Notes: generated by a model not told the origin, from the letters alone. A DNA stretch of 64,000 nt from Bacteriovorax stolpii (GCA_945860415.1 CAMAQA010000002.1:10193-74192), one strand, 5' to 3'; positions 1 through 64,000 are shown, numbered from the stretch's first letter. A program made the numbers and translations.

Positions 1-2
1 CG

Positions 3-560
3 CGCTCGCTGCTCGGACTGCTCTTCGGGGCGAGCCAGGGTCATGGACTGCGGCCAGCGCCGTTTGAGACTTCGGATGCATTCCTGCGTCTCACCGCACG
101 CATCTGGTCTCCTGAAGCCACGATCGAGCCTTTCTTCGTCTCCGCATTCGTGACCGAGCTTTGCGGGCCTCTTCCTGCAGAGTCGGCCATACAGGCTCGA
201 GAAGCCAGCCAGGAGGGCTATGAGCAGGCCGTGCTGAAGGCGGCCTGGGCTGTATGGCAGGCGCTGCATCTCGACTTTCTTGACGGTGTCTGGATTCGAG
301 GCCTTCGCGACTGCGTTTTTGAAGCTGCTGCAACGGGTGGCCGGGCTTCGTATCGAGGCGCGGATCCGAGCTGGCTCCAATCCGTTTTGGATCAACGAAT
401 TCCACAGCGAGGAATGCACCTGTCAGAGCTGAGCGGCGGAGTGGTCCGTCGCAAGCTGGAGTCGCGATCCCTGCGTCTGCTGGATCAGCTGGTGTCCGAG
501 AACCAGGAAGCTCCTTCGGTGATCGGCGAAAACGGCCTGATGGAGGACCTGGCGGCATGA
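3..560 (+). CDS. hypothetical protein, 5' end outside window
   Basis: The reading frame is open from the window edge (no stop between nt 3 and 560). Its stop overlaps the next start (ATGA at 557-560). No recognisable motif. Confidence 0.35.
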   Translation, partial: RSLLGLLFGASQGHGLRPAPFETSDAFLRLTARIWSPEATIEPFFVSAFVTELCGPLPAESAIQAREASQEGYEQAVLKAAWAVWQALHLDFLDGVWIRGLRDCVFEAAATGGRASYRGADPSWLQSVLDQRIPQRGMHLSELSGGVVRRKLESRSLRLLDQLVSENQEAPSVIGENGLMEDLAA

Positions 561-2344
561 ATCGGCAGCCTCCAGCCTCCATTCGTTCCGTGGAATCGTT
601 CGGGGTTTCGGGCCTGCTCGCTTCTGATGCGAAGGTTTTTCATGAGGTGTTCTACGATGCGGGTGGACTGGGCCGTGCCGCGGACCTGGTGGCGGCTCGT
701 CTCCGGGATTCCGGACCGGATGAGTTCTCACTTCATGCGCTCGTGCTTTTCGGCGTTCTCGGAGCAAGTCGAGTCTTTGAAACCCTGTCGCCGATCCAAT
801 TTGAATGCGGGATGGATGGGATGCACTTCGCTCTTTCCTTCTGCTTTGAGCTACCGGAAGGCACGGGGATGGCTTGGGATGGACTTTCCGGCAGGGTGAT
901 GTCGGGAGTGGCGGTCTCGCCTCTCGATGAGCTTCTGCTGGCCTTCTGCAGGAATGCCGACCATGTGATCCTCAAAGGGCAGCCTGCGCTCCATCGGGTC
1001 GAGATTTGCGCGCTGGTGCGGTGGGGGCGTCGGCAGGCCCGCGAGCCTGCTCCGCTGGAAGTGGTGATCCTGGCCGGTGAGCCTGCAGCGTCTCCCGAAG
1101 CAGCCGAATACACGGCCCTCGGTGACCTGGATTATTCCCAGCTACTGAAACGTTCCTCCGAGTCCGGAGCCGAATCACCGGTGACGGGCGAGGTGCTGGT
1201 GCATCAGGCCCGGACCGCAGAAGAGCTGGTCCGGCGCATCCGAGGGCGTCAGATGGCGCTGGAGGAGTCTTCGGAGGTCCGCATTGCCGGCTCTCCATTG
1301 GCCGTCTCCGACGAAACAGCGGTCACCGTGAGTGGCTCGGACTCGGAACAGCCTTCCGTCGACGAGCTGGTTACCGCCACTTCACCCGTGGAAAACCGCA
1401 AACGAGGGCTTTTTTCGAAGCTCCTGAAGTGGGTTTCTCCGGCATCGGATTCGGCATCGGATTTGGCATCGACGCAGGAGAAGGATGAGCCCACGGCCGC
1501 AGGCGTGGGGGCAGCTGCTCAGGAGGCCGGGGAGCACGAGCGTTCTTCAGTGGTTGCCGAGATTTCGACCGCCGCCCGCGAGCTTGAGAAGGATCTGGGT
1601 GAAGGTGCGCTCGGGCGTGCGATGCGTGAGGTGGCGGGCATCAAATCCGAGGCGAAGAATCCCCGCGTAGAGCGGTGGATTGAAGGGATGATGGCGGAAC
1701 TGAGCGCCGAGCGGAGTCGGATCATCGAGGCCTCACGCCGGCTTTCCAACTCTGTTCGCGTGAAGGAACTCGAGTTCAAGAATCGTGAAAATTCCCTGCA
1801 GCAGAGCATCCGCGAGCGAGATGAAGCCATCCGGGTGAAGACTCTGGGCATGATGCGGATGAAGGAGCAGGTTGCCAAGCTGCAGATCTCGCTGGAGAGG
1901 GCAAAGCTCGGCACAGGCTCCGGTGATGAAACCGCCATGAAATACAAATACAATCAGGCCCAAAAGCTCCTGCAGACTGTTCGAAGCGAGTCGGAGTCAT
2001 TGAAGTTCCGGGTCGAGGAGCTGCAGTCGAAGCTGGCGCAGGCACTGGACCAGCGCAAGCAATCAGTTCCGCTGGCCCAGCACGCGGAACTCGAGCGGCA
2101 GGTCGAGAGGCAGGCGCGCCAGATCGAAGAGCTGAAACGGCAGAAGTCTTCATCGCCACCGGAGGAGGTCCGGAAGAACCTCGAGATCGCCCAGCGTGTA
2201 GCCATGCACCAGAGACAGAAGAGCGAGCAGCTCGAACTGGTGCTGCAGGAGCAAAAGATCGAGGTCGAGCGACTGAAGCAGGAACTGGGGCGTCTCCAGT
2301 CAGGCTCAGGAACGGGCCAGGGCTCCGGCAGCAGTGCCGCCTGA
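557..2344 (+). CDS. large coiled-coil protein, function unknown
   Basis: 595-aa ORF. The C-terminal half is rich in heptad-like E/K/R/Q/L stretches (…ELEFKNRENSLQQSIRERDEAIR…, …LKQELGRLQ…). ATG start coupled to the upstream ORF. Confidence 0.6.
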   Translation: MNRQPPASIRSVESFGVSGLLASDAKVFHEVFYDAGGLGRAADLVAARLRDSGPDEFSLHALVLFGVLGASRVFETLSPIQFECGMDGMHFALSFCFELPEGTGMAWDGLSGRVMSGVAVSPLDELLLAFCRNADHVILKGQPALHRVEICALVRWGRRQAREPAPLEVVILAGEPAASPEAAEYTALGDLDYSQLLKRSSESGAESPVTGEVLVHQARTAEELVRRIRGRQMALEESSEVRIAGSPLAVSDETAVTVSGSDSEQPSVDELVTATSPVENRKRGLFSKLLKWVSPASDSASDLASTQEKDEPTAAGVGAAAQEAGEHERSSVVAEISTAARELEKDLGEGALGRAMREVAGIKSEAKNPRVERWIEGMMAELSAERSRIIEASRRLSNSVRVKELEFKNRENSLQQSIRERDEAIRVKTLGMMRMKEQVAKLQISLERAKLGTGSGDETAMKYKYNQAQKLLQTVRSESESLKFRVEELQSKLAQALDQRKQSVPLAQHAELERQVERQARQIEELKRQKSSSPPEEVRKNLEIAQRVAMHQRQKSEQLELVLQEQKIEVERLKQELGRLQSGSGTGQGSGSSAA

Positions 2345-2401
2345 GCAGTTTGGGCTGGAGTGACCGGCTGCCTGTGCTAAACCTTGGAGCAGGTCACACG
2401 C

Positions 2402-2486
2402 GCTCTCGTGGTGGAATTGGTAGACACGCTGGTCTTAGGAACCAGTGCCGCAAGGCGTGACAGTTCGAGTCTGTCCGAGAGCACCA
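2402..2486 (+). tRNA. tRNA-Leu (anticodon TAG), CCA encoded
   Basis: Hand-folded. Acceptor stem GCTCTCG/CGAGAGC, anticodon loop CT-TAG-GA, long variable arm, T-arm GTTCGAGTC, 3' ACCA. Confidence 0.9.
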
Positions 2487-2507
2487 ATCTTGCTTGAGCA
2501 AGCCGGC

Positions 2508-3323
2508 ATGCAGGACATTCTTTCACCGCTCGGCCTCAATCACATTCGCAGCTTCTTCTCGCATCGTCCCCTGGTGGTCTTCGATTTTGACGGTACCCTG
2601 GCGTCGATCTCCTCCAATCGCGATGAGGTGCACGCGTCGGATCTGACGCGCGCTCTCGTGGGACGCCTCAGCCAATGGATTCCGGTGGGTGTGGTCTCCG
2701 GGAGGCGTCTATCAGATCTGACGGAGAGATTTCGCGGGATGGATCGGGTGATCCTTGCGGGAAATCACGGTGGAGAGAGTCCGGATGACTCCGACGACTC
2801 CTATCGTCAGCGCGCGGTTCTTGCCGCTGAGGATGTGAAGCAGTTTTTGGGCGAGTTGTCGAAGATCGAGCTGCTCCAGGCCATGCCGGCTCACGTCATT
2901 GAGAACAAGCGGCTTTCTCTGACTTTTCATTGGCGAGGAGTGGATCCTGAGCTCGTTCGAAAATGGGGGCAGGAGGTGAGGCGCATCGCCGCAGAGAGCG
3001 GAAATTTCAGGATGATTCCGGGCATCCAAAGCCTGAGTGTCATTCCTCGCCATCTTTCGGATAAGGGCGACGCAGTTCTCGGGCTTCGGGATGCGGCCCG
3101 CCGAACGCATCTGGTGTACCTCGGAGACGAGGAGACTGACGAGGATGTCTTTCGCAAGGCGGCAGGAGAGGCATTTCTGGGCATTCGCGTGGGTGAAAGC
3201 GGGAGTTCTGCGGCCGATTGGTACGTTTCCAGCCAGTCTGAGGTGGACCGGGTCATCGAGGTTTTCCTCGCCCTAGTCGCAGGACCCACAGCCTCCGCCG
3301 TGTCCATGTCCCGACCCGCCTGA
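2508..3323 (+). CDS. otsB: trehalose-6-phosphate phosphatase-like HAD-IIB hydrolase
   Basis: Motifs VVFDFDGTLA, SGR, AGNHG, KGDA and YLGDEETDEDVF match the OtsB/HAD-IIB pattern. The start is set at ATG 2508 because the track start at 2445 overlaps the tRNA-Leu. Confidence 0.7.
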   Translation: MQDILSPLGLNHIRSFFSHRPLVVFDFDGTLASISSNRDEVHASDLTRALVGRLSQWIPVGVVSGRRLSDLTERFRGMDRVILAGNHGGESPDDSDDSYRQRAVLAAEDVKQFLGELSKIELLQAMPAHVIENKRLSLTFHWRGVDPELVRKWGQEVRRIAAESGNFRMIPGIQSLSVIPRHLSDKGDAVLGLRDAARRTHLVYLGDEETDEDVFRKAAGEAFLGIRVGESGSSAADWYVSSQSEVDRVIEVFLALVAGPTASAVSMSRPA

Positions 3324-3521
3324 ATCCCAGGTGCCATGGCAGCCATGAAGGGTGCTTTCGCGGAGGTCGCCCTGGCCTCCCACTGCAAAACGCGACACCT
3401 GCTTGTTGCACGATTCCTTTCCGCATTTCGGACAGGGCGGAGCGGAGGAGAGGTGGCTCGATACTCTCTCCTCGAAGCGGTGTTTGCACGACTCGCAGGC
3501 GTATTCGTAGACCGGTGCCAT
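3273..3521 (-). CDS. FmdB-family zinc-ribbon protein
   Basis: MAPVYEYACESCKHRFE…CPKCG is the CxxC…CxxC FmdB/CxxC_CxxC_SSSS N-terminus. Gly/His-rich tail. Confidence 0.75.
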   Translation of the reverse strand: MAPVYEYACESCKHRFEERVSSHLSSAPPCPKCGKESCNKQVSRFAVGGQGDLRESTLHGCHGTWDSGGSGHGHGGGCGSCD

Positions 3522-3582
3522 GCCTTCAGTTTAGCACGCTCTGGAACAAGGTGTCGGACCTGTGCTACCCCTGTCTTCAGGT

Positions 3583-3659
3583 GACTCCGTAGCTCAGTTG
3601 GATAGAGCACGTGCCTTCTAAGCATGAGGTCGCAGGTTCGATTCCTGCCGGAGTCGCCA
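3583..3659 (+). tRNA. tRNA-Arg (anticodon TCT), CCA encoded
   Basis: Hand-folded. Acceptor stem GACTCCG/CGGAGTC, D-loop AGCTCAGTTGGATAGAGC, anticodon loop CT-TCT-AA, T-arm GGTTCGATTCC. Confidence 0.9.
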
Positions 3660-3689
3660 TTTTGACGCCCCTTCTTCCCGGGATCCTTC

Positions 3690-4418
3690 GTGAGCCGCTT
3701 GATCGACAAACTCCAGAGCCGTTGTCCGCGCTGCCGACTACGGCCCACGCTGTGCCTGTGTTCTGAATTTCCTCAGTTCTCCGGCCTCAAAACGGAACTT
3801 CGGCTCCTCATCCATCGCTACGAGGGTAATACGACGACCAACACGGGGCTGCTTGCCTGTGAGCTGATTCCGGGTTCGAGGGTCTTGTGGCGCGGCTGGA
3901 AGCCCGAAGAGGCGGGGGCGTTTGCCCCGGGGCGCGAGGAACCGTGGTTGTCGCCTGCGGAACTGTTCACGGAAAAAAGAACGCCGCTGCTGCTTTTTCC
4001 TGAGCCCGAAGCGCAGGTGGTGGATTCGTCCTGGCTGGAGCGCCGCCTCTCCGTTGATTCCCAGGAAAGATTCACGCTGCTGGTCCCGGACGGCAGCTGG
4101 CGACAGGCCAGGCGCGTGGGACGACGAGAGCCCGCGCTGAAGAACGTGATTCGCGTGACTCTGCCGCCTGGTCCCCCGTCCGAATACCGCCTTCGTCGCG
4201 AGCCGCACCCGGAGTTTGTCTGTACCTTCGAGGCTGTGGCGCGGATCCTGGGCGTGATCGAGGGTCCGACGGTACAGCAGGAACTCGAGCTGCTCTTTCG
4301 CAAGTTCGTGGGCCGACAGCTCTGGTCGCGTGGAGATCTCCTGGCCAGTGAGGTCGTTGGAGGCATTCCTGAAGCCGCCATTCAGGAGCGTCAGCTGAGC
4401 GGATTTCCGAAGGTCTAG
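3690..4418 (+). CDS. DTW-domain protein (tRNA acp3U-transferase family)
   Basis: N-terminal CPRC…CLC cysteine cluster and the DGSWRQA (DTW-type) motif. GTG start. Confidence 0.7.
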   Translation: MSRLIDKLQSRCPRCRLRPTLCLCSEFPQFSGLKTELRLLIHRYEGNTTTNTGLLACELIPGSRVLWRGWKPEEAGAFAPGREEPWLSPAELFTEKRTPLLLFPEPEAQVVDSSWLERRLSVDSQERFTLLVPDGSWRQARRVGRREPALKNVIRVTLPPGPPSEYRLRREPHPEFVCTFEAVARILGVIEGPTVQQELELLFRKFVGRQLWSRGDLLASEVVGGIPEAAIQERQLSGFPKV

Positions 4419-5638
4419 TGCACCAGCTCCAGCCGGACCACTTTCTTTTCGAGCTCTTCGATGATCGTCCTGCTGTGTTCTGGTCCGCGCGTTTCCAGCG
4501 TGAGCGCGACTTCGGTCTCGTCGATCCGGGTCGACGGCTCATCACGATCATGGATCGCCTGGAGAATGTTCGCACCCTGCAGGGCGAGGAGCTGAGTTAG
4601 CCGCGCGAGGCTGCCGGGACGATCCGAGATCACGACGTTCATCCTCAGTCGGCGTCCTTTTAGGATCATGCCCCGGTCGATGATCCGCGAGAGCACGTTC
4701 ACATCGATGTTTCCGCCGCTGATGATCAGGACAACTTTCTTTCCTCGGATTTCATTACGAAGCTGTTCCAGCGCTCCGAGTGCGATCGCCCCGGAACCTT
4801 CGGCCACAGTCTTCGCCTTTTCCAGAAGAGTCAGAATCGCGGCGGCCGTGGTCTCGTCATCGACTTCCACGAGCCTGCTGACGCGCGCGCTGATCAGGTC
4901 GCGCATGGTTTCGCTCGCCGTGCCCACCGCGATGCCGTCGGCGAAGGTGTTGACCGGTCCTGCAGACTGGACATGTCCTGCACGGATGGAGCGAACCAGC
5001 GAGGGCGCACCGGTCGCCTGGACTCCGATGAGCTGCGCCCCGGGCTTGAGCTTTTCGAACACGATCGACACTCCAGCCATGAGCCCGCCACCGCCCATCG
5101 AACTCACGACCACATCGGTTTCCGGAAGTTGCTCGAGAATTTCGAGTCCGGTCACGCCCTGTCCCGCGATCACCATCGGGTCTTCGAATGCGGGAATGTA
5201 GACGCGCCCTTCCTGTGCCACGAGCGACTGCGCGTGGGCGTAGGCCTCGTCGTAGTTTTCGCCTGCGAGGATGACTTCCGCGCCGAGCGCTTGCGTGTTC
5301 TGGATCTTCACGAGCGGAGCGGTTTTCGGCATCACGATCTTGGCCGAGACTCCGAGGAGTTTGGAACCCCAGGCAACCCCCTGCGCGTGATTTCCGGCGC
5401 TGGCGGCGATGACTCCGCGAGAGCGCTCTTCGGCCGTGAGCTGCGAGACGCGATAGGTCGCGCCGCGGATCTTGAAGGAGCCGATCGGCTGCATGTTTTC
5501 GAGCTTGAGGTAGATCTCGCAGCCAAACGTCTCGGAGAGCCAGGTATTATGGAGCAAGGGCGAAGGTTCGATGTGCTGCGAGAGCACTGCCTGCGCCTTT
5601 CGGATATCCTCGAAAGAGACGTCAAATTTGCGGCTCAT
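4415..5638 (-). CDS. ilvA: threonine ammonia-lyase (short form with one ACT-like domain)
   Basis: PLP-lysine motif SFKIRGA, the glycine loop GGGGL, and a C-terminal regulatory ACT-like domain. Confidence 0.85.
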   Translation of the reverse strand: MSRKFDVSFEDIRKAQAVLSQHIEPSPLLHNTWLSETFGCEIYLKLENMQPIGSFKIRGATYRVSQLTAEERSRGVIAASAGNHAQGVAWGSKLLGVSAKIVMPKTAPLVKIQNTQALGAEVILAGENYDEAYAHAQSLVAQEGRVYIPAFEDPMVIAGQGVTGLEILEQLPETDVVVSSMGGGGLMAGVSIVFEKLKPGAQLIGVQATGAPSLVRSIRAGHVQSAGPVNTFADGIAVGTASETMRDLISARVSRLVEVDDETTAAAILTLLEKAKTVAEGSGAIALGALEQLRNEIRGKKVVLIISGGNIDVNVLSRIIDRGMILKGRRLRMNVVISDRPGSLARLTQLLALQGANILQAIHDRDEPSTRIDETEVALTLETRGPEHSRTIIEELEKKVVRLELVH

Positions 5639-5661
5639 AAGAGCCTCGATACTACCCCCAA

Positions 5662-6654
5662 TCAGCCGGCGAGGGCACGGGGTTTTTCTTCCGCGATTTT
5701 CGGGTTACCTGGCTGGATCACCCAGACGGGGCACGTCGCGCCCCGGATCACCTGGCGGGTGATGCTGCCCAAGAGGGCGGACGAGACTGGGCCGCTTCGA
5801 GAAGCCATGGTAACGAGGCCGATCTTCTCGCGCTCGATCAGTTCGAGCACGTGGTCGGAAATGCTGCCCATGGTTTCATCCATGATGAACTCGCATTCGA
5901 TGCCCTGGTTTCGCGCCCAGCGGGCCCAGCCGTTTCCACGGCGGTAGCGCTCCTGGACTTCGTCATTGAAGTAATTGCGGGCGGGAATCCAGGCGCCGGT
6001 GAACAGGTACGCTCCCGACTGGAAGATCGGCTCCACGAGGTTCGGTACCGAGTGGTAAAGCCATACCTTCGAACGAAGTTCACGCGCGAAGTCGATTACT
6101 CGACGAAACACCTGCTTCGAACCGCGCGCGAAGTCCGTGGCAAAGAGGATTCGATCGAGGCCACGAACCTCCTCCACGCCAGGGCCGATGGCGAGTGTCG
6201 GAACCTGAGCCCTCAAGAGGAGTGTCTCGGCAAAACTGCCGAGAAGAAATCGGGCGGCACCGTGCCTGCCGTGCGTAGGAGTGGCTACCAGCTGGGCGCT
6301 GCGAGATTTGGCGTAACTTTCGAGAGCTTCCACGGATGACCGGACCCGCGATCGACGTTCCATCAGGACGACGGGGTGCATCAGCGCACGGGCAAGTGCC
6401 GGTCGTCGCAGGGAATGCCGATCGACGATCTGGGCAAGCGCCTTCTCTGCGGCGATCCGATGCTGGGGCTCCATTCCGGTGGGCAGGCCGCCACCCTCGG
6501 GAGTCAAGCTGAGGTCCATTTGCGATGGGCTGAGAACGTAGACCGGCTCGATCGCGATCGACATCCGCGAGGCCCAGTTTTCGAGCACGGCCGCAGAGTG
6601 ATCCATCAGGGTTCCCGGTTCACGAATGGCATCAATGGCCCAGAGCACGAGCAT
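5662..6654 (-). CDS. tandem universal stress protein (UspA family)
   Basis: Two Usp-like halves. C-terminal motif GSITRQVIRGATCPVWVI. Confidence 0.7.
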   Translation of the reverse strand: MLVLWAIDAIREPGTLMDHSAAVLENWASRMSIAIEPVYVLSPSQMDLSLTPEGGGLPTGMEPQHRIAAEKALAQIVDRHSLRRPALARALMHPVVLMERRSRVRSSVEALESYAKSRSAQLVATPTHGRHGAARFLLGSFAETLLLRAQVPTLAIGPGVEEVRGLDRILFATDFARGSKQVFRRVIDFARELRSKVWLYHSVPNLVEPIFQSGAYLFTGAWIPARNYFNDEVQERYRRGNGWARWARNQGIECEFIMDETMGSISDHVLELIEREKIGLVTMASRSGPVSSALLGSITRQVIRGATCPVWVIQPGNPKIAEEKPRALAG

Positions 6655-6749
6655 GGGCCATTGACTTGCAAAGGACGGGCGAATGCTGAGGCGGGCAGCT
6701 CATCCGGCGCGAGCCGGATCAGAAAGGCATGGCTCGCGCCACGCCCAGA

Positions 6750-7283
6750 TCAGTTCTGCTCGAGGTCGAGGTAGAAGGTTTCGCTGTCGTCATTGTACCC
6801 GAAGAGCTCGGCGTAACGACCCCAGTTCACGAGCATGAGGAAGGTCTGCTCGGCATTCTCGTTGGGAATGAGCTCTGCCAGCTTTTCGAGAACTTCGTCT
6901 CGAAGCGCCTCGTGGTCTTCGTTCTCGTTCAGGTACTGAACCAGGGTCTTGAACAGCGGAACGGTCATCAGCTGGTCATGGATGATCGACTTGCGATCAC
7001 TGATGCCGGCTTCGGAAACCCTGTTTCCGACTTCGGTCACTTCGACGTCACCTCCGGGAGTGTGGACGACGCCGAGGAGCTCGGCAGCACGGATGACGGC
7101 GAGCGTCTCTCCGAACTCCATCTGCAGTTCGCTGGCGAGCTTGTAAATGTCTTCGCGCCCGCCCTTGGAAATCAGGAGCTCGACGAGCCCCAGAATTTCA
7201 CTGATTCCGATTTGAGGAAGAGTTTCGAGAGTCTTTGTTCCGCCAGGTTTGTCCATACAGTGTCTGTTCGTTCCTTTACGCAA
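6750..7283 (-). CDS. stand-alone AAA-associated C-terminal domain protein (normally fused to NitT/TauT-type ABC ATPases)
   Basis: From memory, the sequence resembles the PF09821-type domain. It overlaps the upstream ABC ATPase stop by 8 nt. An alternative ATG at 7256 is possible. Confidence 0.5.
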   Translation of the reverse strand: MRKGTNRHCMDKPGGTKTLETLPQIGISEILGLVELLISKGGREDIYKLASELQMEFGETLAVIRAAELLGVVHTPGGDVEVTEVGNRVSEAGISDRKSIIHDQLMTVPLFKTLVQYLNENEDHEALRDEVLEKLAELIPNENAEQTFLMLVNWGRYAELFGYNDDSETFYLDLEQN

Positions 7284-8037
7284 TCAGCGAGAAGATCTTG
7301 TCGACGTACTCACTGAAAGCCTTGTCCCTTTTGCGCCGGGGTCGCGGCAGGTCGATCGTCAGGTCTCCTGCGATCTGTCCTGGCTTGCTCGAGAGAACCA
7401 ACACTCGGTCGGCCAGCTCGATGGCTTCCTCGATCAGGTGGGTGACCATCACCACTGTGTTGACCGGAAAGTCACGATCCGCCCAGATATCCAGCAGCTC
7501 GTCACGAAGGTTGATCGAGGTCAGGGCATCGAGGGAGGAAAAGGGCTCATCCATCAGGAGAATTTCAGGTTCGACTGCCAGCGCTCGAGCGAGGCCCACG
7601 CGCTGTTTCATTCCACCAGAAAGCTCTCGCGGATAGGCCTCTTCATAGCCTTCCAGGCCCACTTTGGCGATATACATTGCAGCACGTTTGCGCTGCATTG
7701 CGACATCGAGTCCTCGGGGCTCGAGGCCCAGTTCGATGTTCTCTGCCACCGTCAGCCAGGGCAGGAGTGCGAAGCTCTGGAAGACCATGGCGGCCTCCAG
7801 GTTGGTCGAAGTGAGAGGCTTTCCTTTATACAGCACGTGCCCCTCGCTCGGGCGCAGGAGTCCGTTGATGATGCGAAGAATGGTGCTTTTGCCCGCGCCG
7901 GAGGGGCCGACTATCGCGATGAATTCGCCTTCACGCGCCTTGAACGAGACGTCCTGAAGCACGGTGACATCGCCCTGGGGCAGCCGGAACCGGTGCGTGA
8001 GGTTTTCAAGTTCGAAGAGGATCTGTCCGGACGTCAT
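7276..8037 (-). CDS. ABC transporter ATP-binding protein (NitT/TauT-like)
   Basis: Walker A GPSGAGKST, signature LSGGMKQR, Walker B LLMDEPFS. Confidence 0.85.
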   Translation of the reverse strand: MTSGQILFELENLTHRFRLPQGDVTVLQDVSFKAREGEFIAIVGPSGAGKSTILRIINGLLRPSEGHVLYKGKPLTSTNLEAAMVFQSFALLPWLTVAENIELGLEPRGLDVAMQRKRAAMYIAKVGLEGYEEAYPRELSGGMKQRVGLARALAVEPEILLMDEPFSSLDALTSINLRDELLDIWADRDFPVNTVVMVTHLIEEAIELADRVLVLSSKPGQIAGDLTIDLPRPRRKRDKAFSEYVDKIFSLIA

Positions 8038-9869
8038 TATGCCTCAAACTTGTATCGATCGACCGTCGATCGGTAAATGGGTTTCCAGACAAATGCATTC
8101 ACGATCAGGATCCAGCCCACCATGGCGGCCACGCACAGGGTGATCGCCTGGTTGTCGCCAAGGTCATAGACTGCGCGGTCCAGCAGGCTGCCGAGTCCGC
8201 GTACTTGGAAGGTTTCTCCCTGCAGTTTGACGTATTCTGAGACGACCAGCGCATTCCAGCCGCCACCCCAGGCGGTGATCGCCCCCGTGACGAGAGCAGG
8301 GCTGATTGCAGGGATGACCAGCCGCTTCCAGAGCTGCACCCGAGTGAGTCCGAGCGCCTTCATGGCTTCGATGAGGTCTGCGGGGATCGTGGCGGCACCG
8401 CCCAGGCAGTTGAAAAGCGGGTACCAGAACATTCCGGTGAGCACGAGCGCGATGCTGGCCATCTCCATTCCGCCGCCGACCTTCCTCACGGCGACGAGAA
8501 CGATCAGCGGAAATAGCGCGACGGCGGGAAGGCTTGCGCCGATCTGGGCGATCGTCGTGAAGGTCTGGCGAAGGCGTGGACGGTCCCAAGACAGGAGTAC
8601 GATCGGAATCGTACCCGCAATCGAGATGGCCAGAGCGACGATGAGTCGAAGCGTGGAAGAGAGCACGGCCAGTGGAATTTCACGAACGATCGGCGGCCAT
8701 GGCGGCGAAAGCCAGCGCACCAGCAGCAGTGCCGCGACCAGTCCGAGGAGGATGCCAATTGTTCCCAGGATCAGGCTTCGTACCCACTTCGCGCCAGCCG
8801 TCAGGCGCGCGTAACGCTCGTAGCTCGGCAGAGCGACCCTTCGATACAGCGACTCACCGATCCACGAGAAGGTGGCTGCAGGAAGATCCCAGAATAGCGG
8901 CAGGAAGATCTCTCTTGTGATCCAGGAGAGGGGAAAGAGCAGCGCGCGGAGCATGAGATTCAAGGCATGGCCCGCGGGCTTCAGCTTGAACGTGAGCTCG
9001 CGCACCCACTCGGGATTTCTCAGGGCGTCTGCATCGGGAGTCGAACTCGAAGTTTCCTGTCGGAATCTCTCCGACCAGATCGAGAGCGGCCGCCAGAAGA
9101 GGAAGTCGAACGTGAGAATCAGCGCCGTCAGGGACGCGAGTCCCCAGCCGACCAGATTCATCTGATTGGCCTCTGCAGCGCGCGACAGGAAGCTTCCGAT
9201 TCCGGGGAGATTGTACTGGATCAGGCCGACCGCGATGATTTCGCAGGCAACGAGAAAGTACCAGCCGTTCGACCACGACAGGATGCTGTTGTAGACGAGG
9301 CGCGGAACGCAGGCCGGGGCGTAGAGACGCCAGAAGCGCTGCGAGCCCGTCACTCCAAAGCTCGTCACGGCATCAAAGTTGTCCTGCGGAATCGTCTTGG
9401 TGGCTTCGTAAACGGCGAAGGCCATGTTCCAGGCCTGGCTCGTGAAGATCAGGAAGATGCTGGCGAGCTCGATGCCGATTCGATGGCCCGAAGTTGCTCC
9501 GATGAAGAACGAGATCGCCGCCGGAAAGAATCCCACCTGCGGCACGGATTGCAGCGTATCAAGCAGAGGCAGGATGATGCGTTCGCCCAGCTGGCTGCGG
9601 GCTGCCGTGAGTCCGAGGACGAAGGCAAAGACGAGCGATGCAAGATAACTGACGATCACCCGGAACAGAGATAGTGTCAGCGCTCCGGGAAGGTCTCCGA
9701 GCGTCAGCTCCTCAGCCTTGAGCTGCACGAGGTGCAGGCCGCCCCGGTAGACGCCCACGGTGAGCGCGAGGAGCCCCAGGAACAGCACGAAATAGAGCGC
9801 GCTGTTTTGGGCGCGTTCTCTCACGTGGCGCGGAAGTCCGCGAACGGGGGGGCGGGGATTGAATGCCAT
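8037..9869 (-). CDS. ABC transporter permease, duplicated (two fused BPD-type transmembrane domains)
   Basis: Long polytopic ORF with two permease-like halves. The start is set at ATG 9869 (MAFNPRPP…) because the track start at 10070 overlaps the divergent gene. TAATG junction with the ATPase gene. Confidence 0.75.
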   Translation of the reverse strand: MAFNPRPPVRGLPRHVRERAQNSALYFVLFLGLLALTVGVYRGGLHLVQLKAEELTLGDLPGALTLSLFRVIVSYLASLVFAFVLGLTAARSQLGERIILPLLDTLQSVPQVGFFPAAISFFIGATSGHRIGIELASIFLIFTSQAWNMAFAVYEATKTIPQDNFDAVTSFGVTGSQRFWRLYAPACVPRLVYNSILSWSNGWYFLVACEIIAVGLIQYNLPGIGSFLSRAAEANQMNLVGWGLASLTALILTFDFLFWRPLSIWSERFRQETSSSTPDADALRNPEWVRELTFKLKPAGHALNLMLRALLFPLSWITREIFLPLFWDLPAATFSWIGESLYRRVALPSYERYARLTAGAKWVRSLILGTIGILLGLVAALLLVRWLSPPWPPIVREIPLAVLSSTLRLIVALAISIAGTIPIVLLSWDRPRLRQTFTTIAQIGASLPAVALFPLIVLVAVRKVGGGMEMASIALVLTGMFWYPLFNCLGGAATIPADLIEAMKALGLTRVQLWKRLVIPAISPALVTGAITAWGGGWNALVVSEYVKLQGETFQVRGLGSLLDRAVYDLGDNQAITLCVAAMVGWILIVNAFVWKPIYRSTVDRYKFEA

Positions 9870-9949
9870 CTCTTCGCTTATAATTCCGAGGGGGTGAATT
9901 TGGAACCCGAGCGTCAAGATTCGGGTGTTTTCTTCCGACAAGCAACTGG

Positions 9950-10600
9950 ATGAGCGCTGTGATTCGCCTGCTCCGGAAATGCCTCTCGCCGGCCGCCCTC
10001 GCGTTGATCGTGCTGGTGTCCTCGACACATGCGGCGCCGTCGGCGGAAGCCAAAAGGTGTTCAGATGCATTCAGGCTCTTTCACCGCCGAAGCTCATCCG
10101 AGGCCCACGAAATCTTTTCTCGTTTTTCCAGCGTACCGGCGGCCTGGCAGCAGCTCGTGGATCGCGGTCTGCTCGATCGTTACTGGCAGGATTCCCGCGT
10201 CGAGGAGATTGCCCTGAATCTTGCGACCGCCCCCGACGGCCGCGAGTTCATGACGGTCATCGATGATTTCAAGGTCAAGATGGAAGTCCATCGGTCCCAC
10301 GACCAGCTTGTCGTGCTCATTCCCTCCATTCGCGTGCAGGGAACGGAACTGGGCGGGCGAGCCGCAGGAATCGATGGAGGATTCATCCGCCTCCTGAGCG
10401 GAGTCCTCCGCGGCTTCGCCATTGAAATGGCCCAGAATCCGGCGATTCACTCCGTTCGCATCGAGGCCAACAAGATCGTCAACCAGGACCTGATCCGCAT
10501 GCTGGAGGGCCTGGGCTTCGAGCGCTTTGAGAAGAGCCTGCTTCCCGACTACAAGGTCGAGCTTCAGTTGCCGCCGAAAAGGCGCGTGTCGAGCGAGTAG
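9950..10600 (+). CDS. secreted hypothetical protein
   Basis: N-terminal signal peptide (…LALIVLVSSTHAAPS). No recognised domain. Confidence 0.5.
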   Translation: MSAVIRLLRKCLSPAALALIVLVSSTHAAPSAEAKRCSDAFRLFHRRSSSEAHEIFSRFSSVPAAWQQLVDRGLLDRYWQDSRVEEIALNLATAPDGREFMTVIDDFKVKMEVHRSHDQLVVLIPSIRVQGTELGGRAAGIDGGFIRLLSGVLRGFAIEMAQNPAIHSVRIEANKIVNQDLIRMLEGLGFERFEKSLLPDYKVELQLPPKRRVSSE

Positions 10601-11016
10601 GTTCCCGGGCCGAGCAGCGCCATCACGAGCAGGATGACCGCGAGATTCAGGGCATACTCATTTCCCGGGGGGTTGTTCGTGATGAGGTATCCGCCTCCCT
10701 TGTGGCCGATGACCGCCGCCACGATGAGCGTGATCATGCAGACGATCGCAGCAGGACGGTAAAGGAGCCCAAGCAGGATCAGGATGCCGCCCACGAGTTC
10801 GGCCAGCATGGCCATTCGAGCCTGAACTGCCGCAAACGGAACTCCGAGGCTTTGGAGCCAGCCGATGAATCCTTGCATCGCATTCGCTCCACCCGGGCCC
10901 ACGATTCCGAGCTTTCCGAGGCCGTGCACGATCAGGCACGAGCCGACGAAGGCACGAAGGATCAGGATGGAAGCGGGTAGTGCCTGGGAGAAATCGCCGG
11001 TCAGGAGAGTGTTCAT
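10564..11016 (-). CDS. DoxX-family membrane protein
   Basis: Four predicted TM helices. RAFVGSCLIVHGLGKL is a typical DoxX N-terminus. Confidence 0.75.
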   Translation of the reverse strand: MNTLLTGDFSQALPASILILRAFVGSCLIVHGLGKLGIVGPGGANAMQGFIGWLQSLGVPFAAVQARMAMLAELVGGILILLGLLYRPAAIVCMITLIVAAVIGHKGGGYLITNNPPGNEYALNLAVILLVMALLGPGTYSLDTRLFGGN

Positions 11017-11103
11017 GGGTCTCGGGTGCCACGGAATCCTTGGAAATTCAATCGCTTAAGCCTTGCTTTGACACATTGCGCTATAGCGGGTTAGACCCGC
11101 CGC

Positions 11104-12396
11104 ATGCGTTTGCACCCGGTTCTGGGCCTGGCACTGCTGTCTTTGCTCGTCCATTCCTCGGCGGCTCTCGCCATGGGGTCGAAAAATCCCGGCGGCGATT
11201 CGGTTGCTGCCATCGAGTCGGTCATCCGTAGGGCACCGATTTTTCGCTCGGGAGTCGGAAAACGCACTTTCGTGTTCTTCGTGAATGGAGATGCGGATCA
11301 TTTCGTGACCGATTCGGCAGACTCCACGAGGCCGGATCTTTCTCGGGTGGATGCGGCCGATGTTCGGAAAATCGAGCAGCTCGCACTTTCATGCCGCGAG
11401 TGCAACGTGGTCGTCCTGCACGACCAGCGAGGCACGGACAACTGGTACACGAAGGACGCTCCGTGGGCGACATTCCTTCGGGTCTACTCGCGTGGGCGCA
11501 AATATTACGAGAAGTCCGTGAGTGAGCTCAACATGGCAGAGCCGCGCGTATTGACGGAGCTGTTGAAGTACTCCGAGCGCGCGTTTCCTGGAGCAGGCTT
11601 GTACCTCGTGTATCGAGGGCATTCCTTCATTCCACGGTTCGTCCCGGGCAGGCCCGAGTCGGGCCTTGCTCCCTTCGATTACAGCAATCCCGAGGCACCG
11701 TACGGTGTGCGCGAGTTTTCGGCGTCGATCCGCGATGCGAAGCTGGGAAGGCCGCTGAATGCCGTGGTGATGGCCGCATGCACGATGGCAGACGCGGAGC
11801 TGGCCGACGCGATTGCGCCTCATGCGAAGACGTTGATTGCTCCCCAGCTCGAAGTCCTGGAGACACTATCGACCGGATTTGGGTACCGGTACCTGACGGA
11901 GCTCGACGAGGTGGAGCTTCGCAGCGAAGCGGTCCAGCGAATCTCGACGCTGCTGCTCGAGCCCATCCGGACCACTCCAAACGATGACGACGCCCTGATG
12001 GAATACCCGGTCAGCATCATCGATCTCGACGGTTTCGGCGGCATCTCCGGCCGACTTCGCCAGCTGGTCTCGAGTTCCGGAGTGGCCGAGTCCGTGATTC
12101 GTGACAAGGCCCTTCTTTCCAAGTCCATTTCGGCTCGAACAGTGGAAGTCCTCACGAAAAAAGGAAAGAGCGACGGCCAGATTGCCCGGTTGATCGATGC
12201 GCTTCGCCAGCCCTCGCGCAACCCGGATTCGCTCGATGTGAAGCTCCTGCTCGATTTACTGAAGTCGACGTCGTCGGAACCTTCGCTGCTGCGACAAATT
12301 TCCGAGATCGAAACCCATCTCGGGCCACGGGTTCGAGTGCTGGATCGACCGGAGTTCTCGAAAGCCAACGGCCTGACATTTCAGCTGAGGGAGTGA
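11104..12396 (+). CDS. secreted protein, possibly a clostripain (C11)-like cysteine peptidase
   Basis: Signal peptide. A candidate His-Gly (YRGHSF) and Cys (VMAACTMAD) dyad has C11-like spacing. Weak, judged by eye only. Confidence 0.4.
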   Translation: MRLHPVLGLALLSLLVHSSAALAMGSKNPGGDSVAAIESVIRRAPIFRSGVGKRTFVFFVNGDADHFVTDSADSTRPDLSRVDAADVRKIEQLALSCRECNVVVLHDQRGTDNWYTKDAPWATFLRVYSRGRKYYEKSVSELNMAEPRVLTELLKYSERAFPGAGLYLVYRGHSFIPRFVPGRPESGLAPFDYSNPEAPYGVREFSASIRDAKLGRPLNAVVMAACTMADAELADAIAPHAKTLIAPQLEVLETLSTGFGYRYLTELDEVELRSEAVQRISTLLLEPIRTTPNDDDALMEYPVSIIDLDGFGGISGRLRQLVSSSGVAESVIRDKALLSKSISARTVEVLTKKGKSDGQIARLIDALRQPSRNPDSLDVKLLLDLLKSTSSEPSLLRQISEIETHLGPRVRVLDRPEFSKANGLTFQLRE

Positions 12397-12400
12397 TCGT

Positions 12401-13330
12401 ATGCGGAATCGGATGCGAAGCACGGCGTTCTTTCTTGTGGGGATCTGGATCTTCGGCGGGAAGCTCGCGCTGGCAACCTCCTGGGAGCTCGAGCCCACGA
12501 GCTTCGGAAGCCGCGACAAAGTGGAATGGCTGGACGCCAAGACTTCGAAATGCTGGCTCCGGAGAACCACCCTCTCCACTGAAGACCCGGTCGATGGACG
12601 CGAGTCCGTCATCGTTTATGACGAGTACATTCCAACACGGCGTGATTTCGCGACCCGGGCGAGCGTGGTGATTCTTCCTCCCACAGGAGGCGAGACGTTC
12701 ATTGATCGGGGCTATGCGCGAAGCCTCTGCCGACGTCAGGTGATCGGTGTCATCATCAAGCGCTGGAGCCACGACACCGAGGCGGGAATGGACCTCGAAA
12801 CCCATGATCGAGGTTTCGCGCGAGGCATCGTGGCCATTCGCCGCGTGAAACACTGGATTCTTGCCGAGCGTCCGAAAGGAAAGCTGGGCATCCTGGGGAC
12901 CAGCGTCGGAGGTCTTTATGCAGGCCTTGCTCTTTCGGTGGATCCGGACTTTTCCGCGGGCTCATTGATCGTGGCGGGCGCGCCACTGGCCACCATTCTT
13001 GCCCGCAGCACCTTGCCCGCAGTGGTGAAGCAGCGAGAGAATCGGATGAAGGCGTTTTCGATCGCCTCGCAGGATGAGTACGAGCAGCTCCTCATGCGCG
13101 AGATCGATCTCGACATGCTCAAGGCGGGAAACCTGCTCTCGTCGCGACCGATGCTCATGATTCGATCCTCGACCGATACAGTCGTGCCGGCATCCACCCA
13201 GGAAGTGCTGTGGAATGCAGCGGGAAGGCCGGATGGCGAAGTGTATTCCTCGAATCATCAATGGTCGATTGTTCGCGCCTACCTGTTCCAGAGGACCAGG
13301 GTCGCGCGCTTTTTTGCAGAGGTGCTCTGA
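12401..13330 (+). CDS. alpha/beta hydrolase
   Basis: Nucleophile elbow GTSVGG and a signal/anchor N-terminus. Only 4 nt downstream of the preceding gene. Confidence 0.7.
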   Translation: MRNRMRSTAFFLVGIWIFGGKLALATSWELEPTSFGSRDKVEWLDAKTSKCWLRRTTLSTEDPVDGRESVIVYDEYIPTRRDFATRASVVILPPTGGETFIDRGYARSLCRRQVIGVIIKRWSHDTEAGMDLETHDRGFARGIVAIRRVKHWILAERPKGKLGILGTSVGGLYAGLALSVDPDFSAGSLIVAGAPLATILARSTLPAVVKQRENRMKAFSIASQDEYEQLLMREIDLDMLKAGNLLSSRPMLMIRSSTDTVVPASTQEVLWNAAGRPDGEVYSSNHQWSIVRAYLFQRTRVARFFAEVL

Positions 13331-13824
13331 TGGATCGCTCGATCAAGCTGTTGCTGGTCCTGGTTTTCGGATTTTTTCTCGCTTCGGCCGTCCGAGCGAA
13401 CGCAGGTTTGCTGGAAGTGGAAATCCTGGGCGGAAAGACCGAGTCGCAGAAACGGGTCTGGTGGAAGAGTCGGCTGCAGGAGCCTGCGCAGAAATGGTCT
13501 GGAAGATCCTTGGGCGAGGTCACCGTCCGGGTGCTCGAGGAAATGAAACGTCAGGTCCGGATCGATTTCCAAGCGACAGCACAAGGCGTTTCTCGGATTG
13601 GAAACCTGGGGTCTGATCTGGAGGTGATTTCAGACACCCGCATGAAGGCCTACGGCTGGTGTGTTCGCGTGAAGCGCGACAACATCTGGGAGTACCCCGA
13701 GGTGATGCCTGATGCATTCCTTCTGACCGAAGATCTCACCGCGATGGAGTGGTTCTACGCTTACGCGGAGTTTGACGCTGAAAAGGGCGGTTGGTTCCGC
13801 CAATGCGTTCCTTCGCATCTCTAG
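13330..13824 (+). CDS. secreted hypothetical protein
   Basis: The internal ATG at 13330 overlaps the upstream stop (ATGA) and gives a clean signal peptide, MDRSIKLLLVLVFGFFLASAVRANA. Confidence 0.55.
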   Translation: MDRSIKLLLVLVFGFFLASAVRANAGLLEVEILGGKTESQKRVWWKSRLQEPAQKWSGRSLGEVTVRVLEEMKRQVRIDFQATAQGVSRIGNLGSDLEVISDTRMKAYGWCVRVKRDNIWEYPEVMPDAFLLTEDLTAMEWFYAYAEFDAEKGGWFRQCVPSHL

Positions 13825-15314
13825 CTGCAGGGATTCTTTCGCATCTTTCGAATCTGGGGCAGCGGCGGAATGGATCGGTTGTGATAGTAGCTGCAGAGAT
13901 GAGCTACCCGTTCAGCAGTCAGGCAGGATTCTACAGGAACCCGGTCGTCCTGCAGGCACGCCAGCGTGGCAGGAAAGTAAGTCGAGCCGAGGAGCCTGCG
14001 AAGCGGCTTGCTCGACGAATCGGTTTTGCCGGCGCTTTCGTTGCCGAGCCAGAGATAGTACTGAGCCAGTGACCAGTAAAGTCCGGCTCGAGCATCGCGG
14101 GCGAATCCGGCGGTTTCAAGTTGGCGCGAAAGCCCTTCCAGGTCGGCAAGGGCATCCTCGATGGATCCCTCCAGCAGGCGTTGCCGAGCCTGGTTCAACG
14201 ACACCCAGGGATGCGGACGTCCTCCGGTCACCGTCGATTCAAAATCACGGAAGGACTCCTCGGAGCCGTAATGGAGCGTTGCCTGTGCGAATGCGGCACT
14301 CACCGAAATGAGAGCGACCAGAGCGAGCATTCGTGGACGCGCCTTGTTCGAAATCCAGCTCACGATGAGGATCATGAATAAGAGCGAACCGAGCATCTGG
14401 CGCGCCGGGTGGTACCAGTCCACTCGCGGAACCGCGCTGAGTGCCACTGTGGGAAGTAAAAACGCGAGCCCTGCCAGGGCAGCGAGGGCATGAGACGGGT
14501 GTGTTCGGTGTCGCCGAATCACGAGAACGATGAGCGACGCGACGGTGATGACCAGCAATAACGGCCAGCCCCATTTTCCGATCCCATTCAGCTCAAACTG
14601 CTCGAACCAGGAACCATGAAAAGAAGCCAGGTGCGGAATCACCAGATTCCGGAAATACGTCCAGATGGCTCTCGACTGGGTCAAGAGCCATGCTCCCCAG
14701 GAGAAAGGATCGCTGGTCGATGGAAGCGACCCTGTAGCTGCGTCGCCCTGGTAGACGGAGGTCAGAAATCCCACCCATTGCGGGCGCAGGATCGCGGGCA
14801 GCGAACCCACCGCAAAGCCCACCAGTGCCCGTCTGGGACTCGGAAGAGAAGGCTCACGAACGATGAACTGCCATGCCATCCAGCAGGCTGCGATCGACCA
14901 GGAGTAGGCCCAGGCCTCGGCTCGAAGCAGGATCGGCACCAGTGAGCATGCCAATCCGCTGAGGATCCAGAGGAGCGAGCGCGGCTGACGACTCCATTGA
15001 ATCCAGAGGCCCGTCCAGGCAACGGACCAGAGCAGAGTCAGCGTGGTCGAAAGCTGAGATGCGTAAAAGAAGGAAAAGGCGATCATCGGATGAAGGGCGA
15101 TGGCGAGCAGAGCTGAGAGACTGGGTTTGATGCGAAAGAGCCTGAGGGTGGTGAATGCCAGCACTGCCGAGAGGATCAGGGCCAGGATCCGAGAGTGATC
15201 CGGGGCTTCTCCGAGCAGGCAATGGAGAGCATGGGCGAGCCAGCGATCCGGATTGGCTTGCTGGAGCGAGCAGGCCTGCGCGACGAAATAGCCATCGTCC
15301 AACAGCGAGATCAT
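13821..15314 (-). CDS. polytopic membrane protein with a soluble helical C-terminal domain (possibly a glycosyltransferase-39/PMT_2-like architecture)
   Basis: About 10 hydrophobic segments are followed by a TPR-like helical tail. The family assignment is tentative. Confidence 0.5.
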   Translation of the reverse strand: MISLLDDGYFVAQACSLQQANPDRWLAHALHCLLGEAPDHSRILALILSAVLAFTTLRLFRIKPSLSALLAIALHPMIAFSFFYASQLSTTLTLLWSVAWTGLWIQWSRQPRSLLWILSGLACSLVPILLRAEAWAYSWSIAACWMAWQFIVREPSLPSPRRALVGFAVGSLPAILRPQWVGFLTSVYQGDAATGSLPSTSDPFSWGAWLLTQSRAIWTYFRNLVIPHLASFHGSWFEQFELNGIGKWGWPLLLVITVASLIVLVIRRHRTHPSHALAALAGLAFLLPTVALSAVPRVDWYHPARQMLGSLLFMILIVSWISNKARPRMLALVALISVSAAFAQATLHYGSEESFRDFESTVTGGRPHPWVSLNQARQRLLEGSIEDALADLEGLSRQLETAGFARDARAGLYWSLAQYYLWLGNESAGKTDSSSKPLRRLLGSTYFPATLACLQDDRVPVESCLTAERVAHLCSYYHNRSIPPLPQIRKMRKNPCS

Positions 15315-15355
15315 GACGGCAGCTTAAGGGTATTCGGAGTGACTTTGTGGAAAAA

Positions 15356-15431
15356 TGGTGGGCCGCGAAGGGATCGAACCTTCGACCCGCAGATTAAGAG
15401 TCTGCTGCTCTACCAACTGAGCTAGCGGCCC
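15356..15431 (-). tRNA. tRNA-Lys (anticodon CTT), CCA encoded
   Basis: The reverse complement reads GGGCCGCTAGCTCAGTTGGTAGAGCAGCAGACTCTTAATCTGCGGGTCGAAGGTTCGATCCCTTCGCGGCCCACCA. Anticodon loop CT-CTT-AA. Confidence 0.9.
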
Positions 15432-15511
15432 ACATCGTCGACAGGAGTCACGCATCTAGCACCGTGATTGAGAGCGTGCAAGAGGGGAGTCTACCCCTTA
15501 GAATAGTTTTT

Positions 15512-16306
15512 ATGAAAAATCGGAATCGGATCTTCCTCATGGCTGTCCTTTGCCTGCCAAGACTGGCTGGAGCCACGAGCTTCATCGAGAAGAGTTTTCC
15601 GGATGCCGTGGGAGAGTCGCCGGTCATCGTTCGTGGAACCATCGGAATGAGCTATTCCGATTATGGGCGCTCCCCAGGGGATGAAAAGCGTCTGTTCACC
15701 TACTATGAGCTCGTTCCTTCCGAGGTTTTCAAGGGATCGGTTCCGGATGGAGCCATCATGCTGCGCCAGATTGGCGGGTCGAAAGATGGCGTCACCATGG
15801 AAGTTCCTGGTACTGCGCGCTTTTCTCGAGGCGAAGAAGTCGTCGTGATGCTCGGTGCACAGGGAGGCGACGGAACCTTCAATGTTCGGAGCCTGATGAT
15901 GGGCAAGTTCACGATCGACCGCCTAAATGGCAAGGAGTACCTCAACGGTCCAGGTGCGGTCAGCCCGGAGGAAGTGAATGACGGAGAAGTGATCCATCCT
16001 GAAGAGGGCATGCGCCGTCCCAGGACGGCGGTGTACACGCTCGAGGCCCTTCGCGAGCTGGTACGCGCGAAGGAACAGGAGCCCTCGCAGGCGGCTGGAA
16101 CGTCGAGTCCGAATCCATCCCCCACGGCTGCATCTCCGTCTGGTCTCGCTCCACAGCCGACGGCGGCACCCGGGTTGCAAAATCCCGATCAGGGCGATGC
16201 AGCTGCTCCCGCGGAACAGGGGAGCACTCGCAAGTGGTTCTGGGGGGCCATCCTCATGGGTGTGTGGCTGGCTCTTCGCACACTGCGACGCAGTTCCGGC
16301 AAGTAA
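15512..16306 (+). CDS. secreted protein with a Pro/Ala/Ser linker and a C-terminal hydrophobic, basic tail
   Basis: ATG 15512 gives the signal peptide MKNRNRIFLMAVLCLPRLAGA. The C-terminus is …WFWGAILMGVWLALRTLRRSSGK. Confidence 0.6.
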   Translation: MKNRNRIFLMAVLCLPRLAGATSFIEKSFPDAVGESPVIVRGTIGMSYSDYGRSPGDEKRLFTYYELVPSEVFKGSVPDGAIMLRQIGGSKDGVTMEVPGTARFSRGEEVVVMLGAQGGDGTFNVRSLMMGKFTIDRLNGKEYLNGPGAVSPEEVNDGEVIHPEEGMRRPRTAVYTLEALRELVRAKEQEPSQAAGTSSPNPSPTAASPSGLAPQPTAAPGLQNPDQGDAAAPAEQGSTRKWFWGAILMGVWLALRTLRRSSGK

Positions 16307-16345
16307 TTCGGCCGGAGCTTTTTCGCCCGGAACGGGGTTCCCGGC

Positions 16346-18079
16346 GTGGAGCGCGGTTTTTCGGTTAGCCTATTCGCGGCGCTGGTTCTGGGCTTGCTGC
16401 CGGCCTGGGCCTGGGGAGCCACACCGACGATGACTCGCCACGGAGTGCCGGTCCGTTGGCAGTCACGTCAGCCGCAGTTTGTCGCAAACCCCGAAAATAG
16501 TTCCGGACTGCCGTCGCACGAAGTGTTTCACTCGTTCACTCGCGCGCTGCAGCGCTGGCGCAAGGCTTCGCAGGAACGTCTCGACTTCCACTACTGGCAG
16601 GGAACGGAGCACTCCGTCTTTGCTCCCGAGAGCCGCCTCAACGGTTATTCGACGATCTATTTTGCCTCGCAGGCGGATTCTTCGGAGGTGGCACTCGATT
16701 CAAGCATCCTCGGGCTCACGCAGGTCTGGTTTGATTCGGCCACCGGCGAAGTCCTCGAAGCCGACATCATCCTGAATGACCGCGACCACCAGTTTGGTCG
16801 AGTGCGAGAAGGGGCGCTGCCGTCGCGGAGTGAGGGTAGTCCGGCACCCATCTCACTCGACAACGTCATTACTCACGAGCTGGGGCATGCCTTCGGTCTT
16901 GCGCACAGCGCGGCAATGCAATCGACGATGTTCTTTGCCGAAGGACCGGACCAGGCGTACCCCGGTTGTGATGACCAGGTGGGCATCGCTCGCGTCTATC
17001 CCCACGACGATTCGGCCGAACGCGGAGCAATCGAGTTCGAAGTGCGTTCTCCGTCGGGATTGCCGATGATCGGAGCGCAAGTGCACGCCATCTCACGCGG
17101 CCGTGGAGTGGTATTTGCCGGAGCCCTGAGTGATGCGCGTGGACGGGTGAGCCTCTCGGCGCTGGAGCCCGGTGTCTATGACCTCTTGATCGAGCCTTAC
17201 CATGCAGGTGCCGGCTCATTGCCGGAGTACTACCGCTCGGCTTCCTACGCCGTCTGCGCAGGAAAACTGTTTTCGCGCACCTGGCCAGGAAGAATCGGAA
17301 ACGAGCTCTCAGGATTTCGAGTGGAGGCGGGGCGGACACTGACTCTCGAGCCCCAGGCCGTGTCCTGTGCAAAGTCGGCCGGAGCGGATATCGAAGCCTC
17401 GGTCGGCAGCACGGACCGAGGCATGGCACCTATTCTGAACGCCGACGGGCAACAGTTTTCCTGGCTCGATCGGGCCGATGTTTCCGGAAGTGCTCAACTT
17501 CCGCCGAGGTATTTTCGCCTGCAGCTTCGAGGCTCGCTCGATCTCAAGATCATTTCCTTTAGCGCGTACTCTCCGATTCGAGTGAAGCCGATCCTGCGCG
17601 GCCCCCTCGGTGACGTCATTCGAACGCAGCTGGATGCACCGGTTTACCGGGGAGAGTCGGGCTTCGTGAACCATGATCTCCGGCTGCGGGCCCAAGATCT
17701 GGACCCTGGGGAATATGCTCTGGAGCTGCGTTTTGATCCGGTGCCGATCACGGATTATCCGGCGGGTGCCATCCTGCGCGATCGTGCGCCCTTTTTCGTG
17801 CTGATCGGATCTGTGGGTGGCGGAGGTGAGTCGCCGCTTGCGGCCGTGCACCCGATGAATTCGCGATGCCGGCGAAACGATGTCTTTCCGGAGTACAAGT
17901 CTCCACCAGGCCCTCCTGCCAGGCGTCTGTTTTCGTCCTCGAGCCCTCCCGTATCCAGCGGGTGTGCACCAGGCGACGCGGAAGGTTCCGGGATGGGCGG
18001 GTCCTCCGGTCTCGTCCTTCTGGGTGCGGTGCTGCGACAGTTGCCGGCTTGGCTGAAACGGCTTACCCTGAGGGCATGA
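16346..18079 (+). CDS. secreted matrixin-like (M10-type) zinc metalloprotease
   Basis: HELGHAFGLAHS zincin motif, a signal peptide, and a C-terminal hydrophobic/basic tail. GTG start. Confidence 0.75.
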   Translation: MERGFSVSLFAALVLGLLPAWAWGATPTMTRHGVPVRWQSRQPQFVANPENSSGLPSHEVFHSFTRALQRWRKASQERLDFHYWQGTEHSVFAPESRLNGYSTIYFASQADSSEVALDSSILGLTQVWFDSATGEVLEADIILNDRDHQFGRVREGALPSRSEGSPAPISLDNVITHELGHAFGLAHSAAMQSTMFFAEGPDQAYPGCDDQVGIARVYPHDDSAERGAIEFEVRSPSGLPMIGAQVHAISRGRGVVFAGALSDARGRVSLSALEPGVYDLLIEPYHAGAGSLPEYYRSASYAVCAGKLFSRTWPGRIGNELSGFRVEAGRTLTLEPQAVSCAKSAGADIEASVGSTDRGMAPILNADGQQFSWLDRADVSGSAQLPPRYFRLQLRGSLDLKIISFSAYSPIRVKPILRGPLGDVIRTQLDAPVYRGESGFVNHDLRLRAQDLDPGEYALELRFDPVPITDYPAGAILRDRAPFFVLIGSVGGGGESPLAAVHPMNSRCRRNDVFPEYKSPPGPPARRLFSSSSPPVSSGCAPGDAEGSGMGGSSGLVLLGAVLRQLPAWLKRLTLRA

Positions 18080-18624
18080 CCCGAAACTCGCTCCGGATTG
18101 TCGTGGCAGGCGCAGCACTTCTGATGGCAACTGAGGTCTGGGCTTCTCTCGAGCCCAGTCGTTTTTTTCAGGCGGACGGCAAGAAAACCGAGAACTATAT
18201 TTCCGATGGAGTCGTGGTCGGGGGAGATCCGGCCATTCAATCGGTCCGGATCACGGAAATTCGCCGTGCGGCGAATCCGAAATTTGAGCGCATCGTGGTC
18301 GATCTCGATGCTTCGAGGCAGGATGGAGAGGTCACCGCGCTGGCCCGGCCGCCGTATTATCAAGTGTCGGTAAATCCTGAAGAAAAACGGTTGGTTTACA
18401 CCATCTGGGGCAAGCCCCAGCTGGATTTCAAGGCGTCGGCGGTCGTCGCCGCGCTCAAGAAAAGCAAAGTGATTGAGAGCGTGGAGATTCTTCCCGCGGT
18501 CCATGCCGATCAATGGACTTTCGTGCTGAATTTGAAAACGGGCAGTCCGGTCGAAGTGTTTGATCTGGTCCAGCCCGCCAGAATCATCACCGACATCCGC
18601 CTGGGACGAGCCTTGCCAAAGTAA
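18076..18624 (+). CDS. secreted hypothetical protein (AMIN-domain-like)
   Basis: ATG 18076 overlaps the upstream stop (ATGA). Signal peptide MTRNSLRIVVAGAALLMATEVWA. The ERIVVDLD stretch is AMIN-like, judged by eye. Confidence 0.5.
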   Translation: MTRNSLRIVVAGAALLMATEVWASLEPSRFFQADGKKTENYISDGVVVGGDPAIQSVRITEIRRAANPKFERIVVDLDASRQDGEVTALARPPYYQVSVNPEEKRLVYTIWGKPQLDFKASAVVAALKKSKVIESVEILPAVHADQWTFVLNLKTGSPVEVFDLVQPARIITDIRLGRALPK

Positions 18625-18662
18625 TCCGCGCTCCCATATTAACCGGTAGGAGGATTCCTGCC

Positions 18663-21206
18663 GTGACGGACTTCCCTACTGACATGCAGCTGCCCGCTCC
18701 TGCTGGTGACGCCGCCAGGAACTCGGGTCTGGTCCTTCCTGACCAGATCCTGCCTCCGCACGTTTTCGTCCTGCCCATGAACCAGGCCGTCGTCTACCCG
18801 ACGATGATGGCCCCGCTCCAGCTCACGATTCCGCGCTACATCGAGATGGTCGAGCACGCCCTGGCCAAGCACCCGTCGCGCACGCTCGGGCTTTTGCTTA
18901 CCCGAGACTCGGAAGTCTCTTCGGATACCAAGCTCTCGGATCTGCATCAGGTGGGCGTGATCGTGAAGGTCTTGAAGCGCCTGCGCATGCCCGACGGCTC
19001 GATCAGCCTGCTGGTCCACAGCCTCAAGCGCTTCAGGGTGAAGGCGCCTCTTTCGGAAGACCCGTACATCGTCGTCGAGCCCGAGTACCTCGAGGACGTC
19101 ATCGAAAAGTCCAACGAGTTCGATGCGCTCTCGCGTTCGACCGTGGCGCTCGTCAAGCAGCTCTCCGAGGTGAATCCGTTCTTCACCGACGAAATGCGCA
19201 TGGCGATGCTCAACGCCCCGAACCAGGGCACGGTGACCGATATCATCGCTTTCGCGCTGGCCTTGCCGAAAGACGAGGCCCAGGGCTTCCTCGAGACGCT
19301 GTCGGTGAAGGGACGCTTCGAAAAGCTCATGGTCACGCTTCGTGAGGAGAAGAACGTGGCCGAGATCCAGAAGAAGATCTCGGACGACGTGGATACGAAG
19401 GTGACCGCGATCCAGCGCGAATTTTTCCTGAAGGAGCAGCTCAAGGTCATCAAGCGAGAACTCGGCATGGAGGAGGAGGGACGCGAGAAGTCGTCTCGCT
19501 CCTTCCGCGAGCGGATCGAAGCGGCGGGAATGCTGGAGGAGACCAAGAAGATTGCGCTCGAAGAACTCACGAAGTTCGAGACGCTTTCCGAGAATTCTCC
19601 CGAGTACAACGTCTCGCGAACCTACCTCGAGACGCTTTGCTCGCTGCCGTGGAGCATCGAAACGAAGGATAACCTGGATCTCGATCACGCACAGGAGGTG
19701 CTTGATGACGAGCACCTCGGCCTCGAGAAGGTCAAGGAGCGCATCCTTGAGTTCATCGCCGTGCGCTCGCTCAAGGCCGATCCGAAGGGCTCGATCCTGT
19801 GCCTTGTCGGACCACCGGGCGTGGGCAAGACGTCGATCGGCAAGAGTGTCGCCGAGGCCTTGGGCCGCAAGTTCTACCGCTTTTCTCTCGGAGGAATGCG
19901 CGACGAGGCCGAGATCAAGGGGCATCGCCGCACCTATGTCGGCGCGCTTCCGGGCAAGATCATCCAGGCCATGCGCCGTGCAGGCTCGAAGAACGCGGTG
20001 ATTCTGCTCGACGAGATCGACAAGCTCGGGGCCTCGTTCCAGGGAGATCCGTCGAGCGCGCTGCTCGAAGTGCTGGATCCGGAACAGAACGCCACGTTCA
20101 TGGATCATTACCTCGACCTGCCGTTCGACCTCTCGAAGGTGCTCTTTATTGCGACCGCCAACCAGGCGTCGACGATTCCGGGGCCGCTGCTCGACCGCAT
20201 GGAGCTCATCGAGCTTCCGGGCTACACGCTGGAAGAAAAAGAGGACATCGCGGTTCGGCATGTCATTCCGAAGGAGCTCAAGGCCAATGGCGTGAAGCCT
20301 TCGCAGGTGCGCATCGACCGTGCGGCTCTTCGCTCGCTGATGCAGGACTATTCGCGCGAGCCAGGCCTTCGCACCCTGCAGCAGCTCGTGGGCCGAATTG
20401 CGCGCAAGGCCGCGACGAGGATCGTTCGCGCGGAAAAGCTCGGGGCTCGCGGCAAGGCCTCGCTGCCGATCCGAGTCGGAGCCGGAGACCTGCTCGAGTG
20501 GCTGGGGCCGAAGCGCTTTTACAACGAAATGGCCGAGCGCGTGACGGCACCCGGCGTGGTCACTGGCCTTGCGTGGACCGCAATGGGCGGCGACATCCTG
20601 TTCATTGAGGCGGCAGACCTTCCGGGTTCCGGCCAGCTGAAGCTCACCGGCAAGATGGGCGACGTGATGACTGAGAGCGCCTCGATTGCCTGGACCTACG
20701 TGAAGAAGAAGCTCGCTGCCGAACTGAAAGTGGGACAGGAGCACTTCAAAGATCGCGACCTGCACCTGCACATTCCCGCAGGCGCGATTTCGAAGGATGG
20801 CCCGTCGGCGGGCATCACGATGGCGTCGGCGTTGTACGGGCTCTTCAAGGGAATCCAGGCGCGCCAAAAGGTGGCGATGACGGGCGAGCTCTCGCTGACC
20901 GGCAAGGTGCTTCCGGTCGGCGGCATCAAGGAAAAGCTCCTGGCCGCGAAGCGCGCCGGCATCACGACCGTGATCCTGCCGAAGTTGAACGAGAAGGACC
21001 TGTATGACGTTCCCGAGCACACGAAGCAGGGCTTGAACCTGTTCTTCGTCAGTCACGTCGAAGAAGTCTTTCCGCTGGTGCTTGAGTTTCCGCAGAACAA
21101 GCCCGTGAAGGTGGGAGCACGAACAGTGTCGTCCAAGGGGCGGAAGCTGAAGGCGAAGGCAAGACAGGGGCGCTCGAAGGGGGGCAGCCGATCCTGGCTG
21201 TCGTGA
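18663..21206 (+). CDS. lon: ATP-dependent Lon protease
   Basis: LON N-domain, Walker A GPPGVGKTS, Walker B LLDEIDK, and the proteolytic motif DGPSAG. Confidence 0.95.
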   Translation: MTDFPTDMQLPAPAGDAARNSGLVLPDQILPPHVFVLPMNQAVVYPTMMAPLQLTIPRYIEMVEHALAKHPSRTLGLLLTRDSEVSSDTKLSDLHQVGVIVKVLKRLRMPDGSISLLVHSLKRFRVKAPLSEDPYIVVEPEYLEDVIEKSNEFDALSRSTVALVKQLSEVNPFFTDEMRMAMLNAPNQGTVTDIIAFALALPKDEAQGFLETLSVKGRFEKLMVTLREEKNVAEIQKKISDDVDTKVTAIQREFFLKEQLKVIKRELGMEEEGREKSSRSFRERIEAAGMLEETKKIALEELTKFETLSENSPEYNVSRTYLETLCSLPWSIETKDNLDLDHAQEVLDDEHLGLEKVKERILEFIAVRSLKADPKGSILCLVGPPGVGKTSIGKSVAEALGRKFYRFSLGGMRDEAEIKGHRRTYVGALPGKIIQAMRRAGSKNAVILLDEIDKLGASFQGDPSSALLEVLDPEQNATFMDHYLDLPFDLSKVLFIATANQASTIPGPLLDRMELIELPGYTLEEKEDIAVRHVIPKELKANGVKPSQVRIDRAALRSLMQDYSREPGLRTLQQLVGRIARKAATRIVRAEKLGARGKASLPIRVGAGDLLEWLGPKRFYNEMAERVTAPGVVTGLAWTAMGGDILFIEAADLPGSGQLKLTGKMGDVMTESASIAWTYVKKKLAAELKVGQEHFKDRDLHLHIPAGAISKDGPSAGITMASALYGLFKGIQARQKVAMTGELSLTGKVLPVGGIKEKLLAAKRAGITTVILPKLNEKDLYDVPEHTKQGLNLFFVSHVEEVFPLVLEFPQNKPVKVGARTVSSKGRKLKAKARQGRSKGGSRSWLS

Positions 21207-21214
21207 GCCGACCC

Positions 21215-21478
21215 TCAGATCACTTCGAAGCTGTCGGCTTTCAGGACGATCTGTGAGTTTTCATCCTCCTTCCGACCGGTGACGCTTGCATCTGCGCCGG
21301 ACTCGAACGCCTGTTCGATGGTTGATTCGAGGCTGGTGAAAAGTTTCTGTGGAATAAGCACGGAACTCGTTGATCGACCGGACTGAAGTTGAAGGAATCC
21401 GATTTTTTTACCCTTCACTGTGGTGACCACCTTAAACTCAATGACCTTGCCTGAAGACTGAGCGCTCTGTTTTTTCAT
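21215..21478 (-). CDS. small soluble protein (87 aa), translationally coupled to the CDF gene
   Basis: The ATG at 21478 overlaps the CDF stop (ATGA). The sequence MKKQSAQSSGKVIEFKVVTT… is the C-terminal part of the 313-aa track ORF. No known motif. Confidence 0.45.
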   Translation of the reverse strand: MKKQSAQSSGKVIEFKVVTTVKGKKIGFLQLQSGRSTSSVLIPQKLFTSLESTIEQAFESGADASVTGRKEDENSQIVLKADSFEVI

Positions 21479-22125
21479 TGTCCCTCGATTGTAGAAGACT
21501 CGCCTGGTCTCAGGATTTCTACTGACTCTCGGATGATCCCGAACGAGGCCTTGAGTACGAAAGTGGCCACGAGAATCGCAACCAGCACATCGGGCCACCG
21601 GGTTCCTAGGAGGGCCACGAGAGCCGAGGCAGTCAGGAGCCCGGCGTTGGAGATGAGGTCGGCCTTCGAGCAGGTCCACGTCGACTTCATGTTGATGTCG
21701 TCCGACCTGCTCTCTGAGAGAAGCCACATGCAAGTCAGATTGCCGAAGAGAGCCAGCACGCTGAAGGCGCCCATCCATCCCGAGTGAGGCAGAACCGTAG
21801 GACGTAGCAGTCCTCCGAAGCCCGAATCGAAGAGCGCCGACAGGGCCAGCAGAGCGGTCACGCCTCCCTTGGCGAGCGCTGCCCTGGCCTTCCAGTTCAT
21901 GTCCTTGTTGATCGCAATGAGGCCGAGTCCAGTCAGCAGCACATGGCTGAGCAGGTGGATCGCATCTGCGGCCAGTAGATGCGAGTGGGCTTGGGCTGCT
22001 CCCCAGAACTCGGCGATACAAACCACGGCGTTGATCGCCAGCACAGCCATCAGGGTTTTCTGATGGTGCCGTTGGGCCGATGGTTCTCCGTGCAGGAGGT
22101 TCTGGCAGGAATGACAGTCCTTCAT
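21475..22125 (-). CDS. cation diffusion facilitator (CDF) membrane domain without the usual cytoplasmic C-terminal domain
   Basis: Six-TM pattern with CDF-like TM2 (LLAADAIHLLSH) and TM5 (NMKSTWTCSKADLISNAG). ATG 22125 is preferred (MKDCHSCQ…). A GTG at 22152 would lie inside the palindrome. Confidence 0.65.
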   Translation of the reverse strand: MKDCHSCQNLLHGEPSAQRHHQKTLMAVLAINAVVCIAEFWGAAQAHSHLLAADAIHLLSHVLLTGLGLIAINKDMNWKARAALAKGGVTALLALSALFDSGFGGLLRPTVLPHSGWMGAFSVLALFGNLTCMWLLSESRSDDINMKSTWTCSKADLISNAGLLTASALVALLGTRWPDVLVAILVATFVLKASFGIIRESVEILRPGESSTIEGQ

Positions 22126-22146
22126 CTCGTCGAGAACCGTGACATA

Positions 22147-22187
22147 AGCCACCCATTAATGCAATAGCGTTGCATTAATGGGTGGCT
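22147..22187. promoter_or_regulatory. 41-bp perfect palindrome containing candidate Zur-type box A
   Basis: AGCCACCCATTAATGCAA-tagcg-TTGCATTAATGGGTGGCT: 18-nt perfect arms. It is centred in the 82-bp gap between the divergent CDF and COG0523 genes. Confidence 0.6.
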
Positions 22188-22207
22188 TGCGTTAGTCGCG
22201 GTGGTCC

Positions 22208-23419
22208 ATGAAAGATCAGTCTGCGTCAGGGCGCCCATTGCCGGTCACGGTGCTGTCGGGATTTCTCGGTGCTGGAAAAACCACCCTTCTCAATCAGGTG
22301 CTGACGAATCGAGCCGGCATGCGCGTGGCCGTCATCGTCAACGACATGAGCGAGGTCAATATCGACGCCGCCCAGATCAAGGGTGGCTCGGCCATGCTGT
22401 CGCGTCAGGAAGAGCGGCTGGTGGAAATGCAGAACGGCTGCATCTGCTGCACGCTTCGAGAAGACCTTCTGATCGAGGTTGCGAAACTCGCAGAAGAGGG
22501 ACGCTTTGACTACCTCCTGATCGAGTCAACCGGCATCTCGGAGCCTCTTCCTGTGGCCGAAACCTTTCAGTTCGCTGACCCCGCCGGCAGGGTGCTCAAT
22601 GATCTGGCCCGGCTTGACACCATGGTGACCGTCGTGGATGGGCCAAGGTTCCTCAAGGACTACAACGAGGGGGCTTTGCTCCGAGAGCGGAAACTTGCCG
22701 TGGACGAAAAGGATTCGAGAACCATTACCGACCTGTTGGTGGAGCAGGTGGAGTTCGCCAACGTGATCGTGATCAACAAGACGGATCTCATGGGCGGCAT
22801 GCGCATTCGAGAGCTCGAGGGAATTTTGAAGGCTCTCAATCCCGAAGCGACCATCCTCCGAACCAGCTTCGGGCGGATACCGTTGCCCTCCATTCTGGGT
22901 ACCGGACTTTTTGATTTTTCGCGAGCCTCGCTTGCGCCGGGTTGGATGAGGCGCATGCGGGGTGAGCCGTTGAGTGAGGCCGAGGAATACGGAATTTCGA
23001 GCTTTGTTTTTCGTGACCGCCGGCCTTTTCATCCGCAGCGTTGGGCGGATCTCTGTAGTCGGATCTGGCCGGGTGTTCTGCGCTCGAAGGGTTTCATCTA
23101 TTTGGCCTCGCGGCTGGAGCACATCGCCCTGTGGTCGCAGGCGGGCACGGTCTGGTCACTGGGGCCTGCGGGCGCCTGGAGGGCCGCCATTCCGGAAGAG
23201 GCCTGGCCGGATGACGAGTCCACGCGGGCTGCGATCAAGCGCGACTGGCACCCGATTTTCGGAGACCGCCGACAGGAACTCGTCGTGATCGGGGGGCGCG
23301 AGATGAGGCCGGAGCGGATCAGGAGCGATCTTGAACGGGCACTGCTGACGGAAGACGAGGTTGCGCTCGGCCGGTCGCGATGGAAGGGGTTTTCGGATCC
23401 TTTTCCTAAATGGATCTGA
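22208..23419 (+). CDS. COG0523-family GTPase (CobW/ZigA/YeiR-like metallochaperone), copy 1
   Basis: Walker [13 protein letters not shown], metal motif [16 protein letters not shown], and a CobW_C-like tail (RPFHPQR…RSKGF). Confidence 0.9.
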   Translation: MKDQSASGRPLPVTVLSGFLGAGKTTLLNQVLTNRAGMRVAVIVNDMSEVNIDAAQIKGGSAMLSRQEERLVEMQNGCICCTLREDLLIEVAKLAEEGRFDYLLIESTGISEPLPVAETFQFADPAGRVLNDLARLDTMVTVVDGPRFLKDYNEGALLRERKLAVDEKDSRTITDLLVEQVEFANVIVINKTDLMGGMRIRELEGILKALNPEATILRTSFGRIPLPSILGTGLFDFSRASLAPGWMRRMRGEPLSEAEEYGISSFVFRDRRPFHPQRWADLCSRIWPGVLRSKGFIYLASRLEHIALWSQAGTVWSLGPAGAWRAAIPEEAWPDDESTRAAIKRDWHPIFGDRRQELVVIGGREMRPERIRSDLERALLTEDEVALGRSRWKGFSDPFPKWI

Positions 23420-23437
23420 TTCGTTTTTAGTTGTCAT

Positions 23438-23458
23438 TATTGCATTTCAGTTGCAATA
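23438..23458. promoter_or_regulatory. candidate Zur-type box B
   Basis: tatTGCATttcagTTGCAata, 39 nt upstream of the S18 ATG. Confidence 0.5.
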
Positions 23459-23493
23459 AATGGCACCTGTTCGGACGTGATCAAAAGGAGTCA

Positions 23494-23811
23494 ATGATGG
23501 GTAGATTGAATGTGGGTTCTACAGGGGGTCGTGTGGAGCGTGGCGACTGGGAGGACAAGAGTGAGGAACGGCGTAGCGCGCCCCGCATGCGACGCTTTCG
23601 CGCGCCTCCGGATCTGATTTTCGATTACAAGGATGTCGAATCTCTCAAGCCTTTCCTGTCGGAGAGCGGAAAGATTGTTCCGGCGCGGATCAGCCGCCTG
23701 AGCGCCTCCCAACAGCGCAAGCTGACCCAGGAAGTCAAGCGGGCCCGCCAGCTGGCGTTGCTGCCCATCAGTGATCGTCACTCGGGTGGGTCCGGCGGAA
23801 GTCGCTTCTGA
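23494..23811 (+). CDS. rpsR: ribosomal protein S18, cysteine-free variant with atypical N- and C-terminal extensions
   Basis: Core [50 protein letters not shown] matches S18. RBS AAGGAG at 23485-23490. ATG at 23494 or 23497. Confidence 0.8.
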
Positions 23812-24862
23812 GATCAGCCGGGAGCTCCCAGAGTGCGAGCTCTCCGGTGTCGAATCCCACGGCGATCGAGTTTCCAGAGGGATGCCAGGCCATGCATGTG
23901 GCCTGGCTCTCTGCTGCCGAAGTGCCGATGACCATGGGTCGAAGCGCGATGGAGTCCAGGCTCCAGAGCATCCAGCAGCCGTCCGTGCCGATAGTGGCAA
24001 ACTGTCGTGGTGATGCTGGTCTGAACCCGATGTCGACAATGGTCCCGATATGGCCGCCAATCACACGCGGCTGCTGGCCGGCGGGGGTCGCTCGGGTGAA
24101 GTCCCATGACGTGATGGCTTCGCCTCCAGCGGCCAGAAGCTGCGAGCCATCCGGGCTCCACCGCAGCGCTCTGACCTGCCCAGGAAATCCCGACATTCGG
24201 AAGTCATTTCCGGACGAGGTTCGCCAGACGTGCAGCGTCTGGTCTCGGCACCCCGAGGCAATCCACCGTCCGTCTGGACTTACCGACAGTTGAAGCGGAC
24301 TGCCATTCCAGTTGAAGGTTCTCGCGGGCCGCGACGAACCTTGTTTCCAGATCTGAAGTTCAAGGTGAGAAACCGAGATAAAGCTGTCCTGTATGTCACG
24401 CCACTGCAGATCGCAGATGGCGGCGCGCGCGCCCTCGAAGCGACTGACTTCGGTGCCTTCGAGTGAACACCAGGTGATGATCCTGCCGGCTGCGGAAAGA
24501 AACCCACTGCCATCATGCGCCGGGCGGAGCAGCTCCGCGGCGGCCAGGCCCGAAAGCGATGAGCACCACTGAAGGCGGATTTCTCCATCTTCGATGCGCC
24601 AGCAGCGGAGTTCTCCCTTTTTGCTTCCGCGTCCGGATGAAATCACCAGCCCATCACATCCCAGCCATCGGACATCGGTCAGTTCAGTCGCATGCGCAAT
24701 CGTACGCGTGAGCGTCGCGCCGCCATTGAGGTGGACGATTCCGATTCCTCCGGCTGTTTCTCCGATCAGTAGATGGGTGCCGTCCTCACTCCAGTGCAGA
24801 TGGCGAATATAGTCTCCATACTCGATGGAACGGAGTGGATCGATCAAGCGGAGGTCAGACAT
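23768..24862 (-). CDS. WD40-repeat beta-propeller protein, cytoplasmic
   Basis: Repeats such as [20 protein letters not shown] and [13 protein letters not shown]. No signal peptide. The start overlaps the upstream COG0523 stop by 19 nt. Confidence 0.8.
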
Positions 24863-26217
24863 GCACGAAAGCCCTCGTTCAATTCGGCTCGATCCAGGTT
24901 TCTTCCGATGAATACCAGTTGATTGGTCCTCTCTTCGTGATCAAGCCAATCGACCTCCGGGAGACTCTCCACGATCATGTGTACTCCATGAAACACGACT
25001 TTAGAGCTGGATCCGCCCTCGGTGGGTTCTACGTTTAGAACCCCCTTCATTCGGAAGAGATCGGCTCCCCGACTTCTAACCAGATTCGAGATCCAGAAGT
25101 TGAAGATGGGTCTCGAGACGATTCCGGATACCGCGATTCCAACGGACGATACGGTGCTGTCGTGCTCATGGCCCGGGTTGAACTCATGAGAGTCCTCGGG
25201 CTCAAGAGTCGTCCCGGAAGATGTATGAAGCTGCATTTGAAACTCGGACGGATGATGTTGCAGGAAGAGCGTGTATCTGCCGTCTGCAGGAATCTCGAGG
25301 AGGAACTCCTTGGGGCCATTCTTGGAGAGCTCGAGGCTGAAGTGGCAGGGTGACGGAATCAGGGTGGACCCAGGCGCCATGGCGATGGGCTCGTCGGAGA
25401 ATAAGATCATGGCCCGCTCGCGCAGTTTGAGTACCTCGCTGTTCGTCAGCTCGGTCTGGGCGAGAATCGCGATCGATAGCGCCGGGTCTGGCCCCTCTTC
25501 AAGACGAAGAGCATGCACGCCAGCGGGCAGCGCGTAAGATCCGGACCACTCAAACGGATACTCCGGATCGAGGAATGCGGGACGAGTTCGAAGCGCTCGT
25601 TGAAGGTCGAATCCGCCCACGTCGATGACGTTTTGGATCGGGATATTGCATTGAGTGGTTCGCAGGATCCGGGCTGCGCCATTGATCGCCCGTATCCGGC
25701 CTTCGAGCGCAGGAAGGTCGGACTCCGCTACCAGATCCACTTTGTTCAGCAGGATGAGGTCGGCGAAGGCGATCTGTTCCTGGCACTCGTCTGAATCCTC
25801 GATATGCAGTGACAGATGTCTCGAGTCCACGACGGTGACCACGCCGTCGACCTGGTAGGTGGCTTTCATCTCATCGTCGGCCAGGAAGGTCTGAACGACC
25901 GGAGCTGGATCGGCAAGCCCGGTGGTCTCGATGATGATTCGGTCGAATTTGTCCCGCCTCTGAAGGAGGCGTCCCAGGATGCGAATCAGGTCGCCGCGAA
26001 CGGTGCAGCAGATGCATCCGTTGTTCATTTCATGGATCTCTTCCTCGGATGACAGGATTAGTCCGCTGTCGATGCCGATCTCTCCGAACTCGTTTTCGAT
26101 GATGGCGATTCTTTGACCGTGATGCTCGGCGAGGATTCTGTTGAGCAGGGTGGTCTTTCCGGACCCCAGAAACCCGGTCAAGATGGTCAATGGAATTCGA
26201 CTCGTATTTTCACTCAT
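24844..26217 (-). CDS. COG0523-family GTPase, copy 2, with a large insertion between the G-domain and CobW_C
   Basis: GFLGSGKTTLLN, GCICCTVRGDL and NKVDL motifs. About 130 extra residues (…EWSGSYALPAGVHALRLEEGPD… HEFNPGHEHDS) precede the CobW_C-like end. Confidence 0.85.
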   Translation of the reverse strand: MSENTSRIPLTILTGFLGSGKTTLLNRILAEHHGQRIAIIENEFGEIGIDSGLILSSEEEIHEMNNGCICCTVRGDLIRILGRLLQRRDKFDRIIIETTGLADPAPVVQTFLADDEMKATYQVDGVVTVVDSRHLSLHIEDSDECQEQIAFADLILLNKVDLVAESDLPALEGRIRAINGAARILRTTQCNIPIQNVIDVGGFDLQRALRTRPAFLDPEYPFEWSGSYALPAGVHALRLEEGPDPALSIAILAQTELTNSEVLKLRERAMILFSDEPIAMAPGSTLIPSPCHFSLELSKNGPKEFLLEIPADGRYTLFLQHHPSEFQMQLHTSSGTTLEPEDSHEFNPGHEHDSTVSSVGIAVSGIVSRPIFNFWISNLVRSRGADLFRMKGVLNVEPTEGGSSSKVVFHGVHMIVESLPEVDWLDHEERTNQLVFIGRNLDRAELNEGFRACLTSA

Positions 26218-26235
26218 GGTTTGGCTCTCCGTGGA

Positions 26236-27528
26236 TCAGGTGGAATTAAAACGGTGAAATGGCATCGGTAGACGGGGTTGCAGGATACTTCGGGTATCAG
26301 GCTCCGAAAGCGAGAGCAGTCTGGGTTTCGGGCCAAGGACCAGCGCGCGCCGGACTCGGGAAGGAATGGCCTCCGGATCGTGGGTGCACCACACGACGGA
26401 GAGGGCGCGAGACGCCTGGGTGGCCTCGAGTCGACGCACAAGCAGTCCGGCCGTCTCGGCATCGAGGCCTGAAGTCAGTTCATCGCAGAGAAGAATCTCG
26501 GGGCCTGCCGCGATTGCAGAAATCAGCATGGCCTGCTTCTGCTGACCGAAACTGAGTCCTGACAGGGGCTGATGCATTTCAGCTTGGAGCTCAAACGATT
26601 CAAACAGGTTCTCCAGCTCGCCTTCGCTGATTCGAGATCCAATTCGGGCATCCTCCCAGGGAGTGGCGCCGAGAAGGAAGTGTTCGGGATTCTGAAAAGT
26701 CATCATGATCCCGCGAATGCAGCCGCGGAGAGATTCAGTGCCCAGTCGCTTCAGGGTTCCCGAGCTCGGAGGCCGAAGTCCGGCCATCACTCGAAGAAGT
26801 GTGGTTTTCCCAGATCCGCTTGGCCCGAGAAGGGCGAGCCATTCGCCCTGTTGGAGCTCAAGATGGATCTCCGAAAATACTTCCTTTCCGAGAATCTCCA
26901 CGGCGATCCGATCCAGCTCCATCACCAGATCGGGTCTCGATCTGAACTCCATCGGATTCGTCGGGCCGGTCGTACGAAGAGCGCGAGACTCTCTGGCCGT
27001 TTCCGCCCGTCGAAGGCCATAGTCCAGAGTGGAGGCAAGAAGAAGCGAAGTGCACGCATGGGGCGCAGAACTCGGCGCACGAAGCCGAATCGCCGAGAGC
27101 CGGGAGGGGAATGCCTCAACCATGATGGCGCTTCCGGTACAGATGTCCTGAATCAGTTCGTGAAGCCAGGGAGCACTCGACACCCTCCTGACCAGGCGCT
27201 CGGCTCCATCCCGGGTGATGATTCCGGAGATCGCACCCATGAACCCTAATCCGGCGAGCCAGCGATACAGTGTGCCTGGGGCGATCCCTCTGCCGCTGAG
27301 CCAGCTGCCGAGCCAGCTGATCATCGCAATGCCGAACGAAAGTGCTAGAAACAGGTAAGGGGTGCTCGAGTGGCGCTTCGCGGAGCTCGACCCATGACGA
27401 TACGTCCAGGAGGCAGCGAAGAGAAGAAGCGCGATCAGCGGCACGAAGGGGGTGATGTCGTCCGCCGAGAGCGCGGCCAACAGGAGAATACCCGAGGCCG
27501 CGGCAGTGAGAATCATGCCTCGGATCAT
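26236..27528 (-). CDS. fused ECF transporter T-component-like membrane domain plus A-component ATPase (CbiQ/CbiO-like)
   Basis: An N-terminal region of about 190 aa is hydrophobic. It is followed by Walker A GPSGSGKTT, signature LSFGQQKQ and Walker B ILLCDE. The ATG at 27528 overlaps the upstream ORF stop (ATGA). Confidence 0.7.
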   Translation of the reverse strand: MIRGMILTAAASGILLLAALSADDITPFVPLIALLLFAASWTYRHGSSSAKRHSSTPYLFLALSFGIAMISWLGSWLSGRGIAPGTLYRWLAGLGFMGAISGIITRDGAERLVRRVSSAPWLHELIQDICTGSAIMVEAFPSRLSAIRLRAPSSAPHACTSLLLASTLDYGLRRAETARESRALRTTGPTNPMEFRSRPDLVMELDRIAVEILGKEVFSEIHLELQQGEWLALLGPSGSGKTTLLRVMAGLRPPSSGTLKRLGTESLRGCIRGIMMTFQNPEHFLLGATPWEDARIGSRISEGELENLFESFELQAEMHQPLSGLSFGQQKQAMLISAIAAGPEILLCDELTSGLDAETAGLLVRRLEATQASRALSVVWCTHDPEAIPSRVRRALVLGPKPRLLSLSEPDTRSILQPRLPMPFHRFNST

Positions 27529-27695
27529 GGGACGCGTGCGCCCCGTGACATCAGGCGTGACCACCCCGCACCCATCAGAACGCCACAGAGCAACAGGAGC
27601 AGTCCGAAAACAAATGGCGACTCATCGCTCGGAGCGGCCGTTCCGCCCACGATCTCGGGTAGTATTCCGGCGAGTCGGGCGTGATGGTCGAACAC
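27525..27695 (-). CDS. small membrane protein, CbiN-like C-terminal half
   Basis: …APSDESPFVFGLLLLLCGVLMGAGW resembles the PSGE-plus-TM end of CbiN. A GTG at 27695 lies 4 nt after the cbiM stop. The stop overlaps the next ATG. Confidence 0.4.
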   Translation of the reverse strand: MFDHHARLAGILPEIVGGTAAPSDESPFVFGLLLLLCGVLMGAGWSRLMSRGARVP

Positions 27696-27699
27696 CGCC

Positions 27700-28263
27700 T
27701 CATCCAGGCCCGTGTAGCTGAGTGACAGCCGGGGTGTCTGGCGAGGAGGATTGAAATGCGATGGCGAGAACTGCAGCATCTGCGACGTAGACAGCCATGC
27801 TGGAAACTGCCAATGCGGTAGCGATCCCCCAGAGAGTCCTTCGACCGGGTCGAAGGAAAGTGGCGACAGTGCGGCTCAGGAAAAAGGCGAGCCCCGGACC
27901 GATCACTCCAAGCGTGAGGATATTTGCCCCCAGGCTGGTCAGCCCGCCGTGCCCCATTCCCACTGCCTGAATGGCAAGGATCAATGCGACGGGCAGGATG
28001 ACGTGCAGGGGGCCCACCAGAAGGGCAAGTAAACCCGTCATGCACAGGTGCGAACTGATTCCGAAGAGCGGCATAGGAATCGGAAGCACCGTGCAGGCGA
28101 AGACCAGTGCCGATCCTACCGTGAGAAGGTTTCTGAACGAAGGATCGCCGGTCGTCGTCAGGGTGTGCTTCATCCGGATCGAGCCCAGGAGAACGGCGGG
28201 TGCCGCCAGCGAGGTCAGCGCCAGGGCATGTGCGGCAGGCAGGATTCCCTCGGAAATGTGCAT
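27700..28263 (-). CDS. cbiM: ECF transporter substrate-capture component, CbiM/NikM family
   Basis: Hallmark N-terminus MHISEGIL and a conserved internal His (GISSHLCMTG). Polytopic. Short for the family at 187 aa. Confidence 0.8.
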   Translation of the reverse strand: MHISEGILPAAHALALTSLAAPAVLLGSIRMKHTLTTTGDPSFRNLLTVGSALVFACTVLPIPMPLFGISSHLCMTGLLALLVGPLHVILPVALILAIQAVGMGHGGLTSLGANILTLGVIGPGLAFFLSRTVATFLRPGRRTLWGIATALAVSSMAVYVADAAVLAIAFQSSSPDTPAVTQLHGPG

Positions 28264-28281
28264 CCGATCACCGCTCTCTTC

Positions 28282-28452
28282 CTATTTTTTGGAGCTGCTC
28301 GGGCTCTTGCCTTCGACAAAGAGGACGTGCTTTCGAACCTTGGGGTCATATTTCTTCTTCTGCAGCTTGTCGGTCGTCTTCTGCTTGTTTTTGGTCGTGT
28401 AGTAGCAAAAGCCGGTTCCTGCGGTTGACACCAGACGAACTTTCTCTCTCAT
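28282..28452 (-). CDS. rpmG: ribosomal protein L33, non-zinc-ribbon (C-) form. 56 aa, absent from the supplied ORF track
   Basis: Manual translation gives [56 protein letters not shown]. This matches the L33 pattern (xRLVSxAGTGxxYxTxKNK…KYDPxVRKHV). Confidence 0.85.
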
Positions 28453-28470
28453 GGTCGGTACCCCTTTTCT

Positions 28471-28491
28471 TATCGCAATTCAGTTGCGTTA
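28471..28491. promoter_or_regulatory. candidate Zur-type box C
   Basis: tatCGCAAttcagTTGCGtta, 22 nt upstream of the rpmG ATG (minus strand). Confidence 0.5.
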
Positions 28492-28513
28492 TTAGGGCTC
28501 CATATTCAAAACG

Positions 28514-28741
28514 TCAATGGGCATTTTTTGAATCGTTCAGTGCGCGTTTGAACCATTCCAGGACTCGAGAGTAGTGGGCCTCGCCATAGAGTTCTCGAAA
28601 TCGCCTTGTGTCCTGCAAGGCAGTGCTCTGGAGCAGTCGGACCCTGGCCTGCAGGTAGTCGCGAGTCAGGGGTATTCCGCACTTGAGGGTGATGCACTCC
28701 TTCCATTCTTCGAACGATGTCGGAAGTTCAGTCTTTTTCAT
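28514..28741 (-). CDS. hypothetical protein (75 aa)
   Basis: The ATG overlaps the upstream stop (ATGA at 28738-28741). Helical and charged. No known motif. Confidence 0.45.
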   Translation of the reverse strand: MKKTELPTSFEEWKECITLKCGIPLTRDYLQARVRLLQSTALQDTRRFRELYGEAHYSRVLEWFKRALNDSKNAH

Positions 28742-29322
28742 GATTTCCTCGGGTTTAGGTTACGCCACATTTGCGACCCATCGATCGGTCGGACCATTGG
28801 CCTGAGTTCGAGGTCACGCCAGAAATGGCGCAGGTTGATCGCTCGTCGCAGTGAGGTGGGCCGATGACGATTGTGGAACTTTTCTTCGATCCACCGTTCG
28901 TAGTGCTCCATCCATCCAATGAACCGAGCAAAGGTTGGAAGGGCGCTTTGATACTCGGCGGCGGAGGGCGCGGCCGCCAGCTCTGGACTCTTGAGAAGAC
29001 ACCACGGATCCTGGAGGTCCAGACCACGGGCAAAGCGCGGCCTGGGTCGGTGGCGCGACCAGAACCAGAGGCCTTGTCCAGGGACGTGCAGGGTGATGCC
29101 AAACGCCCAGAGACAAACGTCAAAACCGAGCTGTGGGCGACGATCATCCACGTAAGCGGCAGAGCTGGACCATTCGACCTGCTTTTCGAGTTTCCTCAAT
29201 CCAAAGAGGAGTAAGAGATCGGCTTCGGGCGCTTTGATGTCGTGGCCCCAGAGGCAAAACTGATGGTCCCAGTTTCTCAGTCGGTCAGCGTTTGAGAGGG
29301 TGGAAGTGGCCAGAGGGTCCAA
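28738..29322 (-). CDS. hypothetical Trp-rich protein (194 aa)
   Basis: ORF directly downstream of box D. No signal peptide and no known motif. Confidence 0.5.
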   Translation of the reverse strand: MDPLATSTLSNADRLRNWDHQFCLWGHDIKAPEADLLLLFGLRKLEKQVEWSSSAAYVDDRRPQLGFDVCLWAFGITLHVPGQGLWFWSRHRPRPRFARGLDLQDPWCLLKSPELAAAPSAAEYQSALPTFARFIGWMEHYERWIEEKFHNRHRPTSLRRAINLRHFWRDLELRPMVRPIDGSQMWRNLNPRKS

Positions 29323-29341
29323 GGTCTTCTAACCCTGACAT

Positions 29342-29362
29342 AGATGCAACTCAGTTGCAATA
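29342..29362. promoter_or_regulatory. candidate Zur-type box D
   Basis: agaTGCAActcagTTGCAata, 23 nt upstream of ATG 29322 (minus strand). Confidence 0.55.
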
Positions 29363-29376
29363 ACAATCGTCGGGCT

Positions 29377-29754
29377 TCAGTTGCGCGGTGGACTACAGCC
29401 CGTCAGTTTTCCATGGCTCCATTCCAGGAGCCAGGGCGTCGTCGCCACGGCCTTGTCGAGCTCAGTGGCTTGCTCGGGTGCGCGAAAGGCGCGCAGATTG
29501 CGGGGAAGCCTGGCACGATCACGCAAGATTTCGCCGGTTTCTCCTCGAACGTAAATAACGACCGGGGGAGCCGTTGTTCCTACGGCGAGCTGCTCGATCA
29601 AGTCATGGCAGCCCTGACAGCGAGGGCTTGCGAGAACGACTTGAACCTTCGGACCAGTTGCATCGAGGAAGGGACGAAGTCGCGAATCATCGATTGATTC
29701 CAGCGATCGAGGCAGCAGCGCGAGGATCGCAAGGCAGGGAGCCAGGGCACTCAC
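29377..29754 (-). CDS. exported thioredoxin-fold-like protein with a CxxC motif
   Basis: Hydrophobic N-terminus. VVLASPRCQGCHDLIEQL shows the beta-strand, CxxC, helix pattern. The start overlaps the TBDR stop. Confidence 0.45.
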   Translation of the reverse strand: MSALAPCLAILALLPRSLESIDDSRLRPFLDATGPKVQVVLASPRCQGCHDLIEQLAVGTTAPPVVIYVRGETGEILRDRARLPRNLRAFRAPEQATELDKAVATTPWLLEWSHGKLTGCSPPRN

Positions 29755-31928
29755 AAGTCCACCCGCATGGTGAGGCTGACGATTCTTCCGCGGAGCGGTC
29801 CCCAGATGAAATTATTATCCAGATGAAAATGCGTGGGATCGGTGCCGTGCTGGTTCCAGTTCAGCGGAGAAACGCCCATGCCGGTCTGCGTGACGTCAAA
29901 GAGGTTCAGGGCGGTCAGCTTCAGGCTGATCTGCGAGCTGTGCCGGTACCGAAACGAGAGGTCGGTGGTCGTGAACGCCGGAGCACGGGAATTCTTGCGG
30001 CGATCACCGCGAATATCTGCGAACTCCGGCGGGTCCGTGGGATTGGTGTGCTGGAGACTCTCGAAACGATTGCCATAGCGGTACCGAGCAAGATCGCGGG
30101 CACCATAGAGTCTTCCGGTCAGGTGAATCTCAAACGGCCCCCGGTGGCAATCGACGAGAAGTTGCAGCCGCTGCTCGATCGGCGCCGTGGGCAGCCGCCA
30201 GGCGTAACCCGCAGGAAAAATGAACTGCTCGAATCCAGCACTCAGGTCGAGGTCGTTCAGTGCGCTCCATCGAGAGGTCAGTTCGAGTGCACTGATGGCG
30301 TAGGTTTCGTCCGAGTTCCTGAAGACCACGGGATCACCAATCACGACATCCTGTTCGGCATAGGCCATGTTCTCAATCCACGTGACGTAGGCTCCCGCTG
30401 AGGTTTCCCATTTGGACTGGGTGTGGGCCATTCTCGCATGGGCGGAGTGCGATTTCTCCAGCTCCGTGATGCCCACAATAAAGCCCGACTCGCTCAGGCC
30501 ATGCTGCGATTCAAGGAAGGCCAGGGGCACCCTGTACCCCCGACCGTAGCCCAGCTCTCCGCGCCAGTTTCCAGACCAATAGTGATTCAAGTAGGCGCGT
30601 GGCGAGAGCAGGGTCGAAGACAGCTGATTCTGTCCGTCAGGCCGGTCTCGCCAGCGAACTCCCAGTCGGTCGAGGCGCAGCGCCAGTGAGAGATCGGTAT
30701 CCGACGACAGGGCAAGAATGGACTGACCGAAGATGCCTTGTGAGAAGAAATCGAGTGAATCCGAAGGAAGTGCACCCGACTCAAAGAGTTTTACCGATTG
30801 CGAGGACATTCGCTGGCGGCGGGTTTCCGTACCGAGCGTGAAGGCGTGCGCTCCGCTGGACCAGAGGTATCTGAGATCTGCGAACCCCAGCTGGTCGCTG
30901 CTCGAGTAGTCGTAGCCGTGCATGTAGATCGTATCGAGTGCCTGGCTCGCGAATGACCCCCTCGCCTGAATTCGCTGATCGTCGCTCCAACTCTTCTGAA
31001 TGCTCAGAGTGACCTCATCGCGTTCCAGACGAATGTCATCGGTAATGTAGGAAAGGTCGCCGGCAAACGGCAGGCGAACGTTTCCTCCGGGGAGGAGCTG
31101 GTAGTAGTCGAGATTGTCGGAAAGGATGGATCGGGGTCCAGCGGGTCGAAACTTGCTGGTATTTCCGCCAAGTGCCCCGAGAGATTGTCTTGCGTATTTT
31201 GCTTCGGCAAGCCATGAGTCGCCCCATTCTCGAGAGGCTTTCAGGTAGCCAGCCCACTGCCGTGTGGTCGGAAATTCCGAGACGCCATTGCCGTCAACGT
31301 CCCAGAAGCCATTTTCGGAAAGCTGAAATGCGGCGGCAGCCCGTGTCTGCTCATTCGCTGACACCCAGGTGCCCACGGTCGAAACCAGCCGGCTGCCCGC
31401 ATTGCCGAGTTCGGCGATCGTTGAAAAGTCGTTTCCTCTCGGCTTTTGAGTGACGACATTGACGACACCGCCGATGGCTTCCGGCGCCAGCTGGGCTGCA
31501 CCGGTGCCTCGAGAAATCTCGATTCGCTCGACACCGGCAATGGGCATCGCGTCCAGCCCGTAGAGCGACGCAATCGAAGAATGCAGCGGAAACCCGTCGA
31601 CCAACACGGTGGTATGTTCACCGCGCATCCCGTTGAGCATCACCCGCTTGGCGCCGCAATTGGCACAGGTGGTCTGGATGTCGACTCCGGATTCGCTGTC
31701 GAGGGCTTCGATCAGGTTTCGCGAGGATTTCGTGTCCAGGCGTTTCCTGCCGATGGTTCCTGTCGCGACGCTCCCGCCCTGCTTGACTGCGCGAGCACGG
31801 ACTACGGTCTCGTAGAGGATCGGGCCCGCGCTGGTGCGAGGCTCAGCGGCTGCTACCGATGTGAATGATGTGAAAAAGGGCAGTGCCACCAGAGTCGGCA
31901 GCACTGCCCCGCAGATCAGCTTGAGCAC
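29751..31928 (-). CDS. TonB-dependent receptor 1
   Basis: Signal peptide, plug domain (…GVERIEISRGTGAAQLAPEAIGGVVNVVT), a long beta-barrel and a C-terminal aromatic-rich strand. Confidence 0.85.
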   Translation of the reverse strand: MLKLICGAVLPTLVALPFFTSFTSVAAAEPRTSAGPILYETVVRARAVKQGGSVATGTIGRKRLDTKSSRNLIEALDSESGVDIQTTCANCGAKRVMLNGMRGEHTTVLVDGFPLHSSIASLYGLDAMPIAGVERIEISRGTGAAQLAPEAIGGVVNVVTQKPRGNDFSTIAELGNAGSRLVSTVGTWVSANEQTRAAAAFQLSENGFWDVDGNGVSEFPTTRQWAGYLKASREWGDSWLAEAKYARQSLGALGGNTSKFRPAGPRSILSDNLDYYQLLPGGNVRLPFAGDLSYITDDIRLERDEVTLSIQKSWSDDQRIQARGSFASQALDTIYMHGYDYSSSDQLGFADLRYLWSSGAHAFTLGTETRRQRMSSQSVKLFESGALPSDSLDFFSQGIFGQSILALSSDTDLSLALRLDRLGVRWRDRPDGQNQLSSTLLSPRAYLNHYWSGNWRGELGYGRGYRVPLAFLESQHGLSESGFIVGITELEKSHSAHARMAHTQSKWETSAGAYVTWIENMAYAEQDVVIGDPVVFRNSDETYAISALELTSRWSALNDLDLSAGFEQFIFPAGYAWRLPTAPIEQRLQLLVDCHRGPFEIHLTGRLYGARDLARYRYGNRFESLQHTNPTDPPEFADIRGDRRKNSRAPAFTTTDLSFRYRHSSQISLKLTALNLFDVTQTGMGVSPLNWNQHGTDPTHFHLDNNFIWGPLRGRIVSLTMRVDL

Positions 31929-31932
31929 GGAA

Positions 31933-32364
31933 TTACCAGGCGCGCTTCAACGCCGAGCAGGTATTGACGTGAAAGTGAGTGCCATGTTTCCAGCGAATAT
32001 TCACTTCAGAGGGTCTTTCCAGTGACACGTCTTCAGATGGGAGGACGACTCGGATCATGGTCGCTCGGGAGTGGCCGCCCTGAAGGTAGACCCACTTCCC
32101 GTCAGGACTGAGCTTGTCAAACCGAACTCGAATCGGCTCGGGACGATCCGATCCGTGCGAGTAGTTGGTGACGATCAGTGCAGTGGTCCCCTCGAGGCCG
32201 GGGGTGGATTCTGATTGCTGGATGTCAGAAATCTCGACCCGACAGGAGAACCGAGGATCCCCGCGGTCGCGGCCCTCGAATACCAGCGCTGGATCAGCAA
32301 GAGCGGCCCCGGATAAGGCGACGGACAAGCCGAGGGCACCTAGAAATACTGCTAACTTCTTCAT
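31933..32364 (-). CDS. secreted small protein with a His-rich C-terminal patch
   Basis: Signal peptide MKKLAVFLGALGLSVALSGAALA. Contains …NIRWKHGTHFHVNTC…. RBS AAGGAG. Confidence 0.55.
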   Translation of the reverse strand: MKKLAVFLGALGLSVALSGAALADPALVFEGRDRGDPRFSCRVEISDIQQSESTPGLEGTTALIVTNYSHGSDRPEPIRVRFDKLSPDGKWVYLQGGHSRATMIRVVLPSEDVSLERPSEVNIRWKHGTHFHVNTCSALKRAW

Positions 32365-32415
32365 GCGGTTCTCCTTCGTGAATGGATCGTTGATCGGGCT
32401 GTGTATTCAGACCTT

Positions 32416-32640
32416 TCAGCTCGGATCGCCCTGCTGTGCACGTGCGGCAAGGCGCTGCTCCTTGTGTTTCTTCTTCTGTGCGACGTATTCATTGACCGTC
32501 TCGAGCGTCACGCGATGCGGACGGGTCGGCTCGTGGGTGATCGGCGAAATCACGGTAGCGACCGGATCGGCGCGATAGACGGGCGAGTTTCGGCGCATGT
32601 TGCGGCGGCTCTTAGAGATCTTTTTCTTGGGTGTTGCCAT
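32416..32640 (-). CDS. rpmF: ribosomal protein L32, non-zinc-ribbon (C-) form with a C-terminal extension
   Basis: [17 protein letters not shown] is a canonical L32 N-terminus. The position of the CxxC…C ribbon is occupied by SPITHEPTRPHRVT. Confidence 0.75.
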   Translation of the reverse strand: MATPKKKISKSRRNMRRNSPVYRADPVATVISPITHEPTRPHRVTLETVNEYVAQKKKHKEQRLAARAQQGDPS

Positions 32641-33844
32641 TTGTCGGTTCTCCGGTGTGGTGCCCTACGGAATGCAGGGACTTGAAATGGGGTTTTCGGG
32701 TGCGCCGCTTTTCAGAGCGCTCCCACTCTTTTTCGCGTTCTTCGCGGAAAGGATCGCGAAAGCGGCTCCAGTCGAGGTGCATCTCGAAGTCGCTGAGCAG
32801 GCACCGGTCGAGCTCACGAAAAAACGCTTCCGATCGCATCCGCCTCGACACATGAGAATCCCAAGCGAAAGCCAGCTCAGTCATCCGATCTCCGGTTTCA
32901 GGATTCCAGTGTTCGAAGGCCTCGGGGTGATCCTCACGAGCCTGGCGAAGCTCGTCGGCGGGAAGCGTTGCCAGCCAGTATCCATCTCCCGAGCAGTCAA
33001 AGAGCCGAGGGCCTGCCTGCGTGATGGTAAAAGCGACATCGGTCTCCGAGGCGATCCAGGCGGTGCCTTCGCTGCGCAGCAGCTCCTCGGGCCAGCGGCG
33101 CACGAGCTGATAGAACCGTTCGGGGTGAAAGGGACGATTCCTGCGAAAGACCTGCCCGGGCTGGGCGTGCTTCGAGAACTGAAGCCCGAGCCGCCAGACC
33201 GCTCCGTTGGCTGTTCGCTCTGCTGAAAATTCGCGGGAGATCAGCTGGCGGGCCCATTCCGAAGTGATGTCAGACCGCTCCAGAATTTCGGCGCGAGTAT
33301 TCAAGCTCCTCAGGAATTCGGCTGAGGCATGCTTCTCGTGTTCCGTACCCGAAAGGACGAGAGCATCCGAGAAGTCGATCTGGTCGGCGATGGCTTCGAC
33401 CAAGGGTACCTGGCGGTCAAGTCCGATTCGTCGGGTCGAGACCCAGTCGAGAAGAAGCTTGTCAGTGCCAATGGCTGAGACGAACGATCGAATTCGGAAT
33501 CCAGCCTGGTGAAGCGGTTGATCCGCGCCAAAGGCGTCGACAATGGCCCACGGGTCGGCGTCGATCGGGGTCACGAGCCAGATTGCGCTCTCGAGCGGGC
33601 TACTCTGAGCCATCGGAAGCAGCCGGTCTTCGATCGCTTGCCGAACAGAACAGGACGAGCAATCGGAAGTCTCTTTCGAGGGGGTCGTGACTAAGGCGCC
33701 ACCGGAAAGAGTGGCCAGCAGTCGTGCGAGCGAATTGCCTTCTCGTACACGGACACTTTGAACGACGACGACCGAACGCTCGGAGGGAGCAGTGCGCCGC
33801 GATTTCGCAGCCAGGCGTTCGGCAAGTGAGATGATCTCAGCCAT
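32612..33844 (-). CDS. COG0523 paralog with degenerate GTPase motifs (copy 4)
   Basis: The C-terminal half aligns by eye to copy 3 ([11 protein letters not shown]…, [10 protein letters not shown]…DPF). Walker A is replaced by [15 protein letters not shown] by CSSCS, and NKTD by LSGTE. Confidence 0.7.
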
Positions 33845-35075
33845 GGGTCACCGATTCTCCATCTGCCGTCGTGGGGTTCTGCCAGGACGGAAACGGATCG
33901 TTTGCTTTCAGCCATTGCTCCTTGCCGAGGGCGAGCTCCGAGTCGCTGAGCAGGCAGGAGTCGAGCTTGCTCCTGAGCTCGTCATGATGGCGAGAGCCTT
34001 CGAGCGTGATGATCACGAGCTCCTGCTGGCGATCGCCGAACTGCTCATCCCAGATCGACTGGATGCGAGTCAGTTCTTCTTCGTCCATGTCCCAGTCCTC
34101 GGGAGGCTGGGCGGCGTACCACTCTCCGCCGCTCTCGACCGAACTGACGAGTCCGGCCTGCGACCAGACGCCCACTTCCGAAGGACGCGTGGCGATCCAG
34201 AAAAAGCCCTTCGAGCGAATCACGCTCTTCCAGCCTTCCTGAAAGAGCTGAAACAGGCGCTCTGGGTGAAAGGGCCGCTTGGCCCGATAAACAAAGCTCG
34301 AGATACCGTACTCTTCGGTCTCGGGCTTTTCTTCTCCGCGAAGAATCTTCAGCCATCCCGCCGATTCGGAGGCTTTTTCGAAGTTGAACAGCCCGGTCTT
34401 CAGCACCGTTGCGGGCGCCACCTGACCGTAGCGGCTCTCGATGAGGCGGGCTCCGGGGTTCAGCTTCTTGAGCACTCCCTTGAGGGTGTCCAGCTCGGCA
34501 GCTGAAACCAGATCGGTCTTGTTGAGCACGAGGATATCTGCAAACTCGACCTGTTCCACCAGCAGGTCGGTGATCGTGCGCTCGTCTTCGTCTCCTGCCT
34601 CGAGTCCGCGGGCCCTGAGCTCGTCGGACTGCTGGTAGTCATTCAGGAAGTTGAGCGCGTCGATGACGGTCACCATCGTGTCGAGGCGGGCCAGCTGCGA
34701 GAGCGACACCCCGTTCTCATCCTCGAAGGTGAAGGTTTCAGCCACGGGCAGCGGCTCGGAGATTCCGGTCGATTCAATCAGCAGGGCATCGAATCTCCCC
34801 TCGCGAGCCAGTCGAGCCACCTCGACGAGCAGGTCTTCGCGAAGCGTGCAGCAGATGCAGCCGTTCTGCATTTCGACGAGCTTCTCTTCAGTGCGGCTCA
34901 GGGAGGCTTCGCCACCCTTGACCAGGGCTGCGTCGATGTTCACCGAGCTCATGTCATTGACGATCACCGCCACGCGCATGCCGTCGCGATTTCGAAGCAC
35001 ATGGTTCAGGAGCGTGGTCTTTCCGGCTCCGAGGAATCCGGAAAGAACCGTGACGGGAAGCTGCGAGGACTGCAT
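33837..35075 (-). CDS. COG0523-family GTPase, copy 3
   Basis: [28 protein letters not shown] and a CobW_C-like tail. Confidence 0.9.
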
Positions 35076-35101
35076 CGAGGACTTCCTTTTTCGAGGACGG
35101 A

Positions 35102-35389
35102 TTAGTTTTTTCGGCCCTTCGCGACCAGTCGTGCCTTGATGGTGCGGAGACGATCCGAGAGGTTCGCATCCTTGGCAAGCTTGATGGCCCGGCTGATTCC
35201 TCCCTGCTTGTCGATCGTGCGGATGGCACGAGTCGACAGGCGAAGTGACAGGATCTGGCCGAGCTCCGGAATGGAGTAGCGCTTGCTGACGATGTTGGGC
35301 AGCCAGCGCGTGCGGGTCTTGATGTTCGAGTAGCTGACGAGGTTGCCGGTCGTCGGGCCCTTGCCGGTGAGTTCGCAGAACTTAGACAT
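35102..35389 (-). CDS. rpmB: ribosomal protein L28 (no CxxC pair)
   Basis: [33 protein letters not shown] matches the L28 N-terminus. The start is set at ATG 35389. Confidence 0.85.
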
Positions 35390-35708
35390 AAACTTCTCCG
35401 CTTTTCTTGGCGATTCGCACTTTCTTGCCGTCAAGGATCTTCGTGCCGAGCCGAGTGGGCTTGCCGGTTTTCGGGTCTACTGCCATGACATTCGAAATGT
35501 GAATGGGCGCCTCCTTGGCCACAATTCCGCCCTGGGGGTTGGCCTGCGAGGCGCGGACGTGTCGTTTGACCTGGTTCAGACCTTCCAGAATCACCGACTC
35601 TCGCTTGAGCTGCATGGCGATGATGCGAGCCTGCTTGCCTTTTTCTTTTCCGGAGATGACTTCGACCAGGTCGCCTTTGCGGAGCAAACTTCTGATTTGC
35701 GTTTTCAT
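35382..35708 (-). CDS. rplX: ribosomal protein L24
   Basis: [19 protein letters not shown] (KOW motif), …[15 protein letters not shown]… and DGKKVR align to bacterial L24. The start is set at ATG 35708. Confidence 0.85.
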
Positions 35709-35718
35709 GGGGTCCTCG

Positions 35719-35961
35719 TTACTTCGTGTACTTCTTGCGGAAGCGTTCAATGCGGCCCTGAGTGTCGAGCAGCTTTTCCTTTCCGGTGAAGAAGGGGTGC
35801 GACGCGCTCGAGATTTCAACCTTCACGACGGGATACTCCTTGCCGTCCTCCCAGATCATGGTTTCCTTGGGCTGGGCGGTCGAACGGGTCAGGAAGGCAA
35901 AATCGGACGATACGTCCTTATAGATGACTTCGCGGTATTCGGGGTGGGTGGCCTGCTTCAT
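35719..35961 (-). CDS. rpmE2: ribosomal protein L31 type B (non-zinc form)
   Basis: [12 protein letters not shown]…[14 protein letters not shown]…RFRKKY is the type B signature. No Cys. Confidence 0.9.
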
Positions 35962-35975
35962 GGTGTTCTCCGGTC

Positions 35976-35996
35976 ATTTGCAATTTTGTTGCGTGT
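35976..35996. promoter_or_regulatory. candidate Zur-type box E1
   Basis: attTGCAAttttgTTGCGtgt, 18 nt upstream of the rpmE2 ATG. Confidence 0.5.
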
Positions 35997-35998
35997 AG

Positions 35999-36019
35999 TA
36001 GTGCAACTCTGATGCATTT
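35999..36019. promoter_or_regulatory. candidate Zur-type box E2
   Basis: tagTGCAActctgATGCAttt. Its centre is 23 bp from that of E1, and it lies 69 nt upstream of the Fur-family gene. Confidence 0.45.
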
Positions 36020-36084
36020 GTCAAATTCTTCCGGCATGTGACGGCCCCGTTCCCTCCCGAGGGCATCTGCTGTAGGGTCATTCC

Positions 36085-36582
36085 ATGAGCAAGGAAGGAC
36101 AGTCTCGCGGGGTGCGCCGTGTGCAAGTTCGCAAGAATACAGGGACAGTTCATGGTCGGCATGAGGCCGAGCTCTCATCGGCCCTTGAGGCCATCGAGCG
36201 AGCGGGCATGCGCCGTACCCAGCCTCGAATCGCGATCTTGAAGGCATTGATTGCCGAGCACGGACCTTTCAGTGTCGACGAGCTTCGTGAGTTCTCTCTT
36301 CTTGATGGAGTCGATCGGGTGACCGTTTACCGAGTCTTGACGGCATTTGAAGAGCTGGGCCTGGTGCGCCGGTGTGAGTTCGGCGACGGCACCTCGCGCT
36401 ACGAGTTCGCGGGTGGTGGCCACCACCACCATCACGTCATCTGCAAAAAATGCCGCAAAACGGAAAACGTCGACGAGTGCATTCCTGACGCGATCATCCA
36501 GCGCGTTCGCAAGCTGGGCTACGACGACGTCTCGCACACCCTCGAGTTTTTCGGGGTGTGCAAGACCTGTCGTGCGGCTTGA
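36085..36582 (+). CDS. zur: Fur-family metalloregulator, probably Zur
   Basis: Winged-helix motifs RRTQPRIAILKAL and RVTVYRVL, a His-run (HHHHH), and two CxxC pairs (CKKC, CKTC). The Zur assignment comes from context only. Confidence 0.75.
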   Translation: MSKEGQSRGVRRVQVRKNTGTVHGRHEAELSSALEAIERAGMRRTQPRIAILKALIAEHGPFSVDELREFSLLDGVDRVTVYRVLTAFEELGLVRRCEFGDGTSRYEFAGGGHHHHHVICKKCRKTENVDECIPDAIIQRVRKLGYDDVSHTLEFFGVCKTCRAA

Positions 36583-36630
36583 TTGAGATCCTGTTCGTGT
36601 ACCAGTCGGCAGTGAGTTGCCGTTTGGGAT

Positions 36631-36660
36631 TCTCAATCGGCAATATGTTGCCGATTGAGA
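36631..36660. repeat. 30-bp inverted repeat (13-nt perfect arms, 4-nt spacer)
   Basis: TCTCAATCGGCAA-tatg-TTGCCGATTGAGA. A weaker CGGCA-n6-TGCCG sits at 36607-36622. Either a zur terminator hairpin or an operator. Confidence 0.5.
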
Positions 36661-36682
36661 CAATGTCGGATACTCTCTCTGG

Positions 36683-37816
36683 ATGAAGCGTTATGAGCGC
36701 AGGCTCGATCTCAAAAAGCTCCTCGCCAAGAACTCCTTGTTCCTTTTTGGCCCTAGGGGGGTTGGAAAGAGCTTTCTGATTCGTGAGACGCTTCTTGGAC
36801 TCAAGACCTACAATCTTCTGGATGATGAGGTTTTCGACAAGCTGATGCGTCGTCCGAAAGCTATCGAGGAGGAGCTGGCATCTGGCACTCGTACTGTGGT
36901 CATCGACGAGATCCAGAAGCTTCCCAAGCTTCTGGATGAAGTGCATCGACTCATCGAGGAGCGAGGAATTCGATTTCTCCTCACCGGAAGTTCGGCGCGC
37001 AAGCTGAGGCGAGGGGGGGCTAATCTCCTTGCTGGCAGAGCGTGGGAGAGCCATCTCTATCCATTGATTCGAAACGAGATCGATCAGTTCAGCCTAGATC
37101 GCTATTTGAACGTGGGGGGGTTGCCTCGGGTCTACCTTTCTGACGAACCACGCGAGGAACTCAAAGCATACGTTCGCACCTACCTGATGGAGGAAATCAA
37201 GGCCGAGGCGCTCGTTCGTTCTTATGAGCGGTTTGTTCGCTTTTTCGAGGCCATCGCCCAGTCGAATGGAAAAGAGATCAACTATCAGAACCTATCGAAG
37301 GATTCGGGGGTTCCAGTGCGGACCATTGAAGGCTACATCGAGGTGCTTCGGGATACATTGGTCGGTTTTGAGCTCCTGCCCTTCACCAAAACGGTGACTC
37401 GGAAAGCTGTGAGCCGCTCGAAGTTTTACCTCTTTGATGTGGGGGTGGCGAATTACCTCAAGGGCCTTGAGAAAATCGTTCCTGCAAGCAGTGACTTCGG
37501 CGATGCGTTCGAGCACTTCATCATTACCGAGGTCCGGGCCTACAGCTCTTATTCGAGACGAGACCTGAAGTTACAGTACTGGCGCTCGAAGGATCGTGAA
37601 GTGGACCTGATCTTTGGTTCTTCAGCGATCGAAATCAAGAGCACGGAGCGGATACGTGACGAGGACTTCAAGGGGCTCAAGGCCCTGCGCCAGGAGAAGC
37701 TCCTCAAAAACTATTTTCTCGTGAGCCGCAGCAAAAACGAGGGAGTGACCGACAATATCCGTTATCTTCACTACGAGACCTTCCTCGCCGAGCTCTGGGC
37801 GGGAAAGGTCTCGTAG
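36683..37816 (+). CDS. AAA+ ATPase (AAA_14 plus DUF4143 architecture)
   Basis: Walker A GPRGVGKSF and Walker B VVIDEIQK. The C-terminal DUF4143-like region is assigned from memory of the family. Confidence 0.75.
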   Translation: MKRYERRLDLKKLLAKNSLFLFGPRGVGKSFLIRETLLGLKTYNLLDDEVFDKLMRRPKAIEEELASGTRTVVIDEIQKLPKLLDEVHRLIEERGIRFLLTGSSARKLRRGGANLLAGRAWESHLYPLIRNEIDQFSLDRYLNVGGLPRVYLSDEPREELKAYVRTYLMEEIKAEALVRSYERFVRFFEAIAQSNGKEINYQNLSKDSGVPVRTIEGYIEVLRDTLVGFELLPFTKTVTRKAVSRSKFYLFDVGVANYLKGLEKIVPASSDFGDAFEHFIITEVRAYSSYSRRDLKLQYWRSKDREVDLIFGSSAIEIKSTERIRDEDFKGLKALRQEKLLKNYFLVSRSKNEGVTDNIRYLHYETFLAELWAGKVS

Positions 37817-37863
37817 CCATGGTCTGTTTGAAAAGTGCGGCTGTCGCGCGGCTCGAGCTGGGA

Positions 37864-39837
37864 TCAGAGCCGGGCCTGAACTCCGACGATGAAGTTCCTG
37901 CCCGGAAGCGGTGCCACGTCCTTCACGAACGAGACATGGTTTCGCGCTTCGACGTTGAATGCGTTGTTGAGGCGTGCCGTCAATCTCAGGGCTCCAAATC
38001 CGGTGGTTACCGGCATCTCGGCTCCGACGTTCAGCATCGTGTAGGCAGGCGTCTTCTGCTCGTTGGTCGCGAGCTGGGTCTGGGCCTCGGAGCGCTGGAT
38101 TTCGATGTCCGCTGCGATCGAGTTGCTGCGATAATTCAGCCCCACCGTTTCACGCACCGGAGTCACGCGTGGCAGGAACGTCTTATCGGAGCGGTTGAAG
38201 CCGCGCACCAGGTCGAGGCGCGTTTCGAGTTCCCAGATGCCGTTCCAGAGATTCCAGGGAAGCTGCTCGCGAAGCTCGAACTCGGCGCCATAGAGGGCGG
38301 CTGAGATTGGGCGGAACTCGTATTCCGCGAAGCCACTGTCGCCGTCGGTCTGGCCATTCGGAATGAGACCAATGAACCGGGTGAAGTTCTGCGCGAAGAG
38401 CGTCGCACGACCTTCGCTCTTGCCGACCTGCCTTCGAAGCGAGAACTCTACTGAGCGGCCGATCTCACGCTTCAGATCGGCATTGCCGATTTCGTACGTG
38501 CTGGTGGCCATATGCGCACCGAGCGCGAAGAGCTCCTGGTAATTCGGGGCACGCTCGGTGAACGAGGTGTTCAGTCCCAGGCTGTAGACCTCATTCAGGC
38601 GATACAGCGTTCCGAGCGACAGGCTGGGCGTGATGAAGCTTCGCGCAGCCGCAGCTCCGAATGCGGCCCCGCCCTGTGAATTCACGCGCGAGTATTCGCC
38701 TCGGAGTCCGAAGTTGTGGGTCCAGCTGCCGATCGGCAGTTCTTCGAAGGCGAACAGCGCGCCCTGGACATTTTCGGTCGTCGGAAGAAAAGCTTCTTCT
38801 CCTGAAGCACTCAGCCGAAACGCCAGCGTTTGCAGGCCGACGATGCCTTGGACGGCACCCCAGGGACGATGGCGAAGATCTGCGCGGATTTCTCCGCCCG
38901 AGTTGCGAAAAACCGTTCCTTCTTCGGCACCCCCGCCGCCCCCGTCGTCGTGGCCTTCTTCGGTGTGCTTGTAATACGAGAGGGCGCCGGCGACCCGCCC
39001 CGACTCCACCCAGCCGCCGGTCTTGAATTCACCCGAAAAGTCGATGCGCTGGCGATTGAGTTCAATGACGACGTCTTCCTCTTTCACGACTCCGTAGTGT
39101 GTTCCGAAGCTCGAGAACGAGGTGCCCCAGTAGCCGTTCTCGGTGATCCGACTGATACCCAGCGCACCCTCGAGGGTTTCGGCTTCGCTGTTGGTGACCG
39201 TGCGGACCGGGGTGCGGTAGTCTTCCGAAGCGCGCAGGATGCCGTCGAAATGGTATGCCCATTCGCCGACGCTGTGGTTGACGAGAAGCCCGAGGGTGCG
39301 GCCCGAATCAACCGTGGAGTAACGCGAGTCGAACTTGATCTTCGAGTCGTACTGAAGGCGGGTCGGAATCCGCGAGCTGACCGTATTGACCACGCCACCG
39401 ATGGCGCTCGATCCGTAAAGAAGGGCTCCTGAGCCGCGAATGACCTCGACACGGTCGACCAGAAGCGGGTCTCCGGCCACGGCATGATCGGCGCTGGTGC
39501 CGGAGGCATCGAGCGTGCCGAGGCCGCCCTGGAGCACGCGAATGCGGTCGCCATCGAGCGCACGAATGATCGGTCGGCTCGAGCCGGGCCCGAACTGAGT
39601 CGAAGTCACGCCGGTTTCGCGAGAGAGCGTCTCGCCCAGGGTCTGAGCGCGCTTTTTGTCGAGCTTGCGTCCGGAAAGCTCGCTGATGGTCGGCACAAAG
39701 TCTTGAACGGATTTCTTCTCAGTGCCGGAGATTCCGAGCACGGTGATCTCGGGAATCTCGAGCTCATCGGGTTCTGCGGCAACCAGCAGCGAGCTGGCGA
39801 GAAGGGTCGGGGCCATCAGGGCAAGTGTCTTTTTCAT
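37864..39837 (-). CDS. TonB-dependent receptor 2 (ZnuD-like candidate)
   Basis: Signal peptide from ATG 39837, a plug domain and a beta-barrel ending …FIVGVQARL. Contains a His/Asp/Gly-rich segment, HTEEGHDDGGGGGAEEG. Confidence 0.85.
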   Translation of the reverse strand: MKKTLALMAPTLLASSLLVAAEPDELEIPEITVLGISGTEKKSVQDFVPTISELSGRKLDKKRAQTLGETLSRETGVTSTQFGPGSSRPIIRALDGDRIRVLQGGLGTLDASGTSADHAVAGDPLLVDRVEVIRGSGALLYGSSAIGGVVNTVSSRIPTRLQYDSKIKFDSRYSTVDSGRTLGLLVNHSVGEWAYHFDGILRASEDYRTPVRTVTNSEAETLEGALGISRITENGYWGTSFSSFGTHYGVVKEEDVVIELNRQRIDFSGEFKTGGWVESGRVAGALSYYKHTEEGHDDGGGGGAEEGTVFRNSGGEIRADLRHRPWGAVQGIVGLQTLAFRLSASGEEAFLPTTENVQGALFAFEELPIGSWTHNFGLRGEYSRVNSQGGAAFGAAAARSFITPSLSLGTLYRLNEVYSLGLNTSFTERAPNYQELFALGAHMATSTYEIGNADLKREIGRSVEFSLRRQVGKSEGRATLFAQNFTRFIGLIPNGQTDGDSGFAEYEFRPISAALYGAEFELREQLPWNLWNGIWELETRLDLVRGFNRSDKTFLPRVTPVRETVGLNYRSNSIAADIEIQRSEAQTQLATNEQKTPAYTMLNVGAEMPVTTGFGALRLTARLNNAFNVEARNHVSFVKDVAPLPGRNFIVGVQARL

Positions 39838-39866
39838 GGAGAGGAAAGCTATCGAGGAGGTTTCTT

Positions 39867-39887
39867 TAATGCAACTATTTTGCACTG
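39867..39887. promoter_or_regulatory. candidate Zur-type box F
   Basis: taaTGCAActattTTGCActg, 33 nt upstream of the TBDR-2 ATG, in the divergent gap. Confidence 0.5.
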
Positions 39888-40024
39888 AGGGATTCGACCG
39901 GAAGACGGAGGATCATCAGGTGACCAAATCTTGGACACTGCCCAGGCGGCTCTTCGGGCGATTTTCCTGTCCTTTTCCGGGTGGCACCGGCGGTGCAACT
40001 CCGAGGGGCGAAGGAATCAACCCG

Positions 40025-40504
40025 ATGTTCATTCGCTCACGTTTTGTCCTAGTTCTTGTCCTGCTCCTGTCTGTTAGCGGAGCTCGTGCTGCGGATTCTG
40101 ATTCCGTTGCGCTCGAAATGACCGGATTTCGAATGGAACAGGACGGGCTTCACGCCACGACCTGGAGCTTTCGTGATCAGCTCAAGCTGATCATCTCCAA
40201 GAAGCGTTTCATGACCGAGAAGGCAGCCCAGGAATTCTGCAAATCCTATCGAAGCACGCTCGATACCGAATTCAGCGCCCTGCTGATTGCGATGTCAGGC
40301 GCCTCCAGCCAGAGCAAGGTTTTGCATGAATCCATTTCTTGGAAGATCCAGGATCGTTCCGGAATCTGGCAATGGGTGGGAAAAGATCGGCAGATCCTGG
40401 TCCTGACCGATGGCGAAGGGATGCGTGAAGAAGTGATCAGCGAGAAGCAGCTGACGAAACTCGCCCCTGAGGGCGTTCCCGCTATTTGCGTCTCTCAGAG
40501 CTGA
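40025..40504 (+). CDS. secreted hypothetical protein (159 aa)
   Basis: ATG 40025 gives the signal peptide MFIRSRFVLVLVLLLSVSGARA. An in-frame ATG at 39869 with a strong AGGAGG is an alternative start. Confidence 0.5.
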   Translation: MFIRSRFVLVLVLLLSVSGARAADSDSVALEMTGFRMEQDGLHATTWSFRDQLKLIISKKRFMTEKAAQEFCKSYRSTLDTEFSALLIAMSGASSQSKVLHESISWKIQDRSGIWQWVGKDRQILVLTDGEGMREEVISEKQLTKLAPEGVPAICVSQS

Positions 40505-40536
40505 CGCGCCGAGCTGCCAAAAGGTACCGGATACCG

Positions 40537-40574
40537 AAAAAAAAACCCGGCCACGCGAGTGACCGGGGGTTTTG
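40537..40574. terminator. bidirectional rho-independent terminator
   Basis: An A-run, the stem CCCGG…CCGGG, then a T-run (aaaaaaaaaCCCGGccacgcgagtgaCCGGGggtttt), lying between convergent genes. Confidence 0.65.
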
Positions 40575-40592
40575 AATTCTTGCTGAGCGAGC

Positions 40593-40826
40593 TTAGTTCG
40601 AGAGTTCCGACAGCTCGTCCAGTGGGTTGGAGTCCACCGGGGCTTTCTTCACTTCCACCTTGCCTGCTGCGATCTCGCGCAGCGAGGTGACGATGACGCG
40701 ATTCTTGCTCTTCACGAGCGGCTCGGAACCCTTGTAAAGCTGGCGGGCGCGGCGAGTGGCGACGTGGACCAGCTCGTACATGTTCTCGACTTTTGCGAGG
40801 CAATCTTCGATCGTGACGCGTGCCAT
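40593..40826 (-). CDS. rpoZ: DNA-directed RNA polymerase subunit omega
   Basis: [10 protein letters not shown]…[22 protein letters not shown] 8 nt upstream of ATG 40826. Confidence 0.85.
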
Positions 40827-40863
40827 CAGACTCACTCCTTAAAAGGTTATCGAATTCCGTGGG

Positions 40864-42693
40864 TTACCCCAAGGATTCGTCCCGGTCAAGGGCGGGGTCG
40901 CCCGCCGGGCTTTCCGAGGCCTGAAACAGCGCCAGAACGGCATCGGGATGGAGCTCCTCGATCTGCCTGCGACGAAGCTTCTGGGTGTGGGTGATCTCGC
41001 CGGACCGGACCGAAAGCGACTCGGGAAGGATCACAAACCGACGAATGCGCTCGTAAGGGGCAAGGCCGGCGTTCAGTTCCTCGACCTCGCTCTGGACCAG
41101 GGCCCGGATCTTGGGGTGGTTGACGAGCTCCGGGAAACGGCTGAACAGGATCTGGCGCTCGGTGCAGAATTTGATGATCTCATCACGGCGAAGGGTGATC
41201 AAGGCCGCCAGATGGCTTCTGCGGTCTCCGAGGACCACGAAGTCCTCCAGATACCTGCTGGAGCGCGCACGGTTCTCGATCTTTTGGGGAGCGATCGTGC
41301 GGCCGCTGGAGAGGATGATCATGTCCTTCTTGCGATCCGTGATGTGAAGACGGCCTTCGGTGTCGAGGTAGCCGAGGTCGCCCGTATGAAGCCATCCGTC
41401 TCGGACAATCTCGGTGGTCGTCTCGGATCGATTCCAGTAGCCGAGAAACGGCTCTTTCGAGCGCGCGACGATCTCGCTGTCGGAAAGGATCTGGATCTCG
41501 ATGCTCGGCAGGGGGCGGCCCACGCTTCCGAATGCCGGCAGCGCGGGATCATTGATCGCGATCGGACCGCAGGTTTCGGTCAGACCGTAGCCCTCGAGGA
41601 CGCGGACTCCGAGCAGGTCGAGCTCGCGAGCGAGGTCCGGTGGCAGCGGCGCACCGCCGCTGATGGCGAATTTCAGTCGTCCACCCAGGCGTTTCTGGAC
41701 TCCCTTGATCACGGTCTGCTGCGCCAGCAACGATTCTGCCGTATCCGCCAGGCTCGGGCGTTCGTGGGCTTCGCGCGACGCCGCCACCCGGCGAGTGGCA
41801 TCGATCAGTCGCTCGATGATGGCACGCTCGGCAGCGGGCTTCGAGTCGATGTTCTCCTGGATTCCGGAGAGAATCCTTTCAAAGAGCTTGGGAACACCGA
41901 AAAGCAACGAAGGCTGTACCTCGGCGATTTCGGTTTCGATGAGGTCGACGCGAGTGGAAAAGCAGGTCTTCCAACCGAAGACAAAGCCGATGGCGAGTTC
42001 AAACTGCCCGAAGATGTTGGCGAGCGGAAGAACCGTGTAGGTCGTTTCCTGCTCGGTCTGCAGGTGCGACCGGAAGAGCTCCGCGCAATCGTGGAGGCCG
42101 CACATGAACTGCGCCTGAGAAATCATCGAGCCCTTGGGTTCGCCCGTGGTTCCTGAGGTGTAGACCAGCAGGAACAAGGCCTGCGGGTCGGCATTCCAAA
42201 GTCGCTTTTCAACGCCCTCGCGTCCGCCGGTTGCGAGCATTCCCCGACCACGTTCGAGGAGTTCCGGAAGTTCTCCGAACAGCAGCACCTGCTTATCGAC
42301 CAGTGCTTCCGGGCGATGTCGTGAGAGTCGATCTCGGAGAGCCGGTGATTCCAGGCAGATCAGCGTGGCCCCTGAATCACGGAAAATCGCCGCGAGTTCT
42401 TCATCCGACTGTACGGGCGAAAGGGGCACTGGCACCGCACCGCAGGCGATGACCGCCCATTGAAGCCGCGCGAAATCAACTGAGGTATTGCCCACGATCG
42501 CGACCCGCTCGCGGGCATGGATTCCGCGCTCTTCAAGCACCAGGGCCAGGCTGAGGATGTCGCTGACGATCTTGGAATAGCCGTGATCGACCCAGCGCGA
42601 CTCGACGCGCTCGCTGAAGGCGATCGCATCGGGGGTGGAATCACGGCGTGAAAGCAGGGTGCGGGTGAGTGTGGATTCGAGGATGAGAGGCAT
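40864..42693 (-). CDS. long-chain fatty-acid--CoA ligase (AMP-binding family)
   Basis: AMP-binding motif YTSGTTGEPKG. Other motifs: GYGLTE and TGDLGYLD. Confidence 0.85.
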   Translation of the reverse strand: MPLILESTLTRTLLSRRDSTPDAIAFSERVESRWVDHGYSKIVSDILSLALVLEERGIHARERVAIVGNTSVDFARLQWAVIACGAVPVPLSPVQSDEELAAIFRDSGATLICLESPALRDRLSRHRPEALVDKQVLLFGELPELLERGRGMLATGGREGVEKRLWNADPQALFLLVYTSGTTGEPKGSMISQAQFMCGLHDCAELFRSHLQTEQETTYTVLPLANIFGQFELAIGFVFGWKTCFSTRVDLIETEIAEVQPSLLFGVPKLFERILSGIQENIDSKPAAERAIIERLIDATRRVAASREAHERPSLADTAESLLAQQTVIKGVQKRLGGRLKFAISGGAPLPPDLARELDLLGVRVLEGYGLTETCGPIAINDPALPAFGSVGRPLPSIEIQILSDSEIVARSKEPFLGYWNRSETTTEIVRDGWLHTGDLGYLDTEGRLHITDRKKDMIILSSGRTIAPQKIENRARSSRYLEDFVVLGDRRSHLAALITLRRDEIIKFCTERQILFSRFPELVNHPKIRALVQSEVEELNAGLAPYERIRRFVILPESLSVRSGEITHTQKLRRRQIEELHPDAVLALFQASESPAGDPALDRDESLG

Positions 42694-42698
42694 GCCGT

Positions 42699-43184
42699 CT
42701 ACTTTCGAGTCATCTTGCGTTTCAGGGCGACGTCCATTTCGCGCTTGGCCGACCGCTCCTTCAGGTCCTGGCGCTTGTCATGGTGCTTCTTGCCCTTGGC
42801 CAGGCCGATCTCGACCTTGGCGCGTCCCTTCTTAAAGTACATCCGAAGGGGGATGAGTGTCAGCCCTTCCTGGGTGATCGCGCCGAAAAGCCGGTCGATG
42901 TCCTTTCGCGCGATCAGGAGCTTTCGTTTCCGGAGCGGCTCGTGGTTGTAGATGTTGCCGTGGCTGTAGGGCGCGATGTGCATCTGGAGGAGCCACGCTT
43001 CGAGGACATTGGTTCCGTGCGTCGGAAAGATGTCGATGTAGGCATCCTTGAGGCTCGAACTCTGCGTGCGCAGGCTCTTGACCTCGGTGCCCGTGAGCAT
43101 GATTCCGGCCTCGAGCGTTTCCTGGATGAAGTAATCCGCGCGAGCCGTCGAATTCGTGGCGATGAGTTTCTCCGCCTCGGCCAT
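42699..43184 (-). CDS. smpB: SsrA-binding protein
   Basis: …EAGIMLTGTEVKSLR…, …LLQMHIAPY…, and a basic C-terminal tail. Confidence 0.9.
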   Translation of the reverse strand: MAEAEKLIATNSTARADYFIQETLEAGIMLTGTEVKSLRTQSSSLKDAYIDIFPTHGTNVLEAWLLQMHIAPYSHGNIYNHEPLRKRKLLIARKDIDRLFGAITQEGLTLIPLRMYFKKGRAKVEIGLAKGKKHHDKRQDLKERSAKREMDVALKRKMTRK

Positions 43185-43861
43185 CAGCTCTTCCTCTTTT
43201 CAGAATTCACGGGCTGCGCCACGCCTAGCGACAGGATGGTTCGAAATGCATCCTCCACGCCCATTTTGGCATCGCGCACCTGCGATTCGGGGACGATCAG
43301 GTAGAAACCGCCCGTGGGATTGGGCGTGGTCGGTACGAAGACGTTGAGGCATCCCTCCGGGAGCTGCGCATTTCGCGCATTTCCGGTCACGAAACCCAGC
43401 GTCCAAACGCCCTGGCGCGGGTATTCGAGGTACACCACGCGGTTGAACTGCTGCCCGCCTCCAGAGCCAAAAGCCCGCAGCATCTGATCCAGTGCGCTGT
43501 AAACGCTTCGGACCACCGGAATCCGCTGGATGAGTTCCGAGAGCAGGTCGAGGAGTTTCTGGCCGAGGTAGTGCTGCGAGATCCATCCCAGCAGAGAAAT
43601 CAGGAAGGCGAGCCCGATCGAGAGCGCGGCCGTGAAGGCCAGCTTCAGCGCCGCCGACCACGGATGATCTTCGCCCAGAAGGCTGTCACGGAGGCTCTCC
43701 GGAAGCAGCTCTTGAAGCGACCACAGGAACTGGGCAAAGCCCGAGAGCATCCAGAGAATCACGGCAAGCGGAATGAGGATGAGCAGTCCTGAAACGAAAT
43801 GGGCGCGAAAGAGCGTTCGAAAATCAGGAAGTCGCGGCACCCTCAATTTGAGTCGTTCCAT
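43184..43861 (-). CDS. DUF502-family membrane protein
   Basis: Two N-terminal TM helices and the RIPVVRSVYSALDQ motif. Confidence 0.7.
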   Translation of the reverse strand: MERLKLRVPRLPDFRTLFRAHFVSGLLILIPLAVILWMLSGFAQFLWSLQELLPESLRDSLLGEDHPWSAALKLAFTAALSIGLAFLISLLGWISQHYLGQKLLDLLSELIQRIPVVRSVYSALDQMLRAFGSGGGQQFNRVVYLEYPRQGVWTLGFVTGNARNAQLPEGCLNVFVPTTPNPTGGFYLIVPESQVRDAKMGVEDAFRTILSLGVAQPVNSEKRKS

Positions 43862-43864
43862 TTT

Positions 43865-45265
43865 TTAGAGCTCCAAGGTCAGGGTTGCGCCACCGCCCCA
43901 GAGGCGGCCTCCGATCGAGTAGCCCGGGGCGCCGATTTTGGTCTCGGCGAGATCTCCGGTCTCATCTCCTGCGGTCTTGACCACGGATTGGTTCACGAGG
44001 TGCTGGTAGGAGGCGTGAAAATCCAGCTGCGCTGGAGTGTCCCATCCCAGGAAGGTGGGAAAGCGACGGCCCCAGCCTGCAGAAATGCTGTGCCTGCTCG
44101 GGTCGAGGTAGTTTCCGGAGTCGGAGGGCAGGCTGCGGAACATGGAAGGTCTGTAGAAGTACCCGATACGGAGGGTCGAGGCATCAAACGAAATTTCCTC
44201 GGCAATTCGAGGCGTGACGATGTTTCGCAGCGACATGCCCGGAAGTACGCTCGGGTTGACGATCAGGCCGGTGCAGCCTGTTCCCGTGCAGTTTTCGATC
44301 GGATCGGTGATCTCCAGTGCCGGACGCTTGAAGTTCGCCCAGTTCTGAAAGTCGGCCTGAAGGTAGAGGCGTCCACGGGGAGAATGCTTCCAGCTGAAGC
44401 CGGTCTCGAGCGTCAGGGGATCGTAAAAGAGCGCGGAGTTCGCGCCGAAGCGGATGTCGAGCGCGGCGAGATCACCGAAGGCGCGTGCGCTCGAATTGAA
44501 GTTGAGTGTCGCCTTCGCATCGTGCGTGGTTCGGAGCACTTGTCCGAAGGACCATGCTCCCGCTTCTTCCTGCGGCGTTTCGGAGAGTAGGAGCCAAGCG
44601 AGGTTGGGCGAGGTCTTGGGCTTCAGGCTCGCCGACACTCGCATCGAGCTTGTTGTTCCGGCGGCAGTCTGCAGGAACGCATTTCCAGTTGCCGTGATGG
44701 CGTAGCCAATGTGCAGGCCCAGGCCGAGCGACAGCCTCGGGGTGATCTTGGCGGCAAGGCCGGCTTCCAGCAGAGGACGCTGAGTGCGCGAGCGATACAG
44801 CACGTATTCGGGAATGTAAGGCTCGCCCGTGTCGATCGCACCGAGCGGATCGAAGGGCGTGAAGATCGTGAGGCCCGCGCTCAGGTGATACCAGTCCTGG
44901 GCGAGCAGGGCTGCGGCACCAATGGTCTGACCCAGCACCGATCGGTAGTCATCCACCACGTTTCCGGTACGAGTCTGGTCGGAGGTGAACTGATTCTCGA
45001 TCGTGACTCCCTCGATCGGCGTGAACGTCGGATCCATGAAAAGCCAGCCGTAGCTGAGTCGGAGCTTCTTTCCGGCAGCTTCGGTCAGGCCTGCCGGATT
45101 GGAATACGCGGAATAGGCATCAAAGCCCCAGGCTGCACCTGCGCCGGCGAGTCCTGCCGTGCGAGAGCCAAAGCCAAAACCGCCGACATCGGCTCGAGCG
45201 GGCTGGGCGAAGGCGAGTGCCGCGAGGGCGGCCCCCAGCGAGAGCGTCAACTTTTTGAATTTCAC
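43865..45265 (-). CDS. FadL/OmpP1-type outer-membrane transport protein
   Basis: Signal peptide, an N-terminal GFGxGSRxAGLAGAG hatch-like segment, and a beta-barrel ending in an aromatic/Leu strand. Confidence 0.65.
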   Translation of the reverse strand: MKFKKLTLSLGAALAALAFAQPARADVGGFGFGSRTAGLAGAGAAWGFDAYSAYSNPAGLTEAAGKKLRLSYGWLFMDPTFTPIEGVTIENQFTSDQTRTGNVVDDYRSVLGQTIGAAALLAQDWYHLSAGLTIFTPFDPLGAIDTGEPYIPEYVLYRSRTQRPLLEAGLAAKITPRLSLGLGLHIGYAITATGNAFLQTAAGTTSSMRVSASLKPKTSPNLAWLLLSETPQEEAGAWSFGQVLRTTHDAKATLNFNSSARAFGDLAALDIRFGANSALFYDPLTLETGFSWKHSPRGRLYLQADFQNWANFKRPALEITDPIENCTGTGCTGLIVNPSVLPGMSLRNIVTPRIAEEISFDASTLRIGYFYRPSMFRSLPSDSGNYLDPSRHSISAGWGRRFPTFLGWDTPAQLDFHASYQHLVNQSVVKTAGDETGDLAETKIGAPGYSIGGRLWGGGATLTLEL

Positions 45266-45357
45266 AGCTCGGTTTTAGCCACAGACCCCGGGCACTGTCG
45301 AGCAGAGCTTCTCGTCGGAAAGCGGTAGTGAGAGACTAGCGGAGAGGGGCGTGGCGA

Positions 45358-45912
45358 ATGAAAAGAGCGTGGCTGATCCTGGGGCTGCTGATGTGCGTGC
45401 CTGCCCGTGCGGCAGTGTCGATGAAGGACGTTCGGATCCAGATTGAGCCGGTGGTGGGCTACGAAAAGGCTTTCAAAACCATACCCAGCCCGCATACGAA
45501 CCTTCGGTTTCTGTACGGCCTGCGTGCAGTGGCGGGTTATTCCATTCTTTCAGGCGAGCTCGAGGCCACTCGCGCCAGCGACACCGAGAGCTATCCCGCC
45601 GATCTCCGAACCATCGCCGAGACCTCTGAGAAGGTGAAGCTGGGACTTCGAAGCTCGATCGACCGCTCTTTCGGGTCTGCATTTTTTCGGGCGGGGGGAC
45701 AGGCGCAGCGGCTCACGCGGACGGACACGCTCGTGGCAATTGCCACCACCGTCCAGGATCCGATTGCGATCGATCCTTATGCCGGACTCGGTGTGGAGCT
45801 GGGGGGCAGGATGATTCGAGCCACTGGGGCTGCGACGGTGGTCTTTCGAAATCTGTCAGACTGGCGCCAGAACGACCTCGAAACGACCTTCGGCCTGAAG
45901 ATCGGATACTGA
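45358..45912 (+). CDS. small outer-membrane beta-barrel protein
   Basis: Signal peptide, alternating amphipathic strands and a C-terminal …FGLKIGY. Confidence 0.5.
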   Translation: MKRAWLILGLLMCVPARAAVSMKDVRIQIEPVVGYEKAFKTIPSPHTNLRFLYGLRAVAGYSILSGELEATRASDTESYPADLRTIAETSEKVKLGLRSSIDRSFGSAFFRAGGQAQRLTRTDTLVAIATTVQDPIAIDPYAGLGVELGGRMIRATGAATVVFRNLSDWRQNDLETTFGLKIGY

Positions 45913-45917
45913 TCGGC

Positions 45918-46343
45918 CTAATCCGAGCGCACCTTTCCGCGCAGGCTCTTTTTCTGCGAGTGGACCCGCTTGGATCCTTCACGCCTCTTCTGGCTTCCAT
46001 GCGTCGGTTTCGTGGCCTTTCGTTTTTTCGGCAGCACGATGGCATCGGCGAGAATGGATCGAAGCTTCTCAAGGCAGTCGTCGCGATTTCGGCCCTGGTC
46101 TCGATGCAGGTCGCTCGTCACGATGAGATCACCCTCGGTGGTCAGCCGCGAGCCAATCTTCTGGATCACCCGTTCGCGAAAGTGCGACGGAATGCTCGGG
46201 CTCGAGAGTGCATTCCACCGGAGCTGGCACTTGCTGTTGACCTTGTTCACGTTCTGGCCGCCGGGGCCGGAGCTCCTGACATAGCTCAGCTCGAGCTCAT
46301 GAAGGGGAATTCGAAAGAAGGGCGAGATGATCAGGGCTGACAC
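45918..46343 (-). CDS. arfB: alternative ribosome-rescue factor ArfB (peptidyl-tRNA hydrolase)
   Basis: GPGGQNVNKV (GGQ) motif and a basic C-terminal tail. A GTG start at 46343 gives the expected length of about 141 aa. Confidence 0.8.
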   Translation of the reverse strand: MSALIISPFFRIPLHELELSYVRSSGPGGQNVNKVNSKCQLRWNALSSPSIPSHFRERVIQKIGSRLTTEGDLIVTSDLHRDQGRNRDDCLEKLRSILADAIVLPKKRKATKPTHGSQKRREGSKRVHSQKKSLRGKVRSD

Positions 46344-46435
46344 GGGCCTGACTCTCCCGCTGTGGGCTGGCGCTTGCAATCGAAACCAACGGAATCCTGA
46401 CAATTCGGCCCAGGGGGCCATGTTAGGCCAGCGCC

Positions 46436-47626
46436 ATGAAAGTTCACTGGAAAGCCATCCTCCTGTCGATCCTGCTCGGAGCAGGGCCAGCTGTCCATGC
46501 AGCTGATGCTCCCGCAAAGCCGTGGTACGAGAAGCTCTCGCTGCGCGGCTACACGCAGGTTCGTTACAACCGCCTTCTCGAGACCAATCCGAAGCTCAAG
46601 TGCGAGCAGTGCGACAAAAGTTGGGGTGAGAGTGGCTCCTTTTTTGTGAGGCGCGCCCGAATCATTCTCTCCGGCGACGTGCATGATCGAGTCTTCGTCT
46701 ACATTCAGCCCGATTTTGCCTCCGAGGCCAGCAGTACTTCGAACCTGCACCTGCTTCAGGTTCGCGACCTCTTTTTCGATCTCGCGCTGACCTCCAGCCG
46801 CGAGTACCGTCTGCGCTTCGGTCAGAGCAAGCTTCCCTTTGGGTGGGAGAACCTGCAGTCGAGCTCGAACCGGCTGATGCTGGATCGCGCCGATGCGATC
46901 AACAGCGCCGCACCGACCGAGCGCGACCTCGGCGTGGCGTTCTACTGGGCTCCCTCAGAAATTCGAAAGCGCTTCAAGACGCTGGTCGACAGCGGACTCA
47001 AGGGCTCGGGCGACTACGGTGTTTTCGGCCTGGGCGCCTTCAACGGCCAGTCGGCAAACAAGCCCGAGGCCAATGACAATCGGATGATGGTAGCGCGTCT
47101 ATCGTATCCCTTCCTGTTCGAATCGGGCCAGTTCCTCGAGCTGGGCGCGCAGGCCTATGGACAGCAGTTCGTCGTGTCGAGCGTCACTTCGGGGGTCACG
47201 GGTAATCGCAACCAGCGCGACGCTCGAGGAGCTCTCAGCGCCATCTGGTACCCGCAGCCCTTCGGGCTCCAGGCGGAATGGACCACGGGCGTGGGGCCTG
47301 CTTATGACTCCGCGGCAAATGCGATCACGAACCGGAACCTCTCCGGAGGATACGTTTCGGCGATGTGGAGGCATGTCTCGGATGAATCCGGCTCCGTGAC
47401 TCCGTTTGTTCGGTACCAAAGGTACGAGGGCGGAAAGAAACACGAGCTGGATGCTCGGTACTACGATGTCAAGGATTGGGAATTCGGCGTCGAGTGGCAG
47501 CCGATTCCCGCATTCGAACTCACGGCCGACTACACGATGTCGGATCGCCTCACCCGCGACGCCGCGAAGCCGAACAATGACCAGAGCGGAAACCTGCTAC
47601 GGCTCCAGGTCCAGTTCAATTATTGA
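46436..47626 (+). CDS. phosphate-selective porin O/P family protein
   Basis: Signal peptide. KLSLRGYTQVRYN is typical of the family, as is the C-terminal LRLQVQFNY. Confidence 0.7.
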   Translation: MKVHWKAILLSILLGAGPAVHAADAPAKPWYEKLSLRGYTQVRYNRLLETNPKLKCEQCDKSWGESGSFFVRRARIILSGDVHDRVFVYIQPDFASEASSTSNLHLLQVRDLFFDLALTSSREYRLRFGQSKLPFGWENLQSSSNRLMLDRADAINSAAPTERDLGVAFYWAPSEIRKRFKTLVDSGLKGSGDYGVFGLGAFNGQSANKPEANDNRMMVARLSYPFLFESGQFLELGAQAYGQQFVVSSVTSGVTGNRNQRDARGALSAIWYPQPFGLQAEWTTGVGPAYDSAANAITNRNLSGGYVSAMWRHVSDESGSVTPFVRYQRYEGGKKHELDARYYDVKDWEFGVEWQPIPAFELTADYTMSDRLTRDAAKPNNDQSGNLLRLQVQFNY

Positions 47627-47630
47627 TCAA

Positions 47631-48476
47631 TTATTTTTTCCAGAGGGCCGCGAAAAAGCGATCCCACTGTTCCCACGTCAATGCCTCGGCTCGAAGCGTC
47701 GGGTCGATTCCGGCAGGCTCAAGAGCCTGTTTGAATTGAGGCACGGCAGCGAGTCCTGCACGGAGCATCTTCCGCCGATGCGCAAACGAGGCGCGCAGGA
47801 GCTTGTCCCAGAGCTTCATCGCTTCGGCATTTCCGGCAGGCATGGATGCCAGGCGCGGAGTTTTTCTCGGAATGAGCAGCACGACTTCGGAGTCCACATC
47901 GGGCGGTGGCTGGAACGCTCCTGGAGGAACGGACGCCACCTTCGAAACATCCCAGAAGTTCTGGATCCAGAGCGAGAGGCTGCCCCAGGCCTTGGTGCCG
48001 GTCTCGGCCCGAAGCCGCTGGGCAACCTCGGCCTGGAACATCAGGATCATGAACGGAATGCGATCCGGATGCTCGGCAAGGCGAAGCAGGATCGCGGTGC
48101 CCGATGCATAGGGAAGATTCGACAGCACTCCGAGTGGAGGCGAGGCCAGCCATTCGCTCTCGGGCACTTCCAGGAAATCGGCGTCCCAGACGCGAACCAC
48201 TCCTTTCCAGTGATCCGCCCACTTGCGATCCATCTCGGCAACACCGAAGCGAACCTGGTGAAGATCGGCAAGCTTTCGGATCATCGGTTCGGTGAGTGCT
48301 CCGGCGCCCGGGCCCACTTCGAGCAGGCTCTTGCAGCCGCTCTCCTTCAGCTTCTCCATGCAGAGATCGGTCAGCCGCTCGCACAGAGCCATGTCCTTGA
48401 GAAAATGTTGTCCGAAGGCTTTTCTTCTGGGGTGTGCAGGCATGGGTTCAGTCTGCGGCCGACGCTTTTGCGGCAA
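47631..48476 (-). CDS. rsmA: 16S rRNA (adenine1518/1519-N6)-dimethyltransferase
   Basis: FGQHFL and SAM-binding LEVGPGAGALT motifs. An alternative ATG at 48443 avoids overlap with tsaD. Confidence 0.85.
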   Translation of the reverse strand: MPQKRRPQTEPMPAHPRRKAFGQHFLKDMALCERLTDLCMEKLKESGCKSLLEVGPGAGALTEPMIRKLADLHQVRFGVAEMDRKWADHWKGVVRVWDADFLEVPESEWLASPPLGVLSNLPYASGTAILLRLAEHPDRIPFMILMFQAEVAQRLRAETGTKAWGSLSLWIQNFWDVSKVASVPPGAFQPPPDVDSEVVLLIPRKTPRLASMPAGNAEAMKLWDKLLRASFAHRRKMLRAGLAAVPQFKQALEPAGIDPTLRAEALTWEQWDRFFAALWKK

Positions 48477-49536
48477 CGGCCAGCATGTCCTTTCCGGTGA
48501 GGAAGTGTCCCTGGGCGAAACGGAACGCCCCGGCGCCCGCGATCATCGCGGCGTTGTCGGTGCAGTAGTCTTTGAGCGGAAAGCTCGGCTCGATTTCAAG
48601 TCCCCACGACTTCCATTCCGAGGCAAGGCGCGAGCGCAGGCGAGAGTTGGCCGCCACTCCACCGACGATTGCTGCAGATTTGCAGCCGAATCGGCGCGCA
48701 GCGAGCTTCATTTTCCGGAGAATCGCATCGACGATCGCTTCCTGGGTCGAGGCGCAGAGGTCCGGCAGTCGTGCCTGAAGCTCCTGCTGCGGAACCTTCT
48801 TGATCTCGAGTGCAACGGCCGTTTTGAGTCCGCTGAAGGAAAAATCCAGCACGTCCTTCTGCGGAAGCGCGCGTGGAAAGTCGAAGGCCGCAGGATTTCC
48901 TCCCCGCTGCGCCGTGCGGTCGATCCACACGCCACCGGGATACGGAAAGCCCATGAGCTTGGCCGTCTTGTCGAATGCTTCGCCGGCGGCATCATCCCGA
49001 GAACGTCCGACAAGCGCAGTGGAAAGAAAGGGCAGAGGCCATTTCGCGGGTTCGTCGTGGACGACGTAAAGATTGGTGTGCCCTCCCGAGATCACGGCTG
49101 CAAGCATGGGCAGATGCTGGATTGCAGGCTCGTCGCGATCGAGGAAGAGGCTCGAGAGATGCCCTTCGAGATGATGAACAGGGATGAGCGGTTTCTGGAG
49201 CGCGAAGGCCATGGCCTTGGCCGCAGTGACTCCAACCAGGAGCGCGCCGACCAGGCCTGGGCGCTGGGTGACGGCAATGGCGTCCACGGCAGGAGCGCTG
49301 ATTCCCGACTGTTTCAATGACTCTTCGATCATCGCGTTGATCGTCTCGAGATGATTTCTGGAGGCGATTTCCGGAACCACTCCACCATAGGGAGCGTGGA
49401 TCTGGACCTGCGAGAACGTGGCGACGCTCAGGACGTCCACACGCCTGCGATCGGACGACAGCCTGACTACCGAAGCGCTGCACTCATCGCAGGACGACTC
49501 GATTCCGAAGATCAGCTTTTCAGCGGACACGCTCAT
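48448..49536 (-). CDS. tsaD: tRNA N6-adenosine threonylcarbamoyltransferase
   Basis: GIESSCDE, HLEGH and SGGHT motifs of the Kae1/TsaD family. Confidence 0.9.
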   Translation of the reverse strand: MSVSAEKLIFGIESSCDECSASVVRLSSDRRRVDVLSVATFSQVQIHAPYGGVVPEIASRNHLETINAMIEESLKQSGISAPAVDAIAVTQRPGLVGALLVGVTAAKAMAFALQKPLIPVHHLEGHLSSLFLDRDEPAIQHLPMLAAVISGGHTNLYVVHDEPAKWPLPFLSTALVGRSRDDAAGEAFDKTAKLMGFPYPGGVWIDRTAQRGGNPAAFDFPRALPQKDVLDFSFSGLKTAVALEIKKVPQQELQARLPDLCASTQEAIVDAILRKMKLAARRFGCKSAAIVGGVAANSRLRSRLASEWKSWGLEIEPSFPLKDYCTDNAAMIAGAGAFRFAQGHFLTGKDMLAVAAKASAAD

Positions 49537-49550
49537 GAGGGGTTCTTTTG

Positions 49551-51107
49551 CTACTCGTCGCCTGCCGGGCAGGCCATTTTTTTCAGATTCGCGGAAACCT
49601 TCGCTTCATCGAGCTTCGGCTGACCATCCACGGTCAGGTACCACGCGGGGGCGCGTTCCGGTGAATGGCATTTCAGGCAGCTCTGCGCTGCCACGACCTT
49701 GGGCATGGTTTCGAGCCCAAAAGGATGGTCGCGTCCCGCGCCATGGCAGTTTTCGCACTGGACGGTGGCGTGCACGCGCGAGGCCTGGCGAAGCAGCTCG
49801 CGTGCGACCGTAGGCTTCGAGGTGCGGAGCTCGGCGATCCAGGATTCAAGCGCAGGCTTCTTCGGTGCCTTCGCCGGGTCTTTTGCGGATGGGTCCTGGT
49901 TCCACTCGACGAGCTGGTGGAGCCTGGAGAATCCTTCCGGGTCATTCAGCCCGACGGTGTGGCACGACAGGCACTCCAGGTTCTGATGCTGTCCGGCCTT
50001 CACGAGCGTGGCGTAGGCGGCGGCATGGGGAGTCTTGCGCCAGAAGTCGAACTGCTTGAAGTGGCAGTCCGCGCAGCGGGCGAAGGTCTGGAACTTCGGA
50101 GTTCCTTCCTTTTGGGCCGCCTGAACGATGGCTGAAATTTTCTTCTCTTCTTCGCGGTTGGCCTCGGCGATCTGCTCTTTCGTCAGGAGGACCAGCTTCT
50201 GGAGCTCGGAAGGCACCTGGTCTGCCGGAGGATCGAGGTCAGCATCCAGTGCCGGCATCTGGGATTCCGGGGGAGCCTTCAGCTCGATCGTTCCCACGGC
50301 CTGATTTCGAAAGCTGCACTGGTGGATGCTGGTTCGACGGGGTCCGTGCTCCACCGTGCGGGGCTGCTGCAGGTAGCTTTGTGAATGAGCGCCGATGATG
50401 AAGTCGATTCCAGGAATCGACTCCGCCAGCTTGAGGTCTTCGTCGAAACCCTGGTGTGTGAGGGCAACGAGCCAGTCGGCTTTTTTCCGAGCCTCGCGGA
50501 CCCATTTTTTCACCAGCGGTCCGAAATCGGTGGCCCGCAACTCAGGGGGCAGGCCGACGTTCCTGCCGACGATGCCGATCACTGCCACACGATGACGAAC
50601 TCCATCCGTGGAGCGGAGCTCAAAAATATGCTCGGAACGAAGCCAGCGCTTCCAGCCCGTGCGGGTCTTTTTTTCGAGGTTGGCTCCGAGCGCCATGGCG
50701 CCGCTTTCCGCAACGAGCTTGTCAAAGAAGGCCGTTCCGAGCGCAAAATCCTTTTCTCCGGGAACAAGTGCCCGCAGTCCGGTCAGCTTCAGAGCTCGGG
50801 CCAGTGCCAGCGATTGGATTTCCGTCTGGCGCTTCAGCGTTTCCGGAACTTCCTGGGTGGAGAAAAAGAGATCGCCAGCGTCGAGCTGGAGCAGCTGATC
50901 GCGGGTCCGTCCGGACAGGAGTGAGTCGAGGAGACGATCCTTCCGGACCATGCCTCCAGTCGGATTCGTTCGGCATCCGCAGGGCTCGATTTCGCCGAGC
51001 ACGTCGTTCGAGTGCACGATGATCGGGGCCTTGTCGGCAGCCATGGCCGTCGACAGCAGCAGCAGCCCGAGCGCTGCGCCAGCAAGAAACGGCCGTTGCC
51101 GGATCAT
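49551..51107 (-). CDS. metallophosphoesterase/5'-nucleotidase-like domain fused to a tetraheme c-type cytochrome domain
   Basis: Signal peptide from ATG 51107. N-terminal IIVHSNDVLGEIEPCGC. Four CxxCH motifs (CADCH, CLSCH, CENCH, CLKCH) in the C-terminal 200 aa. Confidence 0.7.
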   Translation of the reverse strand: MIRQRPFLAGAALGLLLLSTAMAADKAPIIVHSNDVLGEIEPCGCRTNPTGGMVRKDRLLDSLLSGRTRDQLLQLDAGDLFFSTQEVPETLKRQTEIQSLALARALKLTGLRALVPGEKDFALGTAFFDKLVAESGAMALGANLEKKTRTGWKRWLRSEHIFELRSTDGVRHRVAVIGIVGRNVGLPPELRATDFGPLVKKWVREARKKADWLVALTHQGFDEDLKLAESIPGIDFIIGAHSQSYLQQPRTVEHGPRRTSIHQCSFRNQAVGTIELKAPPESQMPALDADLDPPADQVPSELQKLVLLTKEQIAEANREEEKKISAIVQAAQKEGTPKFQTFARCADCHFKQFDFWRKTPHAAAYATLVKAGQHQNLECLSCHTVGLNDPEGFSRLHQLVEWNQDPSAKDPAKAPKKPALESWIAELRTSKPTVARELLRQASRVHATVQCENCHGAGRDHPFGLETMPKVVAAQSCLKCHSPERAPAWYLTVDGQPKLDEAKVSANLKKMACPAGDE

Positions 51108-51108
51108 G

Positions 51109-51912
51109 TCAGGCCTTGTCCTTCCTGGGCTTGGATTTGCCGGAAGATTTTCGCTCTGCCGCCTTTTTGGCTTCAGGAGATTTCGGAAAGCGATCCGCCA
51201 GCTCCTGGTAGAAGCCCCGGGCATCCTCTTCGAATCCCATCGCCTCGAACGACTGCGCGATTCGCAGGAGCGCAGAAGGGATGCGCTTGGACTTCGGAAA
51301 CTTCTCCTGGATCTTGGAGTACTCCACGATCGACGACTGATACTGCTTCATCAGGAAGTGGGATTCGCCCAGGAGCTGGAGTGCTTCTTCCATGGCCGGG
51401 CCCTTTTTTGGACGAGAAGCCAGGAACTGCGAGAAGGCCTCTGCGGCTGCTTCAAATTTGCCCGCATGGAAGAGCGCCTTGCCCTTTTCGAGCCCGCCTC
51501 CGGAAGCGGGAGATTCGGTTGCACCTCCAGCGGCAGGAGCCGCGGCGGTCGCTGGCATCGGCTTCTGGCCCTTGATGGCTTCGATCATGGCAAGCTGGGC
51601 CTTTTCCAGTTCCACGATGCGATCTTCGTACGCCTTGAGCTGCGGTGCCGTCGAGGACGCAGACTTTTCCATCTCGGCCTTGCCGCGTTCGAGTTCCTCG
51701 ATCCTGCCGCTCAGTCTGGCGATCTCAGCCTTGAGCTCGTCCACGAGGTATGACTCGGCCTGGGCTGAACGTGCGCCCTGGCTTGAGGGAGACTCGATGT
51801 CGAATGACTGGCTGTCGCGCATCATGGCGCGAGTGCGCAGGCAGGCGCTTTGAGAAACTGCAATGGAGGTCAAACAGGCGGCCAGAAGTGCTTGGTTCAT
51901 GATCCGTTTCAT
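51109..51912 (-). CDS. ybgF: Tol-Pal system protein YbgF/CpoB-like (coiled coil plus TPR)
   Basis: Signal peptide, a coiled-coil segment, and C-terminal TPR-like repeats (…ALLRIAQSFEAMGFEEDARGFYQEL…). Confidence 0.7.
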   Translation of the reverse strand: MKRIMNQALLAACLTSIAVSQSACLRTRAMMRDSQSFDIESPSSQGARSAQAESYLVDELKAEIARLSGRIEELERGKAEMEKSASSTAPQLKAYEDRIVELEKAQLAMIEAIKGQKPMPATAAAPAAGGATESPASGGGLEKGKALFHAGKFEAAAEAFSQFLASRPKKGPAMEEALQLLGESHFLMKQYQSSIVEYSKIQEKFPKSKRIPSALLRIAQSFEAMGFEEDARGFYQELADRFPKSPEAKKAAERKSSGKSKPRKDKA

Positions 51913-51945
51913 TGAAACGAATCATCTCACTCCAGCCTCATTGCA

Positions 51946-52389
51946 TCAAGAATTCGGAGGAGCGGGTTCAGCCGGGGCGGTCGGTGGATTGGCCGGCGTT
52001 GAATCGACGGCTGGCGGGTTGGAGGCGTCAGCGGGAGGTGCGGAGAGCGAGCTTCGGACTGCTCCTCCTCGAATACTCAGGAATTCGGCTTTTTCGGCAA
52101 GCTCACGGGCCTCGTTCGCATACTTCCGGGCACGGGCAAAATTCTTGTAGCGGTACTCCTGGCGGGCCTTGAAGAAGAGCTCTTCCGAGAGCCGGAAATA
52201 GTCGGTGGAATTCGTGTCGGCCTGGACCTCGCGTGCAGCCTTCAACGCTGCAGCCGCATCGGACATCTCCTGGATGGGACGTCGGGCAATGATCGAGCAC
52301 CCGGACCCCGCGACGAGGAGCAGAAAAAAAGCGATCCCTGCTTTCGCGGGGATCGCCTGATCAGTTTTGGAATCCAGCGTGTGATTCAA
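51946..52389 (-). CDS. lipoprotein, DUF4398-like
   Basis: Lipobox LVAGSGC. The helical region resembles DUF4398, judged by eye. Confidence 0.5.
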   Translation of the reverse strand: MNHTLDSKTDQAIPAKAGIAFFLLLVAGSGCSIIARRPIQEMSDAAAALKAAREVQADTNSTDYFRLSEELFFKARQEYRYKNFARARKYANEARELAEKAEFLSIRGGAVRSSLSAPPADASNPPAVDSTPANPPTAPAEPAPPNS

Positions 52390-52398
52390 GCCTGCGAA

Positions 52399-52899
52399 TC
52401 AGCGGGTGGTGATGACGAAATTGGCACGACGATTCCGGGCATGGGCTGCCTCGGTTTCAGCCGCATCCAGGAGGCGTTCCTTGCCATAGCTGATGGTGGT
52501 CACGCGATCACCGGAAATGCCCATGCCTTCGAGGTATTTCCGCACGGCATTCGCACGCTTTTCTCCGAGAGCGATGTTGTACTGAACGCCACCGCGGCTG
52601 TCGCAGTGTCCTTCGATCTGGACAGCGATGCTCGGCTTGTCCTTCAGGATCGAGGCGTTGTTCTTGAGGGATTCCTTGGCCTCAGGATCCAGGGCGAAGG
52701 AGTCGTACGGAAAGCGGATCGTGACCAGGCCCATGGCCTTGCCGTTGTCGGAGTCGCCCAGGGTCATGTCGCTCATGTCGGTTCCGGGGCTGATTTCATC
52801 CGCCTTCTGCTTCTTGGCGCAGCCAGTGGCCAGCGTTGCCGTCAGGGCGATGAGGGCGAGAGAAAGTGCGGTACGAAAAAATTTTTGGAGAGAGATCAT
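52399..52899 (-). CDS. pal: peptidoglycan-associated lipoprotein (OmpA-family)
   Basis: Lipobox LATGC from ATG 52899. OmpA-like C-terminal domain (…IEGHCDSRGGVQYNIALGEKRA…NRRANF). Confidence 0.85.
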   Translation of the reverse strand: MISLQKFFRTALSLALIALTATLATGCAKKQKADEISPGTDMSDMTLGDSDNGKAMGLVTIRFPYDSFALDPEAKESLKNNASILKDKPSIAVQIEGHCDSRGGVQYNIALGEKRANAVRKYLEGMGISGDRVTTISYGKERLLDAAETEAAHARNRRANFVITTR

Positions 52900-53082
52900 G
52901 TGTTCACCTCGAGTTTCTTCAAGATGAGGCAACTTTCTGGAAATTGCAAACATCTCGAGCGGTTCCGCGTGGAGCCTGAAGACCGGAATTCGCCGGAAAG
53001 TCCGGTTTCGGTCACGGCAACATCGCAGGAGCGGCAGATTTCAGGCACGGATCGCGCAACCTTCCGCCTCCAACAGGAGGTC

Positions 53083-53514
53083 ATGATGAGAGATGTGAAC
53101 AAGGTATTGCTAATTGGTCGATTGGGTGCGGATCCGGTGTCGAGAGAGACTCCTTCCGGAGTGGCGCTCACTCGTTTTTCCGTCGCCACGTCCATGCGAA
53201 AGCGGGGAGAGGCGCGGAAAGGCGAGAATGAGGGAGTGGGTGAGCGCGACGAGGACAAGGAGTCAACCGTTTGGCACCGAGTCGTGGCGTGGGGCAAGGA
53301 GGGAGAAGTGTGTGCGCGGTACCTGAAGAAGGGAGCTCCGGTCTTCATTGAAGGAAGGATTCGGCAGAACCGGTACATGACCAAGGAAGGTCAGACGAGG
53401 ACTGAGCTGGAGGTGCATGCGGACCGGGTCAGCTTCCTTCCATCAGGAGGAACTTCGGCGTGGTCTTCGCCTTCCGAGGCGATCGAAAGCGCCGCTGCAT
53501 CGATCCTGAACTGA
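53083..53514 (+). CDS. ssb: single-stranded DNA-binding protein, atypical (loop insertion, no acidic C-terminal tip)
   Basis: OB-fold motifs NKVLLIGRLGADP, TRFSVAT, WHRVVAWGK and FIEGRIR. RBS AGGAGG. ATG at 53083 or 53086. Confidence 0.8.
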   Translation: MMRDVNKVLLIGRLGADPVSRETPSGVALTRFSVATSMRKRGEARKGENEGVGERDEDKESTVWHRVVAWGKEGEVCARYLKKGAPVFIEGRIRQNRYMTKEGQTRTELEVHADRVSFLPSGGTSAWSSPSEAIESAAASILN

Positions 53515-54042
53515 TCAATCGGCCTTTCGGACAAGATCTCCGACCATGATCGCGCGTGGTGAGAAGGCGGGGGTCTTGTCCGAAGGCAGCATCTTTTCAA
53601 GTCGAGCAATCGCAACGCCCTGCTCGACGTGGATCACCTTGATGCTGCCAATGGGAAACACGATTTCCTTGTAGAGCTTTTCTCCGAGGAGGTCGTAGGT
53701 CGGCATCTTGCGACTGACTTCGAGCACCGTTCCCGGCTTGATGCCCTGGGATGACCCGACGTTGATGAAGTAATCCTTTTTGGGGGCTGGAGGGGGTTTC
53801 GCTTCGGATGACTCTGGGATCACTGGTGGCTCACCGAGGTCCACGCCCTGATACACGCTGTAGACCACGGCCTCGGCGGCTTTCGCCGAGGGCACCAGGA
53901 ACCACAAGCTGCTGATCAGGAGCCCGACGAGCACTGCGGACCCGACGAAGAATGCGGTGATCCAGAGGCTCCACTGCGCCACGTTCAGTGCGATGGCGAC
54001 ATTCTGGTTCTGCGAGGCGGTTTTTGGACGATCCATGTTCAT
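53515..54042 (-). CDS. membrane-anchored hypothetical protein
   Basis: One N-terminal TM helix, a Pro-rich linker and a small beta-rich domain. No known motif. Confidence 0.5.
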   Translation of the reverse strand: MNMDRPKTASQNQNVAIALNVAQWSLWITAFFVGSAVLVGLLISSLWFLVPSAKAAEAVVYSVYQGVDLGEPPVIPESSEAKPPPAPKKDYFINVGSSQGIKPGTVLEVSRKMPTYDLLGEKLYKEIVFPIGSIKVIHVEQGVAIARLEKMLPSDKTPAFSPRAIMVGDLVRKAD

Positions 54043-54135
54043 GACTTCCTCATGAGTCGTATCGGACGCAGGTGCCGGGTCCTAAAGCCCGTGGACGCAT
54101 TCTCCAGAAGTGGTTCCGCTTTCCGATAAGAAGGG

Positions 54136-55128
54136 GTGGTTGCTCATGCGCCTGCCGGAGGCTGGATTCCGGTTGCCATTGAGGATTTGAGAAAGCTCGC
54201 GCGCGAGCTTCCGCTGGACCTGTTCATCCAGCTCTCGGAGTCAAACTATTGTCACGTCTTCTCCAGGACGACCGGCCTGGATTACGGTCGGCTGGCCAAT
54301 TATCGCCAGAAGGGCGTGACCCACCTCCACGCACGCGAGTCGGACCGGGCGATCCTGGAACAGCACCTCAGGGAACATCAATTGGATCGACTCCTGGCGG
54401 ATTCTTCCGTCCGCCCCGAGCAGAAGGCCGGACTCATCCTGAACTGGACGGAACGAACGATCGCGGATGTCTTCATTTCCACCTCGTATGCTCCCGAGGC
54501 GATGGAGGACTCGCGCAGGCTCGTGCTTCAATATGTGGATCTCATGGCCCGCCAGCCCTACTCGCTGGCTGCGCTGCTGCGCTTGATCTCGCACGAGCAC
54601 TACCTGCACTTTCATTCAGTTGCAGTGGCCGTATTCAGCGCGATGCTGGCGCGGGCCTCCGGCAAGTACTCTACCGAAGATGTGGCGCTGATTTCCTGGG
54701 GGGGATTCCTGCACGATATCGGGGCGACGAGAATCGAAGGTGATTTTTACTGCGACCCGCTGGCTGCTGCCGAGGGCCCCGCGCGCGATCAACTGGACTC
54801 GCACTGCCGCCTTGGCCTGGAGATCATCCAGGAGAGTCGCTCGATTCCGAAAGAGGTGGGGTACATCGTGTACCAGCACCATGAATCGCCGAATGGCAGC
54901 GGAAGGCCGAATGGCACTCGGCGCGCCGGCATGCATGAACCGGGAATGCTCGTGGCCGTCGTGGATGCGTGGAGCTCATTGATCAGCAGCCATGGAGGAC
55001 GACAGGCCCTTGCTCCTCAGCAGGCGTTCGATGTCCTCGTGAAGGCAGCAGAGCAGGGGAGATTGGACGGAGATTCGGTGGAGCTGCTCCGGACGCTGAT
55101 ACCCCGTCAGCCCGGGCGTGCCGCCTAG
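54136..55128 (+). CDS. HD-GYP-type domain protein (GYP replaced by GRP)
   Basis: H…HD motif (HSVAVA…, GGFLHDIG) and HHESPNGSGRPNG in place of HHExxDGxGYP. GTG start. Confidence 0.7.
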   Translation: MVAHAPAGGWIPVAIEDLRKLARELPLDLFIQLSESNYCHVFSRTTGLDYGRLANYRQKGVTHLHARESDRAILEQHLREHQLDRLLADSSVRPEQKAGLILNWTERTIADVFISTSYAPEAMEDSRRLVLQYVDLMARQPYSLAALLRLISHEHYLHFHSVAVAVFSAMLARASGKYSTEDVALISWGGFLHDIGATRIEGDFYCDPLAAAEGPARDQLDSHCRLGLEIIQESRSIPKEVGYIVYQHHESPNGSGRPNGTRRAGMHEPGMLVAVVDAWSSLISSHGGRQALAPQQAFDVLVKAAEQGRLDGDSVELLRTLIPRQPGRAA

Positions 55129-56822
55129 AAGCCGGTGTAGTTTTTCCGAAGCTCGCGATCCACGCGGAGGTACTTCTCCGGATTTTCGACCGCAGGATGG
55201 ACATGGAATCCGAAAACCCACGGCTGCACGAGCGTCTGCCGCTCATGCCGTGGGCCCGGGCTCCAGACAGCGAGTTTATCAAGAAGTTGATGGAGCTCGC
55301 GCGCCTTTTGCCCGCGGCTTCGCTCCGGAGTCGATGCAGCCGCCTCGAGCGCACGAAAATCAGGAAGTCGCCGGGCTTCGTCCGGTTCTAGCCAGAACAC
55401 CGGCTCGAGAACGCTCCGCCAGCTCGGCACGTCCCAGTTCCATCCCAGGATCAGCACATCGGTTTCGCCTCGCCGGAATCGCTCGATTGCTGGAGCGCGA
55501 TCACTATTTTTCGCCTCAGGTGCGAAGCCTCCCCGCTCCAATCGCTCCTGCGCGAGCTCCAGCATTCGCTGACCCTGGTCATCCTGGCCCACGAGCTCCA
55601 CTCGGATCGGCGTTCGTGATGCGGTAGTGGCCTTCGCTGGCCTGGTCACTTGACGTGCACTCGTGGTTTTTCGAGACACCGGACCTGCATCGAGCCACTC
55701 CTCCAGCTGCGGAAGAAAAGGAAGATCGGCTCGAGGCAGCAACTGCTCGGAAAAGCCCGGAACCTCGGCCCAGAAATCACGCCCCAGCTCCGAGAGAATC
55801 CGTCGACGGACTTCGAGTTGCGGAAGGGTCTTGAGGTTCAGCAGGGCCACCGTGACCGTGGGGCGCAAGCCCCGCTCCAGTCGGATGCCCTTCGAGCTCC
55901 ACCTCGACTTGAGGAGCCAGGGTTTTTCGGGTTCGAGTGCCTCGGATGCAAACTCCGCATGCACGTCGATGAGATCCGCCCGGCCGTCCACGAACCTGCT
56001 CCACGCAGCTCGTTCATTTTCCATCCAGTCGACGCGGATTCCATCCACCTGCGGCAGGGGCTTCGATGCGTGTTGGAGATAGCCGAGGTCGCGATATTCG
56101 CTGGCAGCTTCGGTGGGATAAAACGAGTTGCTATAGCCTTCGCGCGCACGGAGCACGAGGCCAAATCCCGGATGCCAGTCGGTCAGGACAAACGGGCCGC
56201 TCGACGCCGGGGGCGCCTGGGTGGCAGAGAAGTGGTTCGTCGCCTGGAGCGGGGGCGCGAGGATTCCTCCTCCGAGGGCGATCGGAGCCGTAAAAGGAAG
56301 TGCCAGGACCTTTTCGAAATCCGGATCCGGCAGGTTGAGCTTGAGCACCAGGGTCTCGGCATCCCGGGCCTCAAAAGACCGGAGTCGCGAGAGGAAAGCT
56401 CGCTGTGGCGCGGAATCCTGCGGAAGCGAGGCGAGCGTCTCCCACGACGCGATGAAGTTCCTTGCCGTGATCGGCTCGCCACTGGAAAACGCGGCGCCCG
56501 ATTTGATCCGAATCGTGAGCGTCGTGCGCTGGGCATCCCAGCTGCCACGTTCGGCGGCAAGAACGGTTCTGAGTCTCGGAAACCGATCGAGGTAGGTCAG
56601 CTCAAAAAGCGTGTCATGCATCCACGTCAGCAGCGGACGATTGGCCGGAGTCGACCAGGTCCGGGCGTCCGGACTGGTGGGCCGTGTCGAGGTGGCGATC
56701 ACCAGATCCAGGCGCGGCCGCGCCGATGAAAATCCCCAGCTCGGGGTCGCACTCATCAGCGATGCTGCGAGGATCGCGGAGCTCGAGAGCAGGACGCAAG
56801 AACGGGGTCTCGATGCGGTCAT
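55125..56822 (-). CDS. ABC transporter substrate-binding protein, family 5 (peptide/nickel type)
   Basis: Signal peptide. Size and sequence pattern are typical of SBP_bac_5. No cognate permease in the window. Confidence 0.65.
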   Translation of the reverse strand: MTASRPRSCVLLSSSAILAASLMSATPSWGFSSARPRLDLVIATSTRPTSPDARTWSTPANRPLLTWMHDTLFELTYLDRFPRLRTVLAAERGSWDAQRTTLTIRIKSGAAFSSGEPITARNFIASWETLASLPQDSAPQRAFLSRLRSFEARDAETLVLKLNLPDPDFEKVLALPFTAPIALGGGILAPPLQATNHFSATQAPPASSGPFVLTDWHPGFGLVLRAREGYSNSFYPTEAASEYRDLGYLQHASKPLPQVDGIRVDWMENERAAWSRFVDGRADLIDVHAEFASEALEPEKPWLLKSRWSSKGIRLERGLRPTVTVALLNLKTLPQLEVRRRILSELGRDFWAEVPGFSEQLLPRADLPFLPQLEEWLDAGPVSRKTTSARQVTRPAKATTASRTPIRVELVGQDDQGQRMLELAQERLERGGFAPEAKNSDRAPAIERFRRGETDVLILGWNWDVPSWRSVLEPVFWLEPDEARRLPDFRALEAAASTPERSRGQKARELHQLLDKLAVWSPGPRHERQTLVQPWVFGFHVHPAVENPEKYLRVDRELRKNYTGF

Positions 56823-56878
56823 GCCAGAAGTGTATCTGCACCGCTGGCGCTTCGCCAGCGTGGGCGAAGCCGTAGGGC

Positions 56879-59593
<2,715 letters not shown>

Positions 59594-59740
59594 ATCGAAT
59601 GCATAGCTGGCACGAGGGGGGGAGGGCAAGTGTTCGAAATCGGGAACCTTTCCGGGGTCACCAGCACGGGCCGGGGCGGCAGAAATTACCGGTTTCGCGT
59701 CAATAGGGCAGGAGTAGACTCATGGGGTGAGGACTAGTCC

Positions 59741-60709
59741 ATGAAACTCTTTGGTTCATTGCGTTCCCGAGGTTTTCGAGTCGGAATGGCCGCTTCCGGC
59801 GCTGCAGTGGCTGCAGTTTTGGCGATCTCCTGCTCTTCGCAGGGAATGATCGACGAAAATCTGGAACTCGAGGACTCCGGGCCTGCCACCGTGGGCCAGG
59901 AGTCGACACCCGATGCGGACGCGGTTCCTGCGCCGAAAGTCGCCAGGCCCCGAAAGCCACGCGCAGCGGCAGCCGGTCGAGTCGCGGATGTTCCGCAGAT
60001 GGCCATCGAGCGAAACGGCGCCGTGCTGAACGCTTTCTACTTCGTGCGCGGCGAGGGCAGCTGGGTGGATCTCGCCCAGCGCATCTATCGAGATCCGATT
60101 CGAGCCGAGGATCTGAAGGCGTGGAATCCAGGCGTCAAGATCGCCACCGGTTCGGTCGTCTTCTATCGTTCTCCGACACGCCCGAGCGATGATCTGGCGA
60201 TGAAGCCCTTCCATGAGGACTTCGGCGTTCCGGCCGATTCTTATACCTTCCAGGACGGCGACACCGTCGAAAAGGTTGCTGAAGCGAAGCTGGGGTCAAA
60301 AGATTCCTGGCGTGAAATCCAGATCGCCAATCGCGACATCTCGGATTTCGCCAAGGTATCGTCAGGCACCGTCATCGCCATTCCGCCTGCGGAAGTGAAC
60401 AATGGCCAGATTCTCGAACAGCTTGCCCAGAGCCAGCTCGAAGGTCAGCGGCAAAATCGACAGGCCGCGGATGCCGAGAGGGCTGCTGAAGTGGCGCGGC
60501 AAAATCCTGCTGATCTGGGTCAGGCCAACGTTGCAGGAACGACGGGCAGCGAAGACGGGGTCTCGCAGCGAGGCCCCGCTTCAGAGGAAGGTCCGGCTGG
60601 ACGCCTGATGGCCGCCATGCAGGGGCTTCCGGTTCCGCCCCAGGTGCTTGCGGGCGCGCTGGCCATTCTGATCGGCGGAGCCTTTCTGCTCCGTCGTCGC
60701 GCCGAATAA
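59741..60709 (+). CDS. lipoprotein with two LysM-like repeats and a C-terminal TM segment
   Basis: Lipobox LAISC. LysM-like segments (YFVRGEGSWVDLAQRIY…, YTFQDGDTVEKVAEAKLG…) judged by eye. Confidence 0.55.
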   Translation: MKLFGSLRSRGFRVGMAASGAAVAAVLAISCSSQGMIDENLELEDSGPATVGQESTPDADAVPAPKVARPRKPRAAAAGRVADVPQMAIERNGAVLNAFYFVRGEGSWVDLAQRIYRDPIRAEDLKAWNPGVKIATGSVVFYRSPTRPSDDLAMKPFHEDFGVPADSYTFQDGDTVEKVAEAKLGSKDSWREIQIANRDISDFAKVSSGTVIAIPPAEVNNGQILEQLAQSQLEGQRQNRQAADAERAAEVARQNPADLGQANVAGTTGSEDGVSQRGPASEEGPAGRLMAAMQGLPVPPQVLAGALAILIGGAFLLRRRAE

Positions 60710-60713
60710 AAAA

Positions 60714-60745
60714 AGCGCCAGCCCGGATGATTCCGGACCGGCGCT
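60714..60745 (-). terminator. hairpin terminator for the minus-strand lipoprotein gene
   Basis: AGCGCCAGCCCGGA-tgat-TCCGGACCGGCGCT, a 14-nt stem with 2 mismatches. The plus-strand A-run at about 60704-60714 supplies a U-tract for the minus-strand transcript. Confidence 0.55.
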
Positions 60746-60772
60746 CGAAGGATTCCTGAGGTTGAACCGAGA

Positions 60773-61288
60773 TCAGTTGATCCGGATCACGTCGATCTCC
60801 AGCTTCGTGCAGATGTTGCCCTGAAGCGTGTTGACGGGCTGGAGCGCTCCGGACAGCGAGTTGCCATCAAAGCGAAGCGTGCCCTGGTAATCGCCGAGGC
60901 AGACTGCGGTTCCATCGAAGCTCAAGTAGGACATCTGCGACGTTCCCATGAAATTCGATCCTGAGTTCATGAGCGGGCTCACGGAGTTCGAGTTGGTTTT
61001 CGTCAGATAAATTTTCTGGATTTCATTTCCGTTGATGACTCCACGGAAAGTGCCCGTGGTCGCCGCCGTCGCCCCTCGTCCTGCCGACCAGGTGCCGGTC
61101 ACGCGCTGGTTGTCCTGTTCCTGAATCGTCAGGATCAGCTGGCTCTGGCTGACCATGCCACTGGCCGTCGCATATTCGGTGCCTTCGTACTGGCCCTGCC
61201 GCTGCATTCCGCATCCGGTGAGCATTCCCGCCAGGATGGCCATTGCGGCCGCTTTCTTTGCATTAAATTTCACATTGAACAGCTTCAT
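60773..61288 (-). CDS. lipoprotein, function unknown
   Basis: ATG 61288 gives MKLFNVKFNAKKAAAMAILAGMLTGC (lipobox). Confidence 0.55.
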   Translation of the reverse strand: MKLFNVKFNAKKAAAMAILAGMLTGCGMQRQGQYEGTEYATASGMVSQSQLILTIQEQDNQRVTGTWSAGRGATAATTGTFRGVINGNEIQKIYLTKTNSNSVSPLMNSGSNFMGTSQMSYLSFDGTAVCLGDYQGTLRFDGNSLSGALQPVNTLQGNICTKLEIDVIRIN

Positions 61289-61485
61289 CGTTTCACTCCT
61301 CTTTCTAATCCTTCTGTCCACGCACGGCGTGTACAGACCGAAGTATCGCAAGGGGTGTGCCGAGTTGGTGGGGTGGGTTAAGTCGTTGATTTGACTAAAT
61401 AACGGGGTTTTGCGCGAGGAAGCGCTACTGTCCAAAGTTTGGGCACCTGTACAGGTGAGGCGAGGGCGCTGCGTCTGGCGGAGGT

Positions 61486-61983
61486 TCAGCGGAGTCGGAC
61501 CGGAATGCCTGATTCGCCGCCGAGAAAGATCATGTAGCCGTCGATGTCATAGCGAGGCGTCGGATCCTTCTTTTCGTGCAGGTATTCTCGCTCGTTGCAG
61601 CTTTTCTCGAGGTACGGATTCTCGCCGGTGAATTTCCGGTCCCAGAGTTTCGAGATCAGCCTCGTCGCGGCGCCGGCCCCGACGCGATTGAGTTCGGCTT
61701 TTCGCCAGTCGGTAAGCGGCATGAGCAGAAGCGGCTTCACGGCTTCAGCGGCGAACGAAATGACGTTCGACTTCAGCTCGCAGTAGATGTTCAGCGAGCA
61801 TTCGATCAGCCCCTGTTCGCACTGGTCGGCATTCCTTCTCATGATCGCCGGAAATTCTGGAAAAGGGTATCCGGTACCTTTTGACGCTAGGGCTGTCAGG
61901 CTGGCTCTAAAACGCCAGATCGCAGGTGTTCCTTCGTTTGGAACACTCCGTTCCGCGGCGCCTTGTTCCCGAAGTCGCTTCAT
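61486..61983 (-). CDS. hypothetical protein
   Basis: 165-aa ORF. No motif recognised. Confidence 0.4.
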   Translation of the reverse strand: MKRLREQGAAERSVPNEGTPAIWRFRASLTALASKGTGYPFPEFPAIMRRNADQCEQGLIECSLNIYCELKSNVISFAAEAVKPLLLMPLTDWRKAELNRVGAGAATRLISKLWDRKFTGENPYLEKSCNEREYLHEKKDPTPRYDIDGYMIFLGGESGIPVRLR

Positions 61984-62026
61984 CCGATCCTGAGTTCGTC
62001 AGCACATTCAAACCAGGAGATGAACC

Positions 62027-62761
62027 ATGAGGCAGATTCGGACTCTCGGCAGGATTTCGGCAGACGCAGTAAAGCTCGCAGCAGCTCTGGCCCTTGCGCC
62101 GCTGCTGCTCGGATGCATCGAAACGGTCGGCTCCGACCAGGTTTCCGACGATGCGATTTACAGAACCTACCGGGTGACCTATTCGGAGGAATCCGGCCGG
62201 GTCCTCGCAAGCGCCTCGTTCAATGTCGGCGGGCCCCTCGGCACCAGCATTCGGCTTCAGTCGCCGAGCAGGATCCTGCTGAATGACCTTCAGCTCTCGG
62301 AGCGATCCTTTCTCGGAACGACGTACGAGGGTGATTGGGCGGTGCCCTTTTCGGCAGAGCCGTATCGCTGGACGTGGATCGATCGGCGAGGAGACGCCCA
62401 CTTCGAGCGCCTGTCGATCGTTCCGTTCGAGGTGCAGAGTCCGCCAGCATCCGTCAGTCCCGGGGCTTCGCTGACCATCACGATGACCGGGCAGTCTCTT
62501 TCGAGCGAGGACTCCTGGGGAGCCTGGATCACACAAGACCATGCCGATGGTTCGACACGCACCGAGAGTCTCGAGGCCCGGGTCCTCGATGGCCGCCGCC
62601 TGAGGCTCGATGCCAGCCAGGAAACCCGCCTCGAGGAAGGCGATGCTCAGCTCGTGATTCGGCGAACGCGATCTGCGGGGCTACAGCAGGGCCCCTCCCG
62701 CAGCGGCACCGTGTACGCCACCTTCGAGGCAACTCCCATTCGGCTCCGGATCACGCGCTGA
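62027..62761 (+). CDS. lipoprotein, function unknown
   Basis: Signal peptide plus lipobox (…APLLLGC). Confidence 0.5.
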   Translation: MRQIRTLGRISADAVKLAAALALAPLLLGCIETVGSDQVSDDAIYRTYRVTYSEESGRVLASASFNVGGPLGTSIRLQSPSRILLNDLQLSERSFLGTTYEGDWAVPFSAEPYRWTWIDRRGDAHFERLSIVPFEVQSPPASVSPGASLTITMTGQSLSSEDSWGAWITQDHADGSTRTESLEARVLDGRRLRLDASQETRLEEGDAQLVIRRTRSAGLQQGPSRSGTVYATFEATPIRLRITR

Positions 62762-62796
62762 GGACTTGACTCCTGCAATACTCACGGGAGATTTTC

Positions 62797-63603
62797 ATGG
62801 CCATGCAGGCTGAAGCCAGAACCAGCTCCGAACTCCTGCGCGAAGAGCTGTCGCGCAGGAGTCGGGCCAATCCCCGCTACTCGCTTCGAGCCTTCTCGAA
62901 GCTGATCGGGGTCAGTCCCGGTGCCCTGTCCGAGCTCCTCAATGGCAAGCGTCCGCTGTCGGTGAAGCAGGCCCATCAGATTGCCCAGCGCCTCGGGTGG
63001 TCGGACGCCGAACTCGAGCGGCTGGTTCGACTCTGTGTTCACGACCAGTCCTCGCGCCAGGGGTTGTCTTCTCCCGAATCCCCCGCAGCTTACGGCACGA
63101 AGAACCTGCCGGAGGATGTCTTTCGGGTCATCGCGGACTGGTACTGCCTGGCCATTCTTTCACTTGCCGAGATTCCTGGATTTCGAGCGGAGGCTCGCTG
63201 GATTGCCAAGCGCCTCAGGATTTCGCTGCATCAGTGCACGGAGGCTCTCGAGCGACTCGAGCGCGTCGGGCTTATGATTCGCGACGGAAATCAACTGAAG
63301 CCGTCACCTGAGTTTGTGATTGCGGGCTCGGAAGTGCCCTCGGAAGCGATCCGGGCCTACCATCGAAGCCTGCTCGAGATGGCCAGCAGTTCACTCGATA
63401 CCCAAAGTCCGCGCGAAAGAGACATTACGGGAATCTGCCTGGCTATCGACCCGCGGGACTTGGATGAGATTCGCCGCGAAGTCGAGGCCTTTCAGGACCG
63501 CGTGGTGCGTCGGTATTCGAAGCCCGGAAAAAAGAAGGAAGTCTATCAGCTCGAGTGCGCCCTGTTTCGGCTCACCGAACCCCTTCCGAAAGCAGGAGCC
63601 TAG
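62797..63603 (+). CDS. TIGR02147/DUF4423-type protein with an N-terminal HTH
   Basis: NPRYSLRAFSKLIGVSPGALSELLNGKRPLS is the characteristic N-terminus of this family, recalled from memory. Confidence 0.65.
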   Translation: MAMQAEARTSSELLREELSRRSRANPRYSLRAFSKLIGVSPGALSELLNGKRPLSVKQAHQIAQRLGWSDAELERLVRLCVHDQSSRQGLSSPESPAAYGTKNLPEDVFRVIADWYCLAILSLAEIPGFRAEARWIAKRLRISLHQCTEALERLERVGLMIRDGNQLKPSPEFVIAGSEVPSEAIRAYHRSLLEMASSSLDTQSPRERDITGICLAIDPRDLDEIRREVEAFQDRVVRRYSKPGKKKEVYQLECALFRLTEPLPKAGA

Positions 63604-63604
63604 A

Positions 63605-64000
63605 ATGAAGACCAGGAAAACGTGGATGGCCTGCAGGAGTCTGGCGCTCATCTTGTCGTACGCGGCTCTCTTCAGCCCGTTGGCAGAGGCTTCGCCCGCG
63701 CGCGTTGGCAACGGAGACGACGGTGCCGATCTCGAAAAGCTCTCGAAGCTCGAGTCTGGCCCCATTATGGATGCGAGGAACCGGGCGGTGGAACTCGTTC
63801 GGAAGCTCAACGCCGCCGGAGTTCCAGGACTCGGAATGCTCGAGCCTGAAATCTCGAAGAGTGAGCTCTTCGTGGCGTCGGAAGATATTCCGGCCCACCT
63901 CGAACAGGACCAGGGAGTATTTCACTCCTCGATGCAGGGCAAGGTGTTCGCGCGAACGCTTGCCGAGCCCCATGCTTCCACCCGGTTCTTTCCCGCAGCC
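63605..64000 (+). CDS. secreted hypothetical protein, 3' end outside window
   Basis: ATG 63605 lies 2 nt after the upstream stop. Signal peptide …LFSPLAEA. The frame is open to the window end. Not in the ORF track because there is no stop. Confidence 0.5.
   Translation, partial: MKTRKTWMACRSLALILSYAALFSPLAEASPARVGNGDDGADLEKLSKLESGPIMDARNRAVELVRKLNAAGVPGLGMLEPEISKSELFVASEDIPAHLEQDQGVFHSSMQGKVFARTLAEPHASTRFFPAA

Follow-up and report, generated by a model that had tools for sequence, protein, structure and literature searches.

The window, the whole 64,000-nucleotide stretch of Bacteriovorax stolpii DNA that was analysed, carries on its minus strand a series of genes and sites in the order box C, rpmG, cbiM′, cbiN′, cbi(QO), COG0523, and a WD40 gene. 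The first of these genes is an rpmG paralog (28282..28452, −) whose 56-aa product matches Pfam Ribosomal_L33 at 1.3e-16 and scores 76.8 bits against NCBIfam NF001860, for which the cutoff is 50. Because its sequence contains a single Cys, this L33 is the zinc-independent C− form, here called Cys-less. An earlier note on this DNA had placed a 56-aa L33 at these positions and described it as missing from the ORF track; both statements are correct, and its omission has no cause other than its length, which is below the customary limit of 60 aa.

Two small minus-strand ORFs lie further upstream. A 75-aa ORF (28514..28741, −), directly 5′ of box C, is gene-called in two other assemblies, and a 194-aa ORF (28738..29322, −) sits between box C and a second palindrome, box E. 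Neither matched a Pfam or NCBIfam family. The 194-aa ORF is a doubtful coding sequence; in another assembly, the gene caller picked a 116-aa ORF on the opposite strand of this region.

The S component is truncated in the window

The cbiM′ gene (27700..28263, −) encodes a 187-aa S component that matches Pfam CbiM at 3.9e-30. It begins 18 nt 3′ of rpmG and has the N-terminal sequence MHISEGIL, as the earlier note had described, and it retains the internal His72. The assumption that cbiM provides an intact S unit, on the other hand, did not stand. The match spans positions 1–165 of the 205 in the CbiM profile, where relatives span 1–204, and the protein scores under every NCBIfam equivalog cutoff. 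Its last transmembrane helix, which bears the conserved segment VLLGFAPVQxPLAxLEG, is absent, so that the complete seven-helix core ending in a P-x-Q-x-P-L-x-x-x-E-G helix, present in 22 of 22 related loci, is not found in the window. When a 308-aa relative is used as a tblastn query, residues 1–171 align in frame 1 and residues 245–295 in frame 2, with ≈29 nt between them; ≈73 codons, comprising the last CbiM helix and the first CbiN helix, are gone and the frame is changed. The same 187-aa product occurs in three assemblies. The window copy is the only truncated one of 23, and likewise the only one when set against the ≈45–50 full-length cluster representatives from a search of 1.84 billion proteins.

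The cbiN′ remnant, an 84-aa ORF (27525..27779, −), lies in the +1 frame, overlaps the 3′ end of cbiM′, and is homologous to CbiN over approximately 27525–27716. No Pfam match was obtained with cbiN′ alone, and comparison with canonical CbiN by hhalign gave 98.4% (E 4.7e-15, 63 columns). The previous description of a CbiN-like mini-ORF is therefore right as to homology and incomplete as to form: the ORF overlaps cbiM out of frame and, because of the cbiM-cbiN deletion, retains of CbiN just the periplasmic loop and helix 2. In intact clade members, both CbiN helices are present and fused to CbiM. A programmed +1 frameshift at the cbiM′ stop (GGA-TGA-G) was another candidate; we rejected it, since the G-L-D conserved in the CbiN motif lies 5′ of that stop in the other frame.

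Replacement of His194 or Glu202, both in the last helix, greatly impaired uptake by the Rhodobacter capsulatus Nik(MN)QO transporter (PMC3945884). The activity of the window S unit is doubtful because it lacks the helix carrying the residues that stabilize the metal site in NikM, and we regard an impaired copy and a remodelled working variant as roughly equally probable. Searches with the COG0523 protein and a JGI metagenome scan with CbiM′ returned no close relative of the window lineage.

A single protein combines the T component and the ATPase

The cbi(QO) gene (26236..27564, −) encodes a T component fused to a single ABC ATPase domain (ABC_tran at residues 231–364). Translation may start at GTG 27564, giving 442 aa, or, more likely, at ATG 27528, giving 430 aa; the latter codon forms the ATGA overlap with the cbiN′ stop that had been noted earlier for the fused T/A protein. 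The N-terminal ≈205 aa are a remote homolog of CbiQ (hhalign 96.5%, E 7.8e-10, 185 columns). Both Arg-containing coupling motifs align with those of CbiQ (AARLRLG with AQKNRLGY and LR(S/G) with QRGY), and R162 and R197 are invariant in the T domain. By sequence, the T domain matched nothing in Pfam or the PDB, and the T domain from one related locus (L001) gave a sub-threshold match to Pfam CbiQ.

All ATPase motifs are present in the window protein (GPSGSGKT, FQNPE, LLCDE, and THD), with an ABC signature that deviates clade-wide, reading LSFGQ in the window and LSFGE/Q in the clade rather than LSGGQ. ECF transporters have a known stoichiometry of one T to two A components, which one T domain per encoded ATPase domain does not fit. 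The QO protein of another organism (P0269) is 58% identical to that of the window and contains the same lineage-specific 27-aa insertion; the P0269 contig begins at the QO gene. When the T/A fusion alignment was used to scan genomes, it matched only generic ABC ATPases and was uninformative on the family.

Zur-type palindromes mark zinc-starvation genes

A palindrome family of the form TGCAA-N5-TTGCA occurs at seven sites in the window (22160, 23441, 28474, 29345, 35979, 36002, and 39870), all of them in promoter regions and all between 22 and 40 kb. Six sites carry the core with ≤1 mismatch compared with 1.41 expected, and none of 100 shuffles attained six. The genes 3′ of the boxes encode Cys-less L33, S18, L28, and L32 paralogs, two ZigA-type COG0523 proteins, a ZnuD-like receptor, and a Fur-family protein; within the window, the family marks only zinc-starvation genes. 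A ZigA-type COG0523 protein of this zinc island clears its equivalog cutoff (618 bits versus 600), and the best match of the receptor is ZnuD. Judged by sequence, the Cys-less ribosomal paralogs, ZigA-type COG0523 proteins, and ZnuD-like receptor are hallmarks of a Zur regulon. Together with the palindrome family, they uphold the earlier placement of the ECF genes, along with a COG0523 gene, in a Zur-type zinc-starvation regulon.

Box C (TAACGCAACTGAATTGCGATAA, 28470..28491), a candidate Zur-type operator with the core CGCAA-N5-TTGCG at 28474–28488, is unique in the window and ends 17–21 nt 5′ of the rpmG ATG, confirming that a box precedes this gene. A matrix derived from just the other six boxes gives it 23.1 bits, a value reached by no site in 50 shuffles; among sites left out of the training, none in the 64 kb scores higher, and the runner-up has 11.5 bits. 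Box E (ATGCAACTCAGTTGCAA, 29344..29360), a strong Zur-type palindrome 5′ of the 194-aa and 75-aa ORFs, is 870 nt further upstream; it scores 31.4 bits on a matrix partly trained with box E itself and has no mismatch to the TGCAA-N5-TTGCA core. It is possible that box E is an upstream operator, or marks the promoter region, for the whole minus-strand unit.

The nearest published motif, which the window family matches, is the Zur box ATGCAACnnnGTTGCAT, predicted in Desulfovibrio upstream of znuABC-zur only (Rodionov et al. 2004, PMC545781). The window boxes share its 7-3-7 palindromic form; boxes A and E depart from the prediction at 1 of 14 positions. Box C is the weakest by this measure, with 4 of 14 mismatches to this consensus. 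Unlike its Desulfovibrio counterpart, the motif in this Bdellovibrionota genome appears to govern a much larger regulon. Boxes D1 (35979–35993) and D2 (36002–36016) lie beside, and divergent from, the gene for a Fur-family regulator (36085..36582, +; Pfam FUR 7.9e-22) that is the candidate Zur. Its top-scoring solved structure is Mycobacterium tuberculosis Zur/FurB at 1.8e-16, marginally above PerR.

An Rfam search of positions 20000–36000 returned nothing at E ≤ 1 and hence no cobalamin riboswitch, and no NikR-type site was found in the window, in agreement with the expected absence of a riboswitch from the 5′ region. A strict promoter scan found no consensus sigma-70 promoter; a TTGACG ... 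TAATAA pair overlapping box C was seen by eye only and carries no weight.

The transporter is followed by a COG0523 GTPase and a WD40 protein

Downstream of cbi(QO) is the gene for a 457-aa COG0523 GTPase with a GCICC motif (24844..26217, −; Pfam cobW 1.7e-60, CobW_C 2e-18). This protein is a paralog distinct from the two ZigA-type ones of the island, and its top NCBIfam matches all fall under cutoff. The last gene of the conserved module, which overlaps the 3′ end of the COG0523 gene, encodes a 364-aa WD40 β-propeller (23768..24862, −; Pfam WD40 families) with no obvious signal peptide by eye.

Several features of COG0523 subgroup 5 are found here: the CxCC motif, a WD40 gene directly after, and an adjoining metal importer. 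We assign the window protein provisionally to this subgroup, an assignment resting on the WD40 pairing reported by Haas et al. (2009, PMC2770081). The same study described znuCBA-COG0523(subgroup 5)-WD40 operons behind Zur sites in alpha-proteobacteria and found subgroup-5 genes beside NiCoT-type cobalt/nickel permeases as well. In a Verrucomicrobia locus (L265), the COG0523-WD40 pair is followed by ZnuA-ZnuC-ZnuB. These znu loci resemble the window in having the same pair (47–55% identity to the window protein), co-operonic with an importer and linked to Zur, and they differ in the importer itself, which is ZnuABC with its periplasmic binding protein rather than a CbiM-type ECF transporter.

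Related loci define a conserved Cbi(MN)-Cbi(QO) family

The arrangement [Fur-family regulator]-cbi(MN)-cbi(QO)-COG0523-WD40 is conserved across many phyla. We compared 22 related loci from Myxococcota, Acidobacteriota, Latescibacterota, Planctomycetota, Burkholderiales, Alteromonadaceae, and Vampirovibrio MAGs. All 22 encode a CbiM-CbiN fusion of 305–316 aa, and Cbi(QO) is 440–493 aa long except for one cut-short copy of 314 aa (L158). A COG0523 ortholog (45–64% identity) lies 3′ of cbi(QO), within 4 kb, in 19 of the 22, so the linkage to COG0523 is kept in relatives. The rpmG-cbiM linkage proved lineage-specific in this comparison. A WD40 gene follows the COG0523 ortholog in 17 of these ECF-type loci and in most of 34 further loci without ECF genes.

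Regulatory features separate these loci from canonical cbiMNQO loci. A Fur-family gene adjoins nine clade-type loci and none of ≈60 canonical ones. Zur-type boxes are found upstream in ≈10 clade-type loci, with a perfect match at −100 in L001, while canonical loci gave two matches only, both >850 nt away. Cobalamin riboswitches are present at none of 13 clade-type loci versus 5 of 16 canonical ones. A solitary CbiM of the same clade adjoins Fur, COG0523, L31, and S18 genes; L31/S18 paralogs are found at L086–L088 and L092, and an Alteromonadaceae locus (L121) has, by eye, a look-alike of the E. coli-type Zur box (ATGTTGTACTGTAACAC). No Zur box was recognizable at the high-GC Acidobacteriota loci.

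Cbi(MN) matches the sequence of the R. capsulatus CbiM structure at 6e-25 over residues 1–208, and its C-terminal extension matches CbiN at 98.4%. Compared with CbiMNQO (R. capsulatus 5X3X/5X41; Salmonella), the clade shares an S unit with N-terminal Met-His and an internal His, a CbiN-type extension, a CbiQ-homologous T domain, and a CbiO-like ATPase domain. It differs in having two fusion genes, (MN) and (QO), instead of four, in a T domain that is ≈50 aa shorter and paired with one ATPase domain of LSFGE/Q signature, in having a Fur-family gene or Zur-type box in place of a B12 riboswitch, and in its linkage to COG0523-WD40. The natural M-N fusion also occurs in R. capsulatus Nik(MN)QO, which, like TtNikM2 (PMC3945884), has the same four-nitrogen site residues; the last-helix residues that stabilize this site are present in intact clade members, whereas the window copy is without the helix bearing the His194/Glu202 equivalents. 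The Nik systems further differ as nickel importers that NikR controls or that are linked to Ni enzymes, and in them Q and O are not fused. Our literature search found no paper on a Zur-linked CbiM-type transporter, in line with the earlier statement that no characterized example was known. The clade thus apparently represents a distinct and so far undescribed set of group-I ECF importers made from two fused genes.

The metal site and the likely substrate

Met1, His2, and His72 are invariant in the alignments, including the window copy, and the Ni/Co-type site residues (Met1, His2, His72, Gln99, Gly106/107, and Asn114) are fully kept. The structural study of NikM2 assigned metal-ligand roles to Met1, His2, and the internal His of CbiM/NikM and ascribed Ni/Co selectivity to a planar N4 site whose geometry favors d7/d8 ions (PMC3945884). 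Retention of this site speaks against a simple switch to Zn2+ and, by analogy, argues for a better fit to Co2+ or Ni2+. Relative to canonical CbiM, the clade carries changes that are near the binding site in sequence: Cys59 is replaced by Leu, Cys70 by Thr, Met118 by Leu, and Thr162 by an invariant Asp. Position 118 corresponds to the pocket residue Met113 of NikM2, and these clade-specific changes could retune selectivity. Zn2+ is favored because the same COG0523-WD40 pair stands beside ZnuABC in other lineages; we consider it the most likely substrate, with a probability at or just short of even, and Co2+ its main rival, with a probability that is lower yet substantial.

Discussion

The comparative evidence suggests the following sequence of events. 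At plentiful zinc, the Fur-family protein encoded 8 kb away would probably repress the operon. Once Zur leaves the operator, the S unit would capture a divalent metal at the Met1/His2/His72 site, the QO module would power uptake with ATP, and the COG0523/WD40 pair would receive the metal and deliver it to client proteins. The clade would then form a family of ECF importers under Zur control, with Zn2+ the probable substrate, and the window segment would be the promoter-proximal half of a Bdellovibrionota zinc-starvation operon. We give this account, taken as a whole, about an even chance of being right.

The truncation raises the question of whether the ECF genes in this genome work at all. 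They may be a decaying relic, with an inactivated S unit in an operon retained solely for rpmG, COG0523, and WD40. The missing ≈73 codons and changed frame, seen in this copy only, fit such a history, as does the loss of a helix holding residues important to uptake (PMC3945884), and cbiN′ is left with neither a first helix nor a signal sequence for exporting its loop. Of 54 positions that are near-invariant in the clade, 13 are changed in the window CbiM, the most departures of any copy; we dropped this divergence as a sign of decay because all four module proteins are at their most divergent in the window lineage, so that the effect is not specific to cbiM. Further observations oppose decay. 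The ATPase motifs are all intact, and the catalytic motifs and 27-aa insertion shared with P0269 imply selection on QO in the window lineage. The cbiM′ ligands and the CbiN loop motif are preserved, and the deletion takes exactly two helices, which would leave the topology of the remaining S unit unchanged. On balance, we find a relic somewhat unlikely. A working transporter might instead import Co2+, or nickel, as a zinc-sparing response, keeping its ancestral Co/Ni specificity under Zur induction so that Co2+ replaces Zn2+ in enzymes that accept either metal, with COG0523/WD40 distributing it. The NikM/CbiM ligands and loop-stabilizing residues are all retained, the planar N4 site has been argued to select Co2+ and Ni2+ (PMC3945884), NiCoT permeases co-localize with subgroup-5 COG0523 (PMC2770081), and cobalt is reported, in a 2025 paper, to mitigate zinc starvation in Pseudomonas aeruginosa. 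Weighing against cobalt are the occurrence of the COG0523-WD40 pair beside ZnuABC, an established zinc importer, the substitutions Leu59, Thr70, Leu118, and Asp162, which could retune the site, and two annotated relative neighborhoods that contain no B12-synthesis or Ni-enzyme genes. We judge this combined cobalt scenario somewhat unlikely as well.

Two further explanations do away with a zinc-starvation role, and both strike us as very improbable. An ordinary Co/Ni transporter for B12 or Ni enzymes could lie in the zinc island by chance; Pfam and NCBIfam label the S unit as CbiM or a cobalt ECF component, and relatives are auto-annotated as cobalt/nickel transport. Such a transporter is hard to reconcile with a window that has neither riboswitch nor NikR site, with the lack of riboswitches at clade-type loci compared with canonical ones, with COG0523, WD40, and Fur-family linkage that recurs in many phyla, and with a cbiM′ gene located 18 nt after a Cys-less L33 gene with its own Zur-type box upstream. 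Alternatively, the adjoining Fur-family regulators could be Nur-like nickel sensors and the module a nickel uptake system. Membership of the Fur family does not by itself tell which metal a regulator senses, that of the window scores near-equally against Zur, PerR, Fur, and Nur structures, and the high-GC Acidobacteriota loci offer no recognizable Zur box. Nickel sensing is contradicted by the Zur signature of the window boxes, which precede Cys-less ribosomal paralogs, ZigA-type COG0523 genes, and a ZnuD-like receptor gene, by the L31/S18 paralogs at L086–L088 and L092, and by the E. coli-type box look-alike at L121.

ECF transporters are known for vitamins, Co2+, and Ni2+, and to our knowledge, none in the literature searched has been tied to zinc homeostasis. 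Extending the zinc-importer account, we tentatively propose, at less than an even chance for the three parts together, that in the Zur regulons of diverse phyla (Myxococcota, Acidobacteriota, Latescibacterota, Planctomycetota, Bdellovibrionota, and others) the zinc importer of the inner membrane is Cbi(MN)-Cbi(QO); that its planar site has been retuned from the Ni/Co type, for example through Asp162, which is invariant in the clade, and the absence of Cys59 and Cys70; and that COG0523 and WD40 are physically coupled to it, taking metal straight from the transporter. If so, no ECF transporter would have been linked to zinc import before, nor any transporter to a zinc metallochaperone in a relay; the fusion of a single T domain with a single ATPase domain would point to an unusual assembly of the subunits; and the family would test the extent to which a planar Ni/Co site of N4 type can be retuned. 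The family would also provide a new route for zinc, or for cobalt as a zinc substitute, where zinc clusters lack ZnuABC. Subgroup 5 is the COG0523 branch with eukaryotic homologs, and its clients and metal source are poorly defined; the transporter would give these proteins a concrete partner. For annotation, membership of this clade should not count as evidence of cobalt uptake for B12 synthesis.

Organization of the operon

The minus-strand unit at window positions 29360-23768, within which the earlier note had proposed a zinc (or cobalt) importer led by rpmG behind a Zur-type box, is headed by a strong palindrome, box E (29344-29360). Between it and box C (28470-28491), a symmetric variant reading CGCAA-N5-TTGCG, two minus-strand ORFs of 194 and then 75 amino acids (within 28514-29322) match no family. 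Coding status is uncertain for the 194-aa ORF, since the gene caller of another assembly favored an opposite-strand ORF of 116 aa. Downstream of box C, the 56-aa product of 28282-28452 (minus) is, by its sequence, certainly ribosomal protein L33 (Pfam 1.3e-16; NCBIfam 76.8 bits, cutoff 50), and because it has only one Cys we assign it to the zinc-independent form. After an 18-nt gap comes a 187-aa CbiM-family gene, cbiM' (27700-28263, minus), with a Pfam CbiM match of 3.9e-30 and a score of 98.9 bits against a cutoff of 180, far under all NCBIfam equivalog cutoffs. An 84-aa ORF in a different frame, cbiN' (27525-27779, minus), overlaps it and is followed by the fused T/A gene QO, encoding 442 or 430 aa (26236-27564 or 26236-27528, minus), whose product has an ABC ATPase (residues 231-364) and, N-terminal to it, a stretch of 205 residues for which the Pfam scan gave no family. 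Genes for a 457-aa COG0523 GTPase (24844-26217, minus) and a 364-aa WD40 protein (23768-24862, minus) complete the unit.

These data bear out the 56-aa L33 of the earlier note and its spacings (18 nt between L33 and CbiM, the ATGA overlap, a box about 20 nt upstream). Its CbiM-family gene, mini-ORF, and T/A fusion are likewise present, and its observation of an ECF metal transporter in a zinc-starvation operon is real; what it missed is that CbiM is truncated and the S unit therefore incomplete, and its interpretation is only partly supported.

Zur-type boxes and the surrounding regulon

Within one mismatch of the shared core TGCAA-N5-TTGCA there are six sites in the window, where 1.41 are expected and none of 100 shuffles reaches six. 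All fall within promoter regions in the 22-40 kb stretch: at 22160 (box A, 22160-22174), between a CDF gene and a ZigA-like COG0523 gene; at 23441, upstream of an S18 paralog; at 29345, which is box E; at 35979 and 36002 (boxes D1 and D2), with an L24/L28/COG0523 operon on one side and a Fur-family gene on the other; and at 39870, where a ZnuD-like receptor gene begins. The palindrome is that predicted by Rodionov et al. as the Zur site, ATGCAACnnnGTTGCAT, of Desulfovibrio (PMC545781). The window itself belongs to a Bdellovibrionota genome; its Lon protease is matched at 87-91% identity in Bdellovibrionia MAGs, 91% being the figure for one of them. Box C matches the published 17-mer weakly, its 4 mismatches in 14 positions being at chance level; by a position matrix trained on the other six sites only, with box C left out, it scores 23.1 bits, the top non-training site in the 64 kb (the next scores 11.5), a value reached in none of 50 shuffles.

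Judged by sequence, the box-associated genes are the classical Zur set. They include Cys-less paralogs of L33, S18, L28, and L32, two ZigA-type COG0523 proteins (618 and 586 bits against a 600-bit equivalog cutoff), a receptor whose top match is ZnuD, and a Fur-family regulator closest, among proteins of solved structure, to Mycobacterium tuberculosis Zur, which is only marginally above PerR. Three further near-matches to the Zur consensus (22427-22443, 26012-26028, and 34855-34871), one inside each of three COG0523 genes, were rejected as operators; they encode the conserved EMQNGCICC motif and are coding coincidences.

Two members of the region stand out. The 225-aa CDF (cation efflux) protein (21475-22152, minus) consists of the membrane domain only, and its gene, divergent from that of the ZigA-like COG0523 protein, shares with it box A, the strongest Zur-type box; one would not expect an efflux-family protein behind a zinc-starvation operator. 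Immediately after boxes D1 and D2 come genes for L24 (35382-35819, minus) and L28 (35102-35434, minus), with a ZigA-type COG0523 gene after them. L28 paralogs are usual members of Zur regulons; to our knowledge, an L24 copy is not.

A family of fused transporters across phyla

We retrieved 80 genome loci with a CbiM alignment, together with two metagenome contigs. In 22 loci a two-gene architecture is shared, with Cbi(MN) of 305-316 aa and Cbi(QO) of 440-493 aa, the exception being one QO cut short at 314 aa (locus L158). An ortholog of the window's COG0523 protein (45-64% identity) lies within 4 kb downstream in 19 of these 22 loci, and a WD40 gene in 17. The metagenome-assembled genomes carrying this clade are labeled Myxococcota, Acidobacteriota, Latescibacterota, Planctomycetota, Burkholderiales, Alteromonadaceae, Vampirovibrio, and unclassified delta-proteobacteria. 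The fused family, though rare, is real: of 2989 CbiM-type proteins found by profile among 1.84 billion representatives, ≈45-50 are fused and full length.

The clade also differs from canonical cbiMNQO loci in its regulatory surroundings. A Fur-family gene is directly upstream or divergent in nine clade loci versus none of ≈60 canonical ones, and a Zur-type box lies upstream in ≈10 clade loci versus only two distant matches among the canonical loci. One perfect box stands 100 nt before a cbi(MN) gene (L001) whose product is just 40% identical to the window's; the divergent region of the Alteromonadaceae locus holds ATGTTGTACTGTAACAC, which by eye resembles an E. coli-type Zur box; and a solitary clade CbiM (P0007) is divergent from genes for Fur, CobW_C, COG0523, L31, a dihydroorotase paralog, and S18. 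A cobalamin riboswitch precedes cbiM in 5 of 16 canonical loci versus none of 13 clade loci. In the window, a permissive Rfam scan of 20000-36000 gave zero matches, hence none to this riboswitch, whose absence from the 5' region the earlier note proposed to check, and no NikR-type site was found even with three mismatches allowed. The linkage of rpmG to cbiM, by comparison, is not kept in relatives; among the loci compared it occurs in the window genome only.

Between Acidobacteriota- and Latescibacterota-labeled genomes (L094, L104, L105, L118, L129, L158, and L164), the module proteins are 85-93% identical, which suggests either that the complete module was recently transferred horizontally or that binning went wrong. 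In locus L164, the Fur-family gene and cbi(MN) are separated by an additional ≈1.7 kb that, from its length only, we take to be a mobile-element insertion.

The shortened S unit

The closest relatives of the 187-aa CbiM (40-49% identity) are 306-312 aa long, and their Pfam CbiM match covers positions 1-204 of 205, whereas the window's ends at 165. In tblastn, a 308-aa relative matches the window with residues 1-171 in one frame and 245-295 in the next, ≈29 nt apart, so about 73 codons are absent. These encode the last CbiM helix, with the conserved VLLGFAPVQxPLAxLEG, and the helix after it. The relatives' C-terminal extension and the window's mini-ORF align with canonical CbiN (hhalign 98.4%, E 4.7e-15, 63 columns); the relatives are thus natural CbiM-CbiN fusions, and the mini-ORF corresponds to the CbiN loop and second helix, with the first helix absent. 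Because three assemblies encode the identical 187-aa product, the truncation is not a one-off assembly error.

The last helix of NikM2 bears His190 and Glu198 (His194 and Glu202 in Rhodobacter capsulatus), which stabilize the metal site; substitution of His194 or Glu202 in R. capsulatus Nik(MN)QO greatly impaired nickel uptake (PMC3945884). Since the equivalent helix is deleted here, the window's S unit would, by analogy, be expected to be impaired. Such a loss would fit a decayed copy, but several features argue against simple decay. The ATPase motifs of QO are all intact; a QO relative from another sample, P0269, is 58% identical and shares the catalytic motifs; and the T domains of both share a hydrophobic, lineage-specific insertion of 27 aa, PGTLYRWLAGLGFMGAISGII (window ≈27219-27299, residues ≈89-115 of the 442-aa ORF; residues 75-101 of P0269), found only in these two, which may have originated as an additional helix alongside the shortened S unit. 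The deletion takes out exactly two helices, which would leave the topology of everything else unchanged, and divergence in the window lineage is not confined to CbiM, since this lineage diverges most in each of the four module proteins. Searches with the COG0523 protein, on the P0269 contig, and by a JGI metagenome scan recovered no cbiM region from a close relative; the window copy is either a damaged or a remodeled example of the ECF family.

In most fused Cbi(MN) proteins the first CbiN-type helix ends in a lipobox-like L-x-G-C (GLSGCA, LTGCD; e.g., L094, 10634-10921), and the CbiN part may conceivably undergo processing or lipid modification.

The fused T/A protein

Alignment of the N-terminal domains of 19 QO proteins reveals two invariant arginines. 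Against the canonical CbiQ profile these domains match at 96.5% probability (E 7.8e-10, 185 columns) with both Arg-containing coupling motifs lined up, and a PDB sequence search with the QO N-terminal profile gave no match; by profile comparison, the domain is a short, divergent T component. Known ECF transporters combine one T with two ATPase domains, whereas each QO polypeptide has one of each. The clade's ABC signature is LSFGE/Q instead of LSGGQ (LSFGQ in the window, residues 337-341 of the 442-aa ORF), and with a single ATPase domain per polypeptide, a homodimer would have the deviant signature at each of its two ATP sites. Many clade T domains (L094 (10908-), L104, L106, L118, L100, L101, and L097) begin with a His-rich MHxHAEH/MHLHADH, absent from the window QO and P0269, that could be a cytoplasmic metal hand-off site.

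Substrate and placement of the family

The surrounding zinc-starvation regulon speaks for zinc, as does the COG0523-WD40 ortholog pair, which is widespread without ECF genes (34 loci) and in a Verrucomicrobia locus is followed by ZnuA, ZnuC, and ZnuB. Operons of the form znuCBA-COG0523(subgroup 5)-WD40 with Zur sites upstream were reported by Haas et al. (PMC2770081); next to the same pair, the clade thus has ECF genes in the position taken elsewhere by ZnuABC. Against zinc, Met1, His2, His72, Gln99, Gly106/107, and Asn114 are all conserved, Ni/Co selectivity has been ascribed to this planar four-nitrogen site (PMC3945884), and subgroup 5 COG0523 adjoins NiCoT permeases too (PMC2770081). Relative to canonical relatives, the clade has Leu59 and Thr70 for two Cys, Leu118 for the Met113-equivalent pocket residue, and an invariant Asp162 for a Thr, residues near the metal site in terms of sequence position. 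Zinc seems somewhat more likely than cobalt as the substrate.

The family is best described, from its sequences and gene neighborhoods, as an ECF Co/Ni-type transporter family apparently recruited, with its metallochaperone pair, into the zinc-starvation response. In agreement with the earlier note, which knew of no characterized example, the searchable full-text literature (subscription-only papers lie outside it) yielded no account of a CbiM-type transporter linked to Zur, nor of one coupled to COG0523; closest among published work are a DUF4198 zinc-capture protein formerly misannotated as CbiM (PMC12663993) and the COG0523 survey (PMC2770081).

Elsewhere in the window, a 410-aa protein (32612-33844, minus) adjoining a ZigA-type COG0523 gene has a CobW_C domain only, without the GTPase domain. 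The pairing is repeated in unrelated loci (L086-L088), where a 301-aa CobW_C-only protein (L086, 6281-7186) is encoded next to cobW.
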